Assembly (NCBI GenBank): GCA_008632985.1
Contig: QPGO01000088.1
Coordinates: forward strand, 248,001-312,000
DNA from: Psammoneis japonica
Lineage: Eukaryota
DNA: 64,000 bases
Reading direction: 5' to 3'
In this document: positions 1 to 64,000 of the stretch, in pieces
Position numbering within the stretch: the first letter of the stretch is position 1
Layout of the letters: every line of letters begins with the position of its first letter
The notes under the pieces: generated by a model
What the model was told of the DNA's origin: nothing
Seen by the model: the letters and a program-made list of their open reading frames with translations, nothing else
The model's database searches: none
Translations under genes and position numbers: made by a program

Positions 1-2
1 AC

Positions 3-395
3 TTCAGCCCCTGTTATCTTTTTGACGAAGGATCAACTGTTGAATGGAGTCCATGCGGAAAGAAGTTGGCTTGCTCATACCCTGGAATTAAGTTTGCATC
101 GGGCCCAGACGCCTACTTCGGAAATGAGGTACAGATTCTTGAAATGGACGGAACTTTCGATAACATTCAAGAGATGGTCTATGTGGAATCATTTTTGAGC
201 GAATCTTCGACAAAGTTTTACGGTGAGCTGACGCAAGCTATGCTTGCTCTGGCTGATGCTCCGGGCAACGATAACGGAACTGGCTTAATGCAAACTCTCG
301 CAGCTTTTGCCATTAGGGAACTCTATGAGAGGAAAACGGCGGCCATGAAGCTTGCAAAGTTTGATTCAATGATGAAGAAGGAGATGTTAAGATAG
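3..395 (+). CDS. PRK: Phosphoribulokinase paralog, 3' part (5' end lies outside the window)
   Basis: Frame from nt 3 reads FSPCYLFDEGSTVEWSPCGKKLACSYPGIKF...LEMDGTFDNIQE...STKFYGELTQAMLAL...NGTGLMQTLAAFAIRELYE, collinear with the C-terminus of the complete PRK at 973-2172; stop TAG 393-395. Confidence 0.93.
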   Translation, partial: FSPCYLFDEGSTVEWSPCGKKLACSYPGIKFASGPDAYFGNEVQILEMDGTFDNIQEMVYVESFLSESSTKFYGELTQAMLALADAPGNDNGTGLMQTLAAFAIRELYERKTAAMKLAKFDSMMKKEMLR

Positions 396-972
396 TACCT
401 TGTGTACTTTGTTACGAAGCGAAGCGCGACGAAACCTTGGAAAATTCGTCTGGTCCTACCTACTCTAGGGCCTACGACTACAGCACAAAAGTAAATAGGT
501 CTAAAAACTATTATAAAAACAGAATGCATGCGTCACATCTCCAGATCTACTCTGTGGCTACTACTAGCTAGAGTAGCTACTAGCTAGAGGGGAAACTATC
601 GTACTTTGCAGTTAGTCGTACAGTAGTTTTCGGAACCAGGTGGCGGATCTGGCGCATTTTTCCTTGGCTGGGAGTTCACCACGCAGCCGGCCGATGTTGT
701 GCGCTTCGCCTCGCAGTGTGAACAGAAGAGCTTAGCGCTGACAAAAGCTAAATAAATTTCACTTCGCTTCTTTGTAAGGGGTGATCCGGACACGTATGCG
801 CCTTCATCCGTGTCTAAGATTTGCCACGACGTCAGGCCTCCGAACCCTTTTCTACACAGACCCTGGTACATATTCTACGGGAGTCAGGTCGAGGTGTAGC
901 CACACGCACGAAGATCGCGACACCCCTCACATACATCATTCCTCTCACAATTTCATAGAGAACGTTTCGACA

Positions 973-2172
973 ATGAAGTTTGCTTGCATCGCCGCTTTCG
1001 GAGCCGCCACGGTTTCCGCTTTCACCCCCTCGGCATTCATGCCTGCCAACAAGCTCCGTGCTGTTGCCCCGGCCTCCAGCTCAAGCTTGAACATGGCGCT
1101 CAAGGATGGTCAAGTGCCCATTGTTATTGGAGTTGCTGCTGATTCTGGATGCGGAAAGTCGACTTTCATGCGTCGCCTTACCTCTATCTTTGGTGGGGAT
1201 GTCGTTGGACCTCTCGGGGGTGGATTCGACAACGGTGGATGGGAAACTAACACCCTTGTTTCTGATCTTACCACCGTTATCTGCCTTGATGACTACCATC
1301 TCAACGACCGTGAGGGCCGTAAAGTCACCAAGCGCACTGCCCTCGACACCGAAGAGAACAACTTCGATTTGATGTTCGAACAAGTCAAGGCCCTGAAAGA
1401 AGGCAAGACTATCAAGAAGCCTATTTACAACCATGTAAATGGAACCCTTGACGAACCCGAGACCGTCGAGCCCACCCCCATCATCATCTTCGAAGGTCTT
1501 CACCCCATGCACGACGAGCGCGTCCGTGACCTTCTTGACTTCTCCCTTTACCTTGATATCTCTGACGAGGTCAAGCTCAACTGGAAGATCCAGCGTGATA
1601 TGGAAGAGCGTGGACACTCTCTTGAGTCCATCCTCGAGTCTATCGAAGCCCGCAAGCCCGATTTTGACGCCTACATTGCTCCTCAAAAGAAGTTCGCCGA
1701 CCTTGTCATCGAAGTGCTCCCCACCCAGCTCGATGAGGAAGACAAGAAGACTCTTCGCGTTCGTTGCGTCCAGAAGGAAGGAGTTGCCGACTTTAGCCCC
1801 TGCTACCTCTTCGACGAGGGATCCAAGATTGAGTGGACTCCTTCTGCCGAGAAGCTTTCTTCCCCTGCTCCAGGAATTAAGCTGGCCTACGGTCCTGAGG
1901 AATTTTATGGCCAGCCTGTTTCTGTTCTTGAGATGGATGGAACTTTCGATAACATCCAACAGCTTGTCTACGTTGAATCTCAATTGAGCAACACCTCCAC
2001 AAAGTTCTACGGAGAGCTCACTCAAGCCATGCTTGCCCTTTCTGAGGCCCCTGGCAGCAACAATGGAACTGGTCTCATGCAGACCCTTGCCGCCTTTGCC
2101 ATCAGAGAGCTCTACGAGAAGAAGTCTGCCGCAGCCAAGCTCGCTGAGACTGCAGCCGCCGCTTCTGCGTAA
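973..2172 (+). CDS. PRK: Phosphoribulokinase, plastid-targeted, intronless
   Basis: ATG 973; signal peptide MKFACIAAFGAATVSA|FTP (ASAFAP-type bipartite presequence); P-loop GVAADSGCGKSTF; VICLDDYH, KPIYNH, KIQRDMEERGH motifs; strong C-ending codon bias. Confidence 0.97.
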   Translation: MKFACIAAFGAATVSAFTPSAFMPANKLRAVAPASSSSLNMALKDGQVPIVIGVAADSGCGKSTFMRRLTSIFGGDVVGPLGGGFDNGGWETNTLVSDLTTVICLDDYHLNDREGRKVTKRTALDTEENNFDLMFEQVKALKEGKTIKKPIYNHVNGTLDEPETVEPTPIIIFEGLHPMHDERVRDLLDFSLYLDISDEVKLNWKIQRDMEERGHSLESILESIEARKPDFDAYIAPQKKFADLVIEVLPTQLDEEDKKTLRVRCVQKEGVADFSPCYLFDEGSKIEWTPSAEKLSSPAPGIKLAYGPEEFYGQPVSVLEMDGTFDNIQQLVYVESQLSNTSTKFYGELTQAMLALSEAPGSNNGTGLMQTLAAFAIRELYEKKSAAAKLAETAAAASA

Positions 2173-3360
2173 TTTATATAAATTGAACAATTCGTTTTTT
2201 GAAAGCTACTGGCTTTGTTACGGTAGAGCGCCTTACACAGAATTCCCGAATGTAGCTAGCTGGATTCCCCGAAGGATGAGTGCGACGTCGAAGTAGAAGT
2301 GCAACTCGAGTCCCATTCAAGAACACTCGAAACTGCGATGACCAAGAAGATCCGGCCATGTACCGTAGGACCCGGGGCTCTACCGTAGATGAAGATGTGA
2401 TGGATTTGGCACACGATGCTCGCAAAGGCATGTCAGCTTACATTCAACCGTCGAAAAAAGACTCAGAGAAGAACTCAGCGAACAAAGGCTAAAACTGATG
2501 ACACGTCTGTGCAGTCTCTCTGCTCAACAGGCACTGTGGGCACTGTGGAAATTACAGAGCAGAAGCTGTGTGATCCAACTAAAAGCCGGAAGGAGCAAAG
2601 GACATGACAGCTCAATTCAGGGTGACAACTGCTGGATGGTGGAATGGAGACTGGCTGGTGACTGAATGGAGGACACAGAGGACCAACACAACAAAAAAGA
2701 GTGGTGGCACACATCTGTCTGAAAAACACACAAGAAAGCAAATCTGGTGATGGTGATGAGACCTTGCAAAATGTCTCCAGCGCTGTTTTCAAGGCATTCA
2801 ATGTGCTGTGTGCTGGCACTCAATGTGATGCAAAGAATGCAGACCTGGGTCATGACATGTCCAGGGCAGCCACAACTCATTTGTTGATGGACTGAGTCAT
2901 CTCAGTCTCAACCCACCTTTGCTTGGAAACCAACTGCTGTGTGACCCAAGAGTTGCAAAACGTGCCAAAAGTTTGCCCTCTGCATGAGGTTTTCTTGGCA
3001 GAAGCAAAGGAGCTTGAAAGAATCCCCGCCAGCTTGGAAAAATGAAAGCTGAGCAGCAACAGGGAAAATGCCTGTTGCAAAAAGCTCACATGATCAGAAG
3101 AACATTCCACGCAGTCTTCCCGTGGGGGGGGAAATTCCACACAGTCTTTCCGTGGGGGGGGGGAAGGCATCCAGACAGCTGATTTGCTGTGAAAACACAA
3201 GCAGTGCTCCAGAGTGTCATTCCAAAAGCAATTGACCACACAGCAGCATCACATCCAGCAAGAAACATCAGAGAAGAATCACCCACTCACAATGCTTCTG
3301 CTGGTGTGGACCACACATGCAACCAACTGACACCACACATGCAACCAACTGACAAAGAAA

Positions 3361-3561
<201 letters not shown>

Positions 3562-6500
3562 CAAACAAACAAACGAACCATTGCATCTGCTGGTGTTTGC
3601 TGTCTTTGACCCCATGACTGGACAGTTTGAAACACAGTCAAAAATCTCAACCAAGAGCACTCATGCCACATCGCCCCAACACTGTCAAGCAAGCCTGGCT
3701 GCACTGACACCCATGGCCAAGGAAGATCATCTTTGACGAGGGTGCCAAATTTGTTGCTGGCTAAATTTAGCCAGGTGACAGCCACAGAGCAACCATGGGG
3801 GGCTTCAAAAGAAAACTGGCATGAGCAAGCACATTTTACATGCAAATTCCTTGGCAGAGATTTGATCATTTTTGGCTCAGAATGTGGAGCTGGATGAGGG
3901 TGACGAGTGGAGTGGCATGAGCTCTCTCAGCAGTCACATTTGCGGTGAAAATGCCAAACAAAATTTGCCCAGAGCTGAAAGCAGGAGCTCACCACCTGCT
4001 CAAACAGCAAACAAGAGAGCTCCAAATGCAAAGAGTGCAAGTGTGCCACAGGGCAGCTGCAGCACTTGCTTTTCAAACAAGAGCAGAAAACTGGGCACAA
4101 GACTGACTGCCATGCAAACCCTGACTGTGCCCTGGCAGACACACGCATGTCAGTCTGTGTGGCAAACTGAGCTCCCCTGCCTGGCCCTCATCACAGCAAG
4201 GCATGCAGCAGCACAACATGCTGTGCTGTCAACAGGCAGACACCAGAAAATGCCATGTGATGTGAGAGCTTTCAACAGCAGAATGAAAAAAATGACACAA
4301 GCATGCTGTGGATGTTGTGCATCATGTCCTCATTGCACATGCTTGGCCCACTGAGCAGACATGTTGGTGTGCAATTGAATGCTGTCTGCAGGAAATGTGC
4401 GCTGCCCCAAGGACTGTGCACTGCACTGTGGCCCCCAAAGTTGTGCCCAGGTGTGCAATGAGCTTCTTTTGCAAATCCACACATTTTTCAGTGCTTGCCT
4501 TGTCTTAAGATGAACTTGGAGTGAACCAATTTGTGGTTGTGGACGGAGAAGCAGGTGCACGTGCAGCATCATGGGGTGAGTGCACAGCCCATGCAACCAA
4601 ACATTTTACAGCAAATTGTGCCAAGAAATTGGAAATGGCCTGACGCATGTCATCAACAGAAATCTTTGCATGGGCCCACTCTTCCATTTGTTGACAACCA
4701 AGTTTGGCAGAAAAGGCACACTCTGTTAAATTTGCAAATGCCAAGACTTTGTTGCTGGCACCTCTGGCAAACATGTTCTCTTTGTGCCACCCTGATGCAC
4801 ACAGGATAATTTGAAGAGGCTCTCAAAGCCTTCATTCCTGTGGTGTCAAATGCATCTTGCAAAGGCATCGCTGCAAATCTGACTGACCATTTGCATGAAG
4901 AAATGTCACGTTCATGAAGAGCAGGGGCACAGATGTGTCTCCACCAGCAACAAAACCCTTGTGTTGGATGGTGCCAAACTCAGGCAAATCAAAAAAGAAA
5001 ACTCTGTCTCCATGTTGTCTTCCTGGTTGTCACAAAAAGCCATCACATGAGTGCAGCACAGCTGGACTCCACACTTTGAGACTGAATTTTTGGTGTGCCT
5101 GTTGCTGATTTGGTGACCTCTTGCTCTGAGAAATGGTGCAGAGCATTGCAGCTGCTGGTTTCTTGCATGTTCTCACAGCCTCTGGGCAACCTCTCTGCCC
5201 CCCGGCGCACTCCTCACACTTGGCTTGAGCATTTGAGCTCATTTGGGTGACACTGAACTCTGGCAAGTCAACGACCTCACAGCATTGTTGATGGTGACAG
5301 CCTCTGGTGTGTGTGCTCTCACCCATGACACTCAATTCAGGAGCTCTTTACCCAGTGCAGACAAGACAGCTCTGGTGTCTCTGTGGTCTGGCACAACTGA
5401 CTCTGCCAGTCAGTTTGCAGACATCTTTGATGATGCCCAACAACATCTGAGCTGAGCAGTTGGCAGAAGGACTTTGACTTCTGATTTTGACCAACATTTT
5501 CATTTCATTCTGGCAGCTGGCAGCTGTTGCCAACAACACCTCTTGTTCAATTTGCAAAAAGAGCCATTGATGAGCTCCAACAAAGAAGCAGTTGGGAAAG
5601 CACAGCAAGCACACTTGCGACAATGTAGAGGATGCCTTGGCAAAAGGCAAACATGACTTTGCACAATTTGCCGCCAGGTGTGAGCTGCAATGTGGGCCTT
5701 GATTGACAAGAAGAACAATCTTTTTCATTTTGGTGCATCTGCAATGAGAGGAACAAACAAAACAATGCAAAAAGAAAATGCTGCTGTGAGCTTCTTGCTT
5801 CACTGATCAAGCTTTGATGTCTTTTTTGATGTTTGTTGCTTGACAACTGCACTGTCAGCACATTTCATTGCAGAGTTTTGTTGCCACACAAGCAAAAGCA
5901 TCATCAGCAATTTTCTGACCAAGCAAGCATGAGCCACCCTCCTGTCTGTGGCATGTTTGTCAGGCGTGCTTTGCACAACAGAAGTGCACTCCATGACTGG
6001 AAGAAGCTGTTGAATGTGAGCAGCCTGCATTGCTGTTGTGGTTGTCTGTCCATTCTTCATCAAATGACAGCTTGTGGCACCATGTGCCTGTTGGTTGCAA
6101 CTGTGAAACCATCCACAAATCAGCACAACTGCTGCTGTGGTGTGGCAACAAATGCCCCTCTCTCCATGGCTGCATCTCATCTCTGGGTGTTCTAAAATGA
6201 TGCACAAGTGGCCCAAATTGTGCACAATGTGTTCTTTGTTTTAGCAGCATTTGCAGCCCCCCCCGCACTTGTTTGTGACATGCTCTTGCTCTCAACAAGA
6301 AGAATCAAAATTTTTACACCTGTGATTGCACTTTCCACAGGTGTTGCAATGTTTTAAAAATCAACCAAGGTGGTCACAGCAGTTGTGATTTTGAATGATG
6401 TTCTGACACCGGCCCATTTTCAGCCAAAAAAAAAATCTGGCATTGCCAATGTTGTCAATTGAGGTCAATTGAGGTTGACAGTTGATTTTTCCAACAGTTG

Positions 6501-8469
6501 TAGATTTGCAATGTTTTGGTTTTGTGGCTTGGCATCTTGTTCAGAGTTGACCCATTTGTTTGGAAGAGCTTCAGCTCAACTCTCTCTGTTGAGTGTGTTT
6601 TTTGGTGTTTGTGCATCTCAGGCACCACACAACTCAGCTGCCAATCTGTTGTTTGCGCGACAGTGGTGCAGCACTGTTGCAATCCACTCTGTCCTCATTG
6701 CATGACTGACAACAACAAAAAGACTCTCACTTCAAAAGAACTTCTCATTGGACCAGCTCCCTTTTGACAGAGACAACACAATGACAAACTTGAATCCTTT
6801 CCTTCCATCCAATGTCAATTTGCACTCTGGAGCCCATCTCATCATGTCAAACAGCAGTCCCTGCAGTGGCCATGTTGTTGTTCAATCCCTGTCATCATTC
6901 ATGCTTCCTGCTTCCTGTTGCCGCAAGTGCACATCAATGACCAACTCAACCTCATCATCACATCACAGTCATTTGACAAATTCCAATGTCAACCCAGATC
7001 TTAGCATGGGTCAATCTGCACTTCATTCAACACCACTTTGAAGCTGTTGATTGGTGGCAAATGTGCTGCAAACATTTTTTGGGATGTCAAGTCATCTGGG
7101 CCAACATGGTTGCAAATTGATTTTGTGTTTTTGCTTTGGTCCGTGATTGCTCATTGCACTCTGTTTTGGCTCTGTGGCACAGCAGATTTCTGCTGTTGCA
7201 CACCAAATTGTGTCCACTGTCTGTGCAGCTCTTTCTCTGTGAGTGCACCAGCTTTGTCTCTTGCTGAAGATTTCAGAGGAATGTTCAGATGCTGTGCTTG
7301 TCCAAGTGTCAGCACCAACTTGCTTGTTAAATCCCACGTGGCTTGTGGTGGGAACCTGCTCAGGTTTCAAACCCAAAGACCACACCAAGAGTCCCACAGG
7401 GAACACCAACACCATGCAGCAAGCATCTTTCATGCATGAAAAATCTCTCAACAATGACATCTTGCTGCTGCAATGGCTGTCATTCCTGTTGAGATGGCAG
7501 ATGACACTGGCCATGTGTCTGCATGTGGGGGACACAATGCAAAGTTCCCACATTGTTTCCAGCATGAACAAATCCATCTGTTTTCCAACCAATGGCACCA
7601 CACACAGCACTGCAATTGTTGCTGTAGAACAACGCTGAATTTGCTGTGGAGAATCTTTCCATTGGAAAATTTTTTGATTGCCAAAGCTGCCTCTGACAAT
7701 TTGAAACTCACCTCCAGAGATGACCATGAGTGCAGATGTTTTCAGACATGCCTGAAAGCTCTGTCAATGAAGAAGACCAGGTGCATCTTTGTTGTTCAGC
7801 TTCCAAGTGATGAACACTGGCTCAAGTTTGAAAGGGGCATGCTGCATTGCCTGTCAAGGGAGAGGAGCTCAGCAATCTTGATTTGTCTCAATCGTTTGCA
7901 CTCAGCATCTTCATCTTGCCAAGTCACACTTGCAATGCAGAATGACAAGAATGAGACAAGCCATTGCATTGATCTTTTTTTAGTCACAAGCACATGAGCA
8001 ATGCCATGAATGCATCATTGTTTGATTTCATTTCTTCTTTAGAGTCGGATTGGTTGCATTGCCACAAGGAGAAAACACAGACAGCACTTCTTTTGAAGAA
8101 GATCTTCACTTGTTTCTTGTTTCCATGCAGGACAAGTGCTTGACAGAATCAACACAGAACCATCCAACATGGCATGCAGAGCACCGGCAAGAAATGCAAC
8201 CATGGCACTGCTTTTTCTTGCTTGTTGATCTTGGACGCATTGTGGTGGAAGCACACAGAGCCGCTGGTTCTCCTGACAATGAAAGGCAAAAAATGTGGTG
8301 CACTGGTGCAGGACAGGCGACAAATGAAAATGCAATTTCTTGCAAGAAAAATTGTGGAACAATGAAAAAGATGACAAAGAAAGTGGTTTCTGCAAGGTGA
8401 TGCAGGGACGGATGAAAGTGCAAAACACACACAGAAACCATCATCCAGACAGACCACCACTGTGATTCT

Positions 8470-10065
8470 CCTTGCAAGTGGTGGCACCCAGTTTGGAAGT
8501 TCTCAAGTCTGCTGCTGTTTTGGGCACAACAAGACACAAGGCCACAATGCCACAAGATCAAACTTGCAATGCCCAGCCACACTTCTCAAAGTGCTGCCTG
8601 GTGGCATTCACCAGCAGAGACCAACAGCATCATCTGCTGGCAGTTCTTGTTGGGTTGATTGGCAACATCATTGTGGGGCCCCTGCACTGGAGCTGGGAAA
8701 GTCAAGTCTGCTGCTGCTGTTGGTTGGGGACAAGATGATGTGGTGCCAGCACAACACCACAACATCAACCTTGCAGTGCTCAACCACACAGTTCTCAAAG
8801 TCACTCCTCAGTGCCCTCAGCTTGCAGCTGTCAGGTTGGTTGGTGCCACCACAGGGACCTTTTGCTCTGGTGTTTGGAGGTTCCTCAAGTCTGATCCTGT
8901 TCAAGACAAGGCAACATGTGGCCACAGCACCACATGGTCAGCCTTGCAATGCCCAACAACAGCTCTTGAACAAGTCTCACCCTGGATCTGCCAGATGCCA
9001 CCAGCATCCTCTGCCAGCAGCTGTCTCAGGTTGGTTGGCACTGTCATGTGATCCTTTCACTCTGGAGTTTGGAAGTTCAAGTTGGCTGGGGACACAACTC
9101 AACAACACCAACCTTGCAACATCCAGCTGCAGCTCTCAAAGTGGTGTCACCTGGGGTCTGCTGGAGACCGCCAAAGCCCTCAGTTTGCAGCTCATCAGGT
9201 TGGTTGGTGCTGCCATGGGATCCCTGTGCTCTAGAGTTGGGAAAGTCAAGTCTGCTGCAATTGGTAAAAAGGTGACATGGGGCCACAATGCCACCAAGAT
9301 CAACCATGCAATGCTCAACCACATTTCTCAAGGTGTGGCCTCTGGGCCCACCACCAGACACCACAAGCATGCTCTCAGCTTGCTTTTGTCAGGGTCCATC
9401 ATGATGGGGCCCTTTCACTCTGGAGCTGGGAAAGCTCAAGTCTGCTGTTGTTGGGGAGACAAGGCAACATGGGGCCACAGCATCACAAGATCAGTCTCTT
9501 GCAATGCCCAACAACAGCTCTTAAAGTGTTGCCTGTGGCCTGCCAGATGCTGCCAGTGTTCTGAGCTTTTGCAGCTGTTGGGTTGGTTGTTGCCAAGATG
9601 TGGCCCTTCAACTGTAGAGCAGGGCTGGGAAAAGTTCAAGTCTGCTCATCCTGTTTGGACAAGATGACATGGGGCCATGACCACACACAAGACAGGATTT
9701 GCTTGCACTGCTCAACCACGGTGGCTGTTGCAGCATCACCTGGGGTCTGCAAGAGACCACCAGCACCCCCTCAGCTTGCTGTTGTCAGGTTGGTTGGTGC
9801 TGTTGTGATGGGGTCCTTTGTTCATTCTGGAGTTGGGAGTTTGAAGTGTGTGCTTCTGGCTGGGAGGGTGCAACAGGGCACCACAACTCCACAACACCAG
9901 CGATGCACTGCCCAACACTCAGCCACAGTTCTTGGAGTGTTGCCTGGGTCCACCAGAGACAGCCAGTGTGCCCTTGGCCTGCATTTGCTTGTTCTTGGGT
10001 TGGTTGGTGCCATTGTGGGGCCACTTGACTCTGCTGAAGCTGAAGAAAGCTCAAGTCTGTGCTGA
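8470..10065. repeat. Degenerate tandem array, about 9 units of ~170-210 bp
   Basis: Recurrent motifs GGAGYTGGGAAAG(C)TCAAGTCTGCTG (~8490, 8689, 8876, 9064, 9232, 9422, 9622, 9829, 10041) and CAGCTGTCAGGTTGGTTGGTGC in each unit. Confidence 0.85.
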
Positions 10066-12949
10066 CCCACTGGCTGGAAACAAGACTGCACTGGCATGGG
10101 CAACCACTTGCCAGGGAGGAGAAACATTGCAGGAGGTGCTGCAGCAGCAGTGCCCCCATGTCTCTGGGTGCTGGCTCTTTGCAGGCACACATCCAGCACC
10201 ACGGGGTTGTTCTGCATGTTTGGATCAGCTGCAAAGATCAGCTGCAAAGATCAGCTGCAACAGCAGGCCTGCAGACACAAACAAACTGCAGCACAGACCA
10301 GCACAAATGTGAAAATTTCATTCTTGACAAGGGCCAACTGAGATCATAAAAACTGAGATGCAAGCCTTCTTCAAAAACAGATGTGCTGCATCTGACCAAA
10401 ACAATGATCAACACCCAGCTGCAAAACAAATGAGAGCTCACAACCAAACTGCATTGGCAATGAAGTCCGACAAAAAGAATCACACAGGCAACAATGACCA
10501 GGCCACCTGGCTCATCTCTGTGGCAAAAAGGCACATCACCGCCACACAAAACAACACAAAAACACAGGAAGATGCTTCCAAGCAGGACACAGACAATGAC
10601 AACATTGCAAAGCGGCACCAACAATGCCCAGGACTCTGCACACGCTAACAAAGAAATGCCATGGGAAAGGAAGAGGTCAGAAGTGTGACATGGGAGCAGG
10701 CAGCTTGAAGGAAACAACAACATTCCTTTTGCACTTTTTTGTCAAAAAAGTTGACAAAAGCAGCCAAGGACAAGAAATGAAGTGCTGCAGCATTGCACAC
10801 AGGCAAGCAGAAATGGCAGCATTGTGCCACACTTGCCAAATGAAACATGCCAAACTGACAATTTCTCTGCTGTCTTTTGCCAGGGATTTTGCTTTCACAT
10901 TTCACAATGAAGCACTGTCACAAAAACTGAATCTCTTTGAAACATGAAAGATTGGAGTGCACTGGCATGATGACAGCACACAGCCACGAGCACCAAGAGA
11001 TGCAAGACAGACTGCAAGAGACAACGGGAGACAGACAATGGGACTGTGGCAGCCTGAAAAGCAAAGAGAGCAAAGGCAATGGAACAACAGCATGGGGTGA
11101 GAGCATGAGGGCAGGCACCAAATGTTGAACACCACCAGGGCAAAAAGCAAACACCTTTGGAAAACAAAATTGCAAAATGCACGCCAGCTGACAAGTGACA
11201 AGCAAGCCACTCAAATTGTCAGCGTGCTCCAGCAAATGTGAGCAACAACAATTGGTTGGGTCAACTTGTTTGTGCATGTGCACAGAAATGAACCATGTTT
11301 CATTCATTGTGGTGGTTTCCTGTTTTGCCAATTTGGCTGCTGATTGACACTCCAACCTTCACAGTCATTGCACAACTGTGGCCAAGTTCAAAAGAAATCT
11401 CATCAAGAGCCTGCATGCTGTGAGACCAAATTTCCTTGAGAGTCTGGTTTCCTGCTTTGCCAATGCAGCCAATTGTCAAAATTGATCATTCACAATGAAC
11501 AAGCACTTGGCAAGAACACAGGCTTCTTCTTGTTGAACAAACCTCAACTCTGAACAAGAGCAGCTGCATTTTCCAGATGTTGGTGCAGCCAGCACAAACT
11601 GTGAGATTTTTCAACAACATGTTGGCCAATGCACACATCTGCTGAACATCATGCAGAGCTGTCTGGCCACTTTTTAACACAGTCACAGCAGATGGTGACA
11701 AAGAGACATGAGTCATCACAGCTGAGATGCACAACAAGCCCCCCATTGAGCAATTGTTGGTCATGTTGGCAGGGCTTCTAAATTTTCTCTTTTTGCACCC
11801 AAAAAACTTCTGCCAGCTTTTCAACCTGACATCAACACAACTTGCAACTTTCTCCAGTGGGAGAAGCACCTCAGCATGTAGGAGGACCACACATGCAATC
11901 CAGCACTGACCACACTTGTGACACATGGCACACCACACACCCCACTGCATGCTGCAGCCAGGAAAAAGAACCCCCTGTGCTGAAGTTGCCACTTGTCAGC
12001 TCAGGCACTCCCCCTTTTTCTTTTGTTCCACCTTCAACCCCAGCAACCTGTGGTCAACTTCTCCCACTTTCAACCCAAAAATGAGCACAAAGGCTTGCCC
12101 TCATTGACACACAATTTCTGGCCAGTGGCTGGAGATGCTCTTTCTTCTTTTTGCTCCAAAACTCCCTCCCTTTGATCACTGTCACTGACTTCAACAAACC
12201 AAGGGTAGCTCCCACCCCAGCAGTGCATTTGGGGTGAGATCAGCAGGCCCAGCAAAGGCCCAAGGGCCACTGCAGCACCACTGTGGGTGTCACCATGCTG
12301 CTCTTGCTGTTGCTCATTGGTGGCAGCAGTGTGTTGTGTCTCATGGTGTGGGGTTTTTCCTTCAATTGAGGTCATTCTCAATGAGTGCAGTTCACTGCAT
12401 CATTGCAATTTTGGCCCATCCAAGGGAAAGAGTGTGTTTGATGTCAGAGTGTTTGTGGCAAACCAGCCAGACTGACAAATGACACAGTGCACATGTGCTG
12501 CATCTAAAAAATGTCTCTTGCTTGCCTGCACAGGTCCAGCAGCAGGGCCCTGCGGCACACATCCATGTCATGGCAAAGTCAGCAATCCCAAATCTGCCAT
12601 CCACCCACAACAACAAACCAGTTCAATTCAACTCAATCTTAAAAATTACACAGCCCTTGCCAACTGCTGCCTGCCATGAGCTTTTTCACAATGCCTGATG
12701 TGCTGTTCAATCCACAACCATGGACAGGGTCAGAGCACATGTGCATGACTGAACAAGTGCAGCCCCACATTTGCAGTTGTGGGCAGAGACACTGCACAAC
12801 CAAAATGCCCAATTGAGATCTCAATCAGTGTCAAGAGAAGCAATGCCCAATTTTGCCACCAATGCTGCTTCCAGCCAATGCCATTTGCAGCCTTGATCTT
12901 CTCCCAGAATTTTTTCCATTGGCCCAGTGAACCACCTGGCAAGTTGGTG

Positions 12950-14060
12950 GTGGGAGGAAGGACAGTTGCAAATCTCTCCACACTCCTCTTTGACATGTCC
13001 ATCCAGAGTGCTGTGAGTTTGTAAAAGATTTTTGGATGCTGCCAAGTTGTCTGCACTCACTCAATGTTCCCACACATCCCAGGCAATGTCCTGCAAGTGC
13101 AGCACAATCAGAGTGGATGTGCCCATCACAGACCCATGTTGCATTGCTCCAAATGTTTGCAGCAGTGCTCTTGTTGTGTGTGAGCCCACTTGACAACCAG
13201 AAATCCATGAGCAAAGGAGCTGTTGCCAGCCATCTGTTGTGCCATGCATGCCTCTGTGACATGTCTGCACTCTGATTGGGTTGCTGGTGGAGGACTCTCT
13301 TCATGCCATGATGCAAGCAAACACATGGCTGCTGTTTTTGTGTCAGGGTGTGTGTGTTGCTTCATCAACCATTCTTCCAAGCCCTTGACATTTTCTCCCA
13401 AAGCTCTTGGGCTGCATGGGACTTGCAACGCAATGCATGGTTGATGTCTGTTTTCATCCGCACCACATTGCGGGTAAACTGGACTTTCTGTCCCCCCCCC
13501 ACCTGCACCGCAGGTTTCCATTTGCAGAAATGAATCCAGCTGGCCACTTTGGTTGCCAAAAGGTTGGGCAGCATTGCACTGCTCTGCCCAGTGCCATCAA
13601 GTTGATCTCAGCATGGGACAGTTCCACTCTGAGTTTTTTTGTCCAGTGGTTGGAAGGAGGTGGGCCATGTGTGTGATCCAGAAGTTGGGTCTTGTCCCAC
13701 TGTGTCATTGGAATTCCTCAAAGAGCAACTTCCCAAGTTTCTTGGGGCACGTCAAATGGCTCCAAAGCAGGCATGCTTGATGAGGCTTCCCAGCATTCTT
13801 TTTTCCAGTGAGTTCATTTCCACATTCAGCACTTCCAAACAGCTCAGTTGGCTGAGGATCAACTCCTGGTTGTGGTGTCCTTTGATCTGAGCTGGTGCAA
13901 CAATGATTGGAAGATCTTGCATCACACATCTGATCAGGTGGATTTGATCACAGTTGGTTTCTCTTAGATGGCAGTTGCAGTGGTTAAAGAAACTTGTCTG
14001 AAGAGCTGAGTCACAATCACATCCCTCTTCCGATGCAACAACAGGCCTTGCACATGCGTC
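12950..14060 (-). mobile_element. Decayed non-LTR retrotransposon (LINE) fragment with RNase H-like region and C-terminal Cys/His region
   Basis: Frameshifted peptides GCDCDSALQTSF...DLPIIVAPAQIKGHHNQE...LEVLNVEMNSLEK (RNase H-like xCDxxSAL / HxKGHQD), PQCGADE...HALRCKSHAAQELWEK...LEEWLMKQHTHPD, and DIAWDVWEH. Family assignment is from recalled motifs only. Confidence 0.6.
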
Positions 14061-14731
14061 ACAACTTCCAAAGAATTTCAAAGATGCTGCCCAATTCACC
14101 GCAGTGAGCACTCTGGTTGATCTCCTTGCCTGGCATTTGATTTGCTCCTTGACATCAGGAAGAGTGGCCTTCCAAAGAGACCAGTGTGATGGCCACTGTT
14201 GCCACAGTGTCCTTGATCCTTGTCCACTTCCAACCAGTCCAGCTCTACATCAAGATTGCGCATGGTTTCATTCTGCTCGAGGCTGTTCACACGCGCTGAA
14301 ACCAGTTGCTTGCTGGTCTCGAGGCTGCCATTTGCATTGCCCAACACATCATCAATGACCTTTCTTGCATCTTTCACTTTTTCCAACCGCTCTTTCCAAC
14401 ATTGGATGGTTCCTTTTGGAGCCTTGGGGAAGAGAGAAAGAAACGAATCCAAGACTTTGTCGTCATCGTGTGTGTGTTCACTGTCTGCATCTGCAGCGGC
14501 GGTGGTGCTGGTCATGACGACATGCTGACTGGTGCTGTTGGCACTCCCCCCCCCCCCCCCCCCGCCACTGCCTTTTTCCAACTCGAGAGCAAGTAGAATC
14601 ATCGTTGCTTTCGAGATTTTGTGTCATGTTGGAAGTTGCCATGATGACTGCGATGAGTGTGGTGCAGGGTGCACGAAGAGAAGACACCGGTGGGCTGACC
14701 AAGGGACGGGATTGCACTGGATTTCTATGAG

Positions 14732-14981
14732 GAAATCAGTGCTGACATGACAACATCAAAAACCGTCAGCTCCATGGAGCTCCTCAGATGCCATTGTCTC
14801 AGAATGTGGTGGGGGGCATGACCCGGTCTCAAGGCCACATGAGCACAAGTTTGCCTGACAAATGAAAATGTGTTTGAGACTGGGTCATGCCCCCCATTGG
14901 ATTTTGAGACAATGGCATCCAAAGAGCACCATGGTGCCTCGTGCTTCACCATGTTGTTTTGTCATCAAAAGGACAGATTTC
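14732..14981. repeat. Imperfect inverted repeat, MITE-like
   Basis: Left arm GATGCCATTGTCTCAGAATGTGGTGGGGGGCATGACCCGGTCTCAA (~14787-14831) matches the reverse complement of TTGAGACTGGGTCATGCCCCCCATTGGATTTTGAGACAATGGCATC (~14874-14919); weaker pairing extends outward. Confidence 0.75.
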
Positions 14982-15189
14982 AGACTGTTTTTGCTCACGA
15001 ATCATGTCAGCAATTCAGTCGGCAAGAACCCAAAAGTTTCCCTGTGTAGAAAATGCACCAATGGTCTGATTGTCTTCCGCTTGAATGGACCAAAATGCCA
15101 ACAGCACTCTTCATCACAACTCGTCGCCACCTGCTGAGGCCACAGCAGCAGTTGCAATTTTGATGAGAGAGCAACATTCGCCATCACAC

Positions 15190-18100
15190 TGTGGCTGCCA
15201 TCCCTCCTGCAGCTGCCGGCGGTGCACCTCCAGCGCTGCCCAAAACACATCACGACAAATGGATGGCCCAAGGAGATCACTTGGGCAGGGAATGTGCCGA
15301 CCTCTTCAGACACTGCGGCGCCACGGTTCCTGCCACCGTGCCTTCTGCCCTCCAAAGGCCTTCCTTGCTTTGGTTCATCACGGAGCAGGGTGTTGCATCA
15401 CCTGTGTCCACAGGCCCTCTGTGTGCATTCGTGACCCGGCAGACACCTCCCCTTGGGACGGACATGCACCTTGCTTCCAGGACAACATGCTGCCCGGGAA
15501 CTTCATCACTGTTCTCAAATTCCCCAACATGCCGTTCAATGCCATCGGTCCTCAGGTGGTGCCCACCGCAGCCAACATGGCCGCCTTAGAAAGCACGTCA
15601 CTCAATGACAATGATTTGATCCCACTGCAGACAGGCAGCGCACTGGATGCTGATGCCACTTGTGTGCCTGCTTGATCCAAGTGCCACATGCCTGTTTGCA
15701 CCTCATGCTCACACAGGACCTCATGCTGCTGCAAGCTTGCGCGGGAACTCGCAGGAGTGATCCAAAATGAAGGTCATGCAGGAGACCTCAGCCTTCTCAT
15801 GGACTGGCCACATGCAGTGCTCACTGCACATGCCACTGCCAATCTGGACCCGGTGCACTGCCCAGGTGACCAAGCCACCACCTGCCTCCACCAGCCATGG
15901 ATGCAAGCCTGCAAGAACACCGTTGGCAGATGCTGCTGCAGGACTTGCCCACATTGAACACTGCAGCCATCAACAACACCAACTGGGTGCCAGCATTTGC
16001 CAATGTCATCCGAGCCGATGCCGCGCGCAACAAAGCAATGCATGCTGCAGCTGCAGCTGCGGCCGCAGTGCCCAAGATGCCATTGGAAGTGTTCCTGCAA
16101 AATGCCACCAGTGTGGCTGCTGCTGTCGAGTGCACCAGATGACATGGCCTTGCCAGACCTGTGCCAGACGTGGGCGAACAGCACCAAGGCCGAGTGACAT
16201 CGATGCTTTGCACGCACCCTGGATGACAGGATTTGAACAAGATTTTAGTTTGTCACACATGATTGTGTGTGCTCTCAGTTCCGCGTGCGTCACGCGATGT
16301 AGTTTGCTTTCCGAGCCACAGAGCTCACAAGAACAACAACAGCAGCACCAACATCATGACACCAGTCTTTCGGCTCCTGTGACGGTCTCTGCATGGAGAC
16401 TCATCTGCTGTTTAGACAGCAGCAAGGAGTCATTGTTTTCTTCCACCCAGTCATCTTCATTTTCTGTCAGATTGACAGTCTTGCTCTTTGTTGTCCATTG
16501 AGCGTTCATCATCGTCATCGAGAAATTTTTCGACGACGCGCACCGTTGGCGGTGGAAGCACACATCTACCTTCTTCACTGCTGGATGCTGGATTAAATCT
16601 GCATGTTTGGATTTATCCGACACCTCCCATCGTTGGACACATTTGTTCAACGGATGTTTCTTTGGCCAGGAATTCCTGAATTCTCAGACATCTGAGATCC
16701 CGGATTCCTTGCAGTGGATCCTGCCAACACATCCGCACGCGTTCATGTGCACACAACACAAATCCCTAACTCTGGCTCTGCTCCACACATGCCAAGTCTA
16801 CTGCCTTGCATCTGCACCGGATTGCTGGTCTTCAAATTGCCCAACCTGGCTCTCAATGTCCACCGACGTGATGAACCCGTTGCCACCGACACTGTCTGCT
16901 CCAACACCCCTGCCATTGACTCTGGCTGCACCAGTGCCCAGCTCTTTGTCAGCACGGAATCTCTCATCACCGACGTGCATGGCACCAAAACTGACAAAGA
17001 ATTTGTCAATGCCCTCGAAGACAACATTCACAATCGTGGTGCCCCATCCAAGCTCATCAGCGACCGTGCTCAGGTTGAGATCAGCAACAAGGTTCTTTGC
17101 ATCCTTCATGCCCTCTTCATCTCTAGTTGGCAAAGCAAGCCCCATCACCAGCATCAGAATTTTGCTGAACGCCGCCACCAAACTGTGAAGACCATGGCCA
17201 ACACCATCATGGATCGCTTCGGTTCCCCGGCTTGCACCTGGCTGCTCGCCCTGATGTGCGTGTGTTTGTGCTCAACCACACGGCATCTGCCAAGCTCCAC
17301 TGGCGTGCCCCCACCAAGGTGCTGTCCGGCTCCACTCCTGACATCAGCCCGCTCCTCCACTTTCAATGGTGGGAACCCATGTGCTGCCACCTGGATGATT
17401 CTGACTGGCCGTCCGAATCCCATGAATTGCGTGGTCGCTTCATTGGCATCGCCGAACACGTTGGTCACCAAATGACATTTAAGATTCTTTCTGACGACAC
17501 TCAGAAGATTCTCTGCCATTCCAACGTGCACTCTGCCCATGATCCGTCTGCTCCAAACCTGCGTCTTGATCCTCCTGACAAGGAATCTGCTGACTCTGTC
17601 ATTGAATCCCGCCACGACTCCAAGAATTCGCCAGATTCACCAGATGGGGAGGCGATCAGGATGCCCAAAATGCCGGTCTTTGACCCCGAGGACATCACAG
17701 GACGCACCTTCCTCATGAAGCCACAAGAGGATGGACAACGCCACAGAGCCCGCATCGTCTAAGCCATTGAGGACCACGACTGGAAAATCGGAGGCAATCC
17801 TGAACTGGTCAAGTTCATTTGCTCCATCAACAATGACGAGTGCGAGGAAGTCCCAGCCTGCAACGACATCATGCACCACATTGAGCAAGAAGACGAGGAC
17901 TCAACTCTCTGGAAGTTCCGACGCATTGCATCTCACGAAGGACCATTGCGACCCCATGATCCCTCTTGGAAAGGCTCAAGCTACAACGTCATGCTTGAAT
18001 GGGAGAATGGGGAGATCACGTCCGAACCCCTTGCCATCATTGCCAAGGATGACCCCGTCACCTGCGCCATCTACGCGCGTGAGCACGGCCTTCTAGAAAC

Positions 18101-19900
18101 CGAAGGATGGAGACGTTTTCGCAAGATGGCACTTCGTCAGAAGAAGCCATTCCGCATGGCCAACCAAGCCAAGTTGCGCTCCTTTCGCTCTGTGCCATGA
18201 TGCAAGCATGGGCATGAAGTGCCATGGGACTACAAGCATGCCATGGCCCTTGATGAGTGCAACGGCAACCGCAAGTGGGGAGACACAACGGACCTCGAGA
18301 TGACTCAACTTGATGAGCACGAGGTCTTCCACGACTGCGGACACCACAAGGATTCCAGTGCTCCATCAGGACACAAGAAGATCCGGGTGCATCTCGTCTG
18401 CGATGTCAAACATGACGGACGGCACAAAGCAAGGCTTGTTGCTGATGGACACCTCACAGACGTGCCCGTCAACAGTGTCTGTTCCGGAGTGGTGTCCCTC
18501 CGTGGCCTGCGAATGATGACATTCCTGGCCGAACTCAATGAACAAGAGACCTGGGCCACTGACATTGGGAATGCCCACCTTGAAGCTGCGACCAAGGAGA
18601 AACTGTACATCACAGCAGGCCCCGAGTTTGGTGACCTGGAAGGACACATCCTTGTCATCCACAAGGCCTTGCATGGACTCCGCAGCTCCGGCCTCAGATG
18701 GCATGAACGCTTTGCCGATTGCTTGCGTGCTGAAGGCTTCTTCCCATGCAAGGCCAAACCCGACATCTGGCTGCACAGGAATGGCACGGGCTCAGGAGCC
18801 TGACGCGGCATCCCGCATTGCACCCATCGCATCCAAGGAGCTCTGTGAGATGGTCCTCCAAGGCAAGGTTGCACAGCACGTCCACCAAGCAAATGACTTG
18901 TCCGGCGGCGTGTCTCCCTTCACATGTGGGTTCTTCATGACTGGCCAAGGATCCTCAGTGCAAGTCTGCACGGAGTGCTGCAACCTCTCCCTGGCTGGAA
19001 ATCTCACCCCCATGGTTGCGGAACAAGAGGAGTTCTGCACCAAGGACACACCATTGTTGATGTCCACATGCCACTGTGGCAGCATGCTCCAGGGCACCAG
19101 CTTGGTTTTGGATGTCATCCAAGGTGAGAACCACCCGCGTGCTGCAGCCTTCCGTCAGTTCTGTCTGGAGGACTGGCACAACATGGTCGACCCACTGGAG
19201 CAACCCAGAACATTGTTGGGGGAAGGCAACATCCCACCCAGCATTTGCCGAGAGGTGCAGATGCTCGCTGCAATTCATGGTGACCTTCTTCCCAGCAGTG
19301 CAATGGCAGCTGCATCTTTGTTCACCATGCATCCGGTCTCACATCCTCATTGAACACCAAGTCTGTTTCTCTGCTGTCCAAAGCACGGGTCTGAGCAAAG
19401 CAAGCACATCACAAGACCATGGCTGTTCTGGATCACGGCATGATTGTCCAATCTTGCCTTGCCAACAGAAGCACTTTCAAAGCCAGCCAATTTGTTTCAC
19501 ATGCCAATGGCTCCCAACAATGCACATGCTTCTGTGGCACAAATGCTCATCTTCAAAATGGAGCTGCAGCATGTTGACTTGGTTCAGCACTCTTGGTGCC
19601 ACTGGGCTTTGTTCTGCCAATGTCTGCACTGGCTGCACCATCCCACACCAGCACTTGCATGATCCGCACATGCTGCAATGTTGTTCTGTCCATGTTTTTG
19701 AGCTTGCAGGAAGGCACGAAACTTCTGCACAATGGCAGCAATCTCTCATTGTGATGGCATGCCTTCTGGGGCTCCAGCAGCACCCACGCCAGTGGCAAGG
19801 TCTCTTTTGGCCCTGAGTCAGATGAGCTCACCCAAGTCCTCCAACAAGTCAGCTCTGGCCGTGGACACTTGACCATCTGCAAGTCAGCCATTGTCTGCTC
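15190..19900 (+). mobile_element. Decayed gag-like ORF of a retroelement (possibly DIRS/Ngaro-type), interrupted at ~16225-18783
   Basis: Peptide ...LPDLCQTWANSTKAE*HRCFARTLD ends at ~16224 and a compatible frame resumes at ~18784 as ARAQEPDAASRIAPIASKELCEMVLQG...NDLSGGVSPF. Superfamily is a guess from recalled similarity. Confidence 0.4.
16830..18783 (+). mobile_element. Ty1/Copia (diatom CoDi-like) pol fragment: integrase core to N-terminal RT, pseudogenised
   Basis: LNVHRRDEPVATDTV..., RGAPSKLISDRAQVEIS, HQNFAERR (integrase); WKFRRIASHEGPL, VMLEWENGEITSEPL; KIRVHLVxDVKHDGRHKARLVADGH, WATDIGNAxLEA, ALxGLRSSG, PDIW (RT). INT-before-RT order; stops at ~17760 and 18198; frameshift ~17270. No LTRs seen. 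Confidence 0.92.
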
Positions 19901-20815
19901 CATCCACGCCACCATCAACAGCTGTTGACATTCTTGATGTGTCTTTCTGCCAACTCCACCACAACATCTGCTGTGCCATGCACCAAGCCACTTGCTTCTT
20001 CTGTGCTCCAAGAACTTTTGCACAGTTGCAGCAAAGTCCTGGCAACAACAAATGGCTGCATTGATTGCTCCATTGATGCCAACTTTGATGATCCCTGTTG
20101 CGGCCAAAAAGACTCTCAAAACCTGGCAAACATCAAGTCTCACACCAGACATTTCATCTTGTGGTGCAAACAAGCCAATGTCCTCTTCTGTGGGTTTCTG
20201 AGCTGCAGATCCAGGTTGCACTTTTTGCTGTGGAAGCCAAGCATCTGCCACCACTGGCAACAGTCAGTGCACGACTTGATGCTGTGACCAGCAAAATTTT
20301 GAAACGGCTTCAGCTTCATGCACCACTCAGGTGCAAGAGCTGCAAGACACAAAATGCCACCAAGTCCAAGGCCTTTCTGCTGATGTAAAAGATGGAACAA
20401 TCTTGTCTTCAATTGTGCACAAGGACAGGCAAGTGTGCCTCAAGCTCTGAAAAATGCTGTTGGAGCTTTTGCCATGGTGCCAGCAAGCACACTGGCATTC
20501 CTTGTCACCACTGGTTCTGCCTGAGCTTGCAGGAACTGGTTCCCAGCTTGCTGATCAATTTACAAAGGGACTTGCTTTCAAGTCTGAATCTGGTCGGTTG
20601 ATCTTTTTGGTGGTGGTTTGGTTGCGTTGAGAGGGAGAGTTGACGTCTGTCTTTCATCCTTTTCATCCAAGCGCGACAAGGCGCGTTTCAAATTCGAAAC
20701 TCCTCCAAATTCCCCCATCAAATCTCTTTCAGTTACAATTTTCAGTCAGTACCTTATGCAAAAACAAGCTTTACTAGTTTACAACCTTGAGCTTCTGCTC
20801 ATTCAATGTCATAGG

Positions 20816-22414
20816 TTACATATCAAGTTCATGATCTTCGTGGATCGTTGCAAGGTGATGTTCGTCCTCTGAGTCTGAGGAGTCATACAAATCTATACTT
20901 GGGTCAGCAGATTCGGTGTCTTCACTAGCACCCGGCGTGGCATCTCCAGTATTGTCGTTTGCGTTAGGCTTCAAGGGCAACGAGGCATCCTCATAGATAT
21001 GCCACTTTGCCTGCATGTGTAAACAATGAATCAGCACCGTTTCAATGAGTAAACTGAAACCTCGAAATGCAAGGTATGAAGTGTCAGTTGCATCATCTGC
21101 TCTCACCTCGTTATTCATATCGATGTTCCGATCCTTTCCCTCCTTCACAGCGGCCTTTGAATTCCCCACGGGCAGCTCCGTTTCGTCGTCGCTTGCGCAC
21201 ATATCAACAAAGATGCGAGACAGCTCCGTTTCGTCGTCCTTCACGTCGTTTGCGGCAGGCTTCAAGGGCAGCGAGGCATCATCACCGACATGTCCCTTTG
21301 CCTACATGTGTAAACAACATACCAGCACGTTTCAATGAGTGAACTGAAACCTTGAAATGCAAGGCATGAAGTATCAGTCGCATCATTTATACTTACCTCG
21401 TTATTCACATCGTCGTTCCCATCCTTTCCCTCCTCCACGTCATTTGAGACAGGCTTCAAGGGCAACGAGGCATCATTATCAACATACCCCTTTGCCTGCA
21501 TGTGTAACAATAAACCAGCACCGTTTTAGTGAGTGAATTGAAACCTTGAAATGCAAGGTATGAAGTGTCAGTCGCATCATCTATACTTACCTCGTTATTC
21601 ATATCGGCGTTCCCATCCTTTCCCTCCTCCACGTTATTTGCGGCAGGCTTCAAGTGCAACGAAGCATCATCATCGACATGCCCCTTTGCCTGCATGTGTA
21701 GCAATAAACCAGCACCGTTTTAGTGAGTGAACTGAAACCTTGAAATGCAAGGTATGAAGTATCAGTTGCATCATCTTTACTTACCTCGTTATTCATATCG
21801 TCGTTCCCATCCTTTCCCTCCTTCACGGCAACCTTTGAATTCCCCGCGGGCAGCTCCCTTTCGTCGTCGCTTGCGCACAGATCAACGAAATTGAGAGACA
21901 GTTCCGTTTTGTCGTCGTTTGCACACAGATCAACACAATCGCGACGCTGCTCCATTCTGTTGTCGCTTGCGCATCGACCAACATCAAAAGGCCGCTCTGT
22001 TTCGTCGTCGCTCGCGCATAGATCAACAAAATCGCGAGGATTTTCTGGAACTTCGGGAACATATGCTGTAACGTCGTCGTACGAAACCCGAGGAATCATG
22101 CACTCTGGTGCAGGATGTTTCTGCGGGGCTGTGTGATGAAGTTTCAATTCGACGGCCAACCGATTGAGGTCGTCCTCTCGGTTTTCCCTTTGTAACATGG
22201 CAACGTGTTTCTTCAGCCGTTCATTGTCCTTGACTTTAGGCAAAGCTTCAATTAGTGACGGGTCGGAGAATGCTGTCGATTGCTTTCCACTGCGACTTGA
22301 TCGCATTACCACATTCCGCTTTTCTACAAAATCCTTTCGAGCTTGTTGCACATATTCCTCGTCGTCCAGATGACGTAGAACCTCTTGTTCATGTCTGTCG
22401 TCCTCCATTGGCAT
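20816..22414 (-). CDS. Acidic repeat protein with multiple SIM-like (F/V)VDLCASDDE motifs; 5 exons
   Basis: ATG 22414; introns 21690-21784, 21496-21590, 21302-21396 (each 95 bp, GTAAGT...YAG) and 21011-21106 (96 bp, GTGAGA...CAG) restore one continuous frame with exons of 99, 99 and 195 bp. The 3' end may splice further. Confidence 0.75.
20966..21840. repeat. Intragenic tandem repeat; 194-bp unit = 99-bp exon + 95-bp intron; four related copies
   Basis: AGGCTTCAAG(G/T)GCA at 20966, 21257, 21451, 21645. Confidence 0.92.
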
Positions 22415-23315
22415 TTTCCTTTGTTTCTTCTCAACTGTGCTGCAAAACAGTTGCACGATGGCAATGCTGAGTTAGACGCAATGTCGCTGACAGTGATAAA
22501 TGAAATGGAGAGGCAAAGTAACTAGTGCTGAACCGAGGCGTGCTCTTGACTTTGTTTCAAAAATCGTAGAGAGTCAAGCCCTTTCCATGATTCGTGACGA
22601 AGATGCAAGGAGCTACACTTACACTCGGAGTATAATATCAGCAGCAACGCAGCAACAACAACGGCAAGCGTTTCGCGTTGGAGTTTCGAGTGTGGTGATG
22701 GAAGCGATGACAGTTGTTGTTGTTTTGAAAGCGACGCGCGCTTGGATCGCATGACGAACTTTGGGACGTCATTGTGACGTTGACGAACCGGATCTTTTGT
22801 TTTTTACCGCCGTCACCAAAAAAGGTCTTTTCTGTGTGTGCCACTGCCTCCCCTCCTTGCTTCCTGCCACTTCAAGGTTTTTCTGTCACAGGGTGCTCTG
22901 GAAGATCACTGTTCTTTTTTTGTGCATGCTGCAGTTGCATCGCCAATCATTGCCAACAGGCGCGATGATGCTTGTTCGACCCCGGGAGCCTGTGCACAAA
23001 ATGCGCACACAATGCGCACAAAATGCGCACACCTCTGTAGAAAGATACTCGGATTGTACGGAGGCAGGTGGACGCTCCAACGGCCGCTTTACGGACGCTC
23101 CATGGCCACATCCACGCGCGCGCCACCCAGAGCCACGCACCGCACCACATCACATGCCCGCCGTCGACCGCACGGCGAACAGCAATCAACACCTGGAAGC
23201 TCAAACCAAATGACAACCAACGCGAGATAGAGCTGCAGAGTAGGACTATCTCAAAGCAACCCTTGAAATCGTCGTACTCTTCCAGCTAATCACATTTCTG
23301 CAATTCATATGTACA

Positions 23316-25017
23316 ATGATAAATCGAAATCGGACAAACCACTGCTTCACTTTTTCGGCATGCTGCGGTACTTTTCTAATCTTGTTGATGAGCATTCGGT
23401 GCGGGACCGAGGCGTCTCCGCCAATCTTCTCTGTACGAGGACCGTCAAAATTGATTTCTTCGTATTCATCCCTTTCGTACGGCTCACTGATAGAGGTTCG
23501 CGGAGGCGGCTTCTCGGACGAAGATGACAATGTCGGGGACCTGGCAGATGCTCTTGACGAAGACGTCGACAGCGACAGTACAGAAGAAATCGAAGAAAGT
23601 GCAGATGCTGAGAGTACATTGGTCTCTATTACAAGGAAAGTGGTCATTGCATTTGGAAAAACGACGTTTGCGACGTTATCTGCGTTGAAACGTGCCATCG
23701 TCGCCGGTTTTCAAGCGGGCGAAGAAGGTGTGACAGAGGAAGACGGAGAGACCGAAGAAGAGCCATCAGCGTTGTCAAAAGTCGTGAAGGTATTGAAGCG
23801 CATGTGGAAAGCCGCATTTGCTTCGCCAGAATCTACTGTAGTGGAAGAAAAAAATAGCTCGTCGGTTAAGAAACAAAGGAGCGAGCAACATCAAGAAAGA
23901 ATGAAACCTAAAGTGACAGATTTTGGAAGCTATTTGGCAAATACCTACAACGTCGATTTGGATCACGAGGACGACGAGAATAGAACACCAGTCATTGGAG
24001 GAACGCTCGGCGATGCTCTCCGTGAGGCGCGTTCACAGGCTAAATTATTGGTTGTGTTCATTCCTGCGTCACAACCCGGCCGTGGCAGAAAGACTAGTTC
24101 CGATAAACTTGCAATAACGAGTCTCCTGAGCAAGGAAGTGTCGGATGCAGCGAAAAAGCGCGCAAAGAAAAAGGTAGATTCTGGCTCGTACAAACTCTGG
24201 GGGGCAAAGGCGGGATCTCCCGAGGCAGTGACAGCAATAAAACGGCTACGCGCTAAACAACTAGGAGGAAAAGGAGACAAGCGTCCGATGTTGTTGGTCG
24301 CATATCCTGCACAGGTACGGCTCACCAGCACTGCTTTTCCAACCAAGTGTCATTTGCTCTCATGCGTTTCGTTTGTGTTGCATAAAGGTTGTGGACTCAT
24401 CAGGAAAACCAAAGTTAGTACCTCGTCTTGTTGCACAGCACCACTGCAGTCCACCCCCTTCCGCTGAATCAATGGCTGCATGGCTTAACGCGCTTCGGAA
24501 ACGGCACTCCAAACAGTACAGCTCCATGCAACACGAGCTAAAGGAGATAGAGCTATACAAAGAACGCCAGGAAGGATATCGAAGCAGCATCGTCAGTGAC
24601 TTACAGCGTCAAGAAGAGGAAAAGAAAAAAGAAGAGGAGAGGCTGGCATCCGAAGAGGCGGAGAGAGAACGGCTGGAGCAGTTGGAGCGACGGCGAGAAG
24701 AGTTGAAGGCTTCGCTTCCCGAGGAGCCAGGGAAGGAAGTTAGAAATGCAATAACAATTGCGCTACGATTTGCTGACGGACGCACGGGTCAGAGAAGATT
24801 CACCAACGATACTCAAATTGCTACCGTATTGAATTGGGTTGACGCTACGTATGAGATGGAACGTGAAACAGTGATTCTTACTACGATGAATGGGCAGAAA
24901 TCGTTTTCCTGGAAGGATTCCGAATTGGAATTCGGCGAAACGGGTTTGGGAAGAATGACTGGGCTTCGAGTGTCACAAGAAAAGAATGACACGGAAACTG
25001 AACCTCTTGCCCAGTAG
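23316..25017 (+). CDS. UBX-domain protein (UAS-like region, coiled coil, C-terminal UBX) with possible N-terminal signal
   Basis: Intron 24315-24387 (GTACGG...AAAG) joins the two ORFs in frame; LPEEP...ITIALRFADGRTGQRRF...VLNWV is a typical UBX start; hydrophobic N-terminus followed by VRGGG. Confidence 0.8.
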
Positions 25018-25093
25018 TGAGTAAATGAAGCTTGGCGTGAGCTAGAGTTGTTCGAGAATATAGCTAGGGAGCATGGCAGTATCTACACGATCT

Positions 25094-26460
25094 TTAAAGG
25101 ATTTGAGCGCCTACTTTGGCGACTCCCTCTGCCTTCATAAACTCTTCCCGTAAGCTGTAGATGTATTGCATTACTTCAATCTCGACAGGAGTCATCTTGA
25201 GAGTATTAAAGAAATCGACGTGAAGGACGACTCGTTCTTGTGATGTGTGTGTGTTCATAGTTTCGTGCTCGTATGTCGTATCATACAAGAGACACTCACC
25301 CTCCTCCCAATGCCTAGTTTCAGGTCCCACGCGAATGTACGCGGCGTCGCCTTTTCAGACAAAGAGCAGAAGAATTGTTTAGGAACAAGAAGAAAAAGTT
25401 GAAACCATATTCGTAGAAGTAGAGTTGTCCAAGATTACCTTCCGGGACCTGTATTCCCATTTGGCACGTCAACCACATGTTATTTCCATCTGTATGAAGA
25501 GGAATGCCAGTTTCTGGTTGCTGTCGATTGAACCCTGCTATTCTTCCAGCGAGGGGCACTTCAGAAAAGAGAGAAGGCGTGAGCGTTCTGTCAAGCGAGG
25601 ACCAACAAGGAATGAAAGCATCAAAGAAACGTACCAGTTTCCAAAATCTCAGTTGTTTTGGGACAAAGGTGATATGGAAAATCTGGTATGCGGTGTCCGT
25701 TATAGAAGAGAACGAGTGTTTTCCATCCACTTTCGTAGTTCATGCTTGTGACGGACTGGAAACGATCCTTTCCGCCCTGCTTGATGTCTTCGAGTAAAGC
25801 GTGGTATTCCTCACGAATGGTTTCAAAATTTTCAGTCAGAAGGCGACAGAGATTGAGTTCGTTCGGGTCATGAAAAGGTTTTGTTTCACCAAGGCCAGGC
25901 ATGTAAGCATGGATTTCTTGTTCAGGGCGGTATGGATTTGACACAAGTTCGTCTTCGAAAGGTACATTTGGATCCAACGTATGCCGAACAAAGCCGGCGA
26001 TGCGTGTCAGCTGATCATCTCGCACATTGGAGAAACGAGAACTAATGAGACTAGGCATAAGTTGCCAAAATGGATCAGCATCAGGAGAATTGGCTAGAGG
26101 GGAGTTCTCCACGGCCTGGCCAATGCAAGTTCGTGATGCCGCGGCCGCCAACGAATTCAACATGTCATCCTGTTCAGACTTTACGTACGGTTTGTTCGTT
26201 GAAGCCTGTTTCTTCTTAGCGACCTTCTTGTTCTTCTTCCGACCTGATTTCGACGAATTTGAACCGAAACCCCCACCAGCTCCACTACCGAATCCCTTGG
26301 CGTACAAAGGTGCGAGCGGAAACGAACACGGATTGGAAGATGATGTCCTTGTACTTAATTTGCTAGTGGGCAAGAACGCATGGATGTGACATAGGATTTC
26401 GCAGACAAAAGTCACGCGGCAAAGTAGAACGCAGAAGAATCCTCTACTGAAACGTAACAT
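25094..26460 (-). CDS. Aspartyl/asparaginyl beta-hydroxylase-domain 2OG-Fe(II) oxygenase, probably plastid-targeted
   Basis: Introns 25559-25634 and 25351-25438 give ...CPKTTEILETVPLAGRIAGFNRQQPETGIPLHTDGNN...IRVGPETRHWEEGECLLYDTTYEHET...ERVVLHVDF; presequence ...HIHA|FLP. Confidence 0.85.
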
Positions 26461-26694
26461 GGTTACGAGAGACTATTTCATCCACCTCTTATACTCGAGA
26501 TGTCAACAGCTCAGAGAGTAGAGAGTGACATCGTGCAACCAGAACGGGCCGCGGACGTCCATCGTCTTTTGCTGCGGGCGGACGGCACGGCGGAAGGACT
26601 GGGAATGGGATTGCTAGATACGCACGGTAGGACAGGCGCGAGCTAAGAAAAAACTTACTGGCAGATTCGAAAAATGGAAAGCTCTAAAACTGAT

Positions 26695-27660
26695 CAAGCA
26701 ACTGCTGAAGCTGTGACTTGGACAAGATCTTCATCCATGTCCTGCAATTCTTTGGCTTCCAGTTCTGTGTCCACCAAGAAAACAATCTTGCACCATCATT
26801 TCTCCAGCACCTTGTTGTTGTTGTTGAGCTTCTCCTCCCCGCCCCCCCACTGCAGGGGGTGCTGCACATCTCCACACACGCAACCCAGTGCAAGTGAAAT
26901 GACATGCAATCAATTTGACAAAAGAGATGGCTCATCAAGCTGTGACAGCATGGCTGCAAATGACTCCAGCTCTTGTTTGTTCACGTGTCAGCGCACAGCA
27001 TCCGGCTGGGCTGCCCCTGCCACTCTGCCAGCCGCCAGCAGGCCTGTTCCAGCTCCAGGTGATCCACTTTTCATCACGAGAGAGGCCGATTTTCTGCACA
27101 GTTTGGTGCAGTTGACTCCTTCGGCTTTGATCATTTCAAAAATTGAAAGGTGAGCGCGCACCTGAAAACACATGCAAAGTGCACACTTGCCCTTCGATTT
27201 GGCAAAAAACGGATTTGGAAAAAGTCAATTGCGCCAAATGCACAAATTGCCAAATGATGGGAATCGAACCCGCGCGGAGCACCTGGAGCTGGAACAGGCC
27301 AGCGGCAAAGCCATGTTTTGCATGATCTAATTGCACGTGAAAACAAACATTCACACAAGCAAAGGAACTCAATGCAAGAGCCACTTTTGTCGACAGAAGG
27401 GTGCAGAGATGAGAGCAGGGGGCAGAAGGGGGAGGACAAGAGAAACACACACAGGGGCCGGAGACGAAGCCGAAGTCGCTGAAGCTGAGCATCAAATGAG
27501 CTTCTCAGGAGGAGTGACAGTTTGAGCAGAGTCTGTGGTGAGTCATCTGAAGGTCAATCACGCGGCTGAGTTGACAGAGAGAGCAGGAGAGGAGACAGTG
27601 ATGATGTGGAGGCGAGATGCGATCATGGCGCAACGGCGCAACGAGGAATGCTTTTGCGCG
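26695..27660. repeat. ~1-kb TpA-depleted island (presumed transposon remnant) between two genes
   Basis: Roughly one TA in ~960 bp while CG is partly retained; flanks have normal TA content. Confidence 0.7.
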
Positions 27661-27938
27661 CACGTAAGGAGTCAGTCGCGCGGTCGGAGGGAGAAAACAG
27701 AAATCAAAAATGCGTAGGATTCTACGTGATTCTTTGGTACAGCATTACAAAAAATTGAACTTGTGCTCCGGCCTGTCGTCGCTCGTCGGTTGCCGACCGC
27801 ACAACCTAAACCGACCTGCTGAGCACAACACACGAAACACATCTCGCGGCGCACGCAACACCATCTGTGTAGTAGTTGGCTACATCTCTGTCTTTATAAC
27901 ATCCGAGTGTCTCTTCTCGTCGTATCAGCAGCAACAAC

Positions 27939-28289
27939 ATGGATCTTTCACAGCTCACCCCAGAACAGAAGCAGGCTGTCATGGTACAGGCTCAGCAAAA
28001 AATTAATGAAGAAATCATGCAAGAAATGATGCAGAAAATGACTGAATCATGTTTCCGCAAATGCGCAGGAACCTCTGTAAGTATTTTCGCTTGGATAACC
28101 AATTCAGCCGTTCGACCTCTGATTTTCTCAATCGTGTCGTGATTTCCTTCTTCTTGGCTCTATGTTCAGGGGGACCGATTGGATTCTCGTGAGCAAGCTT
28201 GCATGGCCTCATGCCAGGATCAGTACCTGGAAACACGAGCGCAGGTACAGGAAGCGCTTCAGAAAAGACAAGGAGGTGGCATGAGCTGA
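27939..28289 (+). CDS. Small Tim mitochondrial intermembrane chaperone (Tim8/Tim13-like)
   Basis: Intron 28077-28169; spliced peptide ...MTESCFRKCAGTSGDRLDSREQACMASCQDQYLE has the twin CX3C motif. Confidence 0.9.
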
Positions 28290-28429
28290 GTCCGTAAGAG
28301 AAGCTAGGTCAAAGTCCAACGTAGAATTTCTGCCTCTAAAAAGATTTTAAATGGATTGAGAATGTGCTGTACCGTCGCGCTACTAATATATGGAAGAGAC
28401 TCTTCGCCACAAAGGGATAATATATTTGT

Positions 28430-29716
28430 TCATTCTTTCATTTTCAAAAGGACAAAATTTCCCAAATGTTCTATGCTACACTTCGTCGCAAACATCAGTT
28501 GCGTATCGTCTTCTCCAACGTTGGAAAGATTCACCGGTACACATTTTCCCCGTAACCCGTAGTGTTCAAGCAGTATTCTTCTCAAAAGCGCTTTGCGTCG
28601 CCCTAGTTTGGCTGGGCTGAGAACCAACTTCACATCGTCCACAGACGGAAGTTGACTTATATCTAAATCTGCCTCTATTCTAATCAGCGCATCACGTGGT
28701 GTGCAAGCCGTCGCCAATTGCTGACGCGCAGTTGAAGGCTTTTTGGGTTTGCTCAGCTTTTGCTTTGCTTCTTGGTTGGCCACTCGCTTTTGGTATATCT
28801 TTGCGGCAAGCTCAGCCCGTTTCTGCTGTGCTTCCTTCATGGCTTGCTCTGATGAAGAGAACAAAATGTCTCGAGGCGTCTTTGTCTCCTGCGCTCGTTC
28901 CGTGATTGTGCTGCCATAAAGCGGGGAGTTTCGCTTTTCCTTTCTGTTTCTTGCTTGTTGCTTTTGTACGAGTGATCGTTTCCGATTCGCGTTAACGTAG
29001 GTCCGTATGGCATCTGCTATTTCTTCATTGGACATGCTAGCCAATTCCGGAGACGCCAATACCGACTCCGGTAAGGATTTGATTCGTTGAACCATTTTCT
29101 TCTGCTTTGCCAATTCCTTGGATATTGCTCGGTATTGCTTCGAACCCCATCGTTTTTCATACCACTTGGCCTTCCATTGGGGGTCTTTCCATTTTTTCTG
29201 CTGCGCCAGCGATCGACGTTTGGATCCAACCGGCGGTGCAAGGGGGAATTCAGTAAAGTCATTGCCTAGCGTTGAGGGGGATTCCTCTTCGACCTCTCGA
29301 TCCTCATCCACATCGTGTGTTTCAATACCAATATCTGTCGGAATATCATTTTGCATTAGCCTTTCAGCCTCGTTCACTTCGTCATCTGCTGTAGTCGTCT
29401 CGTTAACGATGTTTTTTCCGGCACTGTTCCAGTAGGCAAGTTCCTCTGGGTCCTCCCAAAAGTAGCCGTAAGTTGAGTCATATTGTGCAGATGATTGAAG
29501 GGCCAATTGTTTTCTTTTCTTTGCTGCTGTCCAAGAATTTATACGATTTCTCCTTTGGAGGTATGCGCGACACGCCAACAATGTTTCTTCGTCGGATATA
29601 GAGTCAAAATCAAACTTTGAGTCGCTTCCATCATCCGCTTCATCGCGAGGATTGATGCCTCTGGTGGTTGCTTTCATTCGAGCATATACTGTGAATTGCG
29701 CACCCCCACCACTCAC
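28430..29716 (-). CDS. Hypothetical basic/coiled-coil protein; start uncertain
   Basis: 428-aa open frame with normal composition; a signal-like MKTNALLLGLTCCVNSFQ lies upstream (from 29799) in another frame. Confidence 0.7.
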   Translation of the reverse strand: MSGGGAQFTVYARMKATTRGINPRDEADDGSDSKFDFDSISDEETLLACRAYLQRRNRINSWTAAKKRKQLALQSSAQYDSTYGYFWEDPEELAYWNSAGKNIVNETTTADDEVNEAERLMQNDIPTDIGIETHDVDEDREVEEESPSTLGNDFTEFPLAPPVGSKRRSLAQQKKWKDPQWKAKWYEKRWGSKQYRAISKELAKQKKMVQRIKSLPESVLASPELASMSNEEIADAIRTYVNANRKRSLVQKQQARNRKEKRNSPLYGSTITERAQETKTPRDILFSSSEQAMKEAQQKRAELAAKIYQKRVANQEAKQKLSKPKKPSTARQQLATACTPRDALIRIEADLDISQLPSVDDVKLVLSPAKLGRRKALLRRILLEHYGLRGKCVPVNLSNVGEDDTQLMFATKCSIEHLGNFVLLKMKE

Positions 29717-30104
29717 GCCAGGCCACGACGAGTTATTTGTAGATGCTGAAACGAGTTAACACAGCATGTCAATCCCAGTAACAATGCGTTTGTTTTCATT
29801 TTCGTTTCTCATTGACCAATCCAGTTGTGTGCGTTGTCGCTGTGCGATTTCACGCCTCAAAACCCTGACCAGGCTCTTATCATAAACTCGGGTATGGCTC
29901 TCATTTTATTTTATTATATATTTATGTACATTGGAAATAGATCATGAGCCACAAACTCGTACATTGTTATGCTGGATGTTCTGATCAGGGGGCTCTCAGC
30001 TACTACGGTGATTATCATTTTCATTCGGCGGCGGCAATGGCATGACTGTAGTCGCTCCATAAGACAAACGAGCTTCGTGAAAGACGTTGTATAACGAGAA
30101 AAAC

Positions 30105-33100
30105 ATGAGTACAAACCCCTTTGATGATGACAACGTCGCTCCCCGATCACGACGAAGCGGTGCGAGTCGATACCGCAGCAGCAACAGTAGCCGTCGCATC
30201 CAAGCGCAAGATACCGGCGAACCTGCTATATGGGCGGCACGCAACGTTGAGTGGCCCATCCCAGTGGCTCTGTCCCTGTCTTCTTTTTCTAAGTTAGTGC
30301 GTGCAAGTCGTCAAGCGGGTGCATCATTGGGTATTGCGTCAGATGCCCTTGCCGTAGACGAGCAAGACGAAGCTGGCGGCGCAGAAACGCAGAACTACAA
30401 CTACGGCTTTGCCGGACTTATGAGTCGTGTTCTTAACACTTCCGGCACCGGATCAGGTACGGGAGGAGACGAGGACGACATTCTGCAGCATGATTTGGAT
30501 GGGGGCTTAGCATCACCTTCGTCCTCTCGGTCAGCTCGACCGCTCCGGCCACCGAGGAATCGATGCGTTGCGGCATCCAACGGGTGGATTATTGCTACTT
30601 TTGAATGCGCACCAACTTCTTCTGGTGGTCCACTCTTACGACTTGTTAGCCGATGGAATGTCCGTAGAGGAAGCTCATCCTCTTCTGGAGACCATTTGAT
30701 TGTCCTACCACCGCCCGTCTTGTCGTCGACGAGACCTACTGCTTCGGCTTCTTCCACGACGTCCCCTCCAACTCCAGCTGAGCTACTGTCGACGCGCATT
30801 GCTCACGTTTTCGTCGATCCTACCGGTTGCCACACCTTGTTGTCTGCCAAGAATGGAGAAGCCTATTATTTACACTCATCATCGCGCACGGTACAAAAAT
30901 TAACCGGCTTTGGTCTTGCTCCGGATGGAAGTCAGAGTGGCAACGAAACTGGAATTTCCGCTACCGCCTGGGCTGCAACGAGAAAAAATGATGAAACAGG
31001 CATGACAGCTGCCCTTCAGACAGGTTTGTCCGCAGGGAGCTATGTGACGGCGGTGGCATGGGACAAGGAAAGGGGTACAGAGGGATCTACGAAAAAGATA
31101 TTGCTGGGCACCAACATTGGAGAATTGTATGAATACTACCTTAACAGTCCCAACCAAAGCAGTGAAGCCGTATCGAAGGCGCCTAGCAACGATGAAGAGG
31201 ACGGCATGGATACAACCAGCGGTGAAGCTATGCCAGTCTTACTACACAAATTGCATTCAGCAGAATCGAGCGCTGCTGAAGCAGAGGTTGCTGCAGTGAC
31301 TGGGTTGTATTTTGAGCGTCTCTCTGCTCCCATGCGGAGCAGTAGTGGCGCAACTGTCCCATCTGCCGGCGGAAATGGCATTTGTGTTTTGGCGGCCACG
31401 AGTGGGCGTAATAAACGTACACGACTCTTCACTTTTTACTCCGCCGCAGGAAGCGGAGGGTTTCGTTCAGTCTTATCGTCGTCGTCATCCGATGCTAACC
31501 AACCGTCGTTGGTGGAATTGCCGGGATCGGTGGATTTTGCTGATTTGAGACTGTGTGGAGACAACTTTGCTCTGCGGACAGCCACGGGTATTTACTACGG
31601 TACTCTTGATCGAGGTCGATCCACCGGTGCCAGTCCATCGGCACTGACTGGGAGCTCCGTTACCGGCGGTGTTATTTGTGATGCGGGAATTCTTCCGTAT
31701 GAGAAAGGCGCTTCAAGCACCGCTTCAATTCCCGTGTCAATTGCTCTGACTCCGCACCATTTAATAACTCTATCAGAATCAAGCGAGGTTCGTTTCATTA
31801 ATCGCGTCGCTCAGAAGGTGATACAGAAGGAACGTGTTGATTGGGTGGCAATGTCCCCGTCTAACTCTGGCGCTGGACCGACCTCAAGTGTGGATGAGAA
31901 TCTCATGGGATTTGGTGAACTCATGATGGATATTCGAAGGCCAGACCAGGTTTGGCTTCGAAAGGCAAGGGCTCTTGTTCACATCTCGTCAAGCTGTGAA
32001 GATCGTGATGTATGGAAATTCACCGTTTCGAAATGCCTTGATTTTCCTCAATCATCTCGAGGAGGCGCTTCTAAGTCGAGGGCCTTTACCGGCAGACCCG
32101 AGATAGTCACTCGGCAACCGTCGTTGACCGGAGTCGCAACGATTCCCGTCTTGACTGAAGAAGAGAAGGTTCAAGAGGCTCTTTTTGAACACGCCAAGAG
32201 TCTGTGTTCTAATACGGTGCAAAAAGCCGTCGTGACGGCGGTGCGGGCCGAGTATCACTTGTCACAAGGGCGTGCCGAGCTTGCTGCCAAATACTTGGCT
32301 CAGTGTCCGCCCACTTTGGCACCTTTTGCAAGCACATCCATCCGTCTGGCACTTCCGATGCTTGGTATCGACGATCCAAAGGGTTATGGATACTCGTCGA
32401 AAGCAAAGAAGAATCTTCACGAAAGTAATCTCGCTCTCATAACGTATCTGGGAGATAAAATGAGGGTTGCCAAAATGAACGACGATAGTGTAGCATGTAC
32501 AATGGTTGGAGCATGGCTGACTGAGTTGTACCTGAACGAGCGTGAGAGCGCTCTTGGAACCGGCTTGGGACAATTTGATGTTCCGGACTCAGACTCGCCA
32601 GCGAGACGGGCCAAGGAGGCATCAAACCATGCAATGCTGGACTCCTTTTTATCGAGCTATGTGGAAAACTTAGATGCCAAGACAATAATGCGGATTTTGA
32701 GTTCGCACGATGTTAGTGCTCCAGAATGTGCTAGCTTCGCAACGGCGAGTGGGGATATTTCTACCGCAGTCAATGCTGCTCTCTGTATTGGATCAGACGA
32801 CACGGTGAGTCGAGAGTAAGCTCGAAACCAAAGATTTGGGACCGGAAATCTAACCTTCTCGTCGCTCCGCTTATCAATGCTGTGTCTTCGCCTTAGACTG
32901 GTGCGCGGGATGCCCTACTTGTTCTGGACGAAGCTCCGTTTGAGATGGCCGAGCCTTTTTACTATCGCCATGCTGTAAAATTGCTCTGCCGGGCACCTAT
33001 TCAAGCCTCTAAAAGTTTCCTTGAACGCTATCTGGAAGGTCTTAGCCCGACAAAACTGCTACCGTCCATCATGACTTACGAGAGGAAACGAGCTGAGTAT

Positions 33101-34502
33101 GAAAAACAAGGGGACTCCAACGGTGATGGTAACATTGACAAGTTCAACACCAAGAGATCTCGGGATGAGGTTACGACAGTGAACGTGGAACGAGACTCTC
33201 GTGGTGTGGAAGTGCACATTTCCAGTCCAGATTTATCCCTCTCAGGATCGTTTGTAAACGATGACAGTGCGTCTACAAAGTACTTGGAGGGTGTCATCGA
33301 GCTTGGCTGTCGGAGTACAGCCATTTTCAATTATCTGATCTCTCTCTACGCCGCGATGGTTGAAGAAGAAACACTTTTTCGATTCTTGTCAATTCATGTT
33401 CCCGCGTCAGCCACCGTGGCTGACGCCACAAGAAGGACGCTTCTGTCGAGAGATGGGAGGAGCGCCACTGGAGACGACATCCTCTCCGCCCCACTCGACA
33501 TGTCCTATGCCCTCCGAACAATTCTGGCGACAGGAAGGCATTATCGGTCAGCCATTAAGCTGTATATGGGTTTTGGAATGCGTCAGCAAGCGATTGAACT
33601 GGCACTGAAGGTTGATCCAAACTTGGCTCGAGAGCTGGCTCGGGATGCAGTAGGGGCGGAAGAAAGAAAGCGGCTATGGCTCATGATTGCACGAAATGCT
33701 GCTGCCGAAGGCGGAGGAGACAAGGACGTGGTCGACAAAGTCGTATCCGTTCTAAAGGATTGTGGCCCCAACATCCTCACAATTGAAGATGTTCTTCCAT
33801 TTCTGTAAGCGTTCTCCGTGTCCATGTGTCGTGTTTACTCTATCGTAGACCGCCAGCCTAACTCGCTCTTTCACTTCGTTTCTTTACCTACAAAACCCTT
33901 GCAGGCCGGACTTTGCACAAATCGACCAGATAAAGGATGAAATTAGCGATGCTCTTACGGCTTATTCTTCCAAGATTGAAGGCTTGTTGAACGAAATGCA
34001 AGACGGGGACCAGACGTGCGATGCTCTCAGGGACGAAATTTCCCGTCTGAGTTCACACAGAATGCAGATGAAGTCAGATGCTCGTTGCGCTCTGACGAAC
34101 AAGATAGTGCTGGATGCAGCAGAGCCTTTTTATGTGTTTCCCTCCGGATACGTAGTTTTGGAGAGTGCGTTAAAAGAAGAAGTAATGCCTTATCTCACGG
34201 ACAAGCAACAAGCACGCGTAGAAGAAATTGTCAAGCAACTGCAGCGTTTGCGTTTGAACGGCGAAAAGTCGTCAAGCGAAGTCTCGACGGGTGATGAACC
34301 ACGAATTGACGAGCTTCAATTTGAACTAGATGGTCTTATTGGCGCAGAATGTCCCTTAACTGGATCAATCATGGTTGACAGTATTGATGTCGGTTTTGAA
34401 GCTAGTATGGATGAAGACGACGGGATTTGGGAGAGTCAACCTGTTGTTCAAGCAACTTCTTCCGGCACACTCGAAGCAGAACGCGACTCGTATCATACGT
34501 AG
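30105..34502 (+). CDS. VPS18: Vacuolar protein sorting 18 (Pep3/deep orange), HOPS/CORVET core subunit
   Basis: HVFVDPTGCHTLL, VTAVAWD...STKKILLGT, IALTPHH, EDRDVWK, WLTELYL, RKRLWLMIA, LTIEDVLPFLPDF, FYVFPSG, IGAECPLTGSIMVDSID; introns 32805-32896 and 33805-33904. Confidence 0.93.
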
Positions 34503-34598
34503 TGGGTGCACGGAAGCACAATTCTTATAGATGTTGAACAGCCTTGTCAAATATCGCAGAGATGCTTCTCATCAGTGTTACAAGGGACTGATCAGGTT

Positions 34599-37500
34599 TC
34601 ACAGCTCCTCGGGGTACCACGCGTCGTTGGTCAAAGCAGAAACTGTGGCTTTGGCAGCAGCCGGTGTTCCAAACAGCGAATCAAGCGAAGATTTATCATC
34701 ACCTCTTACTTCCAACGTACATTGCTTGATTGTAGCCGTTTCGTCACGTGAGACGTTCAGATCATCTCCAGACATCACACACATAATTCTCCCGCCCCAG
34801 AAGGACATAAACGCCCATCCCTTCATGTTGGCGTCGCCTAGTCCAGTATGCATCAACGACAACCGTGACACGGCTCGCTCAAGCTCATTCGTAGTTTCGC
34901 CCACCTTGATCTCGGTCGACCTGTTGCCATGCAACGATAGCGGCGGGATCCTGTACGGCATGTTGAACCAGAGAAAGCGAAAGGTGTTAACATCACCACA
35001 TCCATCCCGGAAGAATATGAGTGGGCAAGGCTGGAGAACAGTGAAGGGAGAAAGAGTCATTTCCCGTGCTTCCATAGTGACGTCCTCGTATTCATTTACG
35101 TCCTCATTTTCGAAGTTGCCCGACGCAGAAAAATCGTCGTCGTCGCCGGTGCCGTCGTAATCACCTTCATTTAATAATGCTGAGGGGGGACGGAGAACCT
35201 TCTTCGAAAGCTGTTCCACCTCCATGTGTCGAAAGTGATCGAAGGCTGCAAAGTAATGGATCCCTTTCTTGGCAGCTCGTTGAGGGAATGTTCCCATGTC
35301 AAAAAGTCACCGCTTCTATTTCTTGCCGGTAGACAGCGCTTGCAGGTGCAATCAAACAATGATCTTCTTCATCGTCTCTGTCATCCCTTTTGAACAACAT
35401 GCTTCCGTTTCCTTGACGACAAGATTGCTGAATTGGTCGCGGCTGCCATTTACTTCAGTTTGTCGGACTCTAAGACTCATTCGGACACCATGGGGAATCT
35501 CGACCGGTGTAACGTTATGAAGCCTCCACGCAAGGGTCAATTTATAGTCAGTCTCTCCGTCGCACTGTGGATACCGTCGTATTGCATGAGCCACGGTTAC
35601 AAATATCGGGTCACAACACGAAGACGCTGTAGCTGTTGTACTGCTCCAGCATAGCCGGCGTCCGGCGTTGATGACTTTGTTGATAAACCGAGAGGGCGTT
35701 AGTGGCGGAACACCCAGACGGAGCCAATTTTGTGGCCTTGTTCGGACAGGAATATGTTCCTGAACTAGCCGTTGAAAACATGAATCATTGTACTTGTCGG
35801 CATGGTCAGATGACATTAAGCCTGCATCAATCCGCGATAGAATTGCCTGTTGACAGTGCGTTGCAAAAAATGCGTTGTCGAAATGATTTTCGGCCTGTTC
35901 TAGCTTCGGCTGATGAATTACGCTGGAAAGAAGGGGCAAAACCATCATTCTCTTTTGGGTGCGTGTGGAACTCAGATCATTCCAGTTGTCTACTGCCGCC
36001 CCATCACAAGGACCGAGAACAATGAAGGCTGGCCGGCCACTCCCCACGACGCATCGTCATCTCGGGGGACTTCGCTGTTTATAGATTGGATACGATGCAA
36101 AGCCTTCGAGCATTGAGGAAGCATAGGGCTGTCGTCAACTATTTCTTCGATGCTTCTATCCTCTGAAACGGGACTAGTAAACTCGTCGTCTTTCACGTGC
36201 TTTCCCTGTAACGCGGCTTCGGCGAGAGATATTAGGTATTCTGAATCTTCGACGACATCTTGAACCATGGGATCATGCCTTGTTCCAGGTGACGACATTG
36301 ACGGCTGCATAGCCCCGTATCGCCGCTTGCAGTCGCACGCGGCAAGCGCTATGTTCTCTATACAGGCGACGCATACTAAAAGGTAATCCTGGCTCGACTG
36401 CCTGGCGCTATTTCTGTCTGAGCTCCTGTTCTGAGCGATTTCTTGTACAATGATTTCCTTTTTCAGCAAAGACATCTCGATTGTCAAGTCCGAGAGAATG
36501 GCTCTAGCGTTCAGTACATTAATGTTTGAGCTTCCATGGCTGGCGCTGCTCTCGCTGTTCAGGTTGTTTTCGGTAGTGGGCAATGACGCGTTACACAGCT
36601 GTTGAACCCAATGATCAGTCAAGAGCGCCAACAGCACCATCCGCAAGTGTCGTGACGGCAGCCCTTCTCGAAGCTTGTATTCCAAAAACTGATCCGCCAA
36701 CGTGATTAAATGTTCAAGTGCAAAGCTAAACGTTGGAGCCGGCAGAAAATTCAGCAACGACAGAGTAGCTTCGCCCAGTTGCTCCAATAGAAGAGCGCCA
36801 GGCGGTGTTGCCAGGGGCACGAGATTAAAAGAAACAGATGATCCAGGCGAAATCAATCCAGCAGTATAGGTACATTCCTGAAAGAGGCGGAGATAGGCTG
36901 TCTGAGCTGCGAACTTGACATTAAAGATGTAGGGAGGGTCCTTGTTCAGATTGGCTGTCTTCCAGTTGAGGCAAGAAGAAAACGATTTCAAAACAGCGAG
37001 AGAACAGCGGAGCCACTCTCCTAGCTTTTTGTCCACATCCGGGCCGTGCCGTGGACTGGACGCATGTCTGTTGGGAATCATGACGCACCGCCCCATCTCG
37101 GAAGCAACCATGCAAAAGGCGAGAACTAGCTCCTCCGCGACATGAACGTCAACAACATCATCAAATGATGACCCCTTGTCGTTTGACTTATCATCGCTCG
37201 CAATCTTTTTCCTGTTGGACCGTGAAGACAAAATTGAATTGACGGTTGAGCTTATCAGAAAAAGACCAATGGCCTTTGATCGCTCGTGGGGGGCAGAAGG
37301 ATCCTCCGGTCCGTCCACAAAGAGCGACAACGCGATATCTGCCAAGAATCCTATTCGTGCTGGACGGTGGAAAACGGTACCACCTTTACTTCGTTGTCTG
37401 ATACCAGGCGATGAAGACCCCACAGAAACAATACATGTTGAAGCAAGCTGTCGTACTGCGTCGGTAACAAGCTCAAGGTAACCCACTCGTTCCACGACGA

Positions 37501-38800
37501 CAAGTTGGCGAAGCGCCACCAACAGGGCCGCAGCTGTGTGGCTCTTGCGAGCAGTAGCAACATGGGAAACCGATAATTGATCTGCAAAGATTCCAATGGC
37601 GTTCGGGACACCTCTAGTACCCACGCGGCGTTAGGGCAAGCATGCGCTAGTCGGATGCAACTCATCGCCGCCTCATACGAGGATTGACAGTCCAGGGATG
37701 ACATGATGATTGGATTCAGGATATTGTAGACAACCTCGTTCACCATTCCAACGGCATCAAACTCCATCCATCGTTTGGCATAGCTTGATCGGTCCATTCC
37801 TATGGTAGCAGCGACATTGGTCTTTACAGCGTGAATGAGACACGCTGTCACAAAGGGCAGTGTCCTTGTGACTTGGTGTAGAGACTCGTAAGTCGAAATA
37901 CGAGAAATTAATCGAAACAATCTCGGCATCATAGTATTCTCATAGACACTGATCTGCAGTTCTGACTGAGGAACAGAAATATCTTCATCCGACAGAGCCA
38001 TGATGGAAGGAGCATATGGTGATGGTCGGGAATGAATAATCGCTTCTATTTCTCTTTGCAGCTCATCGTCGGCCATAGATCCCGCGGTTGCCACAGTCGA
38101 CAGGGTGAGCATACCCAAAGCTTCTACAGCACTCGCCGACACAGAACAATCAACATCATCTAACGCAATCTTTGCCAGAGTTACAGCAACGTCCGTCGCA
38201 ACTTCATCTTGTATTTGACTCAACGTCGCATCCCTCATTGTGAAGAGCATCGGTGAATGTCGAATACGAGCATAAGCCGACCGCCCAACTTGAGCTACAG
38301 TTAGACATGCTAGTATACGACATCGCGCATCTTCATGATTCTGTGCACAATGCTGCAGCGCCGCTAGAATAGTACAAGTCGCTTCTGCAAAGGAGCCATC
38401 GTGAATGATGGAAGAATAGCTGCTCGTCTCGCTATCGCTCATAGAGTCCGCATGGTCGTGACCAGCATATTGATTAAGACAAAAACAAGATTTTTCTACC
38501 GCAGTGTAAGATGATGTATCGTCCTGCAGTGGCTTGAGATGCTTTAGTGCATCAATTGGATGCTCGGGATAGGTCAAAGAAACTCGTGCCCGTGCCGGGC
38601 AGAAGGTTTGGATCTCGGTTTCGCATTCTTGCGCTTGGGTGACGAAAGCCTTTTTGATTCTCCCAACGGGGACAACATCTTTTGTCGTCACTTGAGGCTT
38701 CCGTGAGAGTTTGGTCTGCGTCGAAACTGCGAGGCAATGTTATCAGAACATCATGCAAAGCTCGATCCGATGGGTTGTGGTACTTCGTGTTGTGTCTTTG
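34599..38800 (-). CDS. Large alpha-solenoid plus appendage protein, TPLATE/beta-adaptin-like; split by several 1-nt frameshifts
   Basis: Consecutive ORFs 37351-38691, 35990-37624, 35352-36047, 35171-35359, 34599-35297 read as one protein if single bases are restored; HEAT-like helical N-terminal part; SCCDPIFVTVAH...LHNVT and FRFLWFNMP...SFWGGRIMCVM in the C-terminal part. Start uncertain. Confidence 0.6.
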
Positions 38801-39066
38801 TGTTTTTTCTCTGGCGTTGGTGTCTGGTGTCGCATCCCGGTTCGTCGATAGGCGCAATTGCTTTAATATCTAGTACAATATCAAGCAGGTTTCTACATAC
38901 GCATTTATCTGTACATATGTATGGAGTCATCCGTTAAGCATGCCAGATGCCAGCCAGCAACAACGATCAAAAACGACGAGCAACCAAGACACAAACCAAA
39001 CATACCGTTCCGCTCGACCTGTAAGAGCTTTGTGTTAGCCTTCAATCATTGATCAAAATGACACTC

Positions 39067-39921
39067 ATGGTTCCAGATGTCAAGTTTAGCATTGGCACGT
39101 CGTCGACGACAGCCGCAAATTCTAGCGGCGTTGGCGGTGTAGACGTCTCGCTTGGTATGTTTCAATCGCTGTTCTTGTCGTGCTGCTGAAATTTGACGTA
39201 GAACCCTACGTAGTTCAGTACTGGAGGTTTTTTTTTCGATATTATGTGTCTCGTTCTGTAAGAAGAAGTAAGAAAGCATCTTCTCACCTCCCAGTATCGC
39301 AATGCTTCTCTTCTTGCTATGGCAGACGACATGATCAAGAATCGTCGCAAGGAGCAAATCACGAGAGCTCGTAAAGGAGCTGCGGCTCGTAAGCCCTCCG
39401 CTGTCGATCGTGTTCAGGGACGTGGTCGTGCCAAGCGTGCTGCTGCGGCGAATGCACGTCGAGGAATCAAGAGCGCAACTTCCAACAAACCCACAGCCAT
39501 GGAAATGGAGCGCGAGGTGTACCGTGAAACACGTCGCTCTACTAAGGCAAAAGAATCGTCTCTTCGAAAGGCAACGGGCGGACGTGTCCCCAAAGCTCGA
39601 GCACCGAAGAACAACAACCAGAATCAGGCCAGCCAGAAGGGCAAGAAGAAGGGAGGAAAAAAGAACGAAGTGACTCAGATACCTCCGGCCTGGGTGGCGG
39701 GGACACGTCGTCCTCCCTCCCGCAAGGCTGTGGCAGCTGCTGCTAATGCCATGAGTGATGCGGGCTTCAAGGTGCCGCAAGGTATGCAGATGGTGATTAG
39801 TTTTGCTCCAGCGCCCGAAAACGACCCAACTCCCAAACCCAAAAAGAAGGGCGGTAACAACAACGCCAATTCCAAAAAGAACAGCAACAGGAACAGCAGA
39901 GGAGGTGGAAGACGGAAGTAA
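39067..39921 (+). CDS. Small Lys/Arg-rich protein with SLDDMI motif (UAP56-binding-motif-like, ALYREF/UIF/CHTOP type)
   Basis: Intron 39155-39325 (GTATGT...GCAG) gives MVPDVKFSIG...VDVSLDDMIKNRRKE; very basic, RGG-like C-terminus. Alternative in-frame ATG at 39058. Confidence 0.75.
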
Positions 39922-40763
39922 AGCTCTCCTCCTTTGCCTCGTTGTTGGTTCTAGGAAAGACACTGTCTAGTACATACATATATTCCATGTCTTTTGTATG
40001 GAAGATCTAGAAGCAAGTTCATGCCCTGCCCTGAAACGAAGTTATGTGCGAGGGACTGTGCACCATTGATTGTTCCATGGTCTGGTTAAAACATTGTTTT
40101 AAGCACACGAAGTTGATTCAAGCGACTACTCTATTGGTGTATGCGATGCCCCGTGGCCACCTCGGCCCTTGTACTCGCCTGTTCTGCTTGAAAGAGCAAC
40201 CATAGAGGAGGAGTATGATTGTCTGAAGCTATTCATCGAACCTTAGCTCGATGGAGTATCTTCTTTTCGTTTTGCGCTCGAATTTTTGCAGTTGTCTCAT
40301 GTCGCTTGAGGCGAGTTTATTGCGGCTAGCCGTACAGCAGTCGTTCTTGTTTCCTTGCATTACTATGCGCTGTTTTTCGTCATTGAATTTCGCTCGGACG
40401 AAAGGATGCGACGGATCCATCATTTGTAGGGCACTAGCCACTTTCGTCTTGAACAGTGATGTCGCCGATCTCTACTAGAGAGAGTAGAGGAGCAGTATTG
40501 CAGCGTGACGCGTGGCTCTGTTTCGAGTTGTTTCGCATTCGAACGCGAGAGTTTTCTCAAACAATGGGGTGATGCTTTCAAGTACTGTAATGACGACCGA
40601 CTCACGGGCGATGGAAGAATCGATGAGATGGAGACGAGTATTGATCGACACCACTATGTGCATACAATTTCACATAATATAAGTATTAGATGACATTGGA
40701 TACAGTTTTCGACTAAGTTGGCTAACGTAGCTACTGCTTAGCTACCTACGGCCAGATAACCAC

Positions 40764-43603
40764 TCAGTCTTCGAAATCAAAAGTATGGGCGAAGTAGTAA
40801 TAGTAAAGGATGACAATGCCAACAATGTTGACAGTCATAAGAAACATTCGCCTGGGCACACCAACAAGCTTTTCACTGTCAGGAGAAATCCAACGTGGTG
40901 GTCTTGCTTGGAAGAAGCCACCACAGAAACCTTCATGAAAGGCGTCGAGTTTTGACACAAAGGCCGAAATAAGAGCAAGCCTAGCGGGATGTCTCTTGCA
41001 AGTGCTAATCACCACCCAAGGGTTTGCAAAGCTCTCCGAGTCGGTGCTGTCAATGTAGTGTGGTGCCACGTCTGTGTGACGCACAAAAGTGGAAAACTTG
41101 CTCAAGTTGTCATGGTACGAGTTGAAGGCAACGAAATCTGACGGATCAATGTGATAATCAATCTCGTCTAGACCGTCTCGGTGAACTTCTTTCCCGCCGC
41201 CCATCCCAGAATCTAACCAGATATGTAAATCTTCGCAAATCTTTCTGTGTGCGAGGCGCTTTCCAAGTGTCCTCTGTATTAATTCCATGCAAAAATTCAC
41301 CGGATGGTCAGAGGGTAATCAAATGTTTGAGATAGAAAAATACAAAGCTCACTCACCGCAACGGAGTCTCTGTCAGTGACAAAGAATAGTTTGAAGAAGA
41401 GGATATCGTCCTCTTTGCACTTTCTATCAAAATCAAGGAACTCGCGATAACGTTCCTCCCTTGTAGTATCGTCTGCATTTGCAAGGGCCCCGTAAACAAA
41501 GTCTGTGTACAAAGAAAGAAAAGACAATGATCATGAGCGCCTTGCAAAGCACTGCAGGAGTAAGACCGCAAAGAAATTCGCAAGTCACTCACCTCCCGCT
41601 GGTCCACGATCCCAGATCAAAGCTTTGTGCTGTTTGTTGCCTTTGCCTGGCTGATCATTCTCCTCATCCCCAGGCGTCTGGTAGCTAGAAAGACTAGCAT
41701 CAACTGGAAGTTCAAAACGATCCATCCAGGGTCGTAATTTCTGCTCAGCAGTGGGCGGTCGATTGTACTGGCGCATGTCCACTTCGTATCCTGACTGAAG
41801 GAGAGCGTCCCGAATCAAATTGCCCGTGCTACTCTTACCTGCACAATCCAAGCCTTCAAAGTAAAGGATGACACCATTTGGGGCTTCGTTGCAGCCTCCA
41901 ATTTGTTCGTCCATCATTTTCTTAATCTTGTCAGCCAGCTGGCCGACAAGCTTTTGGGTTTGCTTGAAACGGCGCTTTGTCTTCCATTGATCTCTCGAGC
42001 GTTGTCCTGTAGCCAAGAACTTCTTCAGGCCTTGTAGGTCTGACGGTGGACTAGAGAATTCATCCCTGATCCCTTTTGCACGACGCTTACACATGTAGCG
42101 ACACGCATTGTTATATTCGGTCATGATCAAATCGTAGCGTTCTCGCATCTCTGCGAAATGATGATTACTGAAATAGGCACCTTGATAGCAAAAGCCTTCG
42201 AGGCAGTTTGGCCCAATAATGTTGGAGAAACGTAGCTCAGCAAAAGATCTCGACCAATACTTCCGGAGATCCGTGCTCTCTTCCCTTTCCAGAATAATGT
42301 ATAATGGCAAAACGTCCATAATGGACGGACCGTAGGGTGTGACATGCAGCAGCACGGTTCCTCCGACCGCAGCTACAAAGGGGTTTTCGTAAGCTCCATA
42401 GCCGCCACTTCCCACTCCCATTTGCGTATATCCCAACTCCTCGAGTGCGTTTCGAATTTTATGGTCATGGTCAGCGTGCCCAAGAGCGGCAGCAATTTCA
42501 CGAGCCAAGGGGAGCAGATCTGCATCTTCCGCCACCTCATCGCCTTCGTGGCAGTCTTCGCTGTGGAGATTCAACTCGTGGATGCGTTGCGTGGGTTGCC
42601 ACCTGCGCAAGATTAAAAAAAGAAAGACGAAAGGATGATGCGAAATCAGACCAGATAACAGAGACAATCGAGGGACTGTCAAGAGTATTCGTTCTCACCG
42701 AAGTTGACCATGCGCAAATGTCTTCCTGGTAAAGATGCGACCAATTCGAGAACCTTGGAACGAAGATGCATAAGGAGCAATTGCTCTTAGTATTCCAAGG
42801 AGAAGGATCAAGTAGGATGGATCAAACGTCTCGCGATGGAACCACAGCACGTCATTGCGGAGCAAATAGTGAAGGAACGGAAAGATAACGTCGAAACAGA
42901 GCGTATCAACCAAGAAGCGACTGAAAATGCGCGAGCATCTGTTACCAACAAAGGCTGTAGCTTCTTCCACTCCAACCGCAAGCCGACGACAAGGAGCTGC
43001 TTCAATCCAACGCCACGTGGCTACAACAATACGAACAGTTCTGGTGAATGGCTGTACCGTCTTTAGAAATCCACGCATAAGGCCACCATGACCGAGCGTC
43101 TTGACGAGCTTCAATCCAATCTTTGGTCCCTTTCTGCGAGCCAAATCCAATCCAGTGAGAGAGGCTCTCCTCGTGATTGCCTCTGTCCAGTTGAGCCTGG
43201 CAATGTAGTAGAGCCCAGCTAGACGAACCAGGAGACGAGAGGACTTCCACCAGTGACGAAACTCGTTGAGCCAACGAAGAGCAAACGATCGATGACGTGC
43301 ACGGCGGCGATAAGGTGCTTGAGTCGGCAGGTTCTTTAATCGGGGTGTCGGGTGCGTAAACGACTCTGTCGTGGCTCCAACGGGGAGCTTTTCTCCGTTA
43401 ATGAGTGGGAGTAGTGCTGCAGATGGAGGCAGAGGCTGACCCATGGAGCTGCGTTGACGGCGAGAGAAGGACGGCGCCTTCGCCATCACTTGCCTCCGAT
43501 CTCGTTTCAGGCTTTCAGAGTAGCGCTTGCTTTCTCCAGAAATCAAAGGTCGCTCTTCTTCGCCATCATCCTTGTTACTGTTGGGGCTCAGAAGCTTCAA
43601 CAT
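40764..43603 (-). CDS. Polyphosphate kinase 2 (PPK2)-domain protein with hydrophobic segments; 4 exons
   Basis: Introns 42603-42698, 41503-41592, 41274-41356; VILYFEGLDCAGKSS (PPK2 Walker A), PPTAEQKLRPWMDRF, IWDRGPAGD (DRSW-like), LFFKLFF...RTLGKRL, NPWVVI...HPARLALI. Confidence 0.8.
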
Positions 43604-43992
43604 GGTCGATGCAGAGTGGACTTCGCTTTTTAGTGTGCGTCGTGGAGGTTGGTGTCAACTCCAAAGATCTGCTTGCGAACCGAAACATCATCGCTACTAA
43701 AGAAAGGTAGTACTGGCTACATACGAAAATCTTGGTACATAAAACTACGGGAGTCCGACGTCATGATAACGTCATCGTGTCTCATCCGTCTGGCCAACCG
43801 TGCGGCAGGATGATGGAGCGAGCTGATGATTTGTGGCGATGAGCATGTTCAATGTGACGATGAGCAAGGAGCTGAGAGCGGCATGACGGAGGACAGTGCT
43901 CACAACAACAATACCACATTGAACACACGATATTCTGTTCGATGCAAGATCAAGAGGAGAGGAAGAAGAGGAGGATAAACCATTCTAAAAAA

Positions 43993-45218
43993 ATGGCATC
44001 GAAGTTGTCCTCGTGCACCGTATCACCGCGCAGAACTCAGAAATCGCTGTTGGTTCTGATTGTGCTGATTTGTGCATCGTACACAGGCCACGGTCTCGCA
44101 ACCTCGAACATCAATCAGAGTGCATCTTGTGATGCCTTGGATTTAGATATTGAAAAGATAAAGAGAACGATCGCTTCTGGACGTGTATACCACAAGCGGA
44201 ATTTTCTTTCGGAATCTGAGGTGCAATTGCTTTTGACAGAAATATCCGAGTTGGAAAGCAAAGGCATGTTCCAGCGATCGGGACTGTCCAATACGGTAAA
44301 AGGAGACAAGCAAGGCTTTGGAAATCGAGATCGCAGCACTTGTGCGGTACCGTGGTGGAAAGATTCCCTCTTGGAGAGAAGAAACCCGAGGGGCCTCAAC
44401 AGGTGGGTTTCAAGATGCAAAAGCTTCGCATGGTTCTGGCGGAAATCTTGGACCGGCCCACTTTGCGAGACGCGAGCTTAGCGCATGAGTGCTACTATTC
44501 CGTGTCAGACGTTGGCTCTGTTTTACCCCGACACATGGATGAAAGGCATGAGGAACTCAAAGGAAGTAAGGGATGGCTACTTCCGAGTCGGCGTTCAGTT
44601 TCATGGCTCGTGTACTTGAGTGATCCGGGTTGGGACTTGGATGCTAATGGTGGAGCACTGCGATCATTTCCACAAGAAAAGATAGCAAAGATGGCTCGAG
44701 TTGGAACGCATGATGGAAATTTGCAAGTCGGATGGCTCGTTGAACCAAACGACGGATCAATTCCTGTCTTTCTTGACAGTTGGTTTCAAGTTGAGAATCC
44801 TACCCAGGGAACGGGAACACATAGTATTCTTTATGCTGTTGATGACAACAAAGATCGAGTGTACTTGACACGGCCGTGGTTGAATGATGCTCTGGTTGGT
44901 GTTTCAGTCGCTGACTTTGTTCGGGATTGCAGTCGGCGAGATGCACGTTTGAAAAGTAAAAAGGAAGACCAACTATTCCTATCTCCCGAACACGCCAATG
45001 CATTTGCATTGATTGAAGATCGAATTGATTGGGACAATGGAAGCAACCCCATGGGATCCGTACACGTGGATACTTCACCAGAGCGAGCATCGCTGGTAAT
45101 GTTCGATTCTGTCTTGTTGCCGCACGAAGTGAGAAGAATTGAAAAAGGGACGCGAATTGCCCTGGCGGGATGGTTTCATCAGGAGACTCAACCATTTCCA
45201 GAGGGTCTCTATTCGTGA
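43993..45218 (+). CDS. 2OG-Fe(II) oxygenase (prolyl-hydroxylase-like); one frameshift near 44372
   Basis: LPRHMD (HxD), SWLVYLS, GGALRSF, VMFDSVLLPHEV...TRIALAGWF; ORFs 43942-44481 and 44340-45218 join if one G is added in TTGGAGAG; hydrophobic N-terminus. Confidence 0.8.
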
Positions 45219-45554
45219 CAGGAATAGTAGCGTAGTATGCTGGTTTAGACGTTTGTCGTTACCCGTCCCCCTCGAACTGTTGGCGTCAGAACTCTTAAGG
45301 CATCTGGTGTTTCGGCGAGGCTACTTGTGCGATGCACGACATGGAAGTAGACACCCAAAAACGTTTTGCTATACGTAAGTAGATATTATCTTCTTGATGT
45401 TCACTTACCGTAGATAACACAGCTGTGGATATTGTTTTCATCAAGAATGGTGGTAGTCTTCCTGCTTAACCTGTAGCTTCTCTCTCACGAGCCCTCTTGA
45501 TTCCAAACCAACCCGGAAAGGGCGTCAATGATGCAACTTTGCAATGATCCTTGA

Positions 45555-46607
45555 TCATGTACTAGATTTGCACGTTTTCTTGTGCGTCTTCCAATGTTTT
45601 GATTGACAATTTCGGTCGCAGTAGGCGGCCGATTTGCACTTTGAACAAGTCAACAGTGTGTGATTCGCATCTCTTTCTTTGTGGCAAAAACCACACAAGT
45701 CCGACTCCATCAAAAAGATAACACCAGAACCATGAAAAATCTCACGTAAACGCATCAGGTCGACCTTGAATGTGGCGTGGAGCACAAGTCGACCGGGTCG
45801 ACGGGGAAGGTCGTCCACCAAGTCTTGCCCGGATACCTTCTTGGGTGCCAGCATGACTAACATAATACTTCTTGGCAAACAGGATGGGAGACAAGGCCCC
45901 ATTCCAACGGGGAGGATGAGACTATTAGAAATGTTCTCGACAACGAGAAAAATGGCGTTTGGGTCCTCGTCATGATACATTGCGCACTTCCAGGTCTCCT
46001 CTCTACAGAGAGGAAGGCGAGTCAACATTGGCACGTTTGGCGCCCCCAATGACCGTGTTCCTTCATACCATGTGCACCTTGTCGAATCCATCTGCGCGGC
46101 ATTTTCAAAAGCAGCAGCGAATGCCTCTGCGTAACTTCGCTCCGAATACATCCTGACCGACACCCCAACTCCCTCGACTCGGTGTTTCACATATTCATAT
46201 GCAGGTCTGAAGGCAGGATCCATCAAAAGAAAGACAGGACGACGCGGTCTATGGAATTCTTCGCCTCTATTTTCACCTGCCGGATGAGCCATTGCGTCAA
46301 AGATGGCCTGTACGAGTTCCTCCAAGCCTTCCTCACGAAGGGATCCATTGTCAAGAACAATTTTGGGAACATCGCAAAACTTCATAGAGCGAGATATATC
46401 CCCTCGACCCATCATGGTGTTGGTCATATCCATTATTCCCAAAGCGCTTCCGGCTTCAGCTTCAAATATGACGCATTTCCAAACATGGTGAAGCGCCAGA
46501 GGCAATGATCGAACATGCTCAGCTGTAGCAGTTGCTGGTCGTTCTTCCTGCTCATTTTCCCCCCTGCTGGTCGTTCGTTTATTGGCTCCTCGCTTCTTCT
46601 TCCCCAT
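45555..46607 (-). CDS. MYND zinc-finger protein
   Basis: C-terminal CGFC...CSKCKSAAYCDRNCQSKHWKTHKKTC. Confidence 0.88.
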   Translation of the reverse strand: MGKKKRGANKRTTSRGENEQEERPATATAEHVRSLPLALHHVWKCVIFEAEAGSALGIMDMTNTMMGRGDISRSMKFCDVPKIVLDNGSLREEGLEELVQAIFDAMAHPAGENRGEEFHRPRRPVFLLMDPAFRPAYEYVKHRVEGVGVSVRMYSERSYAEAFAAAFENAAQMDSTRCTWYEGTRSLGAPNVPMLTRLPLCREETWKCAMYHDEDPNAIFLVVENISNSLILPVGMGPCLPSCLPRSIMLVMLAPKKVSGQDLVDDLPRRPGRLVLHATFKVDLMRLREIFHGSGVIFLMESDLCGFCHKERDANHTLLTCSKCKSAAYCDRNCQSKHWKTHKKTCKSST

Positions 46608-47952
46608 ACCCAACGTATTGCAACTATTGATAGAGCTGTCGAATGCAAGTTTGGTGGTGGACTAGAAGTGCAACTGCTTGTGCTCGCTGCTCGTTTCTTC
46701 CTAAATATTCCACGAAAGCCTTCGCTCGTCTTCACAGACCTCCCGCAGTTCCCCAGTTGGGAGTGGCCGCTTTCCCGCCATTACAAGTACAGGTTATGTG
46801 TACGGCCGACACCATTTCGTTTCCGATTTATCTGCCACGCAGTGGCGCTCTCCAGTGGAAAGAGGGCCACCACTGATGGCAGAGAGCACAGAGCACAGAC
46901 CTCCCAAGCTGGGAGTGGGCAGAGAGAAGGCATCCATGGAGTTGAAGCTGCCAGCTGCTGCCTGATCTGGCGAGAGAGTGCTGACTGGCGTGAGTTGCAA
47001 TGCTGTTGAAAATTGAAGAGCAAAAAGTGATGGCGGCTTCCTCCACTCAGTCGAGAGGCATCTCATCGCTCTGCTCATGTTGCCGGCTGGAGCCAATTCA
47101 CAGTGGCACCACATCTTTTCAAACTTCAAGCAGACATTTTTGATGAAAAGAAGGCAGTGACAAAGAACAAAAACAGAAAATCAAAAAAATGTTTTTTGCA
47201 TGCCCTCCCACTCCAGCTCCCTGGAGTTGTGTGTGAGGTGCGTGGTGCATCGTGAGTTCATGACAATGTCCTCAGATCAGATGACACAGCATTTTTTTTG
47301 TTTCGTGGTTGTTTGATGTTTCTTTGGACAGTTTTCAAAGTCTGCAAATGCCCATCTTCAAACAGCGAGACACTTCTTGTGCTGCAATGTCTGTTTGTCT
47401 TTTTGTTTGCTTGCTTTTTCCAGCACCCAGCATGCAAAATCCAGAACAATTCACAAGCAGTGTGCCACGCAGTTGGGCAGGGACAAATCTCTCCACAAGC
47501 AGTTGGTGATGTGGACAAATGCAAGCCAAGATGAGGGTGACAATGCAGGCAGCAGCACAGCCACTGGCAGCAATTGTGAGTTCCTGTCTCACCCCTTCTC
47601 AGCTGTGTGCCAAGGAGCCAAATGGACTGCAAGAAGGCTGCCCACCCACAGAGGTGGCTGATTCACTCGCAATCTCATGTGACACTTGTTCACACAAGAC
47701 ACACCGATGGTGCCATCCCACAAGCTCTGTCAGATGGCAAGCATGCAACAGCTTTTTGACTGGGCTTGACACGCAAGCAACACTTGCGCAGACATGGTGT
47801 TGTTCTCAATTTGGTCAACGGGTGTCTTGGTGCTCTGCTGTGTCCACCCATGGAATCTCCCCTTGAGGCACCAACAGCTCCAAGCAACTTGTTGGTTTGC
47901 AGACTGCACCTTGCATGCCATCAACACTCTGCCAACTCTGTTGGGTGGCAGC

Positions 47953-48319
47953 TGCAGCATGCGACTGTTACATGCATGTTTGTGATTGTGTGTTATTTGT
48001 GTGTCAATCGTACCACAGTCGTGGATGCGTGCAAAGGACAGAACGATCACACAGAGTTGATCGGATGTCGAGAATTGCAAACACGATCGATTGACGATGT
48101 TGACATCTCACGTGTCAATGGCAATCGCATCCGGACAATCTGTTGTCACGAATGTGTTCTCCGAAAGGCCTTTTGTCTGTAGAAGCAGTGCAGAAGCTTT
48201 AGGCCATTGAGAACTCGTTCGGAGAAACCAAAAATCACAGAGCAAAATTCAATCTCATAATTTCCACTTTTCGCACACTGCTCTACTTTCGTTTACACTC
48301 GTTCTTCGAGCATGGTGCA
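47953..48319 (+). repeat. 5' LTR (367 bp)
   Basis: TG...CA termini; ungapped match to 52320-52686. Confidence 0.95.
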
Positions 48320-51300
48320 TTGTGTGTACACACCACAGAAGGTAAAAAGCACGGAAAATGAAAATTTTAACTAATGTGCCTTTGCAAATTCTTCTGTGAA
48401 CAGGAACGAATCGCATCAGTTCTGCTGGAATCGATTTCCGAGCGGAAGAAGCTCAAGCCGAGCAGTGCCTCAAGATGGAACGCTGTTTTTCGTCTGCCAG
48501 ACAAGAGGATTCGCTCTAATGCGGTCTATTCCAAGCACCCAAGGATCAAGGGCTCTCAAGTGCACCGCATTATCAAAAAATCTACACCAAGTCATGGTTG
48601 CAGAGAATGCAAGTTCCGAGTCGATCAGGTCCGAGAAATGCGTCTGGCATGCAAGGAGAGACTGTTGGAGAGTTTTTGGAGACCGAATCAACGAGCCTCG
48701 AGTCCAAGAGCAAGATGGAACCGTTGGAAAGTACCTCAAGAGTCTCGTGTCTCATGTCTTTCCAAGAATTGCACTTCAGAATCAGAACTGTTATTTTCAA
48801 GACGATCTGAAGAAACCAGAGCTGCTTGACAGCAAGAAAGCCTCTGTTAGACCCAAGAGGTCAATGATGAGAGTCTGTGCAACCCTCAGATGGATTCTAA
48901 GTCGAATCTAGCGGGAAACCGAGCGCTGATTCATCAGCTGTCACTCGCACCGCAAGGATGGCAGCATCAGTCTACTGTCCAAAACAATCAACTGTTGCAA
49001 CTCATCCTTGATGAGCTGATTAAGTTTTGAGTCATCTGAAGGTCGTTCATGACGTCCGTGACGAAAAAACACATCAACTCAGGCTCTGACAGCGCAGTTG
49101 GTTCCAAAATAAAAAAGGTTCCAAATTTGGTTCCAAAAATGGTCTCCCACATGGCACCAGAACAATCCAAAGTGAATGCAAGGTCTCATCTTTGAAAAAA
49201 GAATACCTGCATCACGGATTGAAGCTGTTCTAAAAATGAACTAGCAAAAGAGTGCAAGGGTGACTCTGAAAGAGACCCAAAAATGCGCCGTTCAAATGGC
49301 AATCGCACGCGGTCGCGTCGCGATGACGAAAATGCCGCTCGCAAAAAAAGAGATGAACGTCATGATTGATCAGGCGGTTCAAAAAACACTCAAAGCGAGT
49401 TCCTTGAACAAAGAAAAAGAGCATGAGGGCAAAGAATCAGATTCTGACACCCTCAGTGAAGAAAAACACCAATTTGATCGGATGATCCAGACTGAATCCG
49501 AAGAACAATTTTGGTCCATTCACGAATCATGTGCTTCACTGGGTGTTAGGAAGCCCAGAAAAAAGGCAGAAATAATTCATGCCAGTCCAGGAGTCATCAT
49601 TTACATGAACACTTCCTTGGGAAAGGAGAGAAAAAAAAAGCATCTGCGTGTTCCTGTCGATGACGGAACATCGTCAACCACAATTTTGCGCAAATTCGTG
49701 CGAAAGTTGAGAACACAAGAATCCGCCACCAAAAACTTGGGAAACCAAGGGTGAGCTCTTTACGACTGACAGTAAACACCGAATTCAGTTCTCACTGTGC
49801 GAAATTTAAGGCACACTGATGTGCAAACAGCACATGTTGAAAACACCAAATTTTCTTCAGGTTCAATTGATGTGATCATGGGACGCGACTTAATGTCCAG
49901 TCCTGCAAGTCACATTGGACTGCGCAAATGAAGAAATCTAATGGGAAGAAGCAATTGCCTTATGAAGAATGTTCGTGCACTCTTCGATGCCGATGTTTTC
50001 AAGCTGAAAACCGATCACATTGAAAAATGTGACGCCGTGAACAGAGTTGATGACGGAACCAATGGTCCTCGACTCACATTGTCACGCCATCGATCTTAAT
50101 CAAGTGACAACTACGGCGATGCATCTAACCCAAATGAACACAACCAACTCAATCTTCTTCTCAAGAGGTTGAAATCGTTTTGAAAAGTTCCTCAGACGAA
50201 TGCATGGGAAGCATCAGCGGATCTCATCGTGGAAAATCTGACGCGATTCCACGACGCGTGAGAACCTTCTCCTGTCACAGTCTTTGGAGGCGTCCAATCA
50301 AAAGGAGTTTGACCTGTTATGAAAGATTGAAGTCTCAAGAATGAAACCACTCTGAATGAGTTGCTCTGAGACTCATTGTCTAAAGAAAACAGGTCGAGTT
50401 CGACCGTGTCCGACACTCAGAAGCTTGGCATGAGGTTCATGCAGGTGGTGTGTCCTTTACCCAACATTCAGGAAATGCTGTTGAAGCAAGAACGTTTCAC
50501 ATGTGTGATCCATTTGATTCAAACATGGAATGCCACCATGTCAAATAAAAAAAGCACACATCGTGCTCACACGAAAATCATGCCGTGGGGAGAAAATGAG
50601 CACTGTGGACTTCCAATGAGAATCTGTAGAGCCCCAGACATTTTTGCACAACACTTGAGTGAACTCACAACAGATTTGAAGTTGTCAGAATGACTGCATG
50701 TGATCGTTTGTGCCTGACAAAAGTAACTTCAAAACATCACCTGTGCAAGCAACAGCTTAGTGCGGCATTCAAACGACTGGAACAGTCGCTTAGAAGGTTA
50801 ACAACAAAAGTCCTTCACCATTTAACTTGAAACAAACTATCAAGACTTCCATGCGTGACGACATGCAATCGATCACAAAGAAAATGGAGGCGATTCAAGC
50901 AATCGCAACACGAGAAAAACGTAAAGAACACTGCGACATCTCGTTGTCATACGTCGCCATTGTCGAGACATGCAGTCTCAACGATCTCCTGCACAATGCT
51001 GGCCAAATTCACCTCAACAAAGGTCAAATGGCAAAAGCACAAGTACGGAACGAAAAGTCTCCGAAAATGTGGAGCGCATCAAATCAAAAACTGTGTTGTC
51101 ATCACACACGCATTTCAACATTGTACGTTACAACGGAAAAAAGAACTTCTGTCCACAGTGAAAACACTCATAAAATTCCGAAATGTGCTGTTTGGCCAAC
51201 AGATTTATGCATGCACGGATCACAAGACACAACGGACAAAGTCATACGTTGACAACTTCAGTCCCGAATTAGAGTGCAACGAGGGCAAGGCAAACATCGT

Positions 51301-52319
51301 CGCGATGGACGCGATCAGCCGACTTGCCACAGAAAATTGAATCCTACGACAATGTCCTGCCGTTAAAACGGGATAAAGACATTCCCTCCAAATTGTCGGA
51401 CGCGACATGTCATACGAACACTTTTCGTGGAGGCGAGCGAGATTGAAAAATGCTCATGTCACAAGGATAAAATCGCCTTTTTAAAGGATGATTTAGGAAA
51501 AAACAGTGACAGATTGGCGTGCATTATACGCGTCCACTTCACACTGGCAAAAGACAATCTCACAACACCCGCACGGTTGCATTGTACAATGTACGAGGCA
51601 AGACATTAAAATGTGCATCATGTCGACACACGAGATGTGCCAAAGATCTAGAAAAAGAAAAGAAAAATGGACATTTGTCCACTTGGTGCACGAAACCAGT
51701 GCCTTCGGAATGACAAAATAACACCAGCATGTCAGAAAGAAACGTCCAAATGACGATTAAAATCCAACTGATGGACAGTTGAAGTACAAAAAAAAAAAAA
51801 AAATCCACAATGGAGTTCATAACCATCACAGGATTGATCATCAAGACGAAATGGTCACAACATCCTTGACCATCGTTCATTGTTGCTTGTGAAACGTGGC
51901 AGTGCAGCAGAGCAATGTGGCATGTAAAGTAAGCCCGCCAAACCACATGAAATCCACAAGCAAGCAAGTGAACGCCACAATTAAGAGCGCACATTAAGTG
52001 CTGGGCATGATGCCATGTACAATCGACATCAGGAAAAACACTTGCTCCAGGACAATTGGTCCTTGTGTTCATGTCAACAAGAACGTCAATGAGAATGCTC
52101 GACGTGACACTACACAACATGTGCACATTAAGTGAGAAACAAACAATGTCACTCTCAAAAGACATTCGGAAATTGGAACGGCCCTGTGTTGCCCACACAA
52201 AACAACAACAGTCATTGCCAATGGCACAATGCAGTGAAAGTGGAGACATTGTTGACACTGTTGATGTCCGTCGAATGATCCACTTACAAATGACTCTAAT
52301 GTGCAATTAGGGAGGCGAA

Positions 52320-52686
52320 TGCAGTGTGCGACTGTCATGCACATGTTTGTGATCACATGTCATTTACATGTCAATCGCACCACAGTCGTGGATGCGCACA
52401 AAGGACAGAACGATCACACAGAGTTGATCGGATGTCAAGAATTGCAAATACGATCGATTGACGATGTTGACATCTTGCGTGTCAATGGCAATCGTATCCG
52501 GACAATCTGTTGTCACAAATGTGTTCTCCGAAAGGCCTTTTGTCTGTAGAAGCAGTGCAGAAGCTTTGGGCCATTGAGAACTCGTTCGGAGAAACCAAAA
52601 ATCACAGAGCAAAATTCAATCTCATAATTTCCACTTTTCGCACACTGTTCTACTTTCGTTTACACTCGTTCTTCGAGCACAGTGCA
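52320..52686 (+). repeat. 3' LTR (367 bp)
   Basis: TG...CA termini; follows the polypurine tract; ungapped match to 47953-48319. Confidence 0.95.
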
Positions 52687-53371
52687 CAGCGCCAGACATT
52701 GAGAAGAGCAGATGCATTTTGTTAATTTTGCAGAGAGACTCTGGAGGTGCTCTTTGCATTGAAGCATTGGCTTCCAGTTTGCTGCAAGCTTTGCATTTCA
52801 TGCTTTTCTGACTCCCAGCCTTGCCTTTTTCTGGTGCTTGTTTTTCAGTTTTTGTGTCTTTGCAGATCCAAAGCTCACACCCAACACCCATCAAAAAGCA
52901 CTCAAGACAAAACTGCTTGAGATTGACAGGATGGAAGCTGGTGAGCAAAACCATTTTCTCAATGCCCTTTGTGTGTGGGATCTTTGTCAGCACACTTCAA
53001 GATCACATCAAGTGCTTTGTGTGCACCAACTGCCATGTGCTGGCAAACCAAGTGGACAGCTTTCATCCCCACCCTGGGCCAGATGTGAAGTGGAAGCTTC
53101 TCTTCTTTGGTGTCTGCACCTTGGCAATGTGGGTTTTCACAAACTTCAAACCCCATCAGCAAACTTGACAAGTGCAGATGAACTCCAGCTGATGCTGTTG
53201 TTGACTTGTCTTGTTGGACTTGGTGCAGCTGGTGATTTTCTTGTGGAGCACTGCTTCCACACTGTTGGTGGCACAACACCACATCCTCATGGTGACTTGG
53301 CATTCCCAGTGAATGAGGTTGCAGCCAAAGCAGCTTGCTGGGCAGCCCAAACTCTTGTTTTGGTTTCTGCA

Positions 53372-53787
53372 TTTGATCTTTGGAAGAAAACCTTGGGCAC
53401 ATGTCAAGTTTCCCAATGCAGTGGTGCTGCCTCCAGAAATCCGTGAGCTTCATCAAACCCATTTGGATCTTTGCGCATGTTTTGGAGGCCATGCCAAAGA
53501 CCTGGCCAAGTTTGTTGCATGGCAAAAGGACAAAATCTGATCAATGCAAGCACTCCAGTGCTGCATTTCTTGAAGGCATGGTTTGATCTTTGAAAGAAAA
53601 TCTGAAAGTGCATGTCAAGTTTCTCAACACAGCAATGCTGCCTCCAGAAACCTGTGAGCTTTGTTGGACTCATTTGGATCTTTGTGCATGTTTTGAAGGT
53701 CATGTCAAAAACTTGGCCAAGTTTGTTGCTGGGTGAGGACAAAATCTGATTGACTCAAGCACTCCAGTGCTGCATTTCTTGAAGGCA
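53372..53787. repeat. Tandem duplication, 2 x ~210 bp
   Basis: TTTGATCTTTG...CAAGCACTCCAGTGCTGCATTTCTTGAAGGCA repeated at 53372 and 53582. Confidence 0.9.
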
Positions 53788-55199
53788 CAAGTGTGCACAT
53801 TTTGCACCCTGATGCTGTGCATTGGTGCCAAGCCTTTTTCTGCCTCTTCTCAACTGCTCAGTCTCTCTTGCCACTTGGTGTCATCCACACAAACAAAGCA
53901 AAGTGAGAGTCCTTTAAGCACACCAACTTGGAAAAGAGGATCCATCTGTTGCAGATGCAAAAGAGGAGGTGAAGTTTCCCCATTGCTTTGCATTGGAGAT
54001 GGCTTGTGTTGCTGAGCAGGCTGGACTGATCACTGCAGAGTGAGGTGTGTGTGTGTTGTGTCATGATCGTGCATTGTGCGTTGCTCTTTTAATTTTTGCA
54101 CTTCATCCACTCACATGCACAGAGACAGAATTGTCATTTCCTCACCATGGCTGTGTGGGGCAAGAAGTGGTGAGTGTGATGGAACTTTGAGATGCTGGTT
54201 TTCAGGCTGTGCAACAGTCTGACATTTTAAATTTTAAAAACATGAGGCAGTGCACTGAATGTGATTTGGGGTTGGAAAGTCACCAAGGGGGATGCTTTAA
54301 AAGGCACAGCAATGCAAGGCTGCCTGCAGGGGCTGAGCAGACATGGCACTCACCAGTCTCACAACAATGTTCTTGAAACAAGGAAGGGGGGGCTGAGTGG
54401 AAAAATTGGCAGTGTTTCTCTTTTGACCATGGCACTCACTGCAGCAGCCATGAGTGCTCTGCTTGCTGCCAGCTTTGTCATTGTAGATCAAGACATGTGG
54501 TGCACTCCTCTTGTGATTGTGTGTCATGCTGCTTTTCTTTTTTCAATTTACCCCACTCACCCCAGCTGCTCTTGCCTTCCTGCCATGCACAGAGACATTG
54601 TGTTTTTGTCTCCTCACCACAGTTGTGGGCAAGAATTGGGCACATGGGTGGCAGAAGTTAAGGTGCTGAGTTTCCAGGTTGCATGGCAATCTGGGCTTTT
54701 CAAGACAAGGTGGTGCACTCACTGCAATTTGGGGTTGAAGGTGCCAAGGAGGGCCTGCTCCTTTGAAAAGCACAGCAGTTGTGCAAGGAAGGGCTCTGAC
54801 TGGGGCTGAGCAGAAGCGGTGCTTGGCCACCAATGATGTTGGCAAAAGAGAAAGCTTCTTGTTAAAGTTGCTTGTGCCAAAGCAGGAGCAAAATGTCAAA
54901 CTTAAACTTGTTGCAGCTTTTGCTGTCATGGGCAAAACAAGGCCATTTTGGACATCAAGTTGCTGTGATGGAGAGAGGCGACATTGACAACAGAGAACTC
55001 ACAGACCATGCTCTGACCCAGGCTTGTGTTGTCATCATGCAAGATGTGCTGCTTGAGAAGCCAAGCTTGTTGCAAAAACATTGATCAAAGAGATCAGAAT
55101 TTTTGTTCGGATGATCAGCTTTACAAGCCTTCCATGAAAAATTGCATGTCACACCTCCAAGTTGAGAAAGCAAGAAAGAGTTCCTGAGACATGTTCTTT

Positions 55200-58100
55200 T
55201 GAAATTGTTTGTTGTGCCACAGCCCTGCTCCCAGCCTGAACATGCTTCTTTGCCATCAAAGGTGGTCATCAGTCTTGATTCAAGATTGGCATGTTGCACC
55301 ATTTCTGTCTCCTTTGCTGGTGCACTGCAAAGTGGCATGCCAAAGTGGAGGCAGCATCTGCCTGGACTTTGATGAAGAGACACCTGTTTCTGTGAGGGCA
55401 GCTGCTGGCAAGGAAGAAGCATGGCATGTTGAAAATTCTGGAGATGAAAGCAACTGCCAACAACAAAGCCTGTCACATCTCCAATGACAGTCACTCATGC
55501 AGATGGCTGCCATCCCAAATGAGCATGCTGCCCCTCCAATGTGCTGCACCTGCTTGACAAGGTGACAAAACCAACTAGTTTGAGGCCACACAAACACCAC
55601 ATCTGAGGGCATTTTGAGTTCATCACATTTGCAATGTTTGCTGCAGCTTTCTGGTTGGCTGCCAATCTGTGTGGACACAGATGGGCCAAGGCTGCTCCAG
55701 CATTGGAACAAGTGCTTTTGCAAGTGTTGCACAACAGATTGCAAGCCAGTGTTTGAGTGAATGCCTCTTTGTTGACAAGAGCCTGGGTGACAAGAGAAAA
55801 TGCCCAAATGACAGGGAGTGCAGTTCTCAGAAGTGCTGCTGCATGTCCCACTGTGGCATTGTTTCCAGCCGGGAGAAGAGCAGCTGCCACAGAGACAATC
55901 ATCATTCTTCCATGTTGGTGGCATGCATCATCAAAAACACCACCCAAAGACCACTTGTCCCCAGAGGAAAAGTCAAGGCAAGCCTGGTCAGCATCCTTTG
56001 CACTTTGTAGAGCATTTTTGTGGCAGAAGAATCTTCTGAAGGATGTTTTGTGGACAGATTCTCTGGCATGAAGAAACAGTCCTCAAACCAAATGATGCAT
56101 CCTTGGAAATGACATCTGACCACACACAAGGATGATGAGCCAGGCAGTGGTGTGGACCCCAGGCAGCTGTCATCCTGAGTAGAGGAAAAGTCAGAGAGCA
56201 GAGTTTCTTTTTGTGTTGGCAGCACATTTCACTCCAACATTTGTTGGCAATTGACTGAAGCCATGTTTCTGCTTTGGCTTCTGTTGTTGTCTGAGCAGCT
56301 CACTCAACATGTGGCATCTGCCACCAACCCTGCTGCTGAGAGAGACAAATTCCTTGCAATGGGGGCAATGCACTCATTTCAGATGAGGACCACACCCAAG
56401 AGGCAGTGGCGCATGCAGTGGGCTCTGCATTGCAGGGCACTTCTTGAGCTTTCAACTCTGGTGTGCTTGTCTCAAATCAACACAATGAGGTACGTCCAAT
56501 GTCAGATGCTGAGCAAGAACATTTGGAAGACAAGCAAGCACCTGTCACTCCCCAGATGATCCCACCCATGAGATGGCATCAGCCATGGTTGTGCCCTTCA
56601 GCATGAGATGATCTTTCTGATGGCAACACTTCTGCTCCACACATCAGCACAACAATGTTGTGGCCAAATCTTTTTGTCTGAACACAAGAACCCCCAATTG
56701 CTGGTGCTGGCGTTGCTCCCATTGTCATTGTGCCAAAGCAGCCCCCTCAGCTGTGAAGTGGTTTGTTCAACAATGACCCCCTTCAAGAGAAAGAGTCATC
56801 TGCAGTGCCTTGGACAAAATGGGATCCTTCCAACCACAAAACTTTTGACCCGAATCAATGCACTGGCACAGCTGAATTTTTGGTTTGAAACAAAAAAATG
56901 AACAAGAGCACGTGCTGGCACAAGACAAGTTGCTCATTGTGGATGCCAGCAGTGCTGTCAGTGCTCCTGCTGTTGTTCCAAGATCATGGTCCTTTGCCTC
57001 AGAAACACTGGGTTGGCTCAACTCTCAACAACTGCGACACCTGCCATTTTCAAGAAACAGCTTTGTGTGGTCAGGGCCAGGGTTTGGGGTTGGAGTTGTG
57101 GGCAGGGAAAGGAGCTTTTGACAAAAGACCAGCTTGTGATGGTGTTTTGAAAGCAGGTGTGGCTGAGCAAGGTTCTGTCATCCAAAAAGCCAATCTTTGA
57201 GATGGCATCAGAGTTGAGAGTCAGCCTGTGTGATGAGCAGGCACCCTTTTCATGGTGCGATCTGTCCTGCTGTTGCAACACACTTGAAAACAGGAGTGTG
57301 ATCATGCTGTTCATTTAAGAGAATGCCACAGCACAGCAGGTGCCAGGGCCAGCAGCAACAAGGAACCAACTGTTGGCACACTTCATTGCTGGAGATGCAT
57401 GATGGTGATTTTTGGAACACTGAGAAACTGAACCACCGCAGCAGCTGTCTTGCTCCAATGGCTGTGTGACAGCACTTCAACACATGAGAAAAATCCAGCT
57501 GACTGGCTAGACTGCAAACAATGTCACAAAAATCAAATCCAGCTTTTGCACTTGCTTGCCATTGAGTGTTGGTCACCCTGTCTCTTGGCACATTAATTTG
57601 TGTGGGCCCAAAATGCTCTGCAGACAATTTTCTGACTTTCCAAAGAACCCTCCTTGTTCTGTTGTCAGTCAAAGGAGATGCTGATTTTTTTCCCACAAGA
57701 GCTGGGTGTCACACCAAGGGGTCACATTGTGCCACATCAATGTCTCTCTGGCAGTCATGCTCAGACCAAGAGGTGTTTTCTTCAGCAATGACTCAGCTGC
57801 TGCAGAGAGTTTCTCTTTCTGTTCCAGAGAGCAGAGAGTGCTCTCACCACAGAGAGGTCCTCTCTCTTGGCAGAGACATGCTGTGCCAGAGGCTGGCCAG
57901 AGACAAGAACAACTCAAGCATGAGATGAAGTCATGGGTTCTCTTCTGCTGATTGCTTTTGGATTTTTTCAGCTTTGCATGAAAAGAATTGTTTTTGGGCA
58001 AACGGACATTTTGACAAAGAAATTGTGGTGTGAGGACATCCTCACGTGCATTTCAAAAATCACAACGCATGAAAAACCACACAACTCATGATGCTTTCAC

Positions 58101-59300
58101 AATCCACAGCATGCAAACAAACAACAAAATGCAATCACTCCACATGCCATTCCAGTGGAATCCATGGGCTGAGCTCTCAAATGAAAAGGAGGACTTCCAA
58201 GGAAGCCAGTGCTCTGCTGATCAAAGTGGAGCTTGAACATGACATGAAGCTCTCAAGAGTTGAAAGAAGTCATCTGAAACATTTCCAATGGCAGCATTTC
58301 ATGCAGGTGACTGCCACTCCAAACAAGCATGAGGATGCCTCCAATGTGCATTTGCTTGGCAAGTCAATGGAGTTGACTGGCTTTGGACCACACACATGAT
58401 CTGGAGGGATTTCAAGACCCTGTCTGTGTTGTCCCAGATGAATTGATGCTGCTCCAGAGTCAGTGCAAGTGCTCTCAATGAAGTCACTTCACAATTGACA
58501 TGAAACAGATTGCCAGCCAATCTTTGAAAGAACACCTCTTTGTTGTCAATGAGTGCTTGGTTTGCAAGAGAAAAAGCCAAATGGCAGGGAGTGCATTGTG
58601 AGAAGCACAATCAAACATCCTGCTGTGGCATTGTTTTCAGTGTTGAAGAGAGTGGTGGCCATGGAAATGACCGTCTTTCTTCAATGTCAGGTCACACACA
58701 TCAAAACCACAGCCCAAGGACCACTTGCACCCCAAGGAAAAGTCAAAGAAACATGCACTCCAAACCCAACCATCCCCTGCACTTCATGGAGCACGGGCAT
58801 TTTGCAAACACATTTTTCATCATGAAGGAAAAATCCTCTCAAGCCAAATCTGCATTCTTCAAAATGATGTCTGACCACACATGAAGATGACCAAGTGAGT
58901 GATGGCATGAGCTGCAGTTTCAGTCCAGAGAGGAGAAGTCAGAGAGCAAGTTGCATCTGTGACATCATCAATTCCAAGATTTTGCAGGAACAATGTGCTG
59001 AGTGCTGTTGCCACTTTACAATCATGGCTTGTTCTGGAGCATCCCATTCAACACACAGAGTCTGCTGACATGATTTCATTCAATGACAATGACCCCACTC
59101 CACAACATCATGAGACAGAGAGGAGCAGGAAGAAGATGAGCACATCCAAGCATGGGATGGTGCTTTTGATGGCAACAATCCCATCATCCACAAGATCAAG
59201 ATGTTGTCCATGTTGGTGCCTTTAGAGCAAGAGATCTCTCTTGACAGAGACAATGAGAGTGCCTTTCAGACCAGCACATTGGTGTGGATGGGTTGTTGGT
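55200..59300 (+). mobile_element. Heavily decayed probable LINE remnants, including a diverged internal duplicate (~55800-56200 vs ~58580-58960)
   Basis: Shared blocks such as GACCACTTG.CCCC..AGGAAAAGTCAA; weak peptides HFMQVTA and ISLDRDNESAFQTS resembling the LINE at 12950-14060. Confidence 0.35.
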
Positions 59301-59639
59301 CAAGACAGAGCAGGCCAAAAAAGAACACGCTCAAGCACCTGCATCCCCCTCCTTGTAGACTGCAGTGCTTCTGTCATTCTGAGGTGGTCCACTCATCTCA
59401 GAGGGGCTCTGGGGAGTGTGCATGTCTCATCTCTGTTGAAGGAAGAACTGTTTGGAGGTCTGCCAGAATCTTGAGCTGGCAAAATGGCGTCATGGGGTGG
59501 TTTGAATGCACGCAGGAAAGAAAAAACATGTGCAAGGAGAAGAGCAGGATTGAGAGATGATGCAGAGTGAAAAAAGCAGTTTCCTCCATGGAAAGGCATC
59601 TGGGCAGATGACAAGCTTCAAAATTGGCAACCTCACTTC

Positions 59640-60360
59640 CAAAGTTTGTTGGACCTTAAAAAGGAATTGGTTGCCATGGAGGCTTCACCAAGCTTCCTGC
59701 TTTTCACATTCAATGCCAAGACCCACTGCTCAAATGTCCCAGCCAACAAAGCCCTTCACAAGTTCACCTCCTGCTTCCAACCACACAGAAATGAACATCA
59801 AGATGTGCCAACAGAGGCTCCCATCAAAGCTCTCTGGATTGTTGTGAAAGACAACATCTTCACATTTGGCGACACAACCTGGCATTGACACAATGCAACC
59901 ACCATGGGCACACCACCTGCTCCCATGTGTGCCACCCTTTGCTGTGCACTTCACAAGGCCACAGTTCTGGAGGAGTCAAGCACTGATCTCCTCCACTGCA
60001 AGCAACTCATGGATGACATTGCCAGAATTTGGCACCTTGCCAACACCACCACCGATGCTGCCCATTGGGGTGCATTTGCCTCCAGACTCAATGACTGCAA
60101 TGTCACTTAGATTGTGAGCTCCGCATCCTGCACAGTGAATTTCATTGACCTCACTGTGGCCCTCCACAGCTCTCATCTCCACATCAATCTTTGTGAAAAA
60201 GAAATGAATTTGCATGTCTTCTGCATGCTGCCACACTCAGCTCACCCACCTGGAGTCCTTGGCGGCCTGATCATGGGAATGCTCTTCCAATTTAAAAATC
60301 TTTGCTCTGACCCCAACAACACAAAAGCAAAAATGAAGCTGTTGCACTGGTGCAAGCCTG
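59640..60360 (+). mobile_element. Penelope-like element reverse transcriptase fragment, decayed
   Basis: LLFTFNAK...IVVKDNIFTFGDTTW...MGTPPAPMCATLCCA...CKQLMDDIARIW...VNFIDLTV...LCEKEMNL...PHSAHPPGVLGGLI matches the PLE RT motif order (GxAMG..AP, RYxDD, FLDL, YxK, SxHP). Confidence 0.85.
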
Positions 60361-61007
60361 CAGACACAAACCCAGCAAACTGCAACCAACATTCCAGAAA
60401 GCACACAATCTGATCTTTGGAAACACAACAAGAGAAGACACACCTGAGCAGAACCCCACTTTTGTCCATGTCCCGAGCCACCCAGATGACCTGCCACATT
60501 GATTGAACTGCAAAAACTTTGGAAACGGAAACAGGCTGTGGCTAACCTTCCCCACTTTCAACCACTTGCCAACCTTTGAAGTCATGCTCTTCAACACATT
60601 GGCCTTGACTGCTTGATTGCATGCACTGCAGCTGCTCACAAAACCTTCTCTCCTGCCACAACCTTTGCATCTCTAATCTCCCCTTGGCTTCATCCTTTTA
60701 GATTGCGTGCAAGGAGGCCACTGAGAGAGAGGGAGAGGAGAGACACACACAGAGAGATGGCAACTTGAGTCCACTCATCTGTCCCTCACCACTTGGATTT
60801 GGATTGTGTTGATGCAACAGCTCACCCACACATCAACAACAACAGCCGGGTGCTGACAAAGCCACCACAAAAGTCTCACTCCTGACTTTGACCAATGTCA
60901 TTGTGCCCGCTGTCTGTCTTGCAGCTTGAACAACCACCCAATCAGTGGCTCCTGAATTGGCCACTTTGTTTGTCAGTCACATTTGATGGATGAATCAGCT
61001 TTGCCCA

Positions 61008-61100
61008 TTTTGTTTGTTTGTTTGTTTGTTTGTTTGTTTGCCAATTCTGTTCATTTGTTTGTTCATTCAAGAGAGAGAGAGAGAGAGGAAGGAGGGGGGG
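61008..61100 (+). repeat. Short (TTTG)n and (GA)n microsatellites
   Basis: Visible directly. Confidence 0.85.
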
Positions 61101-64000
61101 GGTTAGAGAGATGGGGAGCAAAGCATTCAGAAAAAAGAACATTTTGATTTGCAGAGAGGAAGAAGATGAATTTAGAGAAACAGCAAGGCAAAAAGAAGAT
61201 TGAGCTTGGCAAGGGCTGCAGGTGGCGGCAATCTCATTTGATTTTGTTTGCTTTGGCAGCTCAAAATGAATGAATTGAGTTTGGAGATGGTTTTCTCACC
61301 ACACTCTGGCTCCATGAATGTGGGTGGTCAAAATCCTGTTGCTTTTGAAAACAGCAATTGACAAGTTGCAGGTGAGCAGCAACATTCTGCTGAGCATGGA
61401 ATCTTTGTGCTGCCTGCTGCACCAGCTCACACACATCATGCACAACATGCACCTTTACATTTGACAATGCAGGCTCAGCTTTGAGGCTTTGAAAACTCAA
61501 TGACAGATTTTCAACATTCCATCGTTGACCAAAAAGCACTGTTGGCTTTGGACAGTGTGGCATCTGGAGTGTGGACAGATCCAATCATGTTTTTCTGCAT
61601 TGAAGTGCTTGATTGACAATTTTGACACCTTTGCAGAAAGCTTTCTGTGGGGTTTCAAAAAAAAAAACAGCGTGGCCATGTTGGCAAAAGAGAGAGTTTT
61701 GAAGCTGCATGTTCAAGTGCACATGCTGAAAGCTCACACCTTTTGCAATCACAACACAGGTTTTGTCATTTCAGTGCATGGTTGTGCATGGCATGACAAT
61801 GCTCGGAAGCCACAAATTCTTTTAAACAACCAATGTGTCCCTTGTTTTTGAAATGAAGTGCTTGATGATTCAAATGGACTCGTGGGTTGCACATTTTCTG
61901 CTTGGGTTGAAAATGATTTGACCATGTTGGGGGATGCCAGGTGGACAGAGAATTTCAAAGCTGTGTGGTCAAAGGCACTTTGAAAGCTCGCACCTTCTGT
62001 TGCACTTGCAATGCATGGGCTTTGTTTGTTCAGTGTGCAGCCCACCAAGTGCCTGGTGTCTTGAACTCATTTTTCCCCTTCAGATCACATCTTGCTGAGA
62101 TTCACATTGTGTGGCAGCTGCCAAGCCAGGATCTCAACTCCTTGCTCTGCAGCCCAGTCCACTCTGCAGGCAGCCCTTCTCTTTGCCAAACATCGATTGT
62201 CTGTGGCTCTCCAACAGCTTTGCACAAATGCGAGTCAGTGATCTCATTCTGTCATCCTTCCCTGCACAGCACCCTGAATGGACAGTCACTGGGATGCTCC
62301 TCCTTCTCCTCTTTCTTTGCATTGTTGCTCCACTGCTGCCAGCTTGAGGGGTGACAGGTTCCAGTCCCAGGTGGGACTCCGTGTGACATTGGGCCCGCAG
62401 AATTCTGCGTGCGAGCTCCGCAGTGAATTTGTTGCGCAATGAAAATGCAAATGATTGCCAACAGAAAAAGATGCAATTTTACGAACGCATCTCCTCCTCC
62501 ACACTTGCAGCACATCATTGACAGTTTGCCTGGGCATGTTCTTCAGACATTAAAGAACACACCCAGAGCATTTTCATTCTCATGAGTGTTGAAAATGGAA
62601 AGCCTTTGGCTTCGCAAAATGGGGAGCATGAAACAATTTCATAGAACATCACATGCAGAAATCTGCGTGTGCGACATGCCATGCGATCCAAAAAACTCTT
62701 GATGTCACAATGCAGCAGTGCGAGGTCCCACCTGGAGCTGGAACGTGTCGGGTGCCACAGAGCAAATCGAGCCCACAGACTGCCCTCCTTCTTGGATGAG
62801 AGGCTGTGGACTGTGGATTGTCTTGTGACAAAGAGCACCCCCCCCCCCCCTTCATGAGCATCACCACAGCACTCATCAAACAAAGCAGATGATGCCAACA
62901 GCTCACTCACACATTGCAATCAATCTGCTGGCAAGTGCGGAACTGCTTGCTTGTTTTTAGCCCTGTGATGTGCATCGTCGCATCGCAAGTGCACGTTTCC
63001 ACGCGCAGGTTCACTTCGGGCCACTGGGGCCCTGCGCACTGCGCCACTGATGCACTCGCATGCTCACGGTTTGGGTTGTGAATGCTGTGTTCTTCGCGGC
63101 TTGTTGCAGGTCACCGCTGCCCACTGTGGAGGCAGACGGAAAGAACACAACCCTGGGCACAACTGTGCAGGGTCTAGCACTTCTTCTACAGGGTCACCAG
63201 GAAAGCACAGACACCGACTTCCGCTACATCAACCTGCAGCACCCTCCAAGACGCGCAGCTGCGAAGACAACCAAAAAAGAAAACGATCGCGACAATGGCC
63301 TCCCTTGCGTCGCTGACATCTGTGTCTATTTTTGCCGTATTTTCCCGTTTCTTTTCGCAGCATTCGGAGCTTTTATGCAAGCAATGTGATGGGCCAGTGG
63401 TGCTGGCGTTGAGTTCAATCCGTCGAGGCGGATTTGTCGCTGAAGGTGCAGTGCAGAAATTGTGAGAATGCAGCATCAACATGACGGATTTTTGTGATGT
63501 GCTGTTGTGTCTTTGGTGTTGTTTCTCACTTCTTGTCATCATTTTGACGCATGTGCTGTGAGGTGTCCACGGGGCTTGGGTTTTCATGGTGCTGACTTTC
63601 TCTTCGGAGCTTGTCGTTGAATGATCAAAATTGAGCTGCCACTGGAATTTATGGCAAAGAGTTGGCGGCGGTGACATCTCAACATCCCTTGGGCCGATTT
63701 TCGCGATTCTTGTTTCATCATCAATGGAAATTGTACAAGGAATCCAAGAGGCTTGGTTTTGTTGTGCAAAACTCCATTCTGTGCAGATGGATTTATTGGA
63801 TGCCGTGCGCACAGAAATGATGCTTCAATTGGAAGGGGTGCTCCAGCGATGTTGTGGATTGAACAAGGAAGAATGAAGCCCCAGACATGCACTGCATGTA
63901 ACAAGAATGTCAAACATGAATGTCAAACATGGCACGGGGTTTTTTGCGTCAGTTGATCGTGTCGGGTTGCCTTGATTTGACAGAACATTCCACGGCACCA

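Follow-up and report, generated by a model that had tools for sequence, protein, structure and literature searches.

Features of the locus

The window, i.e., the whole 64-kb stretch of diatom DNA that was analysed and to which all positions refer, contains a gene-rich part (20.7-46.8 kb) and sharply bounded transposon domains, which make up about half of it and enclose a Copia fragment (Table 1).

Table 1. Features of the window, with the evidence or properties on which each entry is based.
Feature	Position	Strand	Remarks
TpA-depleted domain	2581..20733	.	2581-14000 TA and CG both lost; 14001-19000 TA o/e 0.04-0.17, CG o/e 0.29-0.76
High-copy block	16137..18806	.	summed contig depth 3,000-76,000 vs about 55-185 in flanks
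Copia polyprotein fragment, part upstream of RT	16720..17268	+	tblastn: aa 802-974 of P0005, 55% identity
Frameshift	17264..17265	+	one base absent vs other family copies; frame differs between the two HSPs
Copia polyprotein fragment, second frame, ending inside RT	17265..18785	+	tblastn: aa 974-1481 of P0005, 65% identity
In-frame TAA stop	17760..17762	+	variable column: E 21, D 13, K 12, R 10 of 71 homologues
In-frame TGA stop	18198..18200	+	homologues: K (40) or R (27)
RVT_2 (Ty1/Copia-type reverse transcriptase) domain, 3' side missing	18357..18788	+	Pfam, profile positions 8-159 of 244
979-bp island in the gene-rich part	26686..27664		single TA, CG partly kept; median TA spacing of the gene-rich part 18 bp
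TA-free, CG-poor stretch	46830..47952	.	last TA 46829, last dense CG 46846; boundaries <20 bp apart
LTR element, 4.7 kb, early stage	47953..52686	+	TA 19.6 per kb, CG 44.4 per kb
Left LTR, partly mutated LTR element	47953..48319	+	92.7% direct repeat with 52320-52686
Right LTR of the same element	52320..52686	+	direct repeat and mismatch classes
Second large depleted domain	52700..64000	.	TA and CG both lost to about 62000

The sequence at 16720-18785 derives from a high-copy Ty1/Copia retrotransposon of a diatom genome. This copy is dead: truncated on either side, it retains about 680 of the roughly 1860 codons and carries two stops and one frameshift. Its identity as Copia pol, as given in the original prediction, is borne out by the RVT_2 profile (Pfam PF07727; E 2.9e-14, 53.7 bits against a cut-off of 31.6, in 18201-18803) and by collinearity (tblastn) with aa 802-1481 of P0005, an intact homologue of 1859 aa. 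Altogether 1418 homologues were found, with intact polyproteins of about 1850-1900 aa at 55-65% identity; the named relatives come from the diatoms Fistulifera and Nitzschia. Within the whole window, 25 full-length polyproteins match 16720-18791 only (tblastn). The coding homology ends at about 18785-18791, next to the predicted end of 18783, while it begins at 16720 and not at 16830 as had been proposed.

The part upstream of the RT is presumably the integrase region, judged by the gene order of Ty1/Copia elements; the Pfam profile rve matched neither 16720-17268 nor, even at E<=1, the intact homologues. The base absent at the frameshift occurs as an extra letter after 17264 in contigs of a public sequencing run (X1), as C in five and T in two of them. 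The TGA stop may go back to a CpG-type change, CGA>TGA. In run X1, 3883 contigs are at least 90% alike to the high-copy block, and the depleted flanks of the block have single-copy depth today. A self-comparison of the window revealed no direct repeat (LTR pair) bracketing 16137-18806. For the LTR element in the second half of the window, the sole protein hint is RT_RNaseH (E 0.0029, 18.2 bits, below the Pfam cut-off of 24.8).

Replacement of conserved tyrosines

Conserved columns were defined on 71 intact homologues, each of at least 1700 aa, and a column was regarded as highly conserved when at least 80% of them share the same residue. As a control we used 80 related metagenome loci, which were recovered by peptide patterns favouring intact copies, so that a missing signature in them is no evidence against the process in other hosts. 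At the 14 columns with Tyr in at least 80% of the homologues, the fragment has Tyr 3 times, Cys 6 times, His 4 times and Trp once, whereas 277 of 308 other highly conserved columns are kept. Tyr is thus changed in 11 of 14 columns versus 31 of 308 for other residues (Fisher p = 1.4e-8), and the proposed enrichment of Tyr to Cys or His over other replacements is confirmed by this count. Over all 25 columns with a Tyr majority, the fragment reads C 9, H 7, Y 4, F 2, W 2 and I 1.

The derived residues are rare elsewhere. At the 16 columns where the fragment has Cys or His, only 30 of 1135 residues of the intact homologues are C or H, and so the objection raised along with the original prediction, that intact homologues might carry these residues themselves, falls away. 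The 80 related loci show Y>C three times and Y>H once among 1280 cells, compared with 10 of 14 in the fragment (p = 2.8e-19). Judged by the 71 homologues and the 80 loci, Tyr is the ancestral residue at the changed columns.

At the level of single motifs, most of the proposed changes agree with the homologues, which have Tyr at the respective position of DTVC (16897; 63/71), TDVHG (16978; 54/71), ERRHQ (17176; 51/71), WEPMCC (17382 and 17385; 60/71 and 63/71), GHKK (18372; 56/71), and in all 71 cases of SVCSG (18480), GNAHLEA (18576) and KALHGL (18672). LVCD (18399), where the homologues have Phe (40) or Tyr (31), is supported as well. Two motifs are weaker than had been assumed: PACTW (17233), with Tyr in only 14/71, and KILCHSNVH, where the Cys at 17514 faces Tyr in 20/71 and both His (17517 and 17529) replace an Arg found in 71/71, which makes these two CpG-type changes. 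The suggested reversion of 18198-18233 is compatible with the homologues, which read K/R-Y-K-Y-G-F/Y-E-V-P-R-D-Y.

In total, 42 replacements were found at conserved columns: 11 are of type TA>TG/CA, 15 of type CG>TG/CA, one is another single transition and 15 are impossible as one transition. Hence, 26 of the 27 replacements explicable by a single transition fall on TA or CG ancestors. Since CpG-type replacements are as frequent as TpA-type ones (15 vs 11 of 42), the tyrosine changes are half of the story. Two of the related loci, L021 and L023, have Arg changed in 12 of 25 columns and Tyr kept in 12 of 13. The direction TA>TG/CA, regarded as fixed in the original prediction, holds, while its wording as A>G at TpA is one of two equivalent descriptions, because TpA is self-complementary and A and T are not separable as the attacked base.

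TpA and CpG composition of the window

The interval 16830-18783 (1954 bases) contains 8 TA, 95 CG, 172 TG and 201 CA, in good agreement with the earlier estimate of about 10 TA in ~2.1 kb with CG still common. For 16720-18785 this amounts to 4.8 TA per kb, compared with 22-77 (median 52) in the 80 related loci. The transposon domains as a whole have an 11-fold lower TA density, and TA o/e is 0.03-0.1 across tens of kb. Old depleted DNA has 3.4 TA, 4.5 CG, 113.3 TG and 119.8 CA per kb, versus 36.9, 60.5, 72.8 and 69.8 in gene-rich DNA. The mass balance is nearly even, with 89.5 TA and CG lost and 90.5 TG and CA gained per kb.

Both losses share sharp boundaries, at about 2580, 20560-20734 and 46829-46846, the last of which lies about 170 bp upstream of a zf-MYND gene. 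Between the domains, intergenic DNA of the gene-rich part retains TA. In three regions (14001-19000, 26686-27664 and 62000-64000) TA is lost but much CG is kept; from 62000 to the window end, TA is still low and CG recovers (o/e 0.31-0.85). TpA loss precedes and outpaces CpG decay. Depleted domains of 979-18,000 bp are without recognisable retroelement coding sequence, the island at 26686-27664 has no match in Pfam, and homology identifies no more than 2 kb of the roughly 30 kb of depleted DNA. Rather than being peculiar to the Copia fragment, the depletion characterises transposon domains tens of kb long.

The surviving TA sites differ from those of normal DNA in their flanks. ATAN or NTAT accounts for 4 of 91 survivors versus 456 of 1009 sites in normal DNA, and TTAA for 24 of 91 versus 42 of 1009. 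This is suggestive of a flank preference of the TpA process, with ATA and TAT disfavoured among the survivors.

Contigs of run X1 contain 0.77 of the sampled words of the TA-poor sequence and differ from the window at 0 positions in a piece of 564 bases and at 3 in a piece of 1311 bases, but X1 is possibly the sample behind the assembly, so that this agreement is not independent proof against systematic sequencing error. In the depleted single-copy flanks, 12 of the 29 listed variants between assembly and X1 are of CpG type, and 3 more are TG/CA doubles. None of the variants within depleted DNA is of TA type, but very few TA sites remain there as possible targets.

Timing and strands in an LTR pair

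The two LTRs of one element are identical at insertion. In the element 47953-52686, about half of whose TA is gone, they now differ at 23 of 365 aligned bases. All mismatches are transitions, and 22 lie at TA, CG, TG or CA steps: 14 form seven TG-vs-CA doubles, six are TA vs TG/CA and two are CG vs CA, which leaves one other. As the LTRs started out identical, these changes took place after integration, in genomic DNA and separately in each LTR, and the seven sites with TG in one copy and CA in the other imply that both strands are affected. We estimate about 20 TA events per 34 site-copies versus 1 per about 330 other site-copies, a ratio that hangs on a single non-YR mismatch. The two LTRs retain four TA sites in common, above the prediction of a uniform rate, and the TpA process is heterogeneous across sites. 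Repeats located in depleted domains likewise contain TG-vs-CA doubles, at 10 of 29, 14 of 53 and 15 of 108 mismatches, whereas the counts for repeats of the normal region are 0 of 36, 0 of 36 and 0 of 77.

A proposed course of events

The changes are specific for the TpA dinucleotide, affect both strands, stay within domains and take TA first and CG afterwards. All of them are fixed differences, from which direction and timing are read, rather than de novo mutations. With a probability of roughly 0.8, we interpret them as post-integration, DNA-level, domain-restricted hypermutation of TpA to TpG/CpA alongside CpG decay. According to this model, every transposon-derived domain of the window would have been hit after integration by a localised process that turns TpA into TpG or CpA, i.e., an A:T>G:C transition on either strand, which in coding sequence would convert TAY (Tyr) to TGY (Cys) or CAY (His). 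A second process, roughly 5-15 times slower, would change CpG to TpG/CpA within the same boundaries, as expected for deamination of methylated CpG in silenced transposons. Together, both would push all pyrimidine-purine steps to TG/CA.

The TpA process is probably enzymatic and aimed at silenced or foreign DNA. In the simplest case, and as put forward for Bigelowiella natans, a nuclear polynucleotide deaminase would turn adenine into inosine at 5'-TA-3'. The role of the process may be a genome defence that irreversibly disables transposons, similar to RIP but with opposite chemistry.

Comparison with known systems

A natural DNA process that removes TpA was first reported in 2026, from one chlorarachniophyte and two integrated viruses (Mettrop et al., bioRxiv 10.64898/2026.01.13.699255). 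In the portions of that preprint considered here, 231 of 302 new mutations of Bigelowiella natans mutation-accumulation lines lie in two integrated viral regions, nearly all of them are A>G or T>C, and all of those occur at TpA. Shared with the window are the change of TpA to TpG/CpA on both strands, its confinement to local foreign or mobile DNA and the long-term footprint of reduced TpA with raised CpA and TpG; low-TpA coding sequences of B. natans are described as enriched for reverse-transcriptase and DDE domains. The two cases differ in the host, a diatom (Stramenopiles) versus a rhizarian, and in the targets, which are LTR retrotransposons and whole transposon islands here and integrated viruses there. 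The evidence differs as well, fixed differences standing against new mutations. Erasure is far more complete in the window (TA o/e 0.03-0.1 over tens of kb, against a Rho of 0.45 in a viral region of B. natans), CpG decays within the same boundaries, while the term 'CpG' is absent from the preprint text as considered here, and a possible flank preference is seen. An enzyme such as an ADAT2-like deaminase is a proposal in B. natans too, described there as unproven.

RIP of ascomycete fungi is likewise an irreversible, transition-only hypermutation of transposons with a dinucleotide preference, and it also leaves sharply bounded domains of aberrant composition and coding sequence full of replacements and stops. 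According to the source cited, it consists mainly of C>T at CpA and raises TpA (PMC2621366). The window runs in the opposite direction, with TpA destroyed and CpA/TpG created; instead of C>T at CpA with a rise of TpA, TpA falls 11-fold and CpA/TpG rise. Deamination of methyl-CpG, a modification that has been reported for a diatom Copia element (PMC2806351, as far as consulted), accounts for the CG>TG/CA half of the changes, the 15 of 42 protein replacements and the CpG-type flank variants, but cannot touch TpA, whose loss in the window is faster and earlier. L021 and L023 show decay of this kind alone. The fragment resembles diatom Ty1/Copia elements (CoDi groups; Maumus et al. 2009, PMC2806351, same portion) in its RVT_2 domain, its long polyprotein homologues and its diatom-labelled relatives; unlike full elements, it has no flanking LTRs and is truncated and broken in frame.

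Alternative explanations

Among the alternatives, decay without a dedicated editor fares best, although we consider it unlikely. TpA lesions or modifications would then be left unrepaired or be misrepaired in silent methylated chromatin and become fixed as T>C or A>G. Candidates are a modified thymine, e.g., 5-hydroxymethyluracil mispairing with G, or a UV photoproduct at TpA. The common boundaries of TA and CG loss are what one chromatin state governing both would produce, the palindromic TpA makes T an equally good candidate for the attacked base, and a modifying enzyme could impose the flank bias of the survivors as well as a deaminase. The size of the contrast is difficult to reconcile with such decay: TA density drops 11-fold with edges within tens of bases, TA is retained between the genes of the gene-rich part, and the LTR pair has about 20 TA events against a single one at the far more numerous other site-copies. 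Moreover, the process in B. natans is on in only some lines of those described, a pattern more in line with regulation than with passive damage.

A sequencing or base-calling artefact, by which modified TpA and CpG in heterochromatin are systematically misread, is very improbable. The platform is not known for the assembly or for run X1, and modified motifs can give systematic consensus errors in some long-read data. Systematic miscalling should produce identical letters at homologous sites, whereas the LTRs have TG against CA at seven sites and share TA at four; TA loss is graded from element to element, and the k-mer contigs of X1 (word depth about 55-185) repeat the TA-poor flanks almost letter for letter.

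Slightly less probable still is hyper-editing of the retrotransposon RNA (ADAR-like A>I) before reverse transcription, so that the copy arrived mutated. The Copia fragment is a retroelement, and RNA-editing deaminases are known to favour A>G after U (as stated in preprint 10.64898/2026.01.13.699255, in the portions considered). Editing of the template yields only one of the two products, and the sense strand has both TG and CA (Cys 9, His 7). In place of a pre-integration change of the transcript strand alone, the LTRs of 47953-52686 carry TA-type differences that must be post-integration, and the depleted domains of up to 18,000 bp contain no recognisable retroelement coding sequence. Finally, that Cys and His are normal residues of this Copia lineage, or that neutral decay was ordinary, is hardly credible: the 15 of 42 replacements that are not single transitions attest some lineage divergence, but C or H is rare in intact homologues and related loci (4 of 1280 cells), 26 of 27 single-transition replacements fall on TA or CG ancestors, and the frame is broken by two stops and a frameshift.

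Implications

Among genome defences that work by transition hypermutation, only fungal RIP and animal APOBEC are, to our knowledge, textbook cases, and both target cytosine; our literature search returned no report of TpA-erasing hypermutation in a diatom. The domains described here defeat homology-based repeat annotation. Handles toward the enzyme are the context preference, the co-extension with CpG decay and young, half-mutated elements, and a natural A>G editor of double-stranded DNA would interest base-editing work.

As a tentative generalisation, to which we give slightly less than even odds, diatoms may carry an active, chromatin-targeted DNA editor of transposons and other silenced foreign DNA, which would replace TpA by TpG/CpA, outrun methyl-CpG decay several-fold and prefer ATA/TAT. 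It would be a RIP-like defence with adenine (or thymine) chemistry, and chlorarachniophytes would have it too, which would make it either ancient in SAR or a trait that has spread between marine algae. Recovery of the B. natans signature in a diatom would extend the TpA process to a major, experimentally tractable algal group and to retrotransposons as its targets, here close to saturation across tens of kb of transposons, dated as post-integration by an LTR pair and ordered relative to CpG decay.

A truncated Copia copy with altered tyrosine codons

A Ty1/Copia-type reverse transcriptase (RT) was recognised by Pfam (RVT_2, E 2.9e-14) in 18201-18803. With the translation of 17169-18803, read through with X at stops, as query, we retrieved 1418 homologues, many of them intact polyproteins of ~1850-1900 aa at 55-65% identity; the named relatives come from Fistulifera and Nitzschia. 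Mapped onto P0005, the best intact Copia-type homologue, the copy in the window comprises ~680 of ~1860 codons in two collinear pieces, with both ends cut off (see the table below). No flanking LTRs were found, and a tblastn comparison of 25 full-length polyproteins with the whole window gave no match outside 16720-18791. A protein search for further mutated copies returned nothing near full length above 65% identity. In Copia elements, the integrase is encoded ahead of the RT. We infer from this gene order that the pre-RT part of the fragment is the integrase region, since the Pfam family rve matches neither this part nor the intact homologues.

The original prediction was that conserved tyrosines of this copy had been systematically converted to Cys or His, with few TA steps left and CG still common. 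The dinucleotide counts of 16830-18783 agree with this (TA 8, CG 95, TG 172, CA 201). Conservation was judged on 71 intact homologues with lengths of 1700 aa or more, aligned with MAFFT over the cut region. The window agrees with them at 280 of the 322 columns that are at least 80% conserved. Among these, the 14 tyrosine columns now carry Cys six times, His four times and Trp once, and only 3 are kept, against 277 of 308 other columns, an enrichment of change at tyrosine (Fisher p = 1.4e-8). The 25 columns in which Tyr is the majority residue read C 9, H 7, Y 4, F 2, W 2 and I 1 in the window, and at its 16 Cys or His columns the intact homologues themselves carry these residues in just 30 of 1135 cases. 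Eight of the ten motifs listed with the original prediction were borne out, the weak ones being PACTW and the Cys of KILCH, where the presumed Tyr is poorly backed. The proposed reversion of 18198-18233 fits the K/R-Y-K-Y-G-F/Y-E-V-P-R-D-Y of the homologues.

As an outside control served 80 related elements, taken as DNA from metagenomes with the homologue alignment as query; a search of the metagenomes with the mutated protein of the window itself found zero relatives. At the same tyrosine columns, the control loci hold Y 1199, C 3 and H 1 among 1280 cells (p = 2.8e-19), and TA steps occur in them at 22-77 per kb (median 52), compared to 4.8 per kb in the Copia fragment. The tyrosine observation is real and far above chance, and its reading as a change of TpA to TpG or CpA is supported, with either A or T as the base attacked.

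Extent of the depleted DNA

Not all changes are of the TpA type. Of 42 replacements at conserved columns, 11 correspond to a single TA to TG/CA event and 15 to a single CG to TG/CA event (Arg to His, Val to Ile/Met, Glu to Lys and others); one is another single transition, and 15 are not explicable by one transition. The fragment is embedded in a depleted domain from ~2580 to ~20734, with TA observed/expected (o/e) of 0.00-0.17 in a 500-base scan, in whose older parts CG is as low as TA and TG+CA is doubled. Old depleted DNA contains, per kb, TA 3.4, CG 4.5, TG 113.3 and CA 119.8, versus TA 36.9, CG 60.5, TG 72.8 and CA 69.8 in gene-rich DNA, such that a TA+CG loss of 89.5 faces a TG+CA gain of 90.5. 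The edges of depletion are sharp and common to both steps; at one of them, TA ends at 46829 and dense CG at 46846. Apart from 16720-18791, 14 single ORFs of the depleted DNA gave nothing in Pfam.

Features of the window
Feature	Position	Strand	Remark
Copia fragment, piece 1	16720-17268	+	P0005 aa 802-974, collinear
Copia fragment, piece 2	17265-18785	+	P0005 aa 974-1481, collinear, different frame
Frameshift	17264/17265		Copia fragment
In-frame stops	17760 and 18198		Copia fragment
UBX	24265-25017		Pfam
Asp/Asn beta-hydroxylase	25621-26472	-	Pfam
Further depleted DNA	26686-27664
Vps18/Pep3	30081-32816		Pfam
2OG-Fe(II) oxygenase	44220-45218		Pfam
zf-MYND	45555-46661	-	Pfam
Further depleted DNA	46830-47952
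Further depleted DNA	52700 to window end

Frames in the gene-rich middle part are long and contain few introns. The best named relatives of Vps18/Pep3 are found in pennate diatoms (Nitzschia, Cylindrotheca, Mayamaea, Bacillariaceae) at ~50% identity. Together with the named relatives of the Copia element, they assign the window to a diatom; Bigelowiella natans was rejected as its source on the Vps18 relatives and the gene structure. The start of the zf-MYND gene lies ~170 bp from a hypermutated domain. A 979-bp island, 26686-27664, is intergenic between two minus-strand genes and retains one TA with CG reduced. It matches no Pfam family, is not repeated elsewhere in the window, and may represent a solo LTR or a small insertion. 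The island shows that the TpA process can mark ~1 kb within gene-rich DNA.

Several repeats accompany the domain around the fragment. Degenerate internal repeats (64-70% alike) occupy 8503-10012, and 14769-14937 forms an imperfect palindrome with a 74% match to its own reverse complement over 175 bases. A purine-rich microsatellite at 3354-3573, which reads (KERK)n in one frame, has copies 92-96% alike and lies in a bin with an AT skew of 0.45. At the domain edge, 20954-21919 is a tandem array with units of ~195 bp, 85-90% alike. It varies in length or phase among data sets, as a contig of the public sequencing run X2 omits 95-96-base pieces at four places of it.

Changes after insertion

The timing of the changes can be read from a 4.7-kb element at 47953-52686, whose 367-base LTRs are 92.7% alike; in Pfam, its interior gave only a sub-threshold RT_RNaseH hint. 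Both LTRs of an element are copied from a single template at insertion, so their differences are later changes of genomic DNA. The pair has 23 mismatches, transitions throughout. Fourteen of them make up seven sites at which one LTR reads TG where its partner reads CA; the others are six TA versus TG/CA, two CG versus CA, and one elsewhere. The seven doubles most likely go back to TA steps that changed independently in each copy, since ~20 CG are left per LTR and CG differences number only two. Counting the doubles in this way, the pair yields ~20 TA events per 34 visible site-copies, compared to 2 per ~42 site-copies for CG and 1 per ~330 outside pyrimidine-purine steps. TA thus exceeds CpG ~12-fold and all remaining positions by two orders of magnitude, the latter figure being derived from a single event. 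In three series drawn from the LTR pair and the tyrosine columns, TG or CA events formed fewer strand-coordinated runs than expected, in no case significantly.

TG-versus-CA doubles recur in repeats within the old domains, with 10/29, 14/53 and 15/108 mismatches (the last in 8503-10012), and are absent from repeats of normal DNA (0/36, 0/36 and 0/77). These doubles argue against a systematic miscall as the source of the TA loss, since such an error should read homologous sites alike. The LTR differences and the doubles rule out that the RNA was edited before integration.

Public sequencing data were compared as well, and no RNA run was among those listed as containing the sequence. Run X1 contains 0.77 of the sampled words from 14001-22000, and its contigs match the TA-poor flanks of the fragment over 564 bases with 0 differences and over 1311 bases with 3, at a word depth of ~55-185; flank variants between assembly and X1 are mainly CpG-type. 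Across 16137-18806, 3883 contigs are at least 90% alike and the summed depth reaches 3,000-76,000, from which we conclude that the Copia family is high-copy. Transitions account for 113 of the 126 variable places that distinguish its copies in X1 from that of the window. The platform of X1 is unrecorded and the run is perhaps the assembly's own source, so that the agreement counts as supporting evidence and not as independent proof. Directly upstream of the coding homology, 16137-16670 has the top summed contig depth (50,000-76,000), exceeding the pol part. This segment is possibly an LTR or another very high-copy sequence, fused to the fragment via an internal deletion.

Separation from CpG decay

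The TA and CG densities are 19.6 and 44.4 per kb in the young LTR element, 4.8 and 47.9 in the Copia fragment, and 3.4 and 4.5 in the old domains. It follows that TA is lost fast and CG slowly. In 26686-27664 and 62000-64000, TA is gone and much CG retained. The reverse case is provided by two related Copia copies of another host, the metagenome loci L021 and L023, in which 12 of 25 conserved Arg columns have changed (CG o/e 0.14-0.15) and Tyr is kept at 12 of 13, i.e., CpG decay without TpA loss. The two processes are therefore separable, and the TpA process is thus not general among hosts of this Copia family, though the search patterns favoured intact copies. A marine metagenome locus, L039, has the lowest TA o/e (0.35) of the 80 relatives, with TG/CA raised (1.41), and is not among the 25 loci listed for lowest Tyr retention. 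This locus may represent a mild or early stage of the process, in a different organism.

The 91 TA steps that survive across 29.25 kb of depleted sequence form a non-random set. ATAN/NTAT contexts account for 4/91 survivors versus 456/1009 in normal DNA, and TTAA for 24/91 versus 42/1009; the surviving Tyr codons of the Copia fragment are TAC in 4/4. A 3' neighbour preference of T >> C > G > A on the adenine's strand is suggestive only, as its baseline is normal DNA, which may differ in composition from the lost sequences in their original state.

Relation to known systems

In mutation-accumulation lines of Bigelowiella natans, 231 of 302 new mutations fell within two integrated viral regions, at ~1000 times the background rate; nearly all were A>G or T>C, these all at TpA (bioRxiv 10.64898/2026.01.13.699255). 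The same preprint, of 2026, describes TpA-poor, CpA+TpG-rich clusters in the genome and proposes an ADAT2-like deaminase; diatoms, CpG and flanking bases gave no match in a term search of its main text. By a term search, the paper in which the diatom Copia groups were named mentions CpG methylation for one element and not hypermutation (PMC2806351), and full-text literature searches for TpA hypermutation in diatoms brought up no report. The nearest functional analogue is fungal RIP, which has the opposite direction: RIP creates TpA, whereas TpA is lost here. Compared to B. natans, the diatom instance is much more saturated. The case in the window is best filed as a new instance of the TpA-specific hypermutation recently described in one chlorarachniophyte, here in a diatom and affecting retrotransposons, which runs beside ordinary methyl-CpG decay.

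Follow-up and report, generated by a model that had tools for sequence, protein, structure and literature searches.

What decides which TpA (TA) dinucleotides remain in transposon-derived DNA of the diatom Psammoneis japonica from which nearly all the others have been lost? The 64,000-nucleotide stretch analysed here (the window) contains gene regions and tracts almost devoid of TA, and an earlier note on it suspected, from about ten TAs left in a Copia fragment, that the flanking bases matter. The features that bear on the question are:

2500..20500, no strand, left TA-erased tract, from TA counts per 500 bases; 60 TAs remain
16630..18791, plus strand, Copia (Ty1) polyprotein relic, integrase to reverse transcriptase, from tblastn of homologues and Pfam RVT_2
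26700..27500, no strand, 800-base TA-erased patch with CpG retained, within the gene-rich part, from 500-base counts
27600..46900, no strand, main unmutated gene region, part of the set used to calibrate TA frequency by context
47000..48000, no strand, short TA-erased stretch upstream of the young LTR element, from 500-base and class counts
47943..52686, plus strand, young half-mutated LTR retroelement, LTRs at 47943-48319 and 52310-52686; 90 TAs remain
52700..64000, no strand, right TA-erased tract, from TA counts per 500 bases; 46 TAs remain

There are 9-31 TAs per 500 bases in the gene regions (1-2400, 20500-26500 and 27600-46900) and 0-6 in the erased tracts, and in fully erased 2-kb bins (4001-20000 and 52001-64000) observed/expected ratios are 0.03-0.11 for TA and 1.5-2.2 for CA/TG. 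Within the window the erasure is confined to foreign or repeat DNA and host genes are spared. CpG-to-TG/CA decay is present too, uncoupled from TA loss: in 500-base counts of the left tract CpG is also erased at 2500-14000 and mostly retained at 14000-19000, and the patch at 26700-27500 has 7 and 1 TAs per 500 bases with 20 and 21 CGs. Among 179 ORFs the only Pfam matches above curated cut-off were those of the Copia RVT_2 hit, and this search of ORFs detected no coding sequence in the two large CpG-lost tracts. The erased tracts are full of long spurious ORFs, because TAA and TAG stops have been lost there, a warning to annotators.

The Copia relic is delimited by 70 full-length homologues, which map by tblastn only to 16630..18791, and by an RVT_2 match in the ORF at 18201-18800; it is disrupted by a frameshift near 17265 and by in-frame TAA (17760) and TGA (18198) codons. 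The earlier note's count for 16740-18610 is exact: ten TAs, of which the first five are CTAA at 16767, CTAC at 16799, CTAG at 17124, TTAA at 17480 and CTAA at 17760, and the last five CTAC at 17982 and 18072, CTAG at 18094, CTAC at 18231 and GTAC at 18606, so that nine of ten have a 5' pyrimidine. Calibration from Y-R steps counted within the region and TA fractions of the gene regions puts the expected 5'-pyrimidine share at 0.473; on this basis the binomial probability of at least 9/10 is 0.0068, and the exact multinomial probability over three strand-symmetric classes (observed 5, 4, 1; expected 1.8, 5.1, 3.1) is 0.043. The note's caution about small numbers was thus apt for the Copia region by itself (P=0.007 to 0.04). 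The confounding by C-ending codons that it also raised accounts for the region's 4:0 excess of YTAY over RTAR, a coding-strand effect, since three of the four CTACs are conserved Tyr codons following C-ending codons; window-wide these two contexts have 27 and 21 survivors. At least four of the ten TAs are ancestral survivors, as they belong to conserved Tyr codons, shared by 48-70 of the 70 homologues, and two others (the Leu CTA at 18094 and the Phe/Lys boundary at 17480) match conserved residues. No Tyr-to-Cys/His hypermutation was found in any of 115 Copia homologues. At the relic's codon boundaries in conserved Lys, Asn, Thr, Ile and Met columns there are 54 C/A, 2 T/G and 1 T/A, counts confounded by selection or codon usage and left out of the direction inference below; silent T-to-C changes appear favoured there, suggesting that the active Copia lineage was under some selection.

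Beyond the relic the preference proves strong and reproducible across the window, loss being earliest and most complete at RTAY and latest at YTAR. We scored TA survival per Y-R step by purine/pyrimidine (R/Y) flank class in 31 kb of TA-erased DNA. Because the process yields transitions only, R/Y coding is invariant and the denominators are fixed; Y-R steps number ~105-138 per 500 bases in most bins, whether genic or erased. Survivors in erased DNA are 57/1751 for YTAR, 27/2027 for YTAY, 21/1879 for RTAR (48/3906 for these two mixed classes together) and 4/1862 for RTAY. The control set (27600-46900, 1-2400 and 20500-26500) has 175/1556, 266/1774, 269/1748 and 300/1530 in the same order, ranking the classes oppositely (P=4.6e-24, or 7.3e-23 with the Copia interval 16600-18800 removed). 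Survival calibrated on this control is 0.29 for YTAR, 0.08 for mixed and 0.011 for RTAY sites, with the ancestral counts taken from host gene regions, from which transposons may differ in composition. Tests free of the control, on the TA share among Y-R steps in three tracts, give P=1.9e-6, 0.031 and 3.7e-7. The class order is the same in the left tract (YTAR:mixed:RTAY 21:17:0 and 9:12:1), in the right tract (26:17:3), which is an independent replicate, and in the half-mutated LTR element. Tract limits were set from TA density, and any unmutated DNA wrongly included would weaken the observed pattern. Codon bias cannot account for it in the two large CpG-lost tracts, as they have no detectable coding sequence.

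This context dependence extends two bases out, and not three. The erased/control ratio of TA share is 0.164 for R and 0.043 for Y at the +1 flank and 0.139 and 0.052 at +2, the second base weighing about as much as the first, and there is no effect at +3 (0.099 and 0.091) or +4 (0.091 and 0.098). Its range is seen at the extremes of the ten hexamer classes: YY-TA-RR is almost immune (TA present at 28/444 sites in erased DNA, 28/375 in control) and RR-TA-YY is wiped out (0/514 in erased DNA, 84/440 in control). By letter, hazards at the first flank are A 0.26, G 1.03, C 1.71 and T 2.77 in the erased tracts, A 0.23, G 1.12, C 2.30 and T 2.85 when only stable flanks are used, and A 0, G 0.19, C 0.39 and T 1.01 in the partial LTR element. 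They rank T>C>G>>A, A being the real outlier and the R/Y split only a first approximation.

The young LTR element displays an early stage of this hierarchy and dates the mutation relative to insertion. Its LTRs are ~92% identical, with transitions at 30 of 32 mismatches, and they differ at 6 TA-versus-CA/TG and 7 CA-versus-TG sites; since LTRs are identical at insertion, the mutation struck DNA after integration. The four TAs kept in both LTRs (GTAG at 48180, ATAA at 48258, CTAC at 48284 and TTAC at 48294) include no RTAY, as had been remarked. Its TA classes are 33:41:16 (YTAR:mixed:RTAY), against an expected 15.4:43.8:30.8, and at YY-TA-RR sites TA is still present in 9 of 85, against 7.5% in the control, so there is no early loss of this class. 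Its family runs to hundreds of copies, contig depth summing to 9,000-26,000 where single-copy DNA has ~60. Comparison of two sequencing runs with 48330-64000 at 80% likeness gave 1059 difference rows, and the places at which copies differ are A>G 187, T>C 204, C>T 198 and G>A 223, with 18-30 for each transversion type. A protein search with the element's ORF at 50831-51337 returned no matches, a HMMER search of representatives with that at 50370-50693 returned 35 weak matches, none below 1e-10 and too distant for conserved Tyr columns, and a degenerate 36-base pattern of the element matched nothing in a metagenome scan.

We favour, at a probability of roughly 0.55, an explanation in which a mutator restricted to TpA acts after insertion, attacks each strand's half-site separately at a rate set by the two 3' bases, and confers a risk that adds over the strands. 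Such a mutator would act on transposon-derived DNA, reading only a short local context and converting T:A to C:G within TpA to give TG or CA. Each half of the palindromic TA would be attacked on its own, and conversion of the A on one strand would be governed by the two bases 3' of it, in the order TA-YY > TA-YR > TA-RY >> TA-RR, roughly 27:18:13:1. With site risk the sum over both strands, RR-TA-YY would be fully erased, mixed sites would be intermediate, and YY-TA-RR (e.g. TTTAAA or CTTAAG) would be nearly immune. The chemistry would be deamination of adenine to inosine, which is read as G, although the sequence equally allows thymine-directed chemistry on the opposite strand; as a speculation, a 3' purine run might stack on the A and hinder its access or flipping. 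On hexamer classes in the erased tracts, an additive half-site model with four parameters has -lnL 514.7, compared with 513.8 for the saturated and 592.9 for the uniform model, and the fitted half-site hazards are 0.06, 1.45, 1.76 and 2.64 in the left tract and 0.07, 1.14, 1.63 and 2.64 in the right.

The alternative that survives best, which we consider unlikely but still worth weighing, is that RR-TA-YY is recognised jointly as one double-stranded palindromic site, either T:A pair then being changed at random. The favoured context is indeed a perfect palindrome in R/Y terms, and the multiplicative model that corresponds to joint recognition is not rejected in the erased tracts (deviance ~10.8, 6 degrees of freedom). 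There the additive model is better (-lnL 514.7 vs 519.2 by hexamer, 526.8 vs 529.0 by letter); in the partial element the multiplicative model is equal or slightly better (307.8 vs 308.4, and 302.0 vs 306.4). The models part at the immune sites of the erased tracts, where 28 YY-TA-RR survivors are seen, 27.8 are predicted by additive risk and 15.9 by multiplicative. The products bear on the same choice. At six sites the near and far flanks predict opposite products with at least 95% certainty, and the product is the one expected from the near flank, and hence from strand-wise attack, at five (16897, 17859, 18480, 47998 and 17697); the conserved Tyr at 18576 (cc-CA-cc) runs opposite to the near-flank prediction (model P=0.04). 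Over all 23 events of known direction (20 plus three Ile events, the 23-event lnL values being hand-summed) the directions are balanced overall, and lnL is ~-15.9 both for a model of unbiased direction and for the near-flank model. The further proposal of the earlier note, that on each strand TAY is edited faster than TAR, therefore holds against its mirror image (lnL -15.9 vs -27.7) and ties with unbiased direction (-15.9). Considering survivors and products, we infer that the near flank, and not joint recognition of the duplex, sets the rate.

That mirror image, in which editing of the A depends on the two bases before the T (RR-T-A*) and not on those 3' of the A, seems very improbable. It predicts a survivor table identical to that of the near-flank rule, near-flank, far-flank and unbiased palindromic models being indistinguishable by survivor counts alone, and its direction is followed at the Tyr site 18576 and at LTR site 52361. 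The direct events strongly disfavour it (lnL -23.4 vs -14.2 for the near-flank model on 20 events, ~-27.7 vs ~-15.9 on 23), and where one half-site is RR the excess of TG falls short of the TA lost (59.6 vs 83.2 where CpG is kept, 207.5 vs 233.3 where it is lost), control-calibrated values that weigh little. Other readings of direction were less informative. Splitting the CA/TG excess into TA- and CpG-derived parts by composition gave unstable or impossible values, and estimates of this kind are weak evidence only: the RR..RY class in CpG-kept DNA, for example, shows a TG excess where CA is predicted. Three duplicated pairs offered too few sites for comparison of concordant with discordant products, and self-comparison of the window in R/Y space found no paralogues beyond those from blastn.

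It is equally hard to credit that the remaining TAs are not survivors at all, having been regenerated later from CA or TG by C-to-T change or else kept by selection. The TAA at 17760, in a variable column with Gln in 10 of 70 homologues, could be secondary, from CAA, and the apparent favouring of silent T-to-C change at the Copia codon boundaries would fit some selection. Against this, four TAs lie within conserved Tyr codons and four are common to both LTRs. Moreover, the flank classes have almost the same CA+TG count (1607, 1888, 1743 and 1746), so random regeneration would not yield 57:27:21:4, and since YY-TA-RR suffers no early loss in the young element, immunity is simpler than loss and regain. 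That there is no real preference, the Copia pattern being small numbers plus C-ending codons before Tyr TAC, has next to nothing left to it: the region's own modest P values, its three Tyr CTACs and a 5' pyrimidine at 10 of 19 conserved Tyr columns are what one might cite for it, and it is contradicted by P=7e-23 without that region and by the same rule in two large non-coding-looking tracts and a young LTR element.

How does the strand-wise mutator we favour compare with known systems? APOBEC3 deaminates cytosine (C to U), usually in single-stranded cDNA, with a G-to-A strand bias. It likewise leaves hypermutated genomic relics bearing a deaminase-style footprint, a few bases wide and on a single strand, but the change here is A:T to G:C and falls on both strands of integrated DNA. 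RIP, in Neurospora and other ascomycetes, is repeat-directed, post-insertion and transition-only, with a dinucleotide target and graded neighbour preference, all features shared here. Its chemistry runs the other way: in RIP, TpA arises from CpA; in the present DNA TpA is destroyed, and CA/TG stands at ~1.9 times expectation. C-to-T change at CpA leaving TpA-rich relics is thus not what this DNA records, its relics being nearly TpA-free with CpA/TpG doubled.

Among adenine deaminases, bacterial TadA contacts U33-A34-C35-G36, and ADAR has a 3' G preference, which mismatches the T>C>G>>A order found here. The putative footprint here (T, A and two 3' bases) is of the same size as the TadA contacts and, as with TadA/ADAT2, there is a pyrimidine 5' of the target A: TA alone is lost, with CA accumulating, assuming that A and not T is attacked. 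The earlier note's likening of the preference to the UAC context of TadA-family deaminases is an analogy. The 5' base here must be T, because CA is product and not substrate. The TadA-8e A48E editor, as described in a review (PMC13109818), prefers a 'YAC' context; here the best 3' base is T (2.77), then C (1.71), the assignment to the 3' side being favoured rather than proven, and a +2 pyrimidine is preferred as well, a further difference from TadA/ADAT2. ADAR, according to the discussion of a recent preprint (bioRxiv 10.64898/2026.01.13.699255), prefers U 5' of the edited A, a likeness to the present system along with the A-to-G outcome. ADAR-type editing of RNA before integration cannot be the source, given that TA sites differ between the two LTRs of a single element (13 that are TA-derived or possibly so), and, unlike ADAR on retroelement RNA, the present process has also erased tracts without any retroelement signal.

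The nearest counterpart is that reported in the same preprint for integrated giant-virus and virophage DNA of Bigelowiella natans. Its main text describes only A-to-G and T-to-C changes, all at TpA, giving TpG/CpA products in foreign DNA only, and proposes an adenine deaminase (bioRxiv 10.64898/2026.01.13.699255). A:T to G:C transitions at TpA in foreign or repeat DNA are common to both systems. B. natans is a chlorarachniophyte, another lineage; the mutations there were measured in mutation-accumulation lines on viral inserts, Table S2 listing the 231 de novo TpA mutations, and here they are read in transposon DNA from the assembled sequence of one sample. What the present window newly adds is the rule for the flanks.

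That 2026 preprint is so far the one description of TpA-specific hypermutation of foreign DNA; it names no enzyme, and as far as its main text goes the context given is the dinucleotide alone, with no wider flank. A flank rule spanning about a hundred-fold range provides a testable specificity for candidate deaminases, and the flanks of surviving TAs constitute a sequence fingerprint of the putative enzyme. The rule also separates mechanistic classes, strand-wise single-base attack from recognition of a duplex palindrome. Survival of TA as YYTARR is a sharper genomic diagnostic than TA depletion, and could be used on any genome to gauge how common the system is. We suggest, tentatively and at somewhat less than even odds, that diatoms carry a repeat-directed, strand-wise DNA editor with a four-base footprint (T, the target A and two further bases), whose product direction is set by the near flank and whose fingerprint could identify the enzyme biochemically. 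Such an editor would favour pyrimidines at the two 3' bases and be refractory to purines, above all A, so that its fingerprint would combine immune YYTARR, erased RRTAYY and a product direction set by the near flank. If this is true, the fingerprint could show whether the B. natans system and the present one are a single ancient eukaryotic genome-defence module.

The window belongs to the genome of a photosynthetic eukaryote with few introns and carries genes for phosphoribulokinase, Vps18 (an ORF of 912 codons without interruption) and a MYND-finger protein. Dinucleotide counts in 500-base bins partition it sharply, with CA plus TG almost twofold in the TA-erased stretches.

Regions of the window
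1-2400, 20500-26500, 27600-46900: gene regions, 9-31 TA per 500 bases
2500-20500, 26700-27500, 47000-48000, 52700-64000: TA-erased stretches, 0-6 TA per 500 bases
16630-18791: Copia polyprotein relic, enclosing the 10 TAs of 16740-18610
47943-52686: LTR element, TA erasure half-way, 90 TAs remaining

CpG is gone too in 2500-14000 (0-6 per 500 bases) and 52700-62000, whereas 14000-19000 has lost TA and kept most CpG (10-30 per 500 bases), so TA erasure is not coupled to CpG loss. A lone 800-base TA-erased patch with normal CpG (26700-27500, no Pfam match) lies within the gene-rich region, and a tandem array of ~194-base units, 85-90% alike and of normal TA content (20954-22038), lies just past the edge of the left erased tract. 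In one sequencing run the contig depths sum to ~9,000-26,000 over the LTR element (within 48330-53036) and to ~52,000 over 61928-62973, against ~60 in adjoining DNA; both are very high-copy repeats.

As TA to CA/TG and CG to CA/TG are all transitions, the process leaves the purine/pyrimidine (R/Y) coded sequence unchanged. Genes and erased tracts have similar numbers of Y-R steps per 500 bases, and the two LTRs of the half-mutated element, with transitions at 30 of 32 mismatches, are nearly identical when R/Y-coded. No ancestor is therefore needed to sort the Y-R steps by whether purines or pyrimidines flank them, and survival was measured as the TA share of all Y-R steps per flank class.

TA among Y-R steps, erased DNA (31 kb) and gene regions
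YTAR: 57/1751 and 175/1556
YTAY: 27/2027 and 266/1774
RTAR: 21/1879 and 269/1748
RTAY: 4/1862 and 300/1530

Surviving YTAR:mixed:RTAY by tract (mixed, YTAY plus RTAR)
left CpG-lost tract: 21:17:0
left CpG-kept tract: 9:12:1
right tract: 26:17:3
half-mutated LTR element: 33:41:16, expected 15.4:43.8:30.8

The ranking of flank classes in erased DNA is reversed in gene regions, and control-calibrated TA survival is 0.29 for YTAR, 0.08 for the mixed class and 0.011 for RTAY (P=4.6e-24; P=7.3e-23 without 16600-18800). All four tracts show the same pattern, and control-free tests in three tracts give P = 1.9e-6, 0.031 and 3.7e-7. By letter, survival relative to control falls from TTAA (0.63), CTAA/TTAG (0.27) and GTAA/TTAC (0.12) through CTAG and CTAC/GTAG (0.09), ATAA/TTAT (0.06) and ATAG/CTAT (0.03) to GTAC (0.025), ATAC/GTAT (0.006) and ATAT (0), an order that also holds if the count is restricted to sites whose flanks are not mutable. 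Codon bias is excluded as the cause in the large CpG-lost tracts, because Pfam searches of their ORFs recognised no coding sequence there. The flank preference suspected in the earlier note from a few TAs is thus strongly upheld window-wide, and it widens to a hexamer rule.

With strands pooled, purine versus pyrimidine changes the surviving TA share 3.8-fold at +1 and 2.7-fold at +2, and has no effect on survival at +3 and +4. Among the ten strand-symmetric hexamer classes the extremes are YY-TA-RR, which is practically immune to erasure (28/444 in erased DNA, 28/375 in control, ratio 0.85; the 28 survivors are diverse and spread out), and RR-TA-YY (0/514 versus 84/440). In the young LTR element YY-TA-RR shows no loss (9/85) and RR-TA-YY is already down (2/73). 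Of 109 TA survivors in the erased tracts of the whole window, 10 lie in the hexamer TCTACA/TGTAGA and 21 in TACA/TGTA, some of which may remain from an ancestral TATA in which the other TA had been converted earlier.

The original observation was exact: 16740-18610 holds 10 TAs (two CTAA, four CTAC, two CTAG, TTAA and GTAC), and the TAs common to both LTRs are GTAG, ATAA, CTAC and TTAC. At 19 conserved Tyr columns, defined from 70 full-length homologues, the Copia relic has Cys 7, His 7, Tyr 4 and Trp 1; four of the 10 TAs are therefore true survivors. Two more agree with conserved Leu and Phe|Lys, and the TAA at 17760 may have arisen later. The confounders anticipated in the note, small numbers and codon bias, apply to this segment alone, where the bias is modest (9/10 with a 5' pyrimidine, P=0.0068; three strand-symmetric classes, P=0.043) and partly a codon effect, since three CTAC are Tyr codons preceded by C-ending codons. 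Among pyrimidine-ending codons of the relic, the third position is T in 2/117 before A, in 26-34% before C or T and in 64% before G, and across 57 columns with conserved Lys, Asn, Thr, Ile or Met just 2 T|G amino-acid changes are seen. Silent T-to-C changes therefore seem to be favoured, and part of the relic's TA loss may have occurred in a still-active lineage under selection.

LTRs of one element are identical when inserted, yet this pair (47943-48319 and 52310-52686) differs at six TA-versus-CA/TG sites and seven CA-versus-TG sites. The changes must hence have arisen after integration, in the DNA and on either strand, rather than in RNA ahead of reverse transcription.

Survivor counts are blind to which flank governs, because the risk of a site sums over both strands; the governing flank can be read from product direction. 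Ancestor and context are known for 23 events (14 conserved Tyr codons, three conserved Ile codons and six LTR differences), whose direction is balanced overall. If the bases 5' of T govern, lnL is -23.4 for the first 20 events, against -14.2 for the bases 3' of A and -13.9 for unbiased direction; with the three Ile events added the values are about -27.7, -15.9 and -15.9, and the far-flank model is therefore rejected. At six sites where near and far flank make opposite predictions with at least 95% certainty, five follow the near flank, that is, change at the A that precedes pyrimidines, and one the opposite. The suggestion that TAY is edited more readily than TAR on each strand therefore beats its mirror image, but a palindromic, direction-free model fits equally well, and the strand-wise mechanism is favoured but unproven. 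Direction estimates from base composition are unstable because CpG decay yields the same products.

A four-parameter additive model, each half-site contributing its own hazard (RR 0.096, RY 1.29, YR 1.74, YY 2.62), fits the ten hexamer classes near-perfectly (-lnL 514.7; saturated 513.8, uniform 592.9), with almost the same parameters when left and right tracts are fitted apart. A multiplicative model, in which the flanks are read jointly, is poorer in erased DNA (519.2), predicting 15.9 YY-TA-RR survivors where 28 are observed, but is equal or slightly better in the partial LTR element; additive action is favoured, not shown. The +1 letter hazards are A 0.26, G 1.03, C 1.71 and T 2.77, so 'TAY versus TAR' is a fair first approximation; the true outlier is A, with TAA, and TAAA most of all, refractory.

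RIP has chemistry opposite to TA erasure. TadA has a footprint the size of that seen here; its preferred letters differ. A review describes a 'YAC' preference as possible in TadA-derived editors (PMC13109818). TpA-erasing hypermutation has been described in Bigelowiella natans in a 2026 preprint (bioRxiv 10.64898/2026.01.13.699255), whose main text gives the target as the TpA dinucleotide alone and lacks the words 'context', 'flanking', 'trinucleotide' and 'tetranucleotide'. A literature search on TpA hypermutation and diatom transposable elements found nothing else relevant. The new element here is the flank rule.

Surviving CpGs in 2500-14000 and 52700-62000 show a flank trend the reverse of that of surviving TAs (Y-CG-R, Y-CG-Y, R-CG-R, R-CG-Y = 13, 24, 28, 33; expected 22.5, 27.6, 25.4, 22.5; P=0.022), and decay there seems quicker where a pyrimidine precedes C. 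Both strands of the erased tracts 2500-20500 and 52700-64000 are rich in long stop-free frames because TAA and TAG disappear. Just one of 179 ORFs of at least 90 codons in and around these tracts has a credible Pfam match, and such frames are a pitfall for gene prediction.

What the first reader, a model, noticed from the sequence alone, without database searches (positions are those of the whole stretch)
47953..52686. Twin LTRs as an internal mutation assay: 16 of 19 differing sites are TA/CA/TG swaps
LTRs are identical at insertion (established). Manual ungapped alignment of 47953-48319 with 52320-52686 gives 19 differing sites: 7 TA vs CA or TG, 9 CA vs TG (both bases differ), 2 CG vs CA, 1 other C/T. 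Example: CGACTGT-TA-CA-TG-CA-TG-TTTGTGAT-TG-TG-TG-T-TA-TT-TG-TG vs CGACTGT-CA-TG-CA-CA-TG-TTTGTGAT-CA-CA-TG-T-CA-TT-TA-CA. CA-vs-TG sites need a TA or CG ancestor hit on opposite strands; most CGs survive in both LTRs, so TA is the parsimonious ancestor, giving an AT-rich TATATA-type LTR with TGTA...TACA ends. Each copy retains TA at sites lost in the other, so mutation occurred independently after insertion, with almost no background divergence.
Basis: seen in the sequence. Interest (0 to 1): 0.92.

Follow-up and report, generated by a model that had tools for sequence, protein, structure and literature searches.

The report
TpA-eroding hypermutation seen in twin LTRs
The two end-repeats of a diatom jumping gene differ almost only where a TA has become CA or TG, and the DNA around it shows the same change carried to completion, which points to an unusual, locally targeted mutation process.

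Summary
The two 367-bp LTRs differ at 28 bases in 19 sites, all transitions: 9 CA/TG swaps, 7 TA vs CA/TG, 2 CG vs CA, 1 other. The host is a diatom, judged from its phosphoribulokinase.

The larger finding is around the element. It sits inside sharply bounded domains (about 2590-20600 and 46850-64000) where TA has almost vanished (o/e 0.05) and CG is mostly gone (0.22), while CA and TG are about 1.8. The gene-rich DNA between them is normal.

The direction TA>CA/TG is shown three ways:
- In a copia element in a wiped domain, 8 of 12 conserved Tyr codons are now His or Cys, yet 12 of 13 Arg CGN codons survive.
- The element's family carries TA at 5 internal sites where this copy has CA or TG.
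- A related contig in the same sample lacks the element and keeps TA (5) or CG (7) where the window has CA/TG.

TA is lost first, with ATA/TAT contexts going fastest, and CG is lost later. The mechanism is unknown. Eight literature searches found no description of it.

The parts
47953..48319 (+). 5' LTR, 367 bp, TG...CA ends
   Evidence: direct repeat of 52320-52686, 92% identical, 100% identical in purine/pyrimidine terms.
52320..52686 (+). 3' LTR, 367 bp
47949..47952 (+). target-site duplication CAGC, left copy
   Evidence: Read: the same four bases lie directly before the 5' LTR and directly after the 3' LTR.
52687..52690 (+). target-site duplication CAGC, right copy
48320..52319 (+). internal region of the element, with no open frame (41-60 stops per + frame); probably a decayed Ty3/gypsy-type pol
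   Evidence: One search gives only a weak RT_RNaseH match (E = 0.047, below the curated cut-off). TA o/e 0.26, CG o/e 0.88.
52309..52319 (+). purine-rich tract directly before the 3' LTR (polypurine-tract-like)
   Evidence: Read; function inferred from position only.
46850..47952 (.). left flank of the element; start of wiped domain 2 (last TA at 46829, no TA at all in 46830-47952)
52687..62380 (.). right flank; wiped domain 2, with TA 0-9 and CG 2-8 per kb
   Evidence: The stretch 52687-53200 is matched without a difference by an 890-nt contig of run X1 (table 8).
62380..64000 (.). patch with TA still scarce but CG returning (23-48 per kb); identity unknown
   Evidence: Its 4 ORFs (of the 65 scanned) have no Pfam match.
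2590..20600 (.). wiped domain 1 (last TA at 2580, TA resumes at 20386-20734)
14030..19440 (+). patch inside domain 1 that keeps CG (27-51 per kb) but has lost TA (0-8 per kb); holds a truncated Ty1/copia element
   Evidence: RVT_2 E = 2.9e-14 at 18201-18800.
16696..18788 (+). copia integrase-RT homology used for the codon polarity test
   Evidence: 8 of 12 conserved Tyr are now His or Cys. TA is 4.8 per kb against a median of 44.1 in 15 relatives.
26686..27664 (.). 1-kb patch with a single TA, inside otherwise normal gene-rich DNA
53395..53729 (+). tandem duplicate in wiped DNA (53395-53518 / 53606-53729): 81% identical, 100% identical in purine/pyrimidine terms

Best explanation
The locus is a degenerate LTR retrotransposon, probably Ty3/gypsy-type, with a 4-bp target duplication. 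It belongs to a very abundant family in a diatom genome and is inserted in DNA that a context-specific transition process has already worn down. That process turns the two self-complementary pyrimidine-purine dinucleotides into CA or TG. TA goes first and fast (the T:A pair becomes C:G, fastest when flanked as ATA/TAT). CG goes later and more slowly. The process acts on bounded stretches (transposon-bearing, non-genic DNA) and spares neighbouring genes. The element is younger than its flanks and is caught mid-course: about half or more of its TAs are gone and its CGs are nearly intact. The two LTRs were hit independently after insertion. A site hit in one copy reads TA vs CA/TG. A site hit in both on opposite strands reads CA vs TG. 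What is shown: the differences, the domains, the direction TA>CA/TG, the order TA before CG, and the context bias. What is inferred: that the nine LTR swaps descend from TA, and the mechanism. My preferred mechanism is low confidence. Both targets are palindromic, as are the sites of maintained DNA marks. CG loss would then be deamination of 5-methylcytosine in silenced DNA. TA loss would reflect a second, more mutagenic mark or enzyme acting at TpA: oxidised thymine (5hmU/5fU type) mispairing with G, adenine deamination, or T:G repair biased towards C:G.
For: 1. LTR pair: all 28 differences are transitions and 27 lie in Y-R steps. Per-copy decay is 0.47 for TA against 0.05 for CG (Fisher P = 0.006). 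Swaps expected from TA ancestors are 1.5, from CG ancestors 0.03.
2. Domains: wiped DNA (30118 bp) has 3.4 TA and 13.3 CG per kb (o/e 0.05 and 0.22; CA 1.76, TG 1.85). Normal DNA (27782 bp) has 36.6 and 60.4 per kb (o/e 0.56 and 1.01). Edges are sharp to within about 100-200 bp.
3. Polarity from protein: in copia pol residues 330-702 compared with 19 intact homologues, 179 of 197 conserved columns are identical. Of the 18 changes, 8 are Tyr>His (5) or Tyr>Cys (3). 8 of 12 conserved Tyr are lost but only 1 of 13 Arg CGN codons. Two homologues checked as controls keep 27 of 28 and 29 of 30 Tyr.
4. Polarity from the family: at 18 internal positions where nearly all family contigs differ from this copy, the changes are TA>CA 4, TA>TG 1, CG>CA 4, CG>TG 3, none creating TA, 2 creating CG, 1 TG>CA double, and 2 other transitions.
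5. Sister contig lacking the element (runs X1 and X2): at the 22 listed of its 41 differences, it has TA (5) or CG (7) where the window has CA/TG, and the reverse once.
6. Graded series, giving TA per kb and the share of surviving TAs with a 5' A or 3' T: normal 36.7 and 45% (456 of 1014); LTR element 19.6 and 28% (26 of 93); copia patch 3.9 and 10% (2 of 21); fully wiped 2.9 and 3% (2 of 68).
7. Control: an un-wiped tandem array at 21237-21830 shows 6 TA losses and 6 TA gains.
8. The state is unusual: 0 of 78 environmental copia loci show Tyr>His/Cys excess, and the lowest TA count in 1614 one-kb windows is 10. One of 120 database homologues (P0213) has 6 of 12 Tyr>His/Cys.
Against: - The family consensus at the LTR sites was not seen.
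- The single polarised swap (51776-51777) has TG in 16 of 16 family contigs, so swaps can start from a stable dinucleotide.
- A uniform TA rate predicts 1.5 swaps, not 9. The excess needs hot contexts (a TATA-like run), which is plausible but assumed.
- A gapped alignment explains part of one cluster by two 2-nt indels.
- Only 22 of the sister contig's 41 differences were printed, and their contexts assume unlisted neighbours equal the window.
- Run X1 may be the sample the window was assembled from, so its agreement is not independent.
- In wiped tandem duplicates, transitions also occur outside TA/CG contexts, so the process is broader than two dinucleotides.
- Nothing here identifies an enzyme or a modified base, and no whole genome was available.
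Confidence: 0.72

Rival explanations
1. The CA/TG swaps descend from methylated CpG. Each copy deaminated on a different strand, which is ordinary CpG decay of a silenced transposon.
For: CG>CA/TG does occur here: 2 LTR sites, 7 of 18 polarised internal changes, and 7 of 22 sister-contig differences. CG is nearly gone from the oldest wiped DNA.
Against: 19 CG sites are intact in both LTRs and only 2 are hit once, which gives 0.03 expected swaps against 9 observed. In the hot first 80 bp all four CGs are intact in both copies, while no TA is intact in both. The copia element has lost 8 of 12 Tyr TA but only 1 of 13 Arg CG. LTR CG o/e is 1.07-1.15.
Confidence: 0.08
2. Artefact: TA and CG in these stretches carry base modifications that a long-read base-caller misreads strand by strand. 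The consensus then flips between CA and TG, and the 'mutations' are not in the DNA.
For: Symmetric modified dinucleotides misread on either strand would give exactly CA/TG coin-flips and sharp domain edges. The sequencing platform of the assembly is unknown to me.
Against: An 890-nt contig of run X1, with word depth 66, matches 514 bp of wiped flank without a difference (table 8). That depth points to accurate reads, which is an inference because the library type is not on record. The family's variable places in X1 are also dominated by transitions (622 vs 126). A protein from another public assembly (P0213) shows the same Tyr>His/Cys pattern. The sister contig with TA/CG intact sits in the same run at similar depth (61.7).
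Confidence: 0.05
3. The two LTRs are not sisters. The element is a recombinant, or was gene-converted, between family members, so the differences are old family polymorphism rather than post-insertion change.
For: The family is very large (5058 contig pieces laid) and contigs joining LTR to LTR exist (table 5). The polarised swap at 51776-51777 shows lineage-specific double changes.
Against: There are no transversions and no required indels in 367 bp, although transversions are 126 of 748 variable places in the family (P = 0.006 for none in 28). A perfect 4-bp target duplication flanks the element. Only 1 of 167 non-Y-R positions differs.
Confidence: 0.07
4. There is no targeting. A genome-wide mutation bias against TA and CG acts everywhere, and the 'normal' DNA is simply coding sequence held by selection.
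For: Wiped domains begin within a few hundred bp of ORF ends. The normal stretch is densely covered by long ORFs. A 1-kb patch with only one TA lies between genes.
Against: CG o/e is 1.01 in the normal DNA, which selection on codons alone would not hold. A non-coding tandem array there shows balanced TA gain and loss, 6 and 6. A sister copy of the wiped flank keeps TA and CG.
Confidence: 0.08

Closest known systems
Repeat-induced point mutation (RIP) of ascomycete fungi
   Same: Transition-only hypermutation of transposon-bearing DNA, carried close to saturation of a target dinucleotide. It has sharp edges, spares genes and destroys reading frames. Diatoms carry DNMT4 enzymes that group with the fungal RID protein, and their function is unknown (PMC9998398, passages read).
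   Different: RIP, as I recall it, changes C:G to T:A, mainly at CpA, and so enriches TpA. Here the dominant change is T:A to C:G at TpA, and TpA is wiped out (o/e 0.05). Whether duplication triggers it was not established.
Decay of methylated CpG to TpG/CpA in silenced transposons of animals, plants and diatoms
   Same: The slower CG>CA/TG component, the CA/TG excess, and the restriction to non-genic DNA. Several environmental copia loci show this state alone (CG o/e 0.13-0.23 with TA 0.5-0.6).
   Different: It does not touch TA. Here TA is lost earlier and about ten times more often per site than CG.
5-hydroxymethyluracil marking of transposons in dinoflagellates
   Same: A thymine modification reported to prefer TA and TC dinucleotides and to be enriched on, and silence, transposable elements including LTRs (PMC11572971, passages read). 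This would fit a TpA-specific, transposon-directed lesion.
   Different: The host here is a diatom. The searches found no report of such a base in diatoms. That paper does not report a T>C mutational consequence in the passages I read. No enzyme could be sought because no genome is held.
Very-short-patch repair and CTAG scarcity in Escherichia coli
   Same: A T:G-to-C:G biased repair system meant to counter 5-methylcytosine deamination also converts TA-containing words into CA/TG-containing ones.
   Different: That is a bacterial, motif-bound, genome-wide effect of modest size. Here the effect is near-total, regional and eukaryotic.

Membership tests
LTR retrotransposon | Two long terminal direct repeats with TG...CA ends | tested here: met
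   367-bp repeats, 92% identical, starting TG and ending CA.
LTR retrotransposon | Short target-site duplication flanking the element | tested here: met
   CAGC at 47949-47952 and 52687-52690. A related contig lacks the element (table 8, record 9).
LTR retrotransposon | Internal gag-pol coding capacity | tested here: inconclusive
   No open frame. The only match is RT_RNaseH at E = 0.047, below the curated cut-off.
LTR retrotransposon | Primer-binding site and polypurine tract | tested here: inconclusive
   A purine-rich tract lies before the 3' LTR. No tRNA-complementary site was looked for.
LTR retrotransposon | Multi-copy family in the genome | tested here: met
   5058 contig pieces of run X1 lie on the element. 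Summed word depth is about 8000-43000 on it against about 100 on the flanks.
Fungal-type RIP | Only C:G to T:A transitions | tested here: not met
   T:A to C:G at TpA dominates: Tyr>His/Cys 8 of 18 changes and TA>CA/TG at 5 of 18 polarised positions.
Fungal-type RIP | TpA enrichment of the mutated DNA | tested here: not met
   TpA o/e is 0.05 in wiped DNA.
Fungal-type RIP | Triggered by sequence duplication, premeiotic, RID-dependent | not testable with these tools
   No genome, no crosses. Both repeated (LTR family, copia) and apparently low-copy flank DNA are affected.
Methyl-CpG deamination decay | Losses confined to CG, giving TG/CA | tested here: not met
   7 LTR sites involve TA and only 2 involve CG. 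The copia element lost TA, not CG.
ADAR- or APOBEC-type editing of retroelement nucleic acid | Changes made before or at integration, one polarity, strand-coordinated | tested here: not met
   The LTRs differ from each other, so the changes came after insertion. Both polarities occur, and non-transposon flank DNA is affected. Strand runs were judged by eye only.
Thymine-modification (5hmU / base J type) system | Modified thymine at TpA and a TET/JBP-family enzyme in the genome | not testable with these tools
   No genome is held and sequence alone cannot show a modified base.

The most novel reading that the evidence does not exclude
This diatom has a dedicated, RIP-like genome defence of opposite polarity. 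An activity recognises the palindromic dinucleotide TpA (and more slowly CpG) in transposon-bearing or silenced DNA. It may be a maintained mark on T or A, or an adenine deaminase. It converts the pair to C:G at roughly a hundred or more times the background rate, copy by copy, erasing Tyr codons and TA-rich promoter elements (my inference). It would be the first TpA-directed hypermutation system. It would also make TpA, not CpG, the most mutable dinucleotide of a eukaryotic genome compartment.
Probability: 0.35. Interest if true: 0.92.

Novelty: new variant of a known kind. Interest (0 to 1): 0.8.

Why it matters
Context-dependent hypermutation of silenced DNA is known as CpG decay and as fungal RIP, and both remove C. 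Here the fastest target is TpA and the change runs from A:T to G:C. It runs nearly to completion inside sharply bounded stretches next to intact genes.

If real, it has several consequences:
- It is a new mutational signature that points to an unknown DNA mark or enzyme in diatoms, a major phytoplankton group whose DNMT4/RID-like enzymes have no known role.
- Standard LTR dating and Kimura-distance repeat landscapes would be badly wrong in such genomes. Here 7.6% LTR divergence goes with about 0.6% background divergence.
- Old repeats become invisible to ordinary similarity searches but visible in a purine/pyrimidine alphabet.

Tried and rejected
- **Dinoflagellate host.** This was my first guess, from the TA scarcity and 5hmU. 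A spliced-leader relic search gave 0 matches. The phosphoribulokinase ORF at 778-2169 is 84-88% identical to diatom enzymes, so I dropped it.
- **Whole genome.** None is held.
- **Earlier notes of this scan.** Nothing by place, words or sequence.
- **Other LTR copies.** A metagenome scan and a viral-contig scan with Y/R-degenerate LTR patterns each gave 0 matches. The read-laying run printed no rows for the LTRs.
- **Identity of the fully wiped DNA.** 0 of 65 ORFs of 110 aa or more match Pfam at E <= 0.001. The 430-aa ORF at 8375-9664 has no relative in either protein search.
- **A second twin-LTR assay on the copia element.** No LTR pair was found even with transition-tolerant scoring (score 40.5 against 31.5-38 for shuffles). 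Pol homology is limited to 16696-18788, so the copy is truncated.
- **Strand-coordinated runs in the LTRs** (a deaminase hallmark). Judged by eye only: TG runs in the 5' LTR face CA runs in the 3' LTR, but this is partly forced by how swap sites are defined. I make no claim from it.
- **CA-versus-TG excess in 10-13 kb** as a clue to which strand is hit. Dropped, because the ancestral composition is unknown.
- **Literature.** Eight searches found no paper describing joint TpA and CpG erosion or TpA-directed hypermutation in diatoms or other stramenopiles. Passages of PMC2806351, 10.1101/2025.10.24.684338 and PMC9258296 held nothing relevant. The library lacks most subscription journals, so this is not proof of absence.
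Full report
**Observation.** The two stretches are a true LTR pair. Each is 367 bp, begins TG and ends CA. They are flanked by a perfect 4-bp duplication, CAGC, at 47949-47952 and 52687-52690.

The ungapped alignment gives 28 differing bases in 19 sites:
- 9 CA/TG double differences
- 7 TA vs CA or TG
- 2 CG vs CA
- 1 other C/T

All 28 differences are transitions, so in a purine/pyrimidine alphabet the copies are identical over 368 nt. 27 of the 28 lie in pyrimidine-purine steps, which cover 200 of 367 positions (P = 5e-7). Nine double-differing steps were never reached in 20000 random placements. Only 1 of 167 positions outside such steps differs. A gapped alignment can trade five substitutions near positions 17-22 for two 2-nt gaps. 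That is a minor caveat.

**What the element and the host are.** The 4-kb interior has no open frame and only a sub-threshold RT_RNaseH match (E = 0.047). I read it as a decayed Ty3/gypsy-type element. That reading rests on the weak match and on a remembered resemblance that I did not test.

The family is very abundant. 5058 contig pieces of public run X1 lie on the element, with summed word depth of roughly 8000-43000 against about 100 on the flanks. Transitions make up 622 of the 748 variable places.

No genome is held. The host is a diatom: the phosphoribulokinase ORF at 778-2169 is 84-88% identical to diatom enzymes (Helicotheca, Ditylum, Phaeodactylum). My first guess, a dinoflagellate, was wrong.

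**The surroundings change the picture.** Dinucleotide counts in 1-kb and 250-bp steps show two sharply bounded domains, about 2590-20600 and 46850 to the window end.

| DNA | Size | TA per kb (o/e) | CG per kb (o/e) | CA o/e | TG o/e |
|---|---|---|---|---|---|
| Wiped domains | 30118 bp | 3.4 (0.05) | 13.3 (0.22) | 1.76 | 1.85 |
| Normal, gene-rich DNA | 27782 bp | 36.6 (0.56) | 60.4 (1.01) | 1.14 | 1.13 |

The total of Y-R steps is unchanged, so TA and CG have been converted in place to CA and TG.

The LTR element lies inside the second domain. Its flanks are wiped: there is no TA at all in 46830-47952, and just one TA and one CG in 52680-53400. The element itself still has 19.6 TA per kb and a normal CG content. 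It is therefore younger than most of the erosion and is now undergoing it.

Three further patches keep CG but have lost TA:
- 14030-19440, which holds a truncated copia element (RVT_2 E = 2.9e-14)
- 62380-64000
- 26686-27664

**Direction of change.** Three independent polarisations agree.

1. *Copia protein.* The copia pol, read through its three stops, was aligned with 19 intact homologues. In residues 330-702, 179 of 197 conserved columns are identical. Of the 18 changes, 8 are Tyr>His (TAY>CAY, 5) or Tyr>Cys (TAY>TGY, 3). 8 of 12 conserved Tyr are gone, against 1 of 13 Arg CGN codons. Two homologues checked as controls keep 27 of 28 and 29 of 30 Tyr. The same pol stretch has 4.8 TA per kb against a median of 44.1 in 15 environmental relatives, with CG at 48.3 against 57.1.
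2. *Family majority.* At 18 internal positions where nearly all family contigs differ from this copy, the copy has changed as follows:
   - TA>CA 4 and TA>TG 1
   - CG>CA 4 and CG>TG 3
   - no change created a TA
   - 2 changes created a CG
   - 1 TG>CA double change
   - 2 other transitions
3. *Sister contig.* A contig present in runs X1 and X2 at similar depth matches both flanks at about 82-85% and lacks the element. At the 22 of its 41 differences that were printed, it has TA (5) or CG (7) where the window has CA or TG. The reverse occurs once. There is one swap, 4 other transitions and 3 transversions.

As a control, a tandem array in normal DNA (21237-21830) shows 6 TA losses and 6 TA gains, so there is no directional decay there.

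**Order and context.** TA goes before CG. In the LTRs the per-copy decay is 0.47 for TA and 0.05 for CG. In the copia element it is 67% against 8%.

Survivors are not random. The share of remaining TAs with a 5' A or 3' T falls in step with TA density:

| DNA | TA per kb | Surviving TAs with 5' A or 3' T |
|---|---|---|
| Normal | 36.7 | 45% (456 of 1014) |
| LTR element | 19.6 | 28% (26 of 93) |
| Copia patch | 3.9 | 10% (2 of 21) |
| Fully wiped | 2.9 | 3% (2 of 68) |

TTAA is the commonest survivor. So the most mutable site is the central pair of ATA/TAT.

A uniform rate predicts 1.5 swaps, not 9. But the swaps cluster in the first 80 bp, where a TA ancestor would give an alternating TATA-like run, which is the hottest context. 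This step is inference.

Against the single background difference, TA decay in the LTRs is on the order of a hundred-fold faster. The error on that figure is very wide.

In wiped tandem duplicates (53395-53518 / 53606-53729), 19% of bases differ and all are transitions, some outside TA/CG contexts. The process is therefore broader than two dinucleotides.

**Is it real DNA, and is it general?** An 890-nt contig of run X1 at depth 66 matches 514 bp of wiped flank without a difference. This argues against a long-read base-calling artefact at modified bases. However, the library type is not on record, and the run may be the assembly's own source.

Among 78 environmental copia loci, TA o/e is 0.35-1.02. 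The lowest 1-kb TA count is 10 (median 49, 1614 windows), and none shows Tyr>His/Cys excess. Of 120 database homologues, one (P0213, from another assembly) has 6 of 12 Tyr>His/Cys. The state is therefore rare but not unique.

**Mechanism.** What is shown is a regional, copy-specific, transition-only erosion of TA, then CG, to CA/TG. The cause is inferred.

Both targets are palindromic, as are the sites of maintained DNA marks. CG loss fits deamination of 5-methylcytosine in silenced diatom transposons. For TA I see three candidates:
- A thymine mark of the 5hmU/5fU kind mispairing with G. In dinoflagellates, 5hmU prefers TA and TC and marks and silences transposons (PMC11572971, passages).
- An adenine deaminase acting as a RIP-like defence. 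Diatom DNMT4 groups with fungal RID and has no known function (PMC9998398, passages).
- T:G repair biased towards C:G, as in bacterial very-short-patch repair (recalled, not checked here).

None of these can be tested from this window.

**Comparison and novelty.** The process works like RIP or CpG decay: hypermutation confined to silenced or transposon DNA. It fails the defining features of both. RIP removes C and enriches TpA. CpG decay does not touch TA. Eight literature searches found no description of it. The library is incomplete.

**Verdict.** The more important finding is the wiped domains around the element.

Noticed in passing
window 1-335 and 1790-2124: The 3' part of the phosphoribulokinase ORF (778-2169) is repeated at the window start (70% nt identity, 84% in purine/pyrimidine terms). 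This suggests tandem PRK paralogues. This pair has normal TA and CG.
   Followed up: partly
window 3353-3561: A long purine-rich microsatellite (8-nt unit, self-matches at 8-bp offsets, read as repeated KERK in translation) lies about 760 bp inside the left edge of wiped domain 1.
   Followed up: no
window 44220-45215 (+): An ORF with a 2OG-Fe(II) oxygenase domain (PF13640, E = 9e-12) lies 1.6 kb from the start of wiped domain 2. This is the prolyl-hydroxylase-type family, not the TET/JBP family, so no link to thymine oxidation is claimed.
   Followed up: no
window 30081-32816 (+) and 45558-46661 (-): Intron-free long ORFs: one has a Pep3/Vps18 domain (E = 1e-28) and one ends in a MYND zinc finger (E = 5e-10). 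They mark the normal, gene-rich stretch.
   Followed up: no
window 8375-9664 (+): A 430-aa open frame with internal repeats lies in fully wiped DNA. It has no relative in two large protein searches. Long frames are favoured there because TAA and TAG have vanished, so it may be spurious.
   Followed up: yes
table 5c: joint 47902 to 52687: A contig of depth about 35 joins the window-like left flank to the right flank without the element, with 7 other letters between. This is an empty-site form besides the divergent sister contig. The insertion may be heterozygous or polymorphic in the sample.
   Followed up: no
window 55494-55976 and 58298-58746: An old duplication inside wiped domain 2. The aligned part (55733-55976 vs 58504-58746, 240 nt) has 62 differences, including 10 CA/TG swaps, and no TA or CG is left in either copy.
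   Followed up: partly
loci L063, L064, L004, L066: Some environmental copia loci have strong CG loss (o/e 0.13-0.23) with ordinary TA (0.50-0.58). This is plain CpG decay without TA erosion and makes a useful contrast.
   Followed up: partly

Follow-up and report, generated by a model that had tools for sequence, protein, structure and literature searches.

To our knowledge, targeted hypermutation against transposons is textbook matter only for fungal RIP, which changes C to T, and for the APOBEC/ADAR editing of viral nucleic acids. A DNA-level mutator that is specific for TpA and works from A:T to G:C has so far been reported in one 2026 preprint and from one rhizarian alga. In this alga, Bigelowiella natans, mutation-accumulation lines served to measure a hypermutation from A:T to G:C that strikes only TpA in giant-virus and virophage DNA integrated into the genome, and an ADAT2 homologue is proposed as the agent (Mettrop et al. 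2026, bioRxiv 10.64898/2026.01.13.699255). The words "diatom" and "stramenopile" are absent from the text of this preprint, and our full-text literature searches returned no description of TpA hypermutation for diatoms. The near-saturated signature found in the diatom islands analysed here extends the known range to a major phytoplankton group.

The window, i.e., the whole stretch of 64,000 nucleotides from Psammoneis japonica that was analysed (assembly GCA_008632985.1, contig QPGO01000088.1), is nuclear diatom DNA of two kinds, gene-bearing stretches on the one hand and TA-poor blocks on the other. A phosphoribulokinase ORF of 464 codons (778-2172) is 84-88% identical to its counterparts in mediophyte diatoms such as Helicotheca and Ditylum, and a Vps18-domain protein is encoded by a single ORF of 912 codons (30081-32819). 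The gene-bearing stretches at 21-26.5 kb and 27.5-46.5 kb have an observed to expected ratio (O/E) of 0.51-0.56 for TpA and of 1.0-1.1 for CpG, whereas two blocks, at ~2590-20560 and ~46840-64000, are nearly TA-free. The part of the latter that holds a reverse transcriptase (RT) relic, 52687-62000, is found at single-copy depth in the public run X1 and contains 32 TA where 657 are expected and 40 CG where 512 are expected, alongside 1047 TG and 1052 CA; its TpA and CpG O/E are thus 0.05 and 0.08, against 0.56 and 1.0 in the neighbouring genes. The two parts of the other block (2590-20560) differ in their CG loss, as 2501-14000 retains 38 TA of 784 expected (O/E 0.05) and 59 CG of 653 expected (O/E 0.09), while 14001-20500 has a TA O/E of 0.06 and a CG O/E of 0.48. 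When the old blocks are compared with the gene stretches, only four of the 16 dinucleotides are strongly shifted: TA and CG are down, TG (1.88) and CA (1.81) are up. AA and AG remain steady (1.20 versus 1.16 and 1.08 versus 1.00, respectively), and GC content is alike within the blocks (0.47-0.53) and in the genes (0.48-0.49).

The erased domains are sharply confined. Their edges, at ~2590, 20560-20600 and 46830-46850, can be placed to within tens of bases, and at these borders TA loss and CG loss stop together. A smaller TA-poor island of ~980 bp (26686-27664) lies within the gene-rich stretch and contains a single TA, with CpG largely kept (O/E ~0.6). A tRNA-like string in this island was left unsupported by a tRNA scan, which found none, and a scan of the window against Rfam gave 0 families at gathering score. 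An expression look-up listed no RNA data set as carrying 54001-64000.

The RT relic is a dead Penelope-like (telomerase-like) RT core on the + strand at 59595-60344, which matches positions 243-497 of a 624-position profile built from 20 homologues (hmmsearch E 2.4e-70). A phmmer search with the frame 59571-60410, in which X stood at the two stops, against 1.84 billion representative proteins yielded 1529 matches at E<=0.001, of which 498 reached E<=1e-10 and 34 reached E<=1e-30; the top match stood at E 6.1e-51 and 41% identity. One in-frame stop, a TGA at 59886, occupies the place of a Gln invariant in 20/20 homologues and the other, a TAG at 60108, that of an invariant Trp. Weak, frame-shifted remnants of the C-terminal part (profile positions 497-597) follow on the + strand in the other two frames at 60338-60627 (hmmsearch --max, i-Evalue 0.2 and 1.2), and hmmsearch found no match to profile positions 1-242 upstream of the core. 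Given this unmatched upstream part, the stops and the frame shifts, the copy is dead and either 5'-truncated or decayed beyond detection. Local Pfam searches returned nothing for the X-masked RT frame, only a sub-threshold RT_RNaseH among the 117 stop-free ORFs of 46.8-64 kb and, for 150 of the 156 stop-free ORFs of 2.3-20.8 kb, only a Copia-type RT (RVT_2, E 2.9e-14) on the + strand at 18201-18800, within the stretch 14001-20500. The segment 59640-60360 alone holds 3 TA and 4 CG, compared with 47.1 and 40.6 predicted from base composition.

The original prediction had read a loss of tyrosine codons to cysteine in this RT, and the strings on which it relied, MGTPPAPMCATLCCA (59904-59948), CKQLMDD (59997-60017) and LCEKEMNL (60189-60212), are all present. 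Its guess at the lost residues agrees with the homologues, whose consensus reads ...PPAPPYATLYYAI..., ...YRR(Y/F)IDD... and ...LYEK.LNL... in the corresponding motifs. The profile alignment that it had called for, made with the 20 homologues, reveals that conserved Tyr was replaced throughout: 10 columns have Tyr in 60% or more of the homologues, and in these the window has Cys six times, His twice, Leu once, Phe once and Tyr never, while the consensus residue was kept at 79 of the other 130 columns of equal conservation (Fisher p = 1.6e-4). The motif at 59904-59948 (+ strand) carries three Cys codons (TGT, TGC, TGT); the first two stand where 18/20 and 12/20 homologues have Tyr, and the third where Tyr is the residue of the A2 majority consensus but falls below 60% in the 20-homologue alignment. 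Other replacements accompany those of Tyr and can be traced to the TA and CG routes as well. Ile became Met twice (window codon ATG), Arg became Gln at two of three conserved Arg columns (CAA), and Pro to Leu (CTG) and Ser to Leu (TTG) changes were also found. Five further replacements are of the G-to-A type (Asp to Asn twice, Glu to Lys, Gly to Arg and Val to Ile), each directly 3' of a C. The signature that had been named after Tyr to Cys is thus borne out at six of the 10 Tyr columns, yet the name is too narrow, as it leaves aside Tyr to His, Ile to Met and the CpG-type changes (Arg to Gln, Pro to Leu and Ser to Leu). Replacement of Tyr is the coding read-out of the block-wide loss of TpA and CpG. 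Ancestral sequences are inferred throughout this comparison and those below, the pair of long terminal repeats (LTRs) discussed later being the exception.

The RT family itself is large, with 1181 matches at E<=1e-10 among the candidates scored in a second homologue search. The 120 best matches listed all belong to the precomputed family PF28514 and most also to PF26215; beyond these two accessions, the cluster look-up and the second search gave the family no name other than "hypothetical protein". The core palm motifs occur in order, with the DD kept in CKQLMDD and the flanking motifs aligned. Ahead of the core, near the N-terminus and in a region absent from the window copy, the homologue consensus contains LLGLGLKF, which is of the GxKF type, and CDKNLGPA. 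Motifs conserved in Penelope-like elements (PLE) are, according to Craig et al. 2021 (PMC8557442), GxKF/Y towards the N-terminus and DKG, for which the Hydra clade has DKT. The place of DKG is taken in the homologues by an invariant DKN-LG (CDKNLGPA). An AlphaFold model of homologue P0128 (mean pLDDT 89.5) retrieved TERT chains at PDB ranks 1-5 in a Foldseek search (E 7e-10 to 1.4e-8), and the RTs of group II introns, LINE-1 and retrons ranked below TERT. The TM-scores are low, however (0.36-0.42), and viral RNA polymerases score too. Pfam searches of 26 homologues (20 at E<=0.01, six at E<=0.1) detected no GIY-YIG endonuclease, which makes the family compatible with endonuclease-minus PLE clades only, and yielded one weak RVT_1 match (E 0.004); no PDB sequence matched the RT-family profile at E<=1. 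No hammerhead ribozyme was recovered among Rfam families at gathering score in the window, a result that says little since the window copy is truncated and hypermutated. Like the endonuclease-less clades Athena and Coprina, the RT family combines a single ORF of ~600-740 residues with GxKF, a DKG-like motif, an RT core, a telomerase-like predicted fold and no detected GIY-YIG. Unlike PLE, it has DKN for DKG, and neither a hammerhead ribozyme nor a telomeric context was seen. On these motifs and this predicted fold, "Penelope-like", of the endonuclease-less kind, appears the best label for the family, as the original prediction had it, although DKN and the lacking ribozyme leave membership unproven.

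A young, high-copy Gypsy-like LTR retrotransposon (47953-52686, + strand) is nested in the second TA-poor block, next to the RT-bearing part. Its LTRs (47953-48319 and 52320-52686) are 367 bp long, 93.7% identical and bounded by TG..CA ends; a 4-bp duplication, CAGC, flanks the element and a purine-rich tract precedes the 3' LTR. Its depth in run X1 is 8,600-26,800, compared with ~56 for genes, which suggests several hundred other copies of the family; its TA O/E is 0.26 and its CG O/E 0.91. The pol region is decayed: the single Pfam match is RT_RNaseH (E 0.002), whose 18.6 bits fall short of the 24.8 required, with no RVT_1 at E<=1, no integrase and no PDB relative, and a word-indexed search among longer proteins found no homologue of the RT and RNase H pieces. 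The Gypsy strings quoted in the original prediction do occur, namely VCPLP (50448-50462), RFTC (50493-50504), ACTDHK (51209-51226) and ELEC (51266-51277). The decayed RT found no homologue or solved relative, so that an ancestral Tyr in these four strings is conjectural, and two degenerate DNA patterns retrieved no less mutated sister copy of the element among metagenome contigs.

Change from TA to TG or CA in this element is instead evident from its LTR pair. The two LTRs of an element are identical at insertion. Those of the Gypsy-like element now differ at 23 positions, all of them transitions. At seven sites the LTRs are opposed, CA against TG, and the single differences comprise five of TA versus TG/CA, two of the CpG type and one other, so that the TA route (seven double sites plus five singles) accounts for 19 of the 23 positions. 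Four TA are still common to both LTRs, and ~10 of the 17 inferable TA sites changed in each. CpG differs twice at ~21 sites, and one difference lies elsewhere. By this pair, the rate at TA exceeds that of CpG decay by about one order of magnitude and the background rate by two or more. Since the LTRs were identical at insertion and have diverged, the change is post-integration and takes place at the DNA level. Additionally, the 5' LTR leans towards TG and the 3' LTR towards CA over the same interval, and these opposite leanings contradict a rule set by the transcript strand.

The change reaches beyond RT-coding sequence. Whole blocks are depleted, including stretches without any detectable coding remnant. 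A degenerate tandem array of ~190-bp units (170-207 bp) occupies 8495-10040 in the erased block; eight aligned units are 51-73% identical. Compared pairwise, they show 192 adjacent double differences in which CA in one unit meets TG at the same place in another; this is the main class, and the one that follows has 44. A control pair, a segment of phosphoribulokinase and its paralogue, displays no CA/TG double differences. The original prediction had proposed that satellites be examined for the spectrum, and the array answers to this; it had also named DNA transposons, of which no recognisable one was found in the window.

Both strands are hit. TG and CA are equal in 52687-62000, and the RT shows Tyr to His as well as Tyr to Cys. 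The symmetry is imperfect in 2501-14000, where CA exceeds TG (1417 versus 1270, z = -2.8). Along the saturated blocks, TG and CA succeed one another at random by runs tests (z -1.1 to +2.0), and no strand patches appeared.

The locus also varies at present. Word depth in X1 is 57-70 over the relic and ~56 over the neighbouring genes. Between the window and contigs of X1, a public run that may be the assembly's own sample and hence gives no independent support, 52687-61805 differs by 29 substitutions, of which 15 are CG versus TG/CA, four TA versus TG/CA and 10 other. Only 40 CG and 32 TA are left as targets in 52687-62000. That variants at the locus fall on TA and CG with so few targets left indicates that both processes still act on the now single-copy relic. 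As to the proposal that the process acts on repeats, retroelements and the tandem array are affected, but targeting by repetition as such is unsupported, the RT relic being at single-copy depth.

The two losses can be ordered. The Gypsy-like element has TA and CG O/E of 0.26 and 0.91, the Copia-bearing stretch 0.06 and 0.48, and the old blocks have lost both. TpA loss thus runs ahead of CpG loss, and the two processes are separable. TA loss also depends on flanking bases. Among the 92 TA surviving in the erased blocks, 53 are YTAR, compared with 17% of TA in genes, and four are ATAN or NTAT, compared with 46% in genes, the baseline in both cases being host genes rather than unmutated elements. 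The half-mutated Gypsy-like element follows a similar trend. Read on the attacked strand, susceptibility is highest for TAT, followed by TAC and TAG and then by TAA. The rule is statistical only, since one TA kept in both LTRs has the supposedly favoured context ATAA.

Several explanations of this signature have to be weighed against one another. Editing of RNA or cDNA before integration, by ADAR-like A-to-I change of transcripts over many retrotransposition cycles, would fit the observation that the three recognisable retroelements all lie on the + strand with a TG O/E somewhat above their CA O/E, as well as the excess of Tyr to Cys over Tyr to His in the RT (6 to 2, binomial p 0.29). Yet LTR divergence arose after insertion and with opposite TG/CA outcomes at seven sites, stretches without coding remnant and the tandem array are equally erased, TG equals CA in 52687-62000, and TA is still among the sites that vary at the fixed locus; we consider such editing very improbable. 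The same observations (LTR divergence, TG equal to CA in the RT block, erased non-coding stretches and locus variants) agree with the original prediction, which had argued for a host process acting on chromosomal DNA rather than for RT error or pre-integration editing. A signature limited to RNA-intermediate elements and asymmetric between strands, which it had held out as evidence to the contrary, is not what we found, as the tandem array and non-coding stretches are hit, and on both strands. Modified bases cause systematic transition-like miscalls on some platforms, and the signature might accordingly be a sequencing or assembly artefact in which modified bases of heterochromatin were misread. 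Separately built X1 contigs nonetheless reproduce 52687-61805 with 29 substitutions at gene-like depth, a weak argument as X1 may be the assembly's sample. A stronger one is that a systematic miscall predicts the same letter in both LTRs, yet CA stands in one and TG in the other, and the RT carries stops and frame shifts too; an artefact is accordingly hard to credit. GC-biased gene conversion was rejected on account of the dinucleotide specificity of the change and the steady GC content, and a native low-TA composition because conserved Tyr were replaced and the LTRs diverged. We regard it as likely that a host-driven, post-integration and TpA-directed mutation of DNA acts on the transposon island.

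What carries out this mutation is less certain. One proposal couples the two losses: mismatches from deaminated 5-methylcytosine in methylated repeats would recruit an error-prone, polymerase-eta-like enzyme for patch repair, and this enzyme would miscopy T within WA motifs, much as happens in phase two of antibody hypermutation. The common sharp domain edges of TA and CG loss speak for this coupling, and the WA hotspot of polymerase eta fits the A:T-to-G:C direction at TA. However, AA and AG are steady in the erased blocks, AA to AG does not occur among the 23 LTR differences, and the young Gypsy-like element has lost most of its TA with CpG O/E still at 0.91; as this element is TA-poor with its CpG kept, TA loss needs no prior deamination of CpG, and patch repair is improbable as its source. 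Alternatively, the process could start from the thymine side, with a TET/JBP-like oxidase turning the thymine of TpA in silenced DNA into 5-hydroxymethyl- or 5-formyluracil that mispairs with G, resulting in T-to-C change. Oxidised thymines do mispair with G, and some protists carry hydroxymethyluracil preferentially at TpA. Furthermore, TA is its own complement, so that A-to-G change and T-to-C change on the other strand are indistinguishable in every count. Still, adenine deamination is what the only described case of the signature proposes, and a TadA-like enzyme with TAY as its target accounts no less well for the flank preference; a thymine oxidase is, in our view, unlikely. The preference for 5'-TAY points to a TadA/ADAT2-derived DNA adenine deaminase, and A34, the natural tRNA target of TadA/ADAT2, follows U33. 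A deaminase of the TadA/ADAT2 kind is the enzyme class that we infer for the agent, at a confidence a little short of even.

The history of the island may be summed up as follows. A 5'-truncated, dead Penelope-like RT copy lies in a diatom transposon island, in which the host probably turned nearly every 5'-TA-3' into TG or CA (A:T to G:C), on either strand, once the DNA was chromosomal. The deaminase would make inosine from adenine, and inosine would pair with C at replication. Most CG steps also became TG or CA, more slowly, presumably through ordinary 5-methylcytosine deamination in methylated transposons. In codons, TAY (Tyr) gave TGY (Cys) or CAY (His), ATA (Ile) gave Met and CGN (Arg) gave Gln. 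Silenced, cytosine-methylated chromatin may be what guides the deaminase, and not repetition or homology of sequence as such, since the action continues on relics that are now single-copy. Diatom transposable elements receive their CpG methylation through DNMT5a, and a RID-related DNMT4 occurs in many centric species (PMC9998398). CpG methylation of diatom transposons would offer a plausible address label and would explain the CpG half of the signature.

A wider reading, on which we are somewhat doubtful, is that a TpA-specific DNA mutator could be a genome defence common to distant SAR lineages (a diatom and a chlorarachniophyte). It would be aimed by silent or methylated chromatin, would outrun CpG decay ~ten-fold and background at least hundred-fold, would prefer 5'-TAY and would rely on a TadA/ADAT2-derived deaminase (less likely on a thymine oxidase), thereby serving eukaryotic genomes as a natural "adenine base editor". 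At the locus itself, the process acts on three kinds of retrotransposon and on tandem DNA. The order of rates, TA above CpG and both far above other sites, narrows the search for the enzyme, as does the flank preference. The locus also carries a warning for annotation: transposon proteins in such genomes, left without Tyr codons, escape profile searches, Pfam being blank for the RT.

Among known systems, the CpG decay of methylated transposons resembles the diatom case in the low CpG O/E of the old blocks (0.08-0.09) and in the 15 of 29 locus variants that are CG versus TG/CA. It explains the CG half only, the TA loss being separable and faster. As in fungal RIP (Neurospora and others), the host introduces transitions in one dinucleotide context, neighbouring genes are spared and stop-ridden transposon relics are left behind. 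Unlike RIP, which converts CpA to TpA and enriches TA, the diatom process leaves TA at an O/E of 0.05 and CA at 1.81, with a gene-like GC content. The likeness to Bigelowiella, as the preprint describes it, extends to change of TpA to TpG or CpA on either strand, to confinement to foreign or silent DNA and to a very large local rate excess. It likewise extends to TpA-depleted, CpA- and TpG-enriched clusters, which are enriched there for RT and transposase domains, and to the hitting of a single-copy target. The two differ in that Bigelowiella is a rhizarian whose mutation rate was obtained by real-time measurement and whose viral region is mildly depleted (Rho 0.45), whereas the diatom displays, as inferred from present-day sequence, near-complete erasure (O/E 0.05) in retrotransposon islands together with CpG loss.

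Directly outside one of the erased blocks, the stretches of transposon-island DNA in which nearly all TA steps and most CG steps have been converted to TG or CA, lies a tandem repeat of 194-bp units (20954-21919) with an overall normal TA content. Its adjacent copies are ~85-90% identical. One copy pair shows 34 single differences, of which 11 set TA against TG or CA; transitions number 29 and transversions 7. The TA-directed process, which we infer to be a host mutation of TpA to TG or CA following integration, may already have its onset in this repeat. Double CA/TG sites were absent from the differences between positions 1-334, at the window start, and 1790-2123, in the 3' portion of the ORF for phosphoribulokinase. 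These two segments share 71% identity, which suggests a tandem phosphoribulokinase paralogue located upstream.

Between two genes, a small TA-poor island of ~980 bp (26686-27664) contains a single TA and has a CpG O/E of ~0.6. It bears a 28-nt inverted repeat (arms 27038-27065 and 27276-27303) as well as, on its minus strand, a string similar to the T-arm end of a tRNA; ARAGORN and Rfam returned no match on the island. Possibly this island represents a short insertion of foreign or mobile DNA seen at an early stage.

The erased blocks also contain the microsatellites (AAAG)x52 (3354-3561) and (TTTG)x8 (61009-61040), the latter a few hundred bases 3' of the Penelope-like reverse transcriptase relic. 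A very high-copy repeat (62010-63343) reaches a summed word depth of 16,800-59,100 in the public sequencing run X1, versus ~56 for genes; its TA O/E is ~0.1 and its CpG was lost only in part. The interior of the nested Gypsy-like LTR element (47953-52686) is only ~4 kb long and holds no detectable integrase. Contigs of the run bridge this element while leaving out 48081-52463, suggesting that solo-LTR or deleted forms exist elsewhere in the genome.

Finally, a stop-free frame of 430 codons (8375-9664) was found within TA-free DNA, where it overlies a degenerate ~190-bp tandem array and yields a repetitive translation. Such long non-coding open frames occur there because TAA and TAG are almost missing, and they constitute a pitfall for gene callers.
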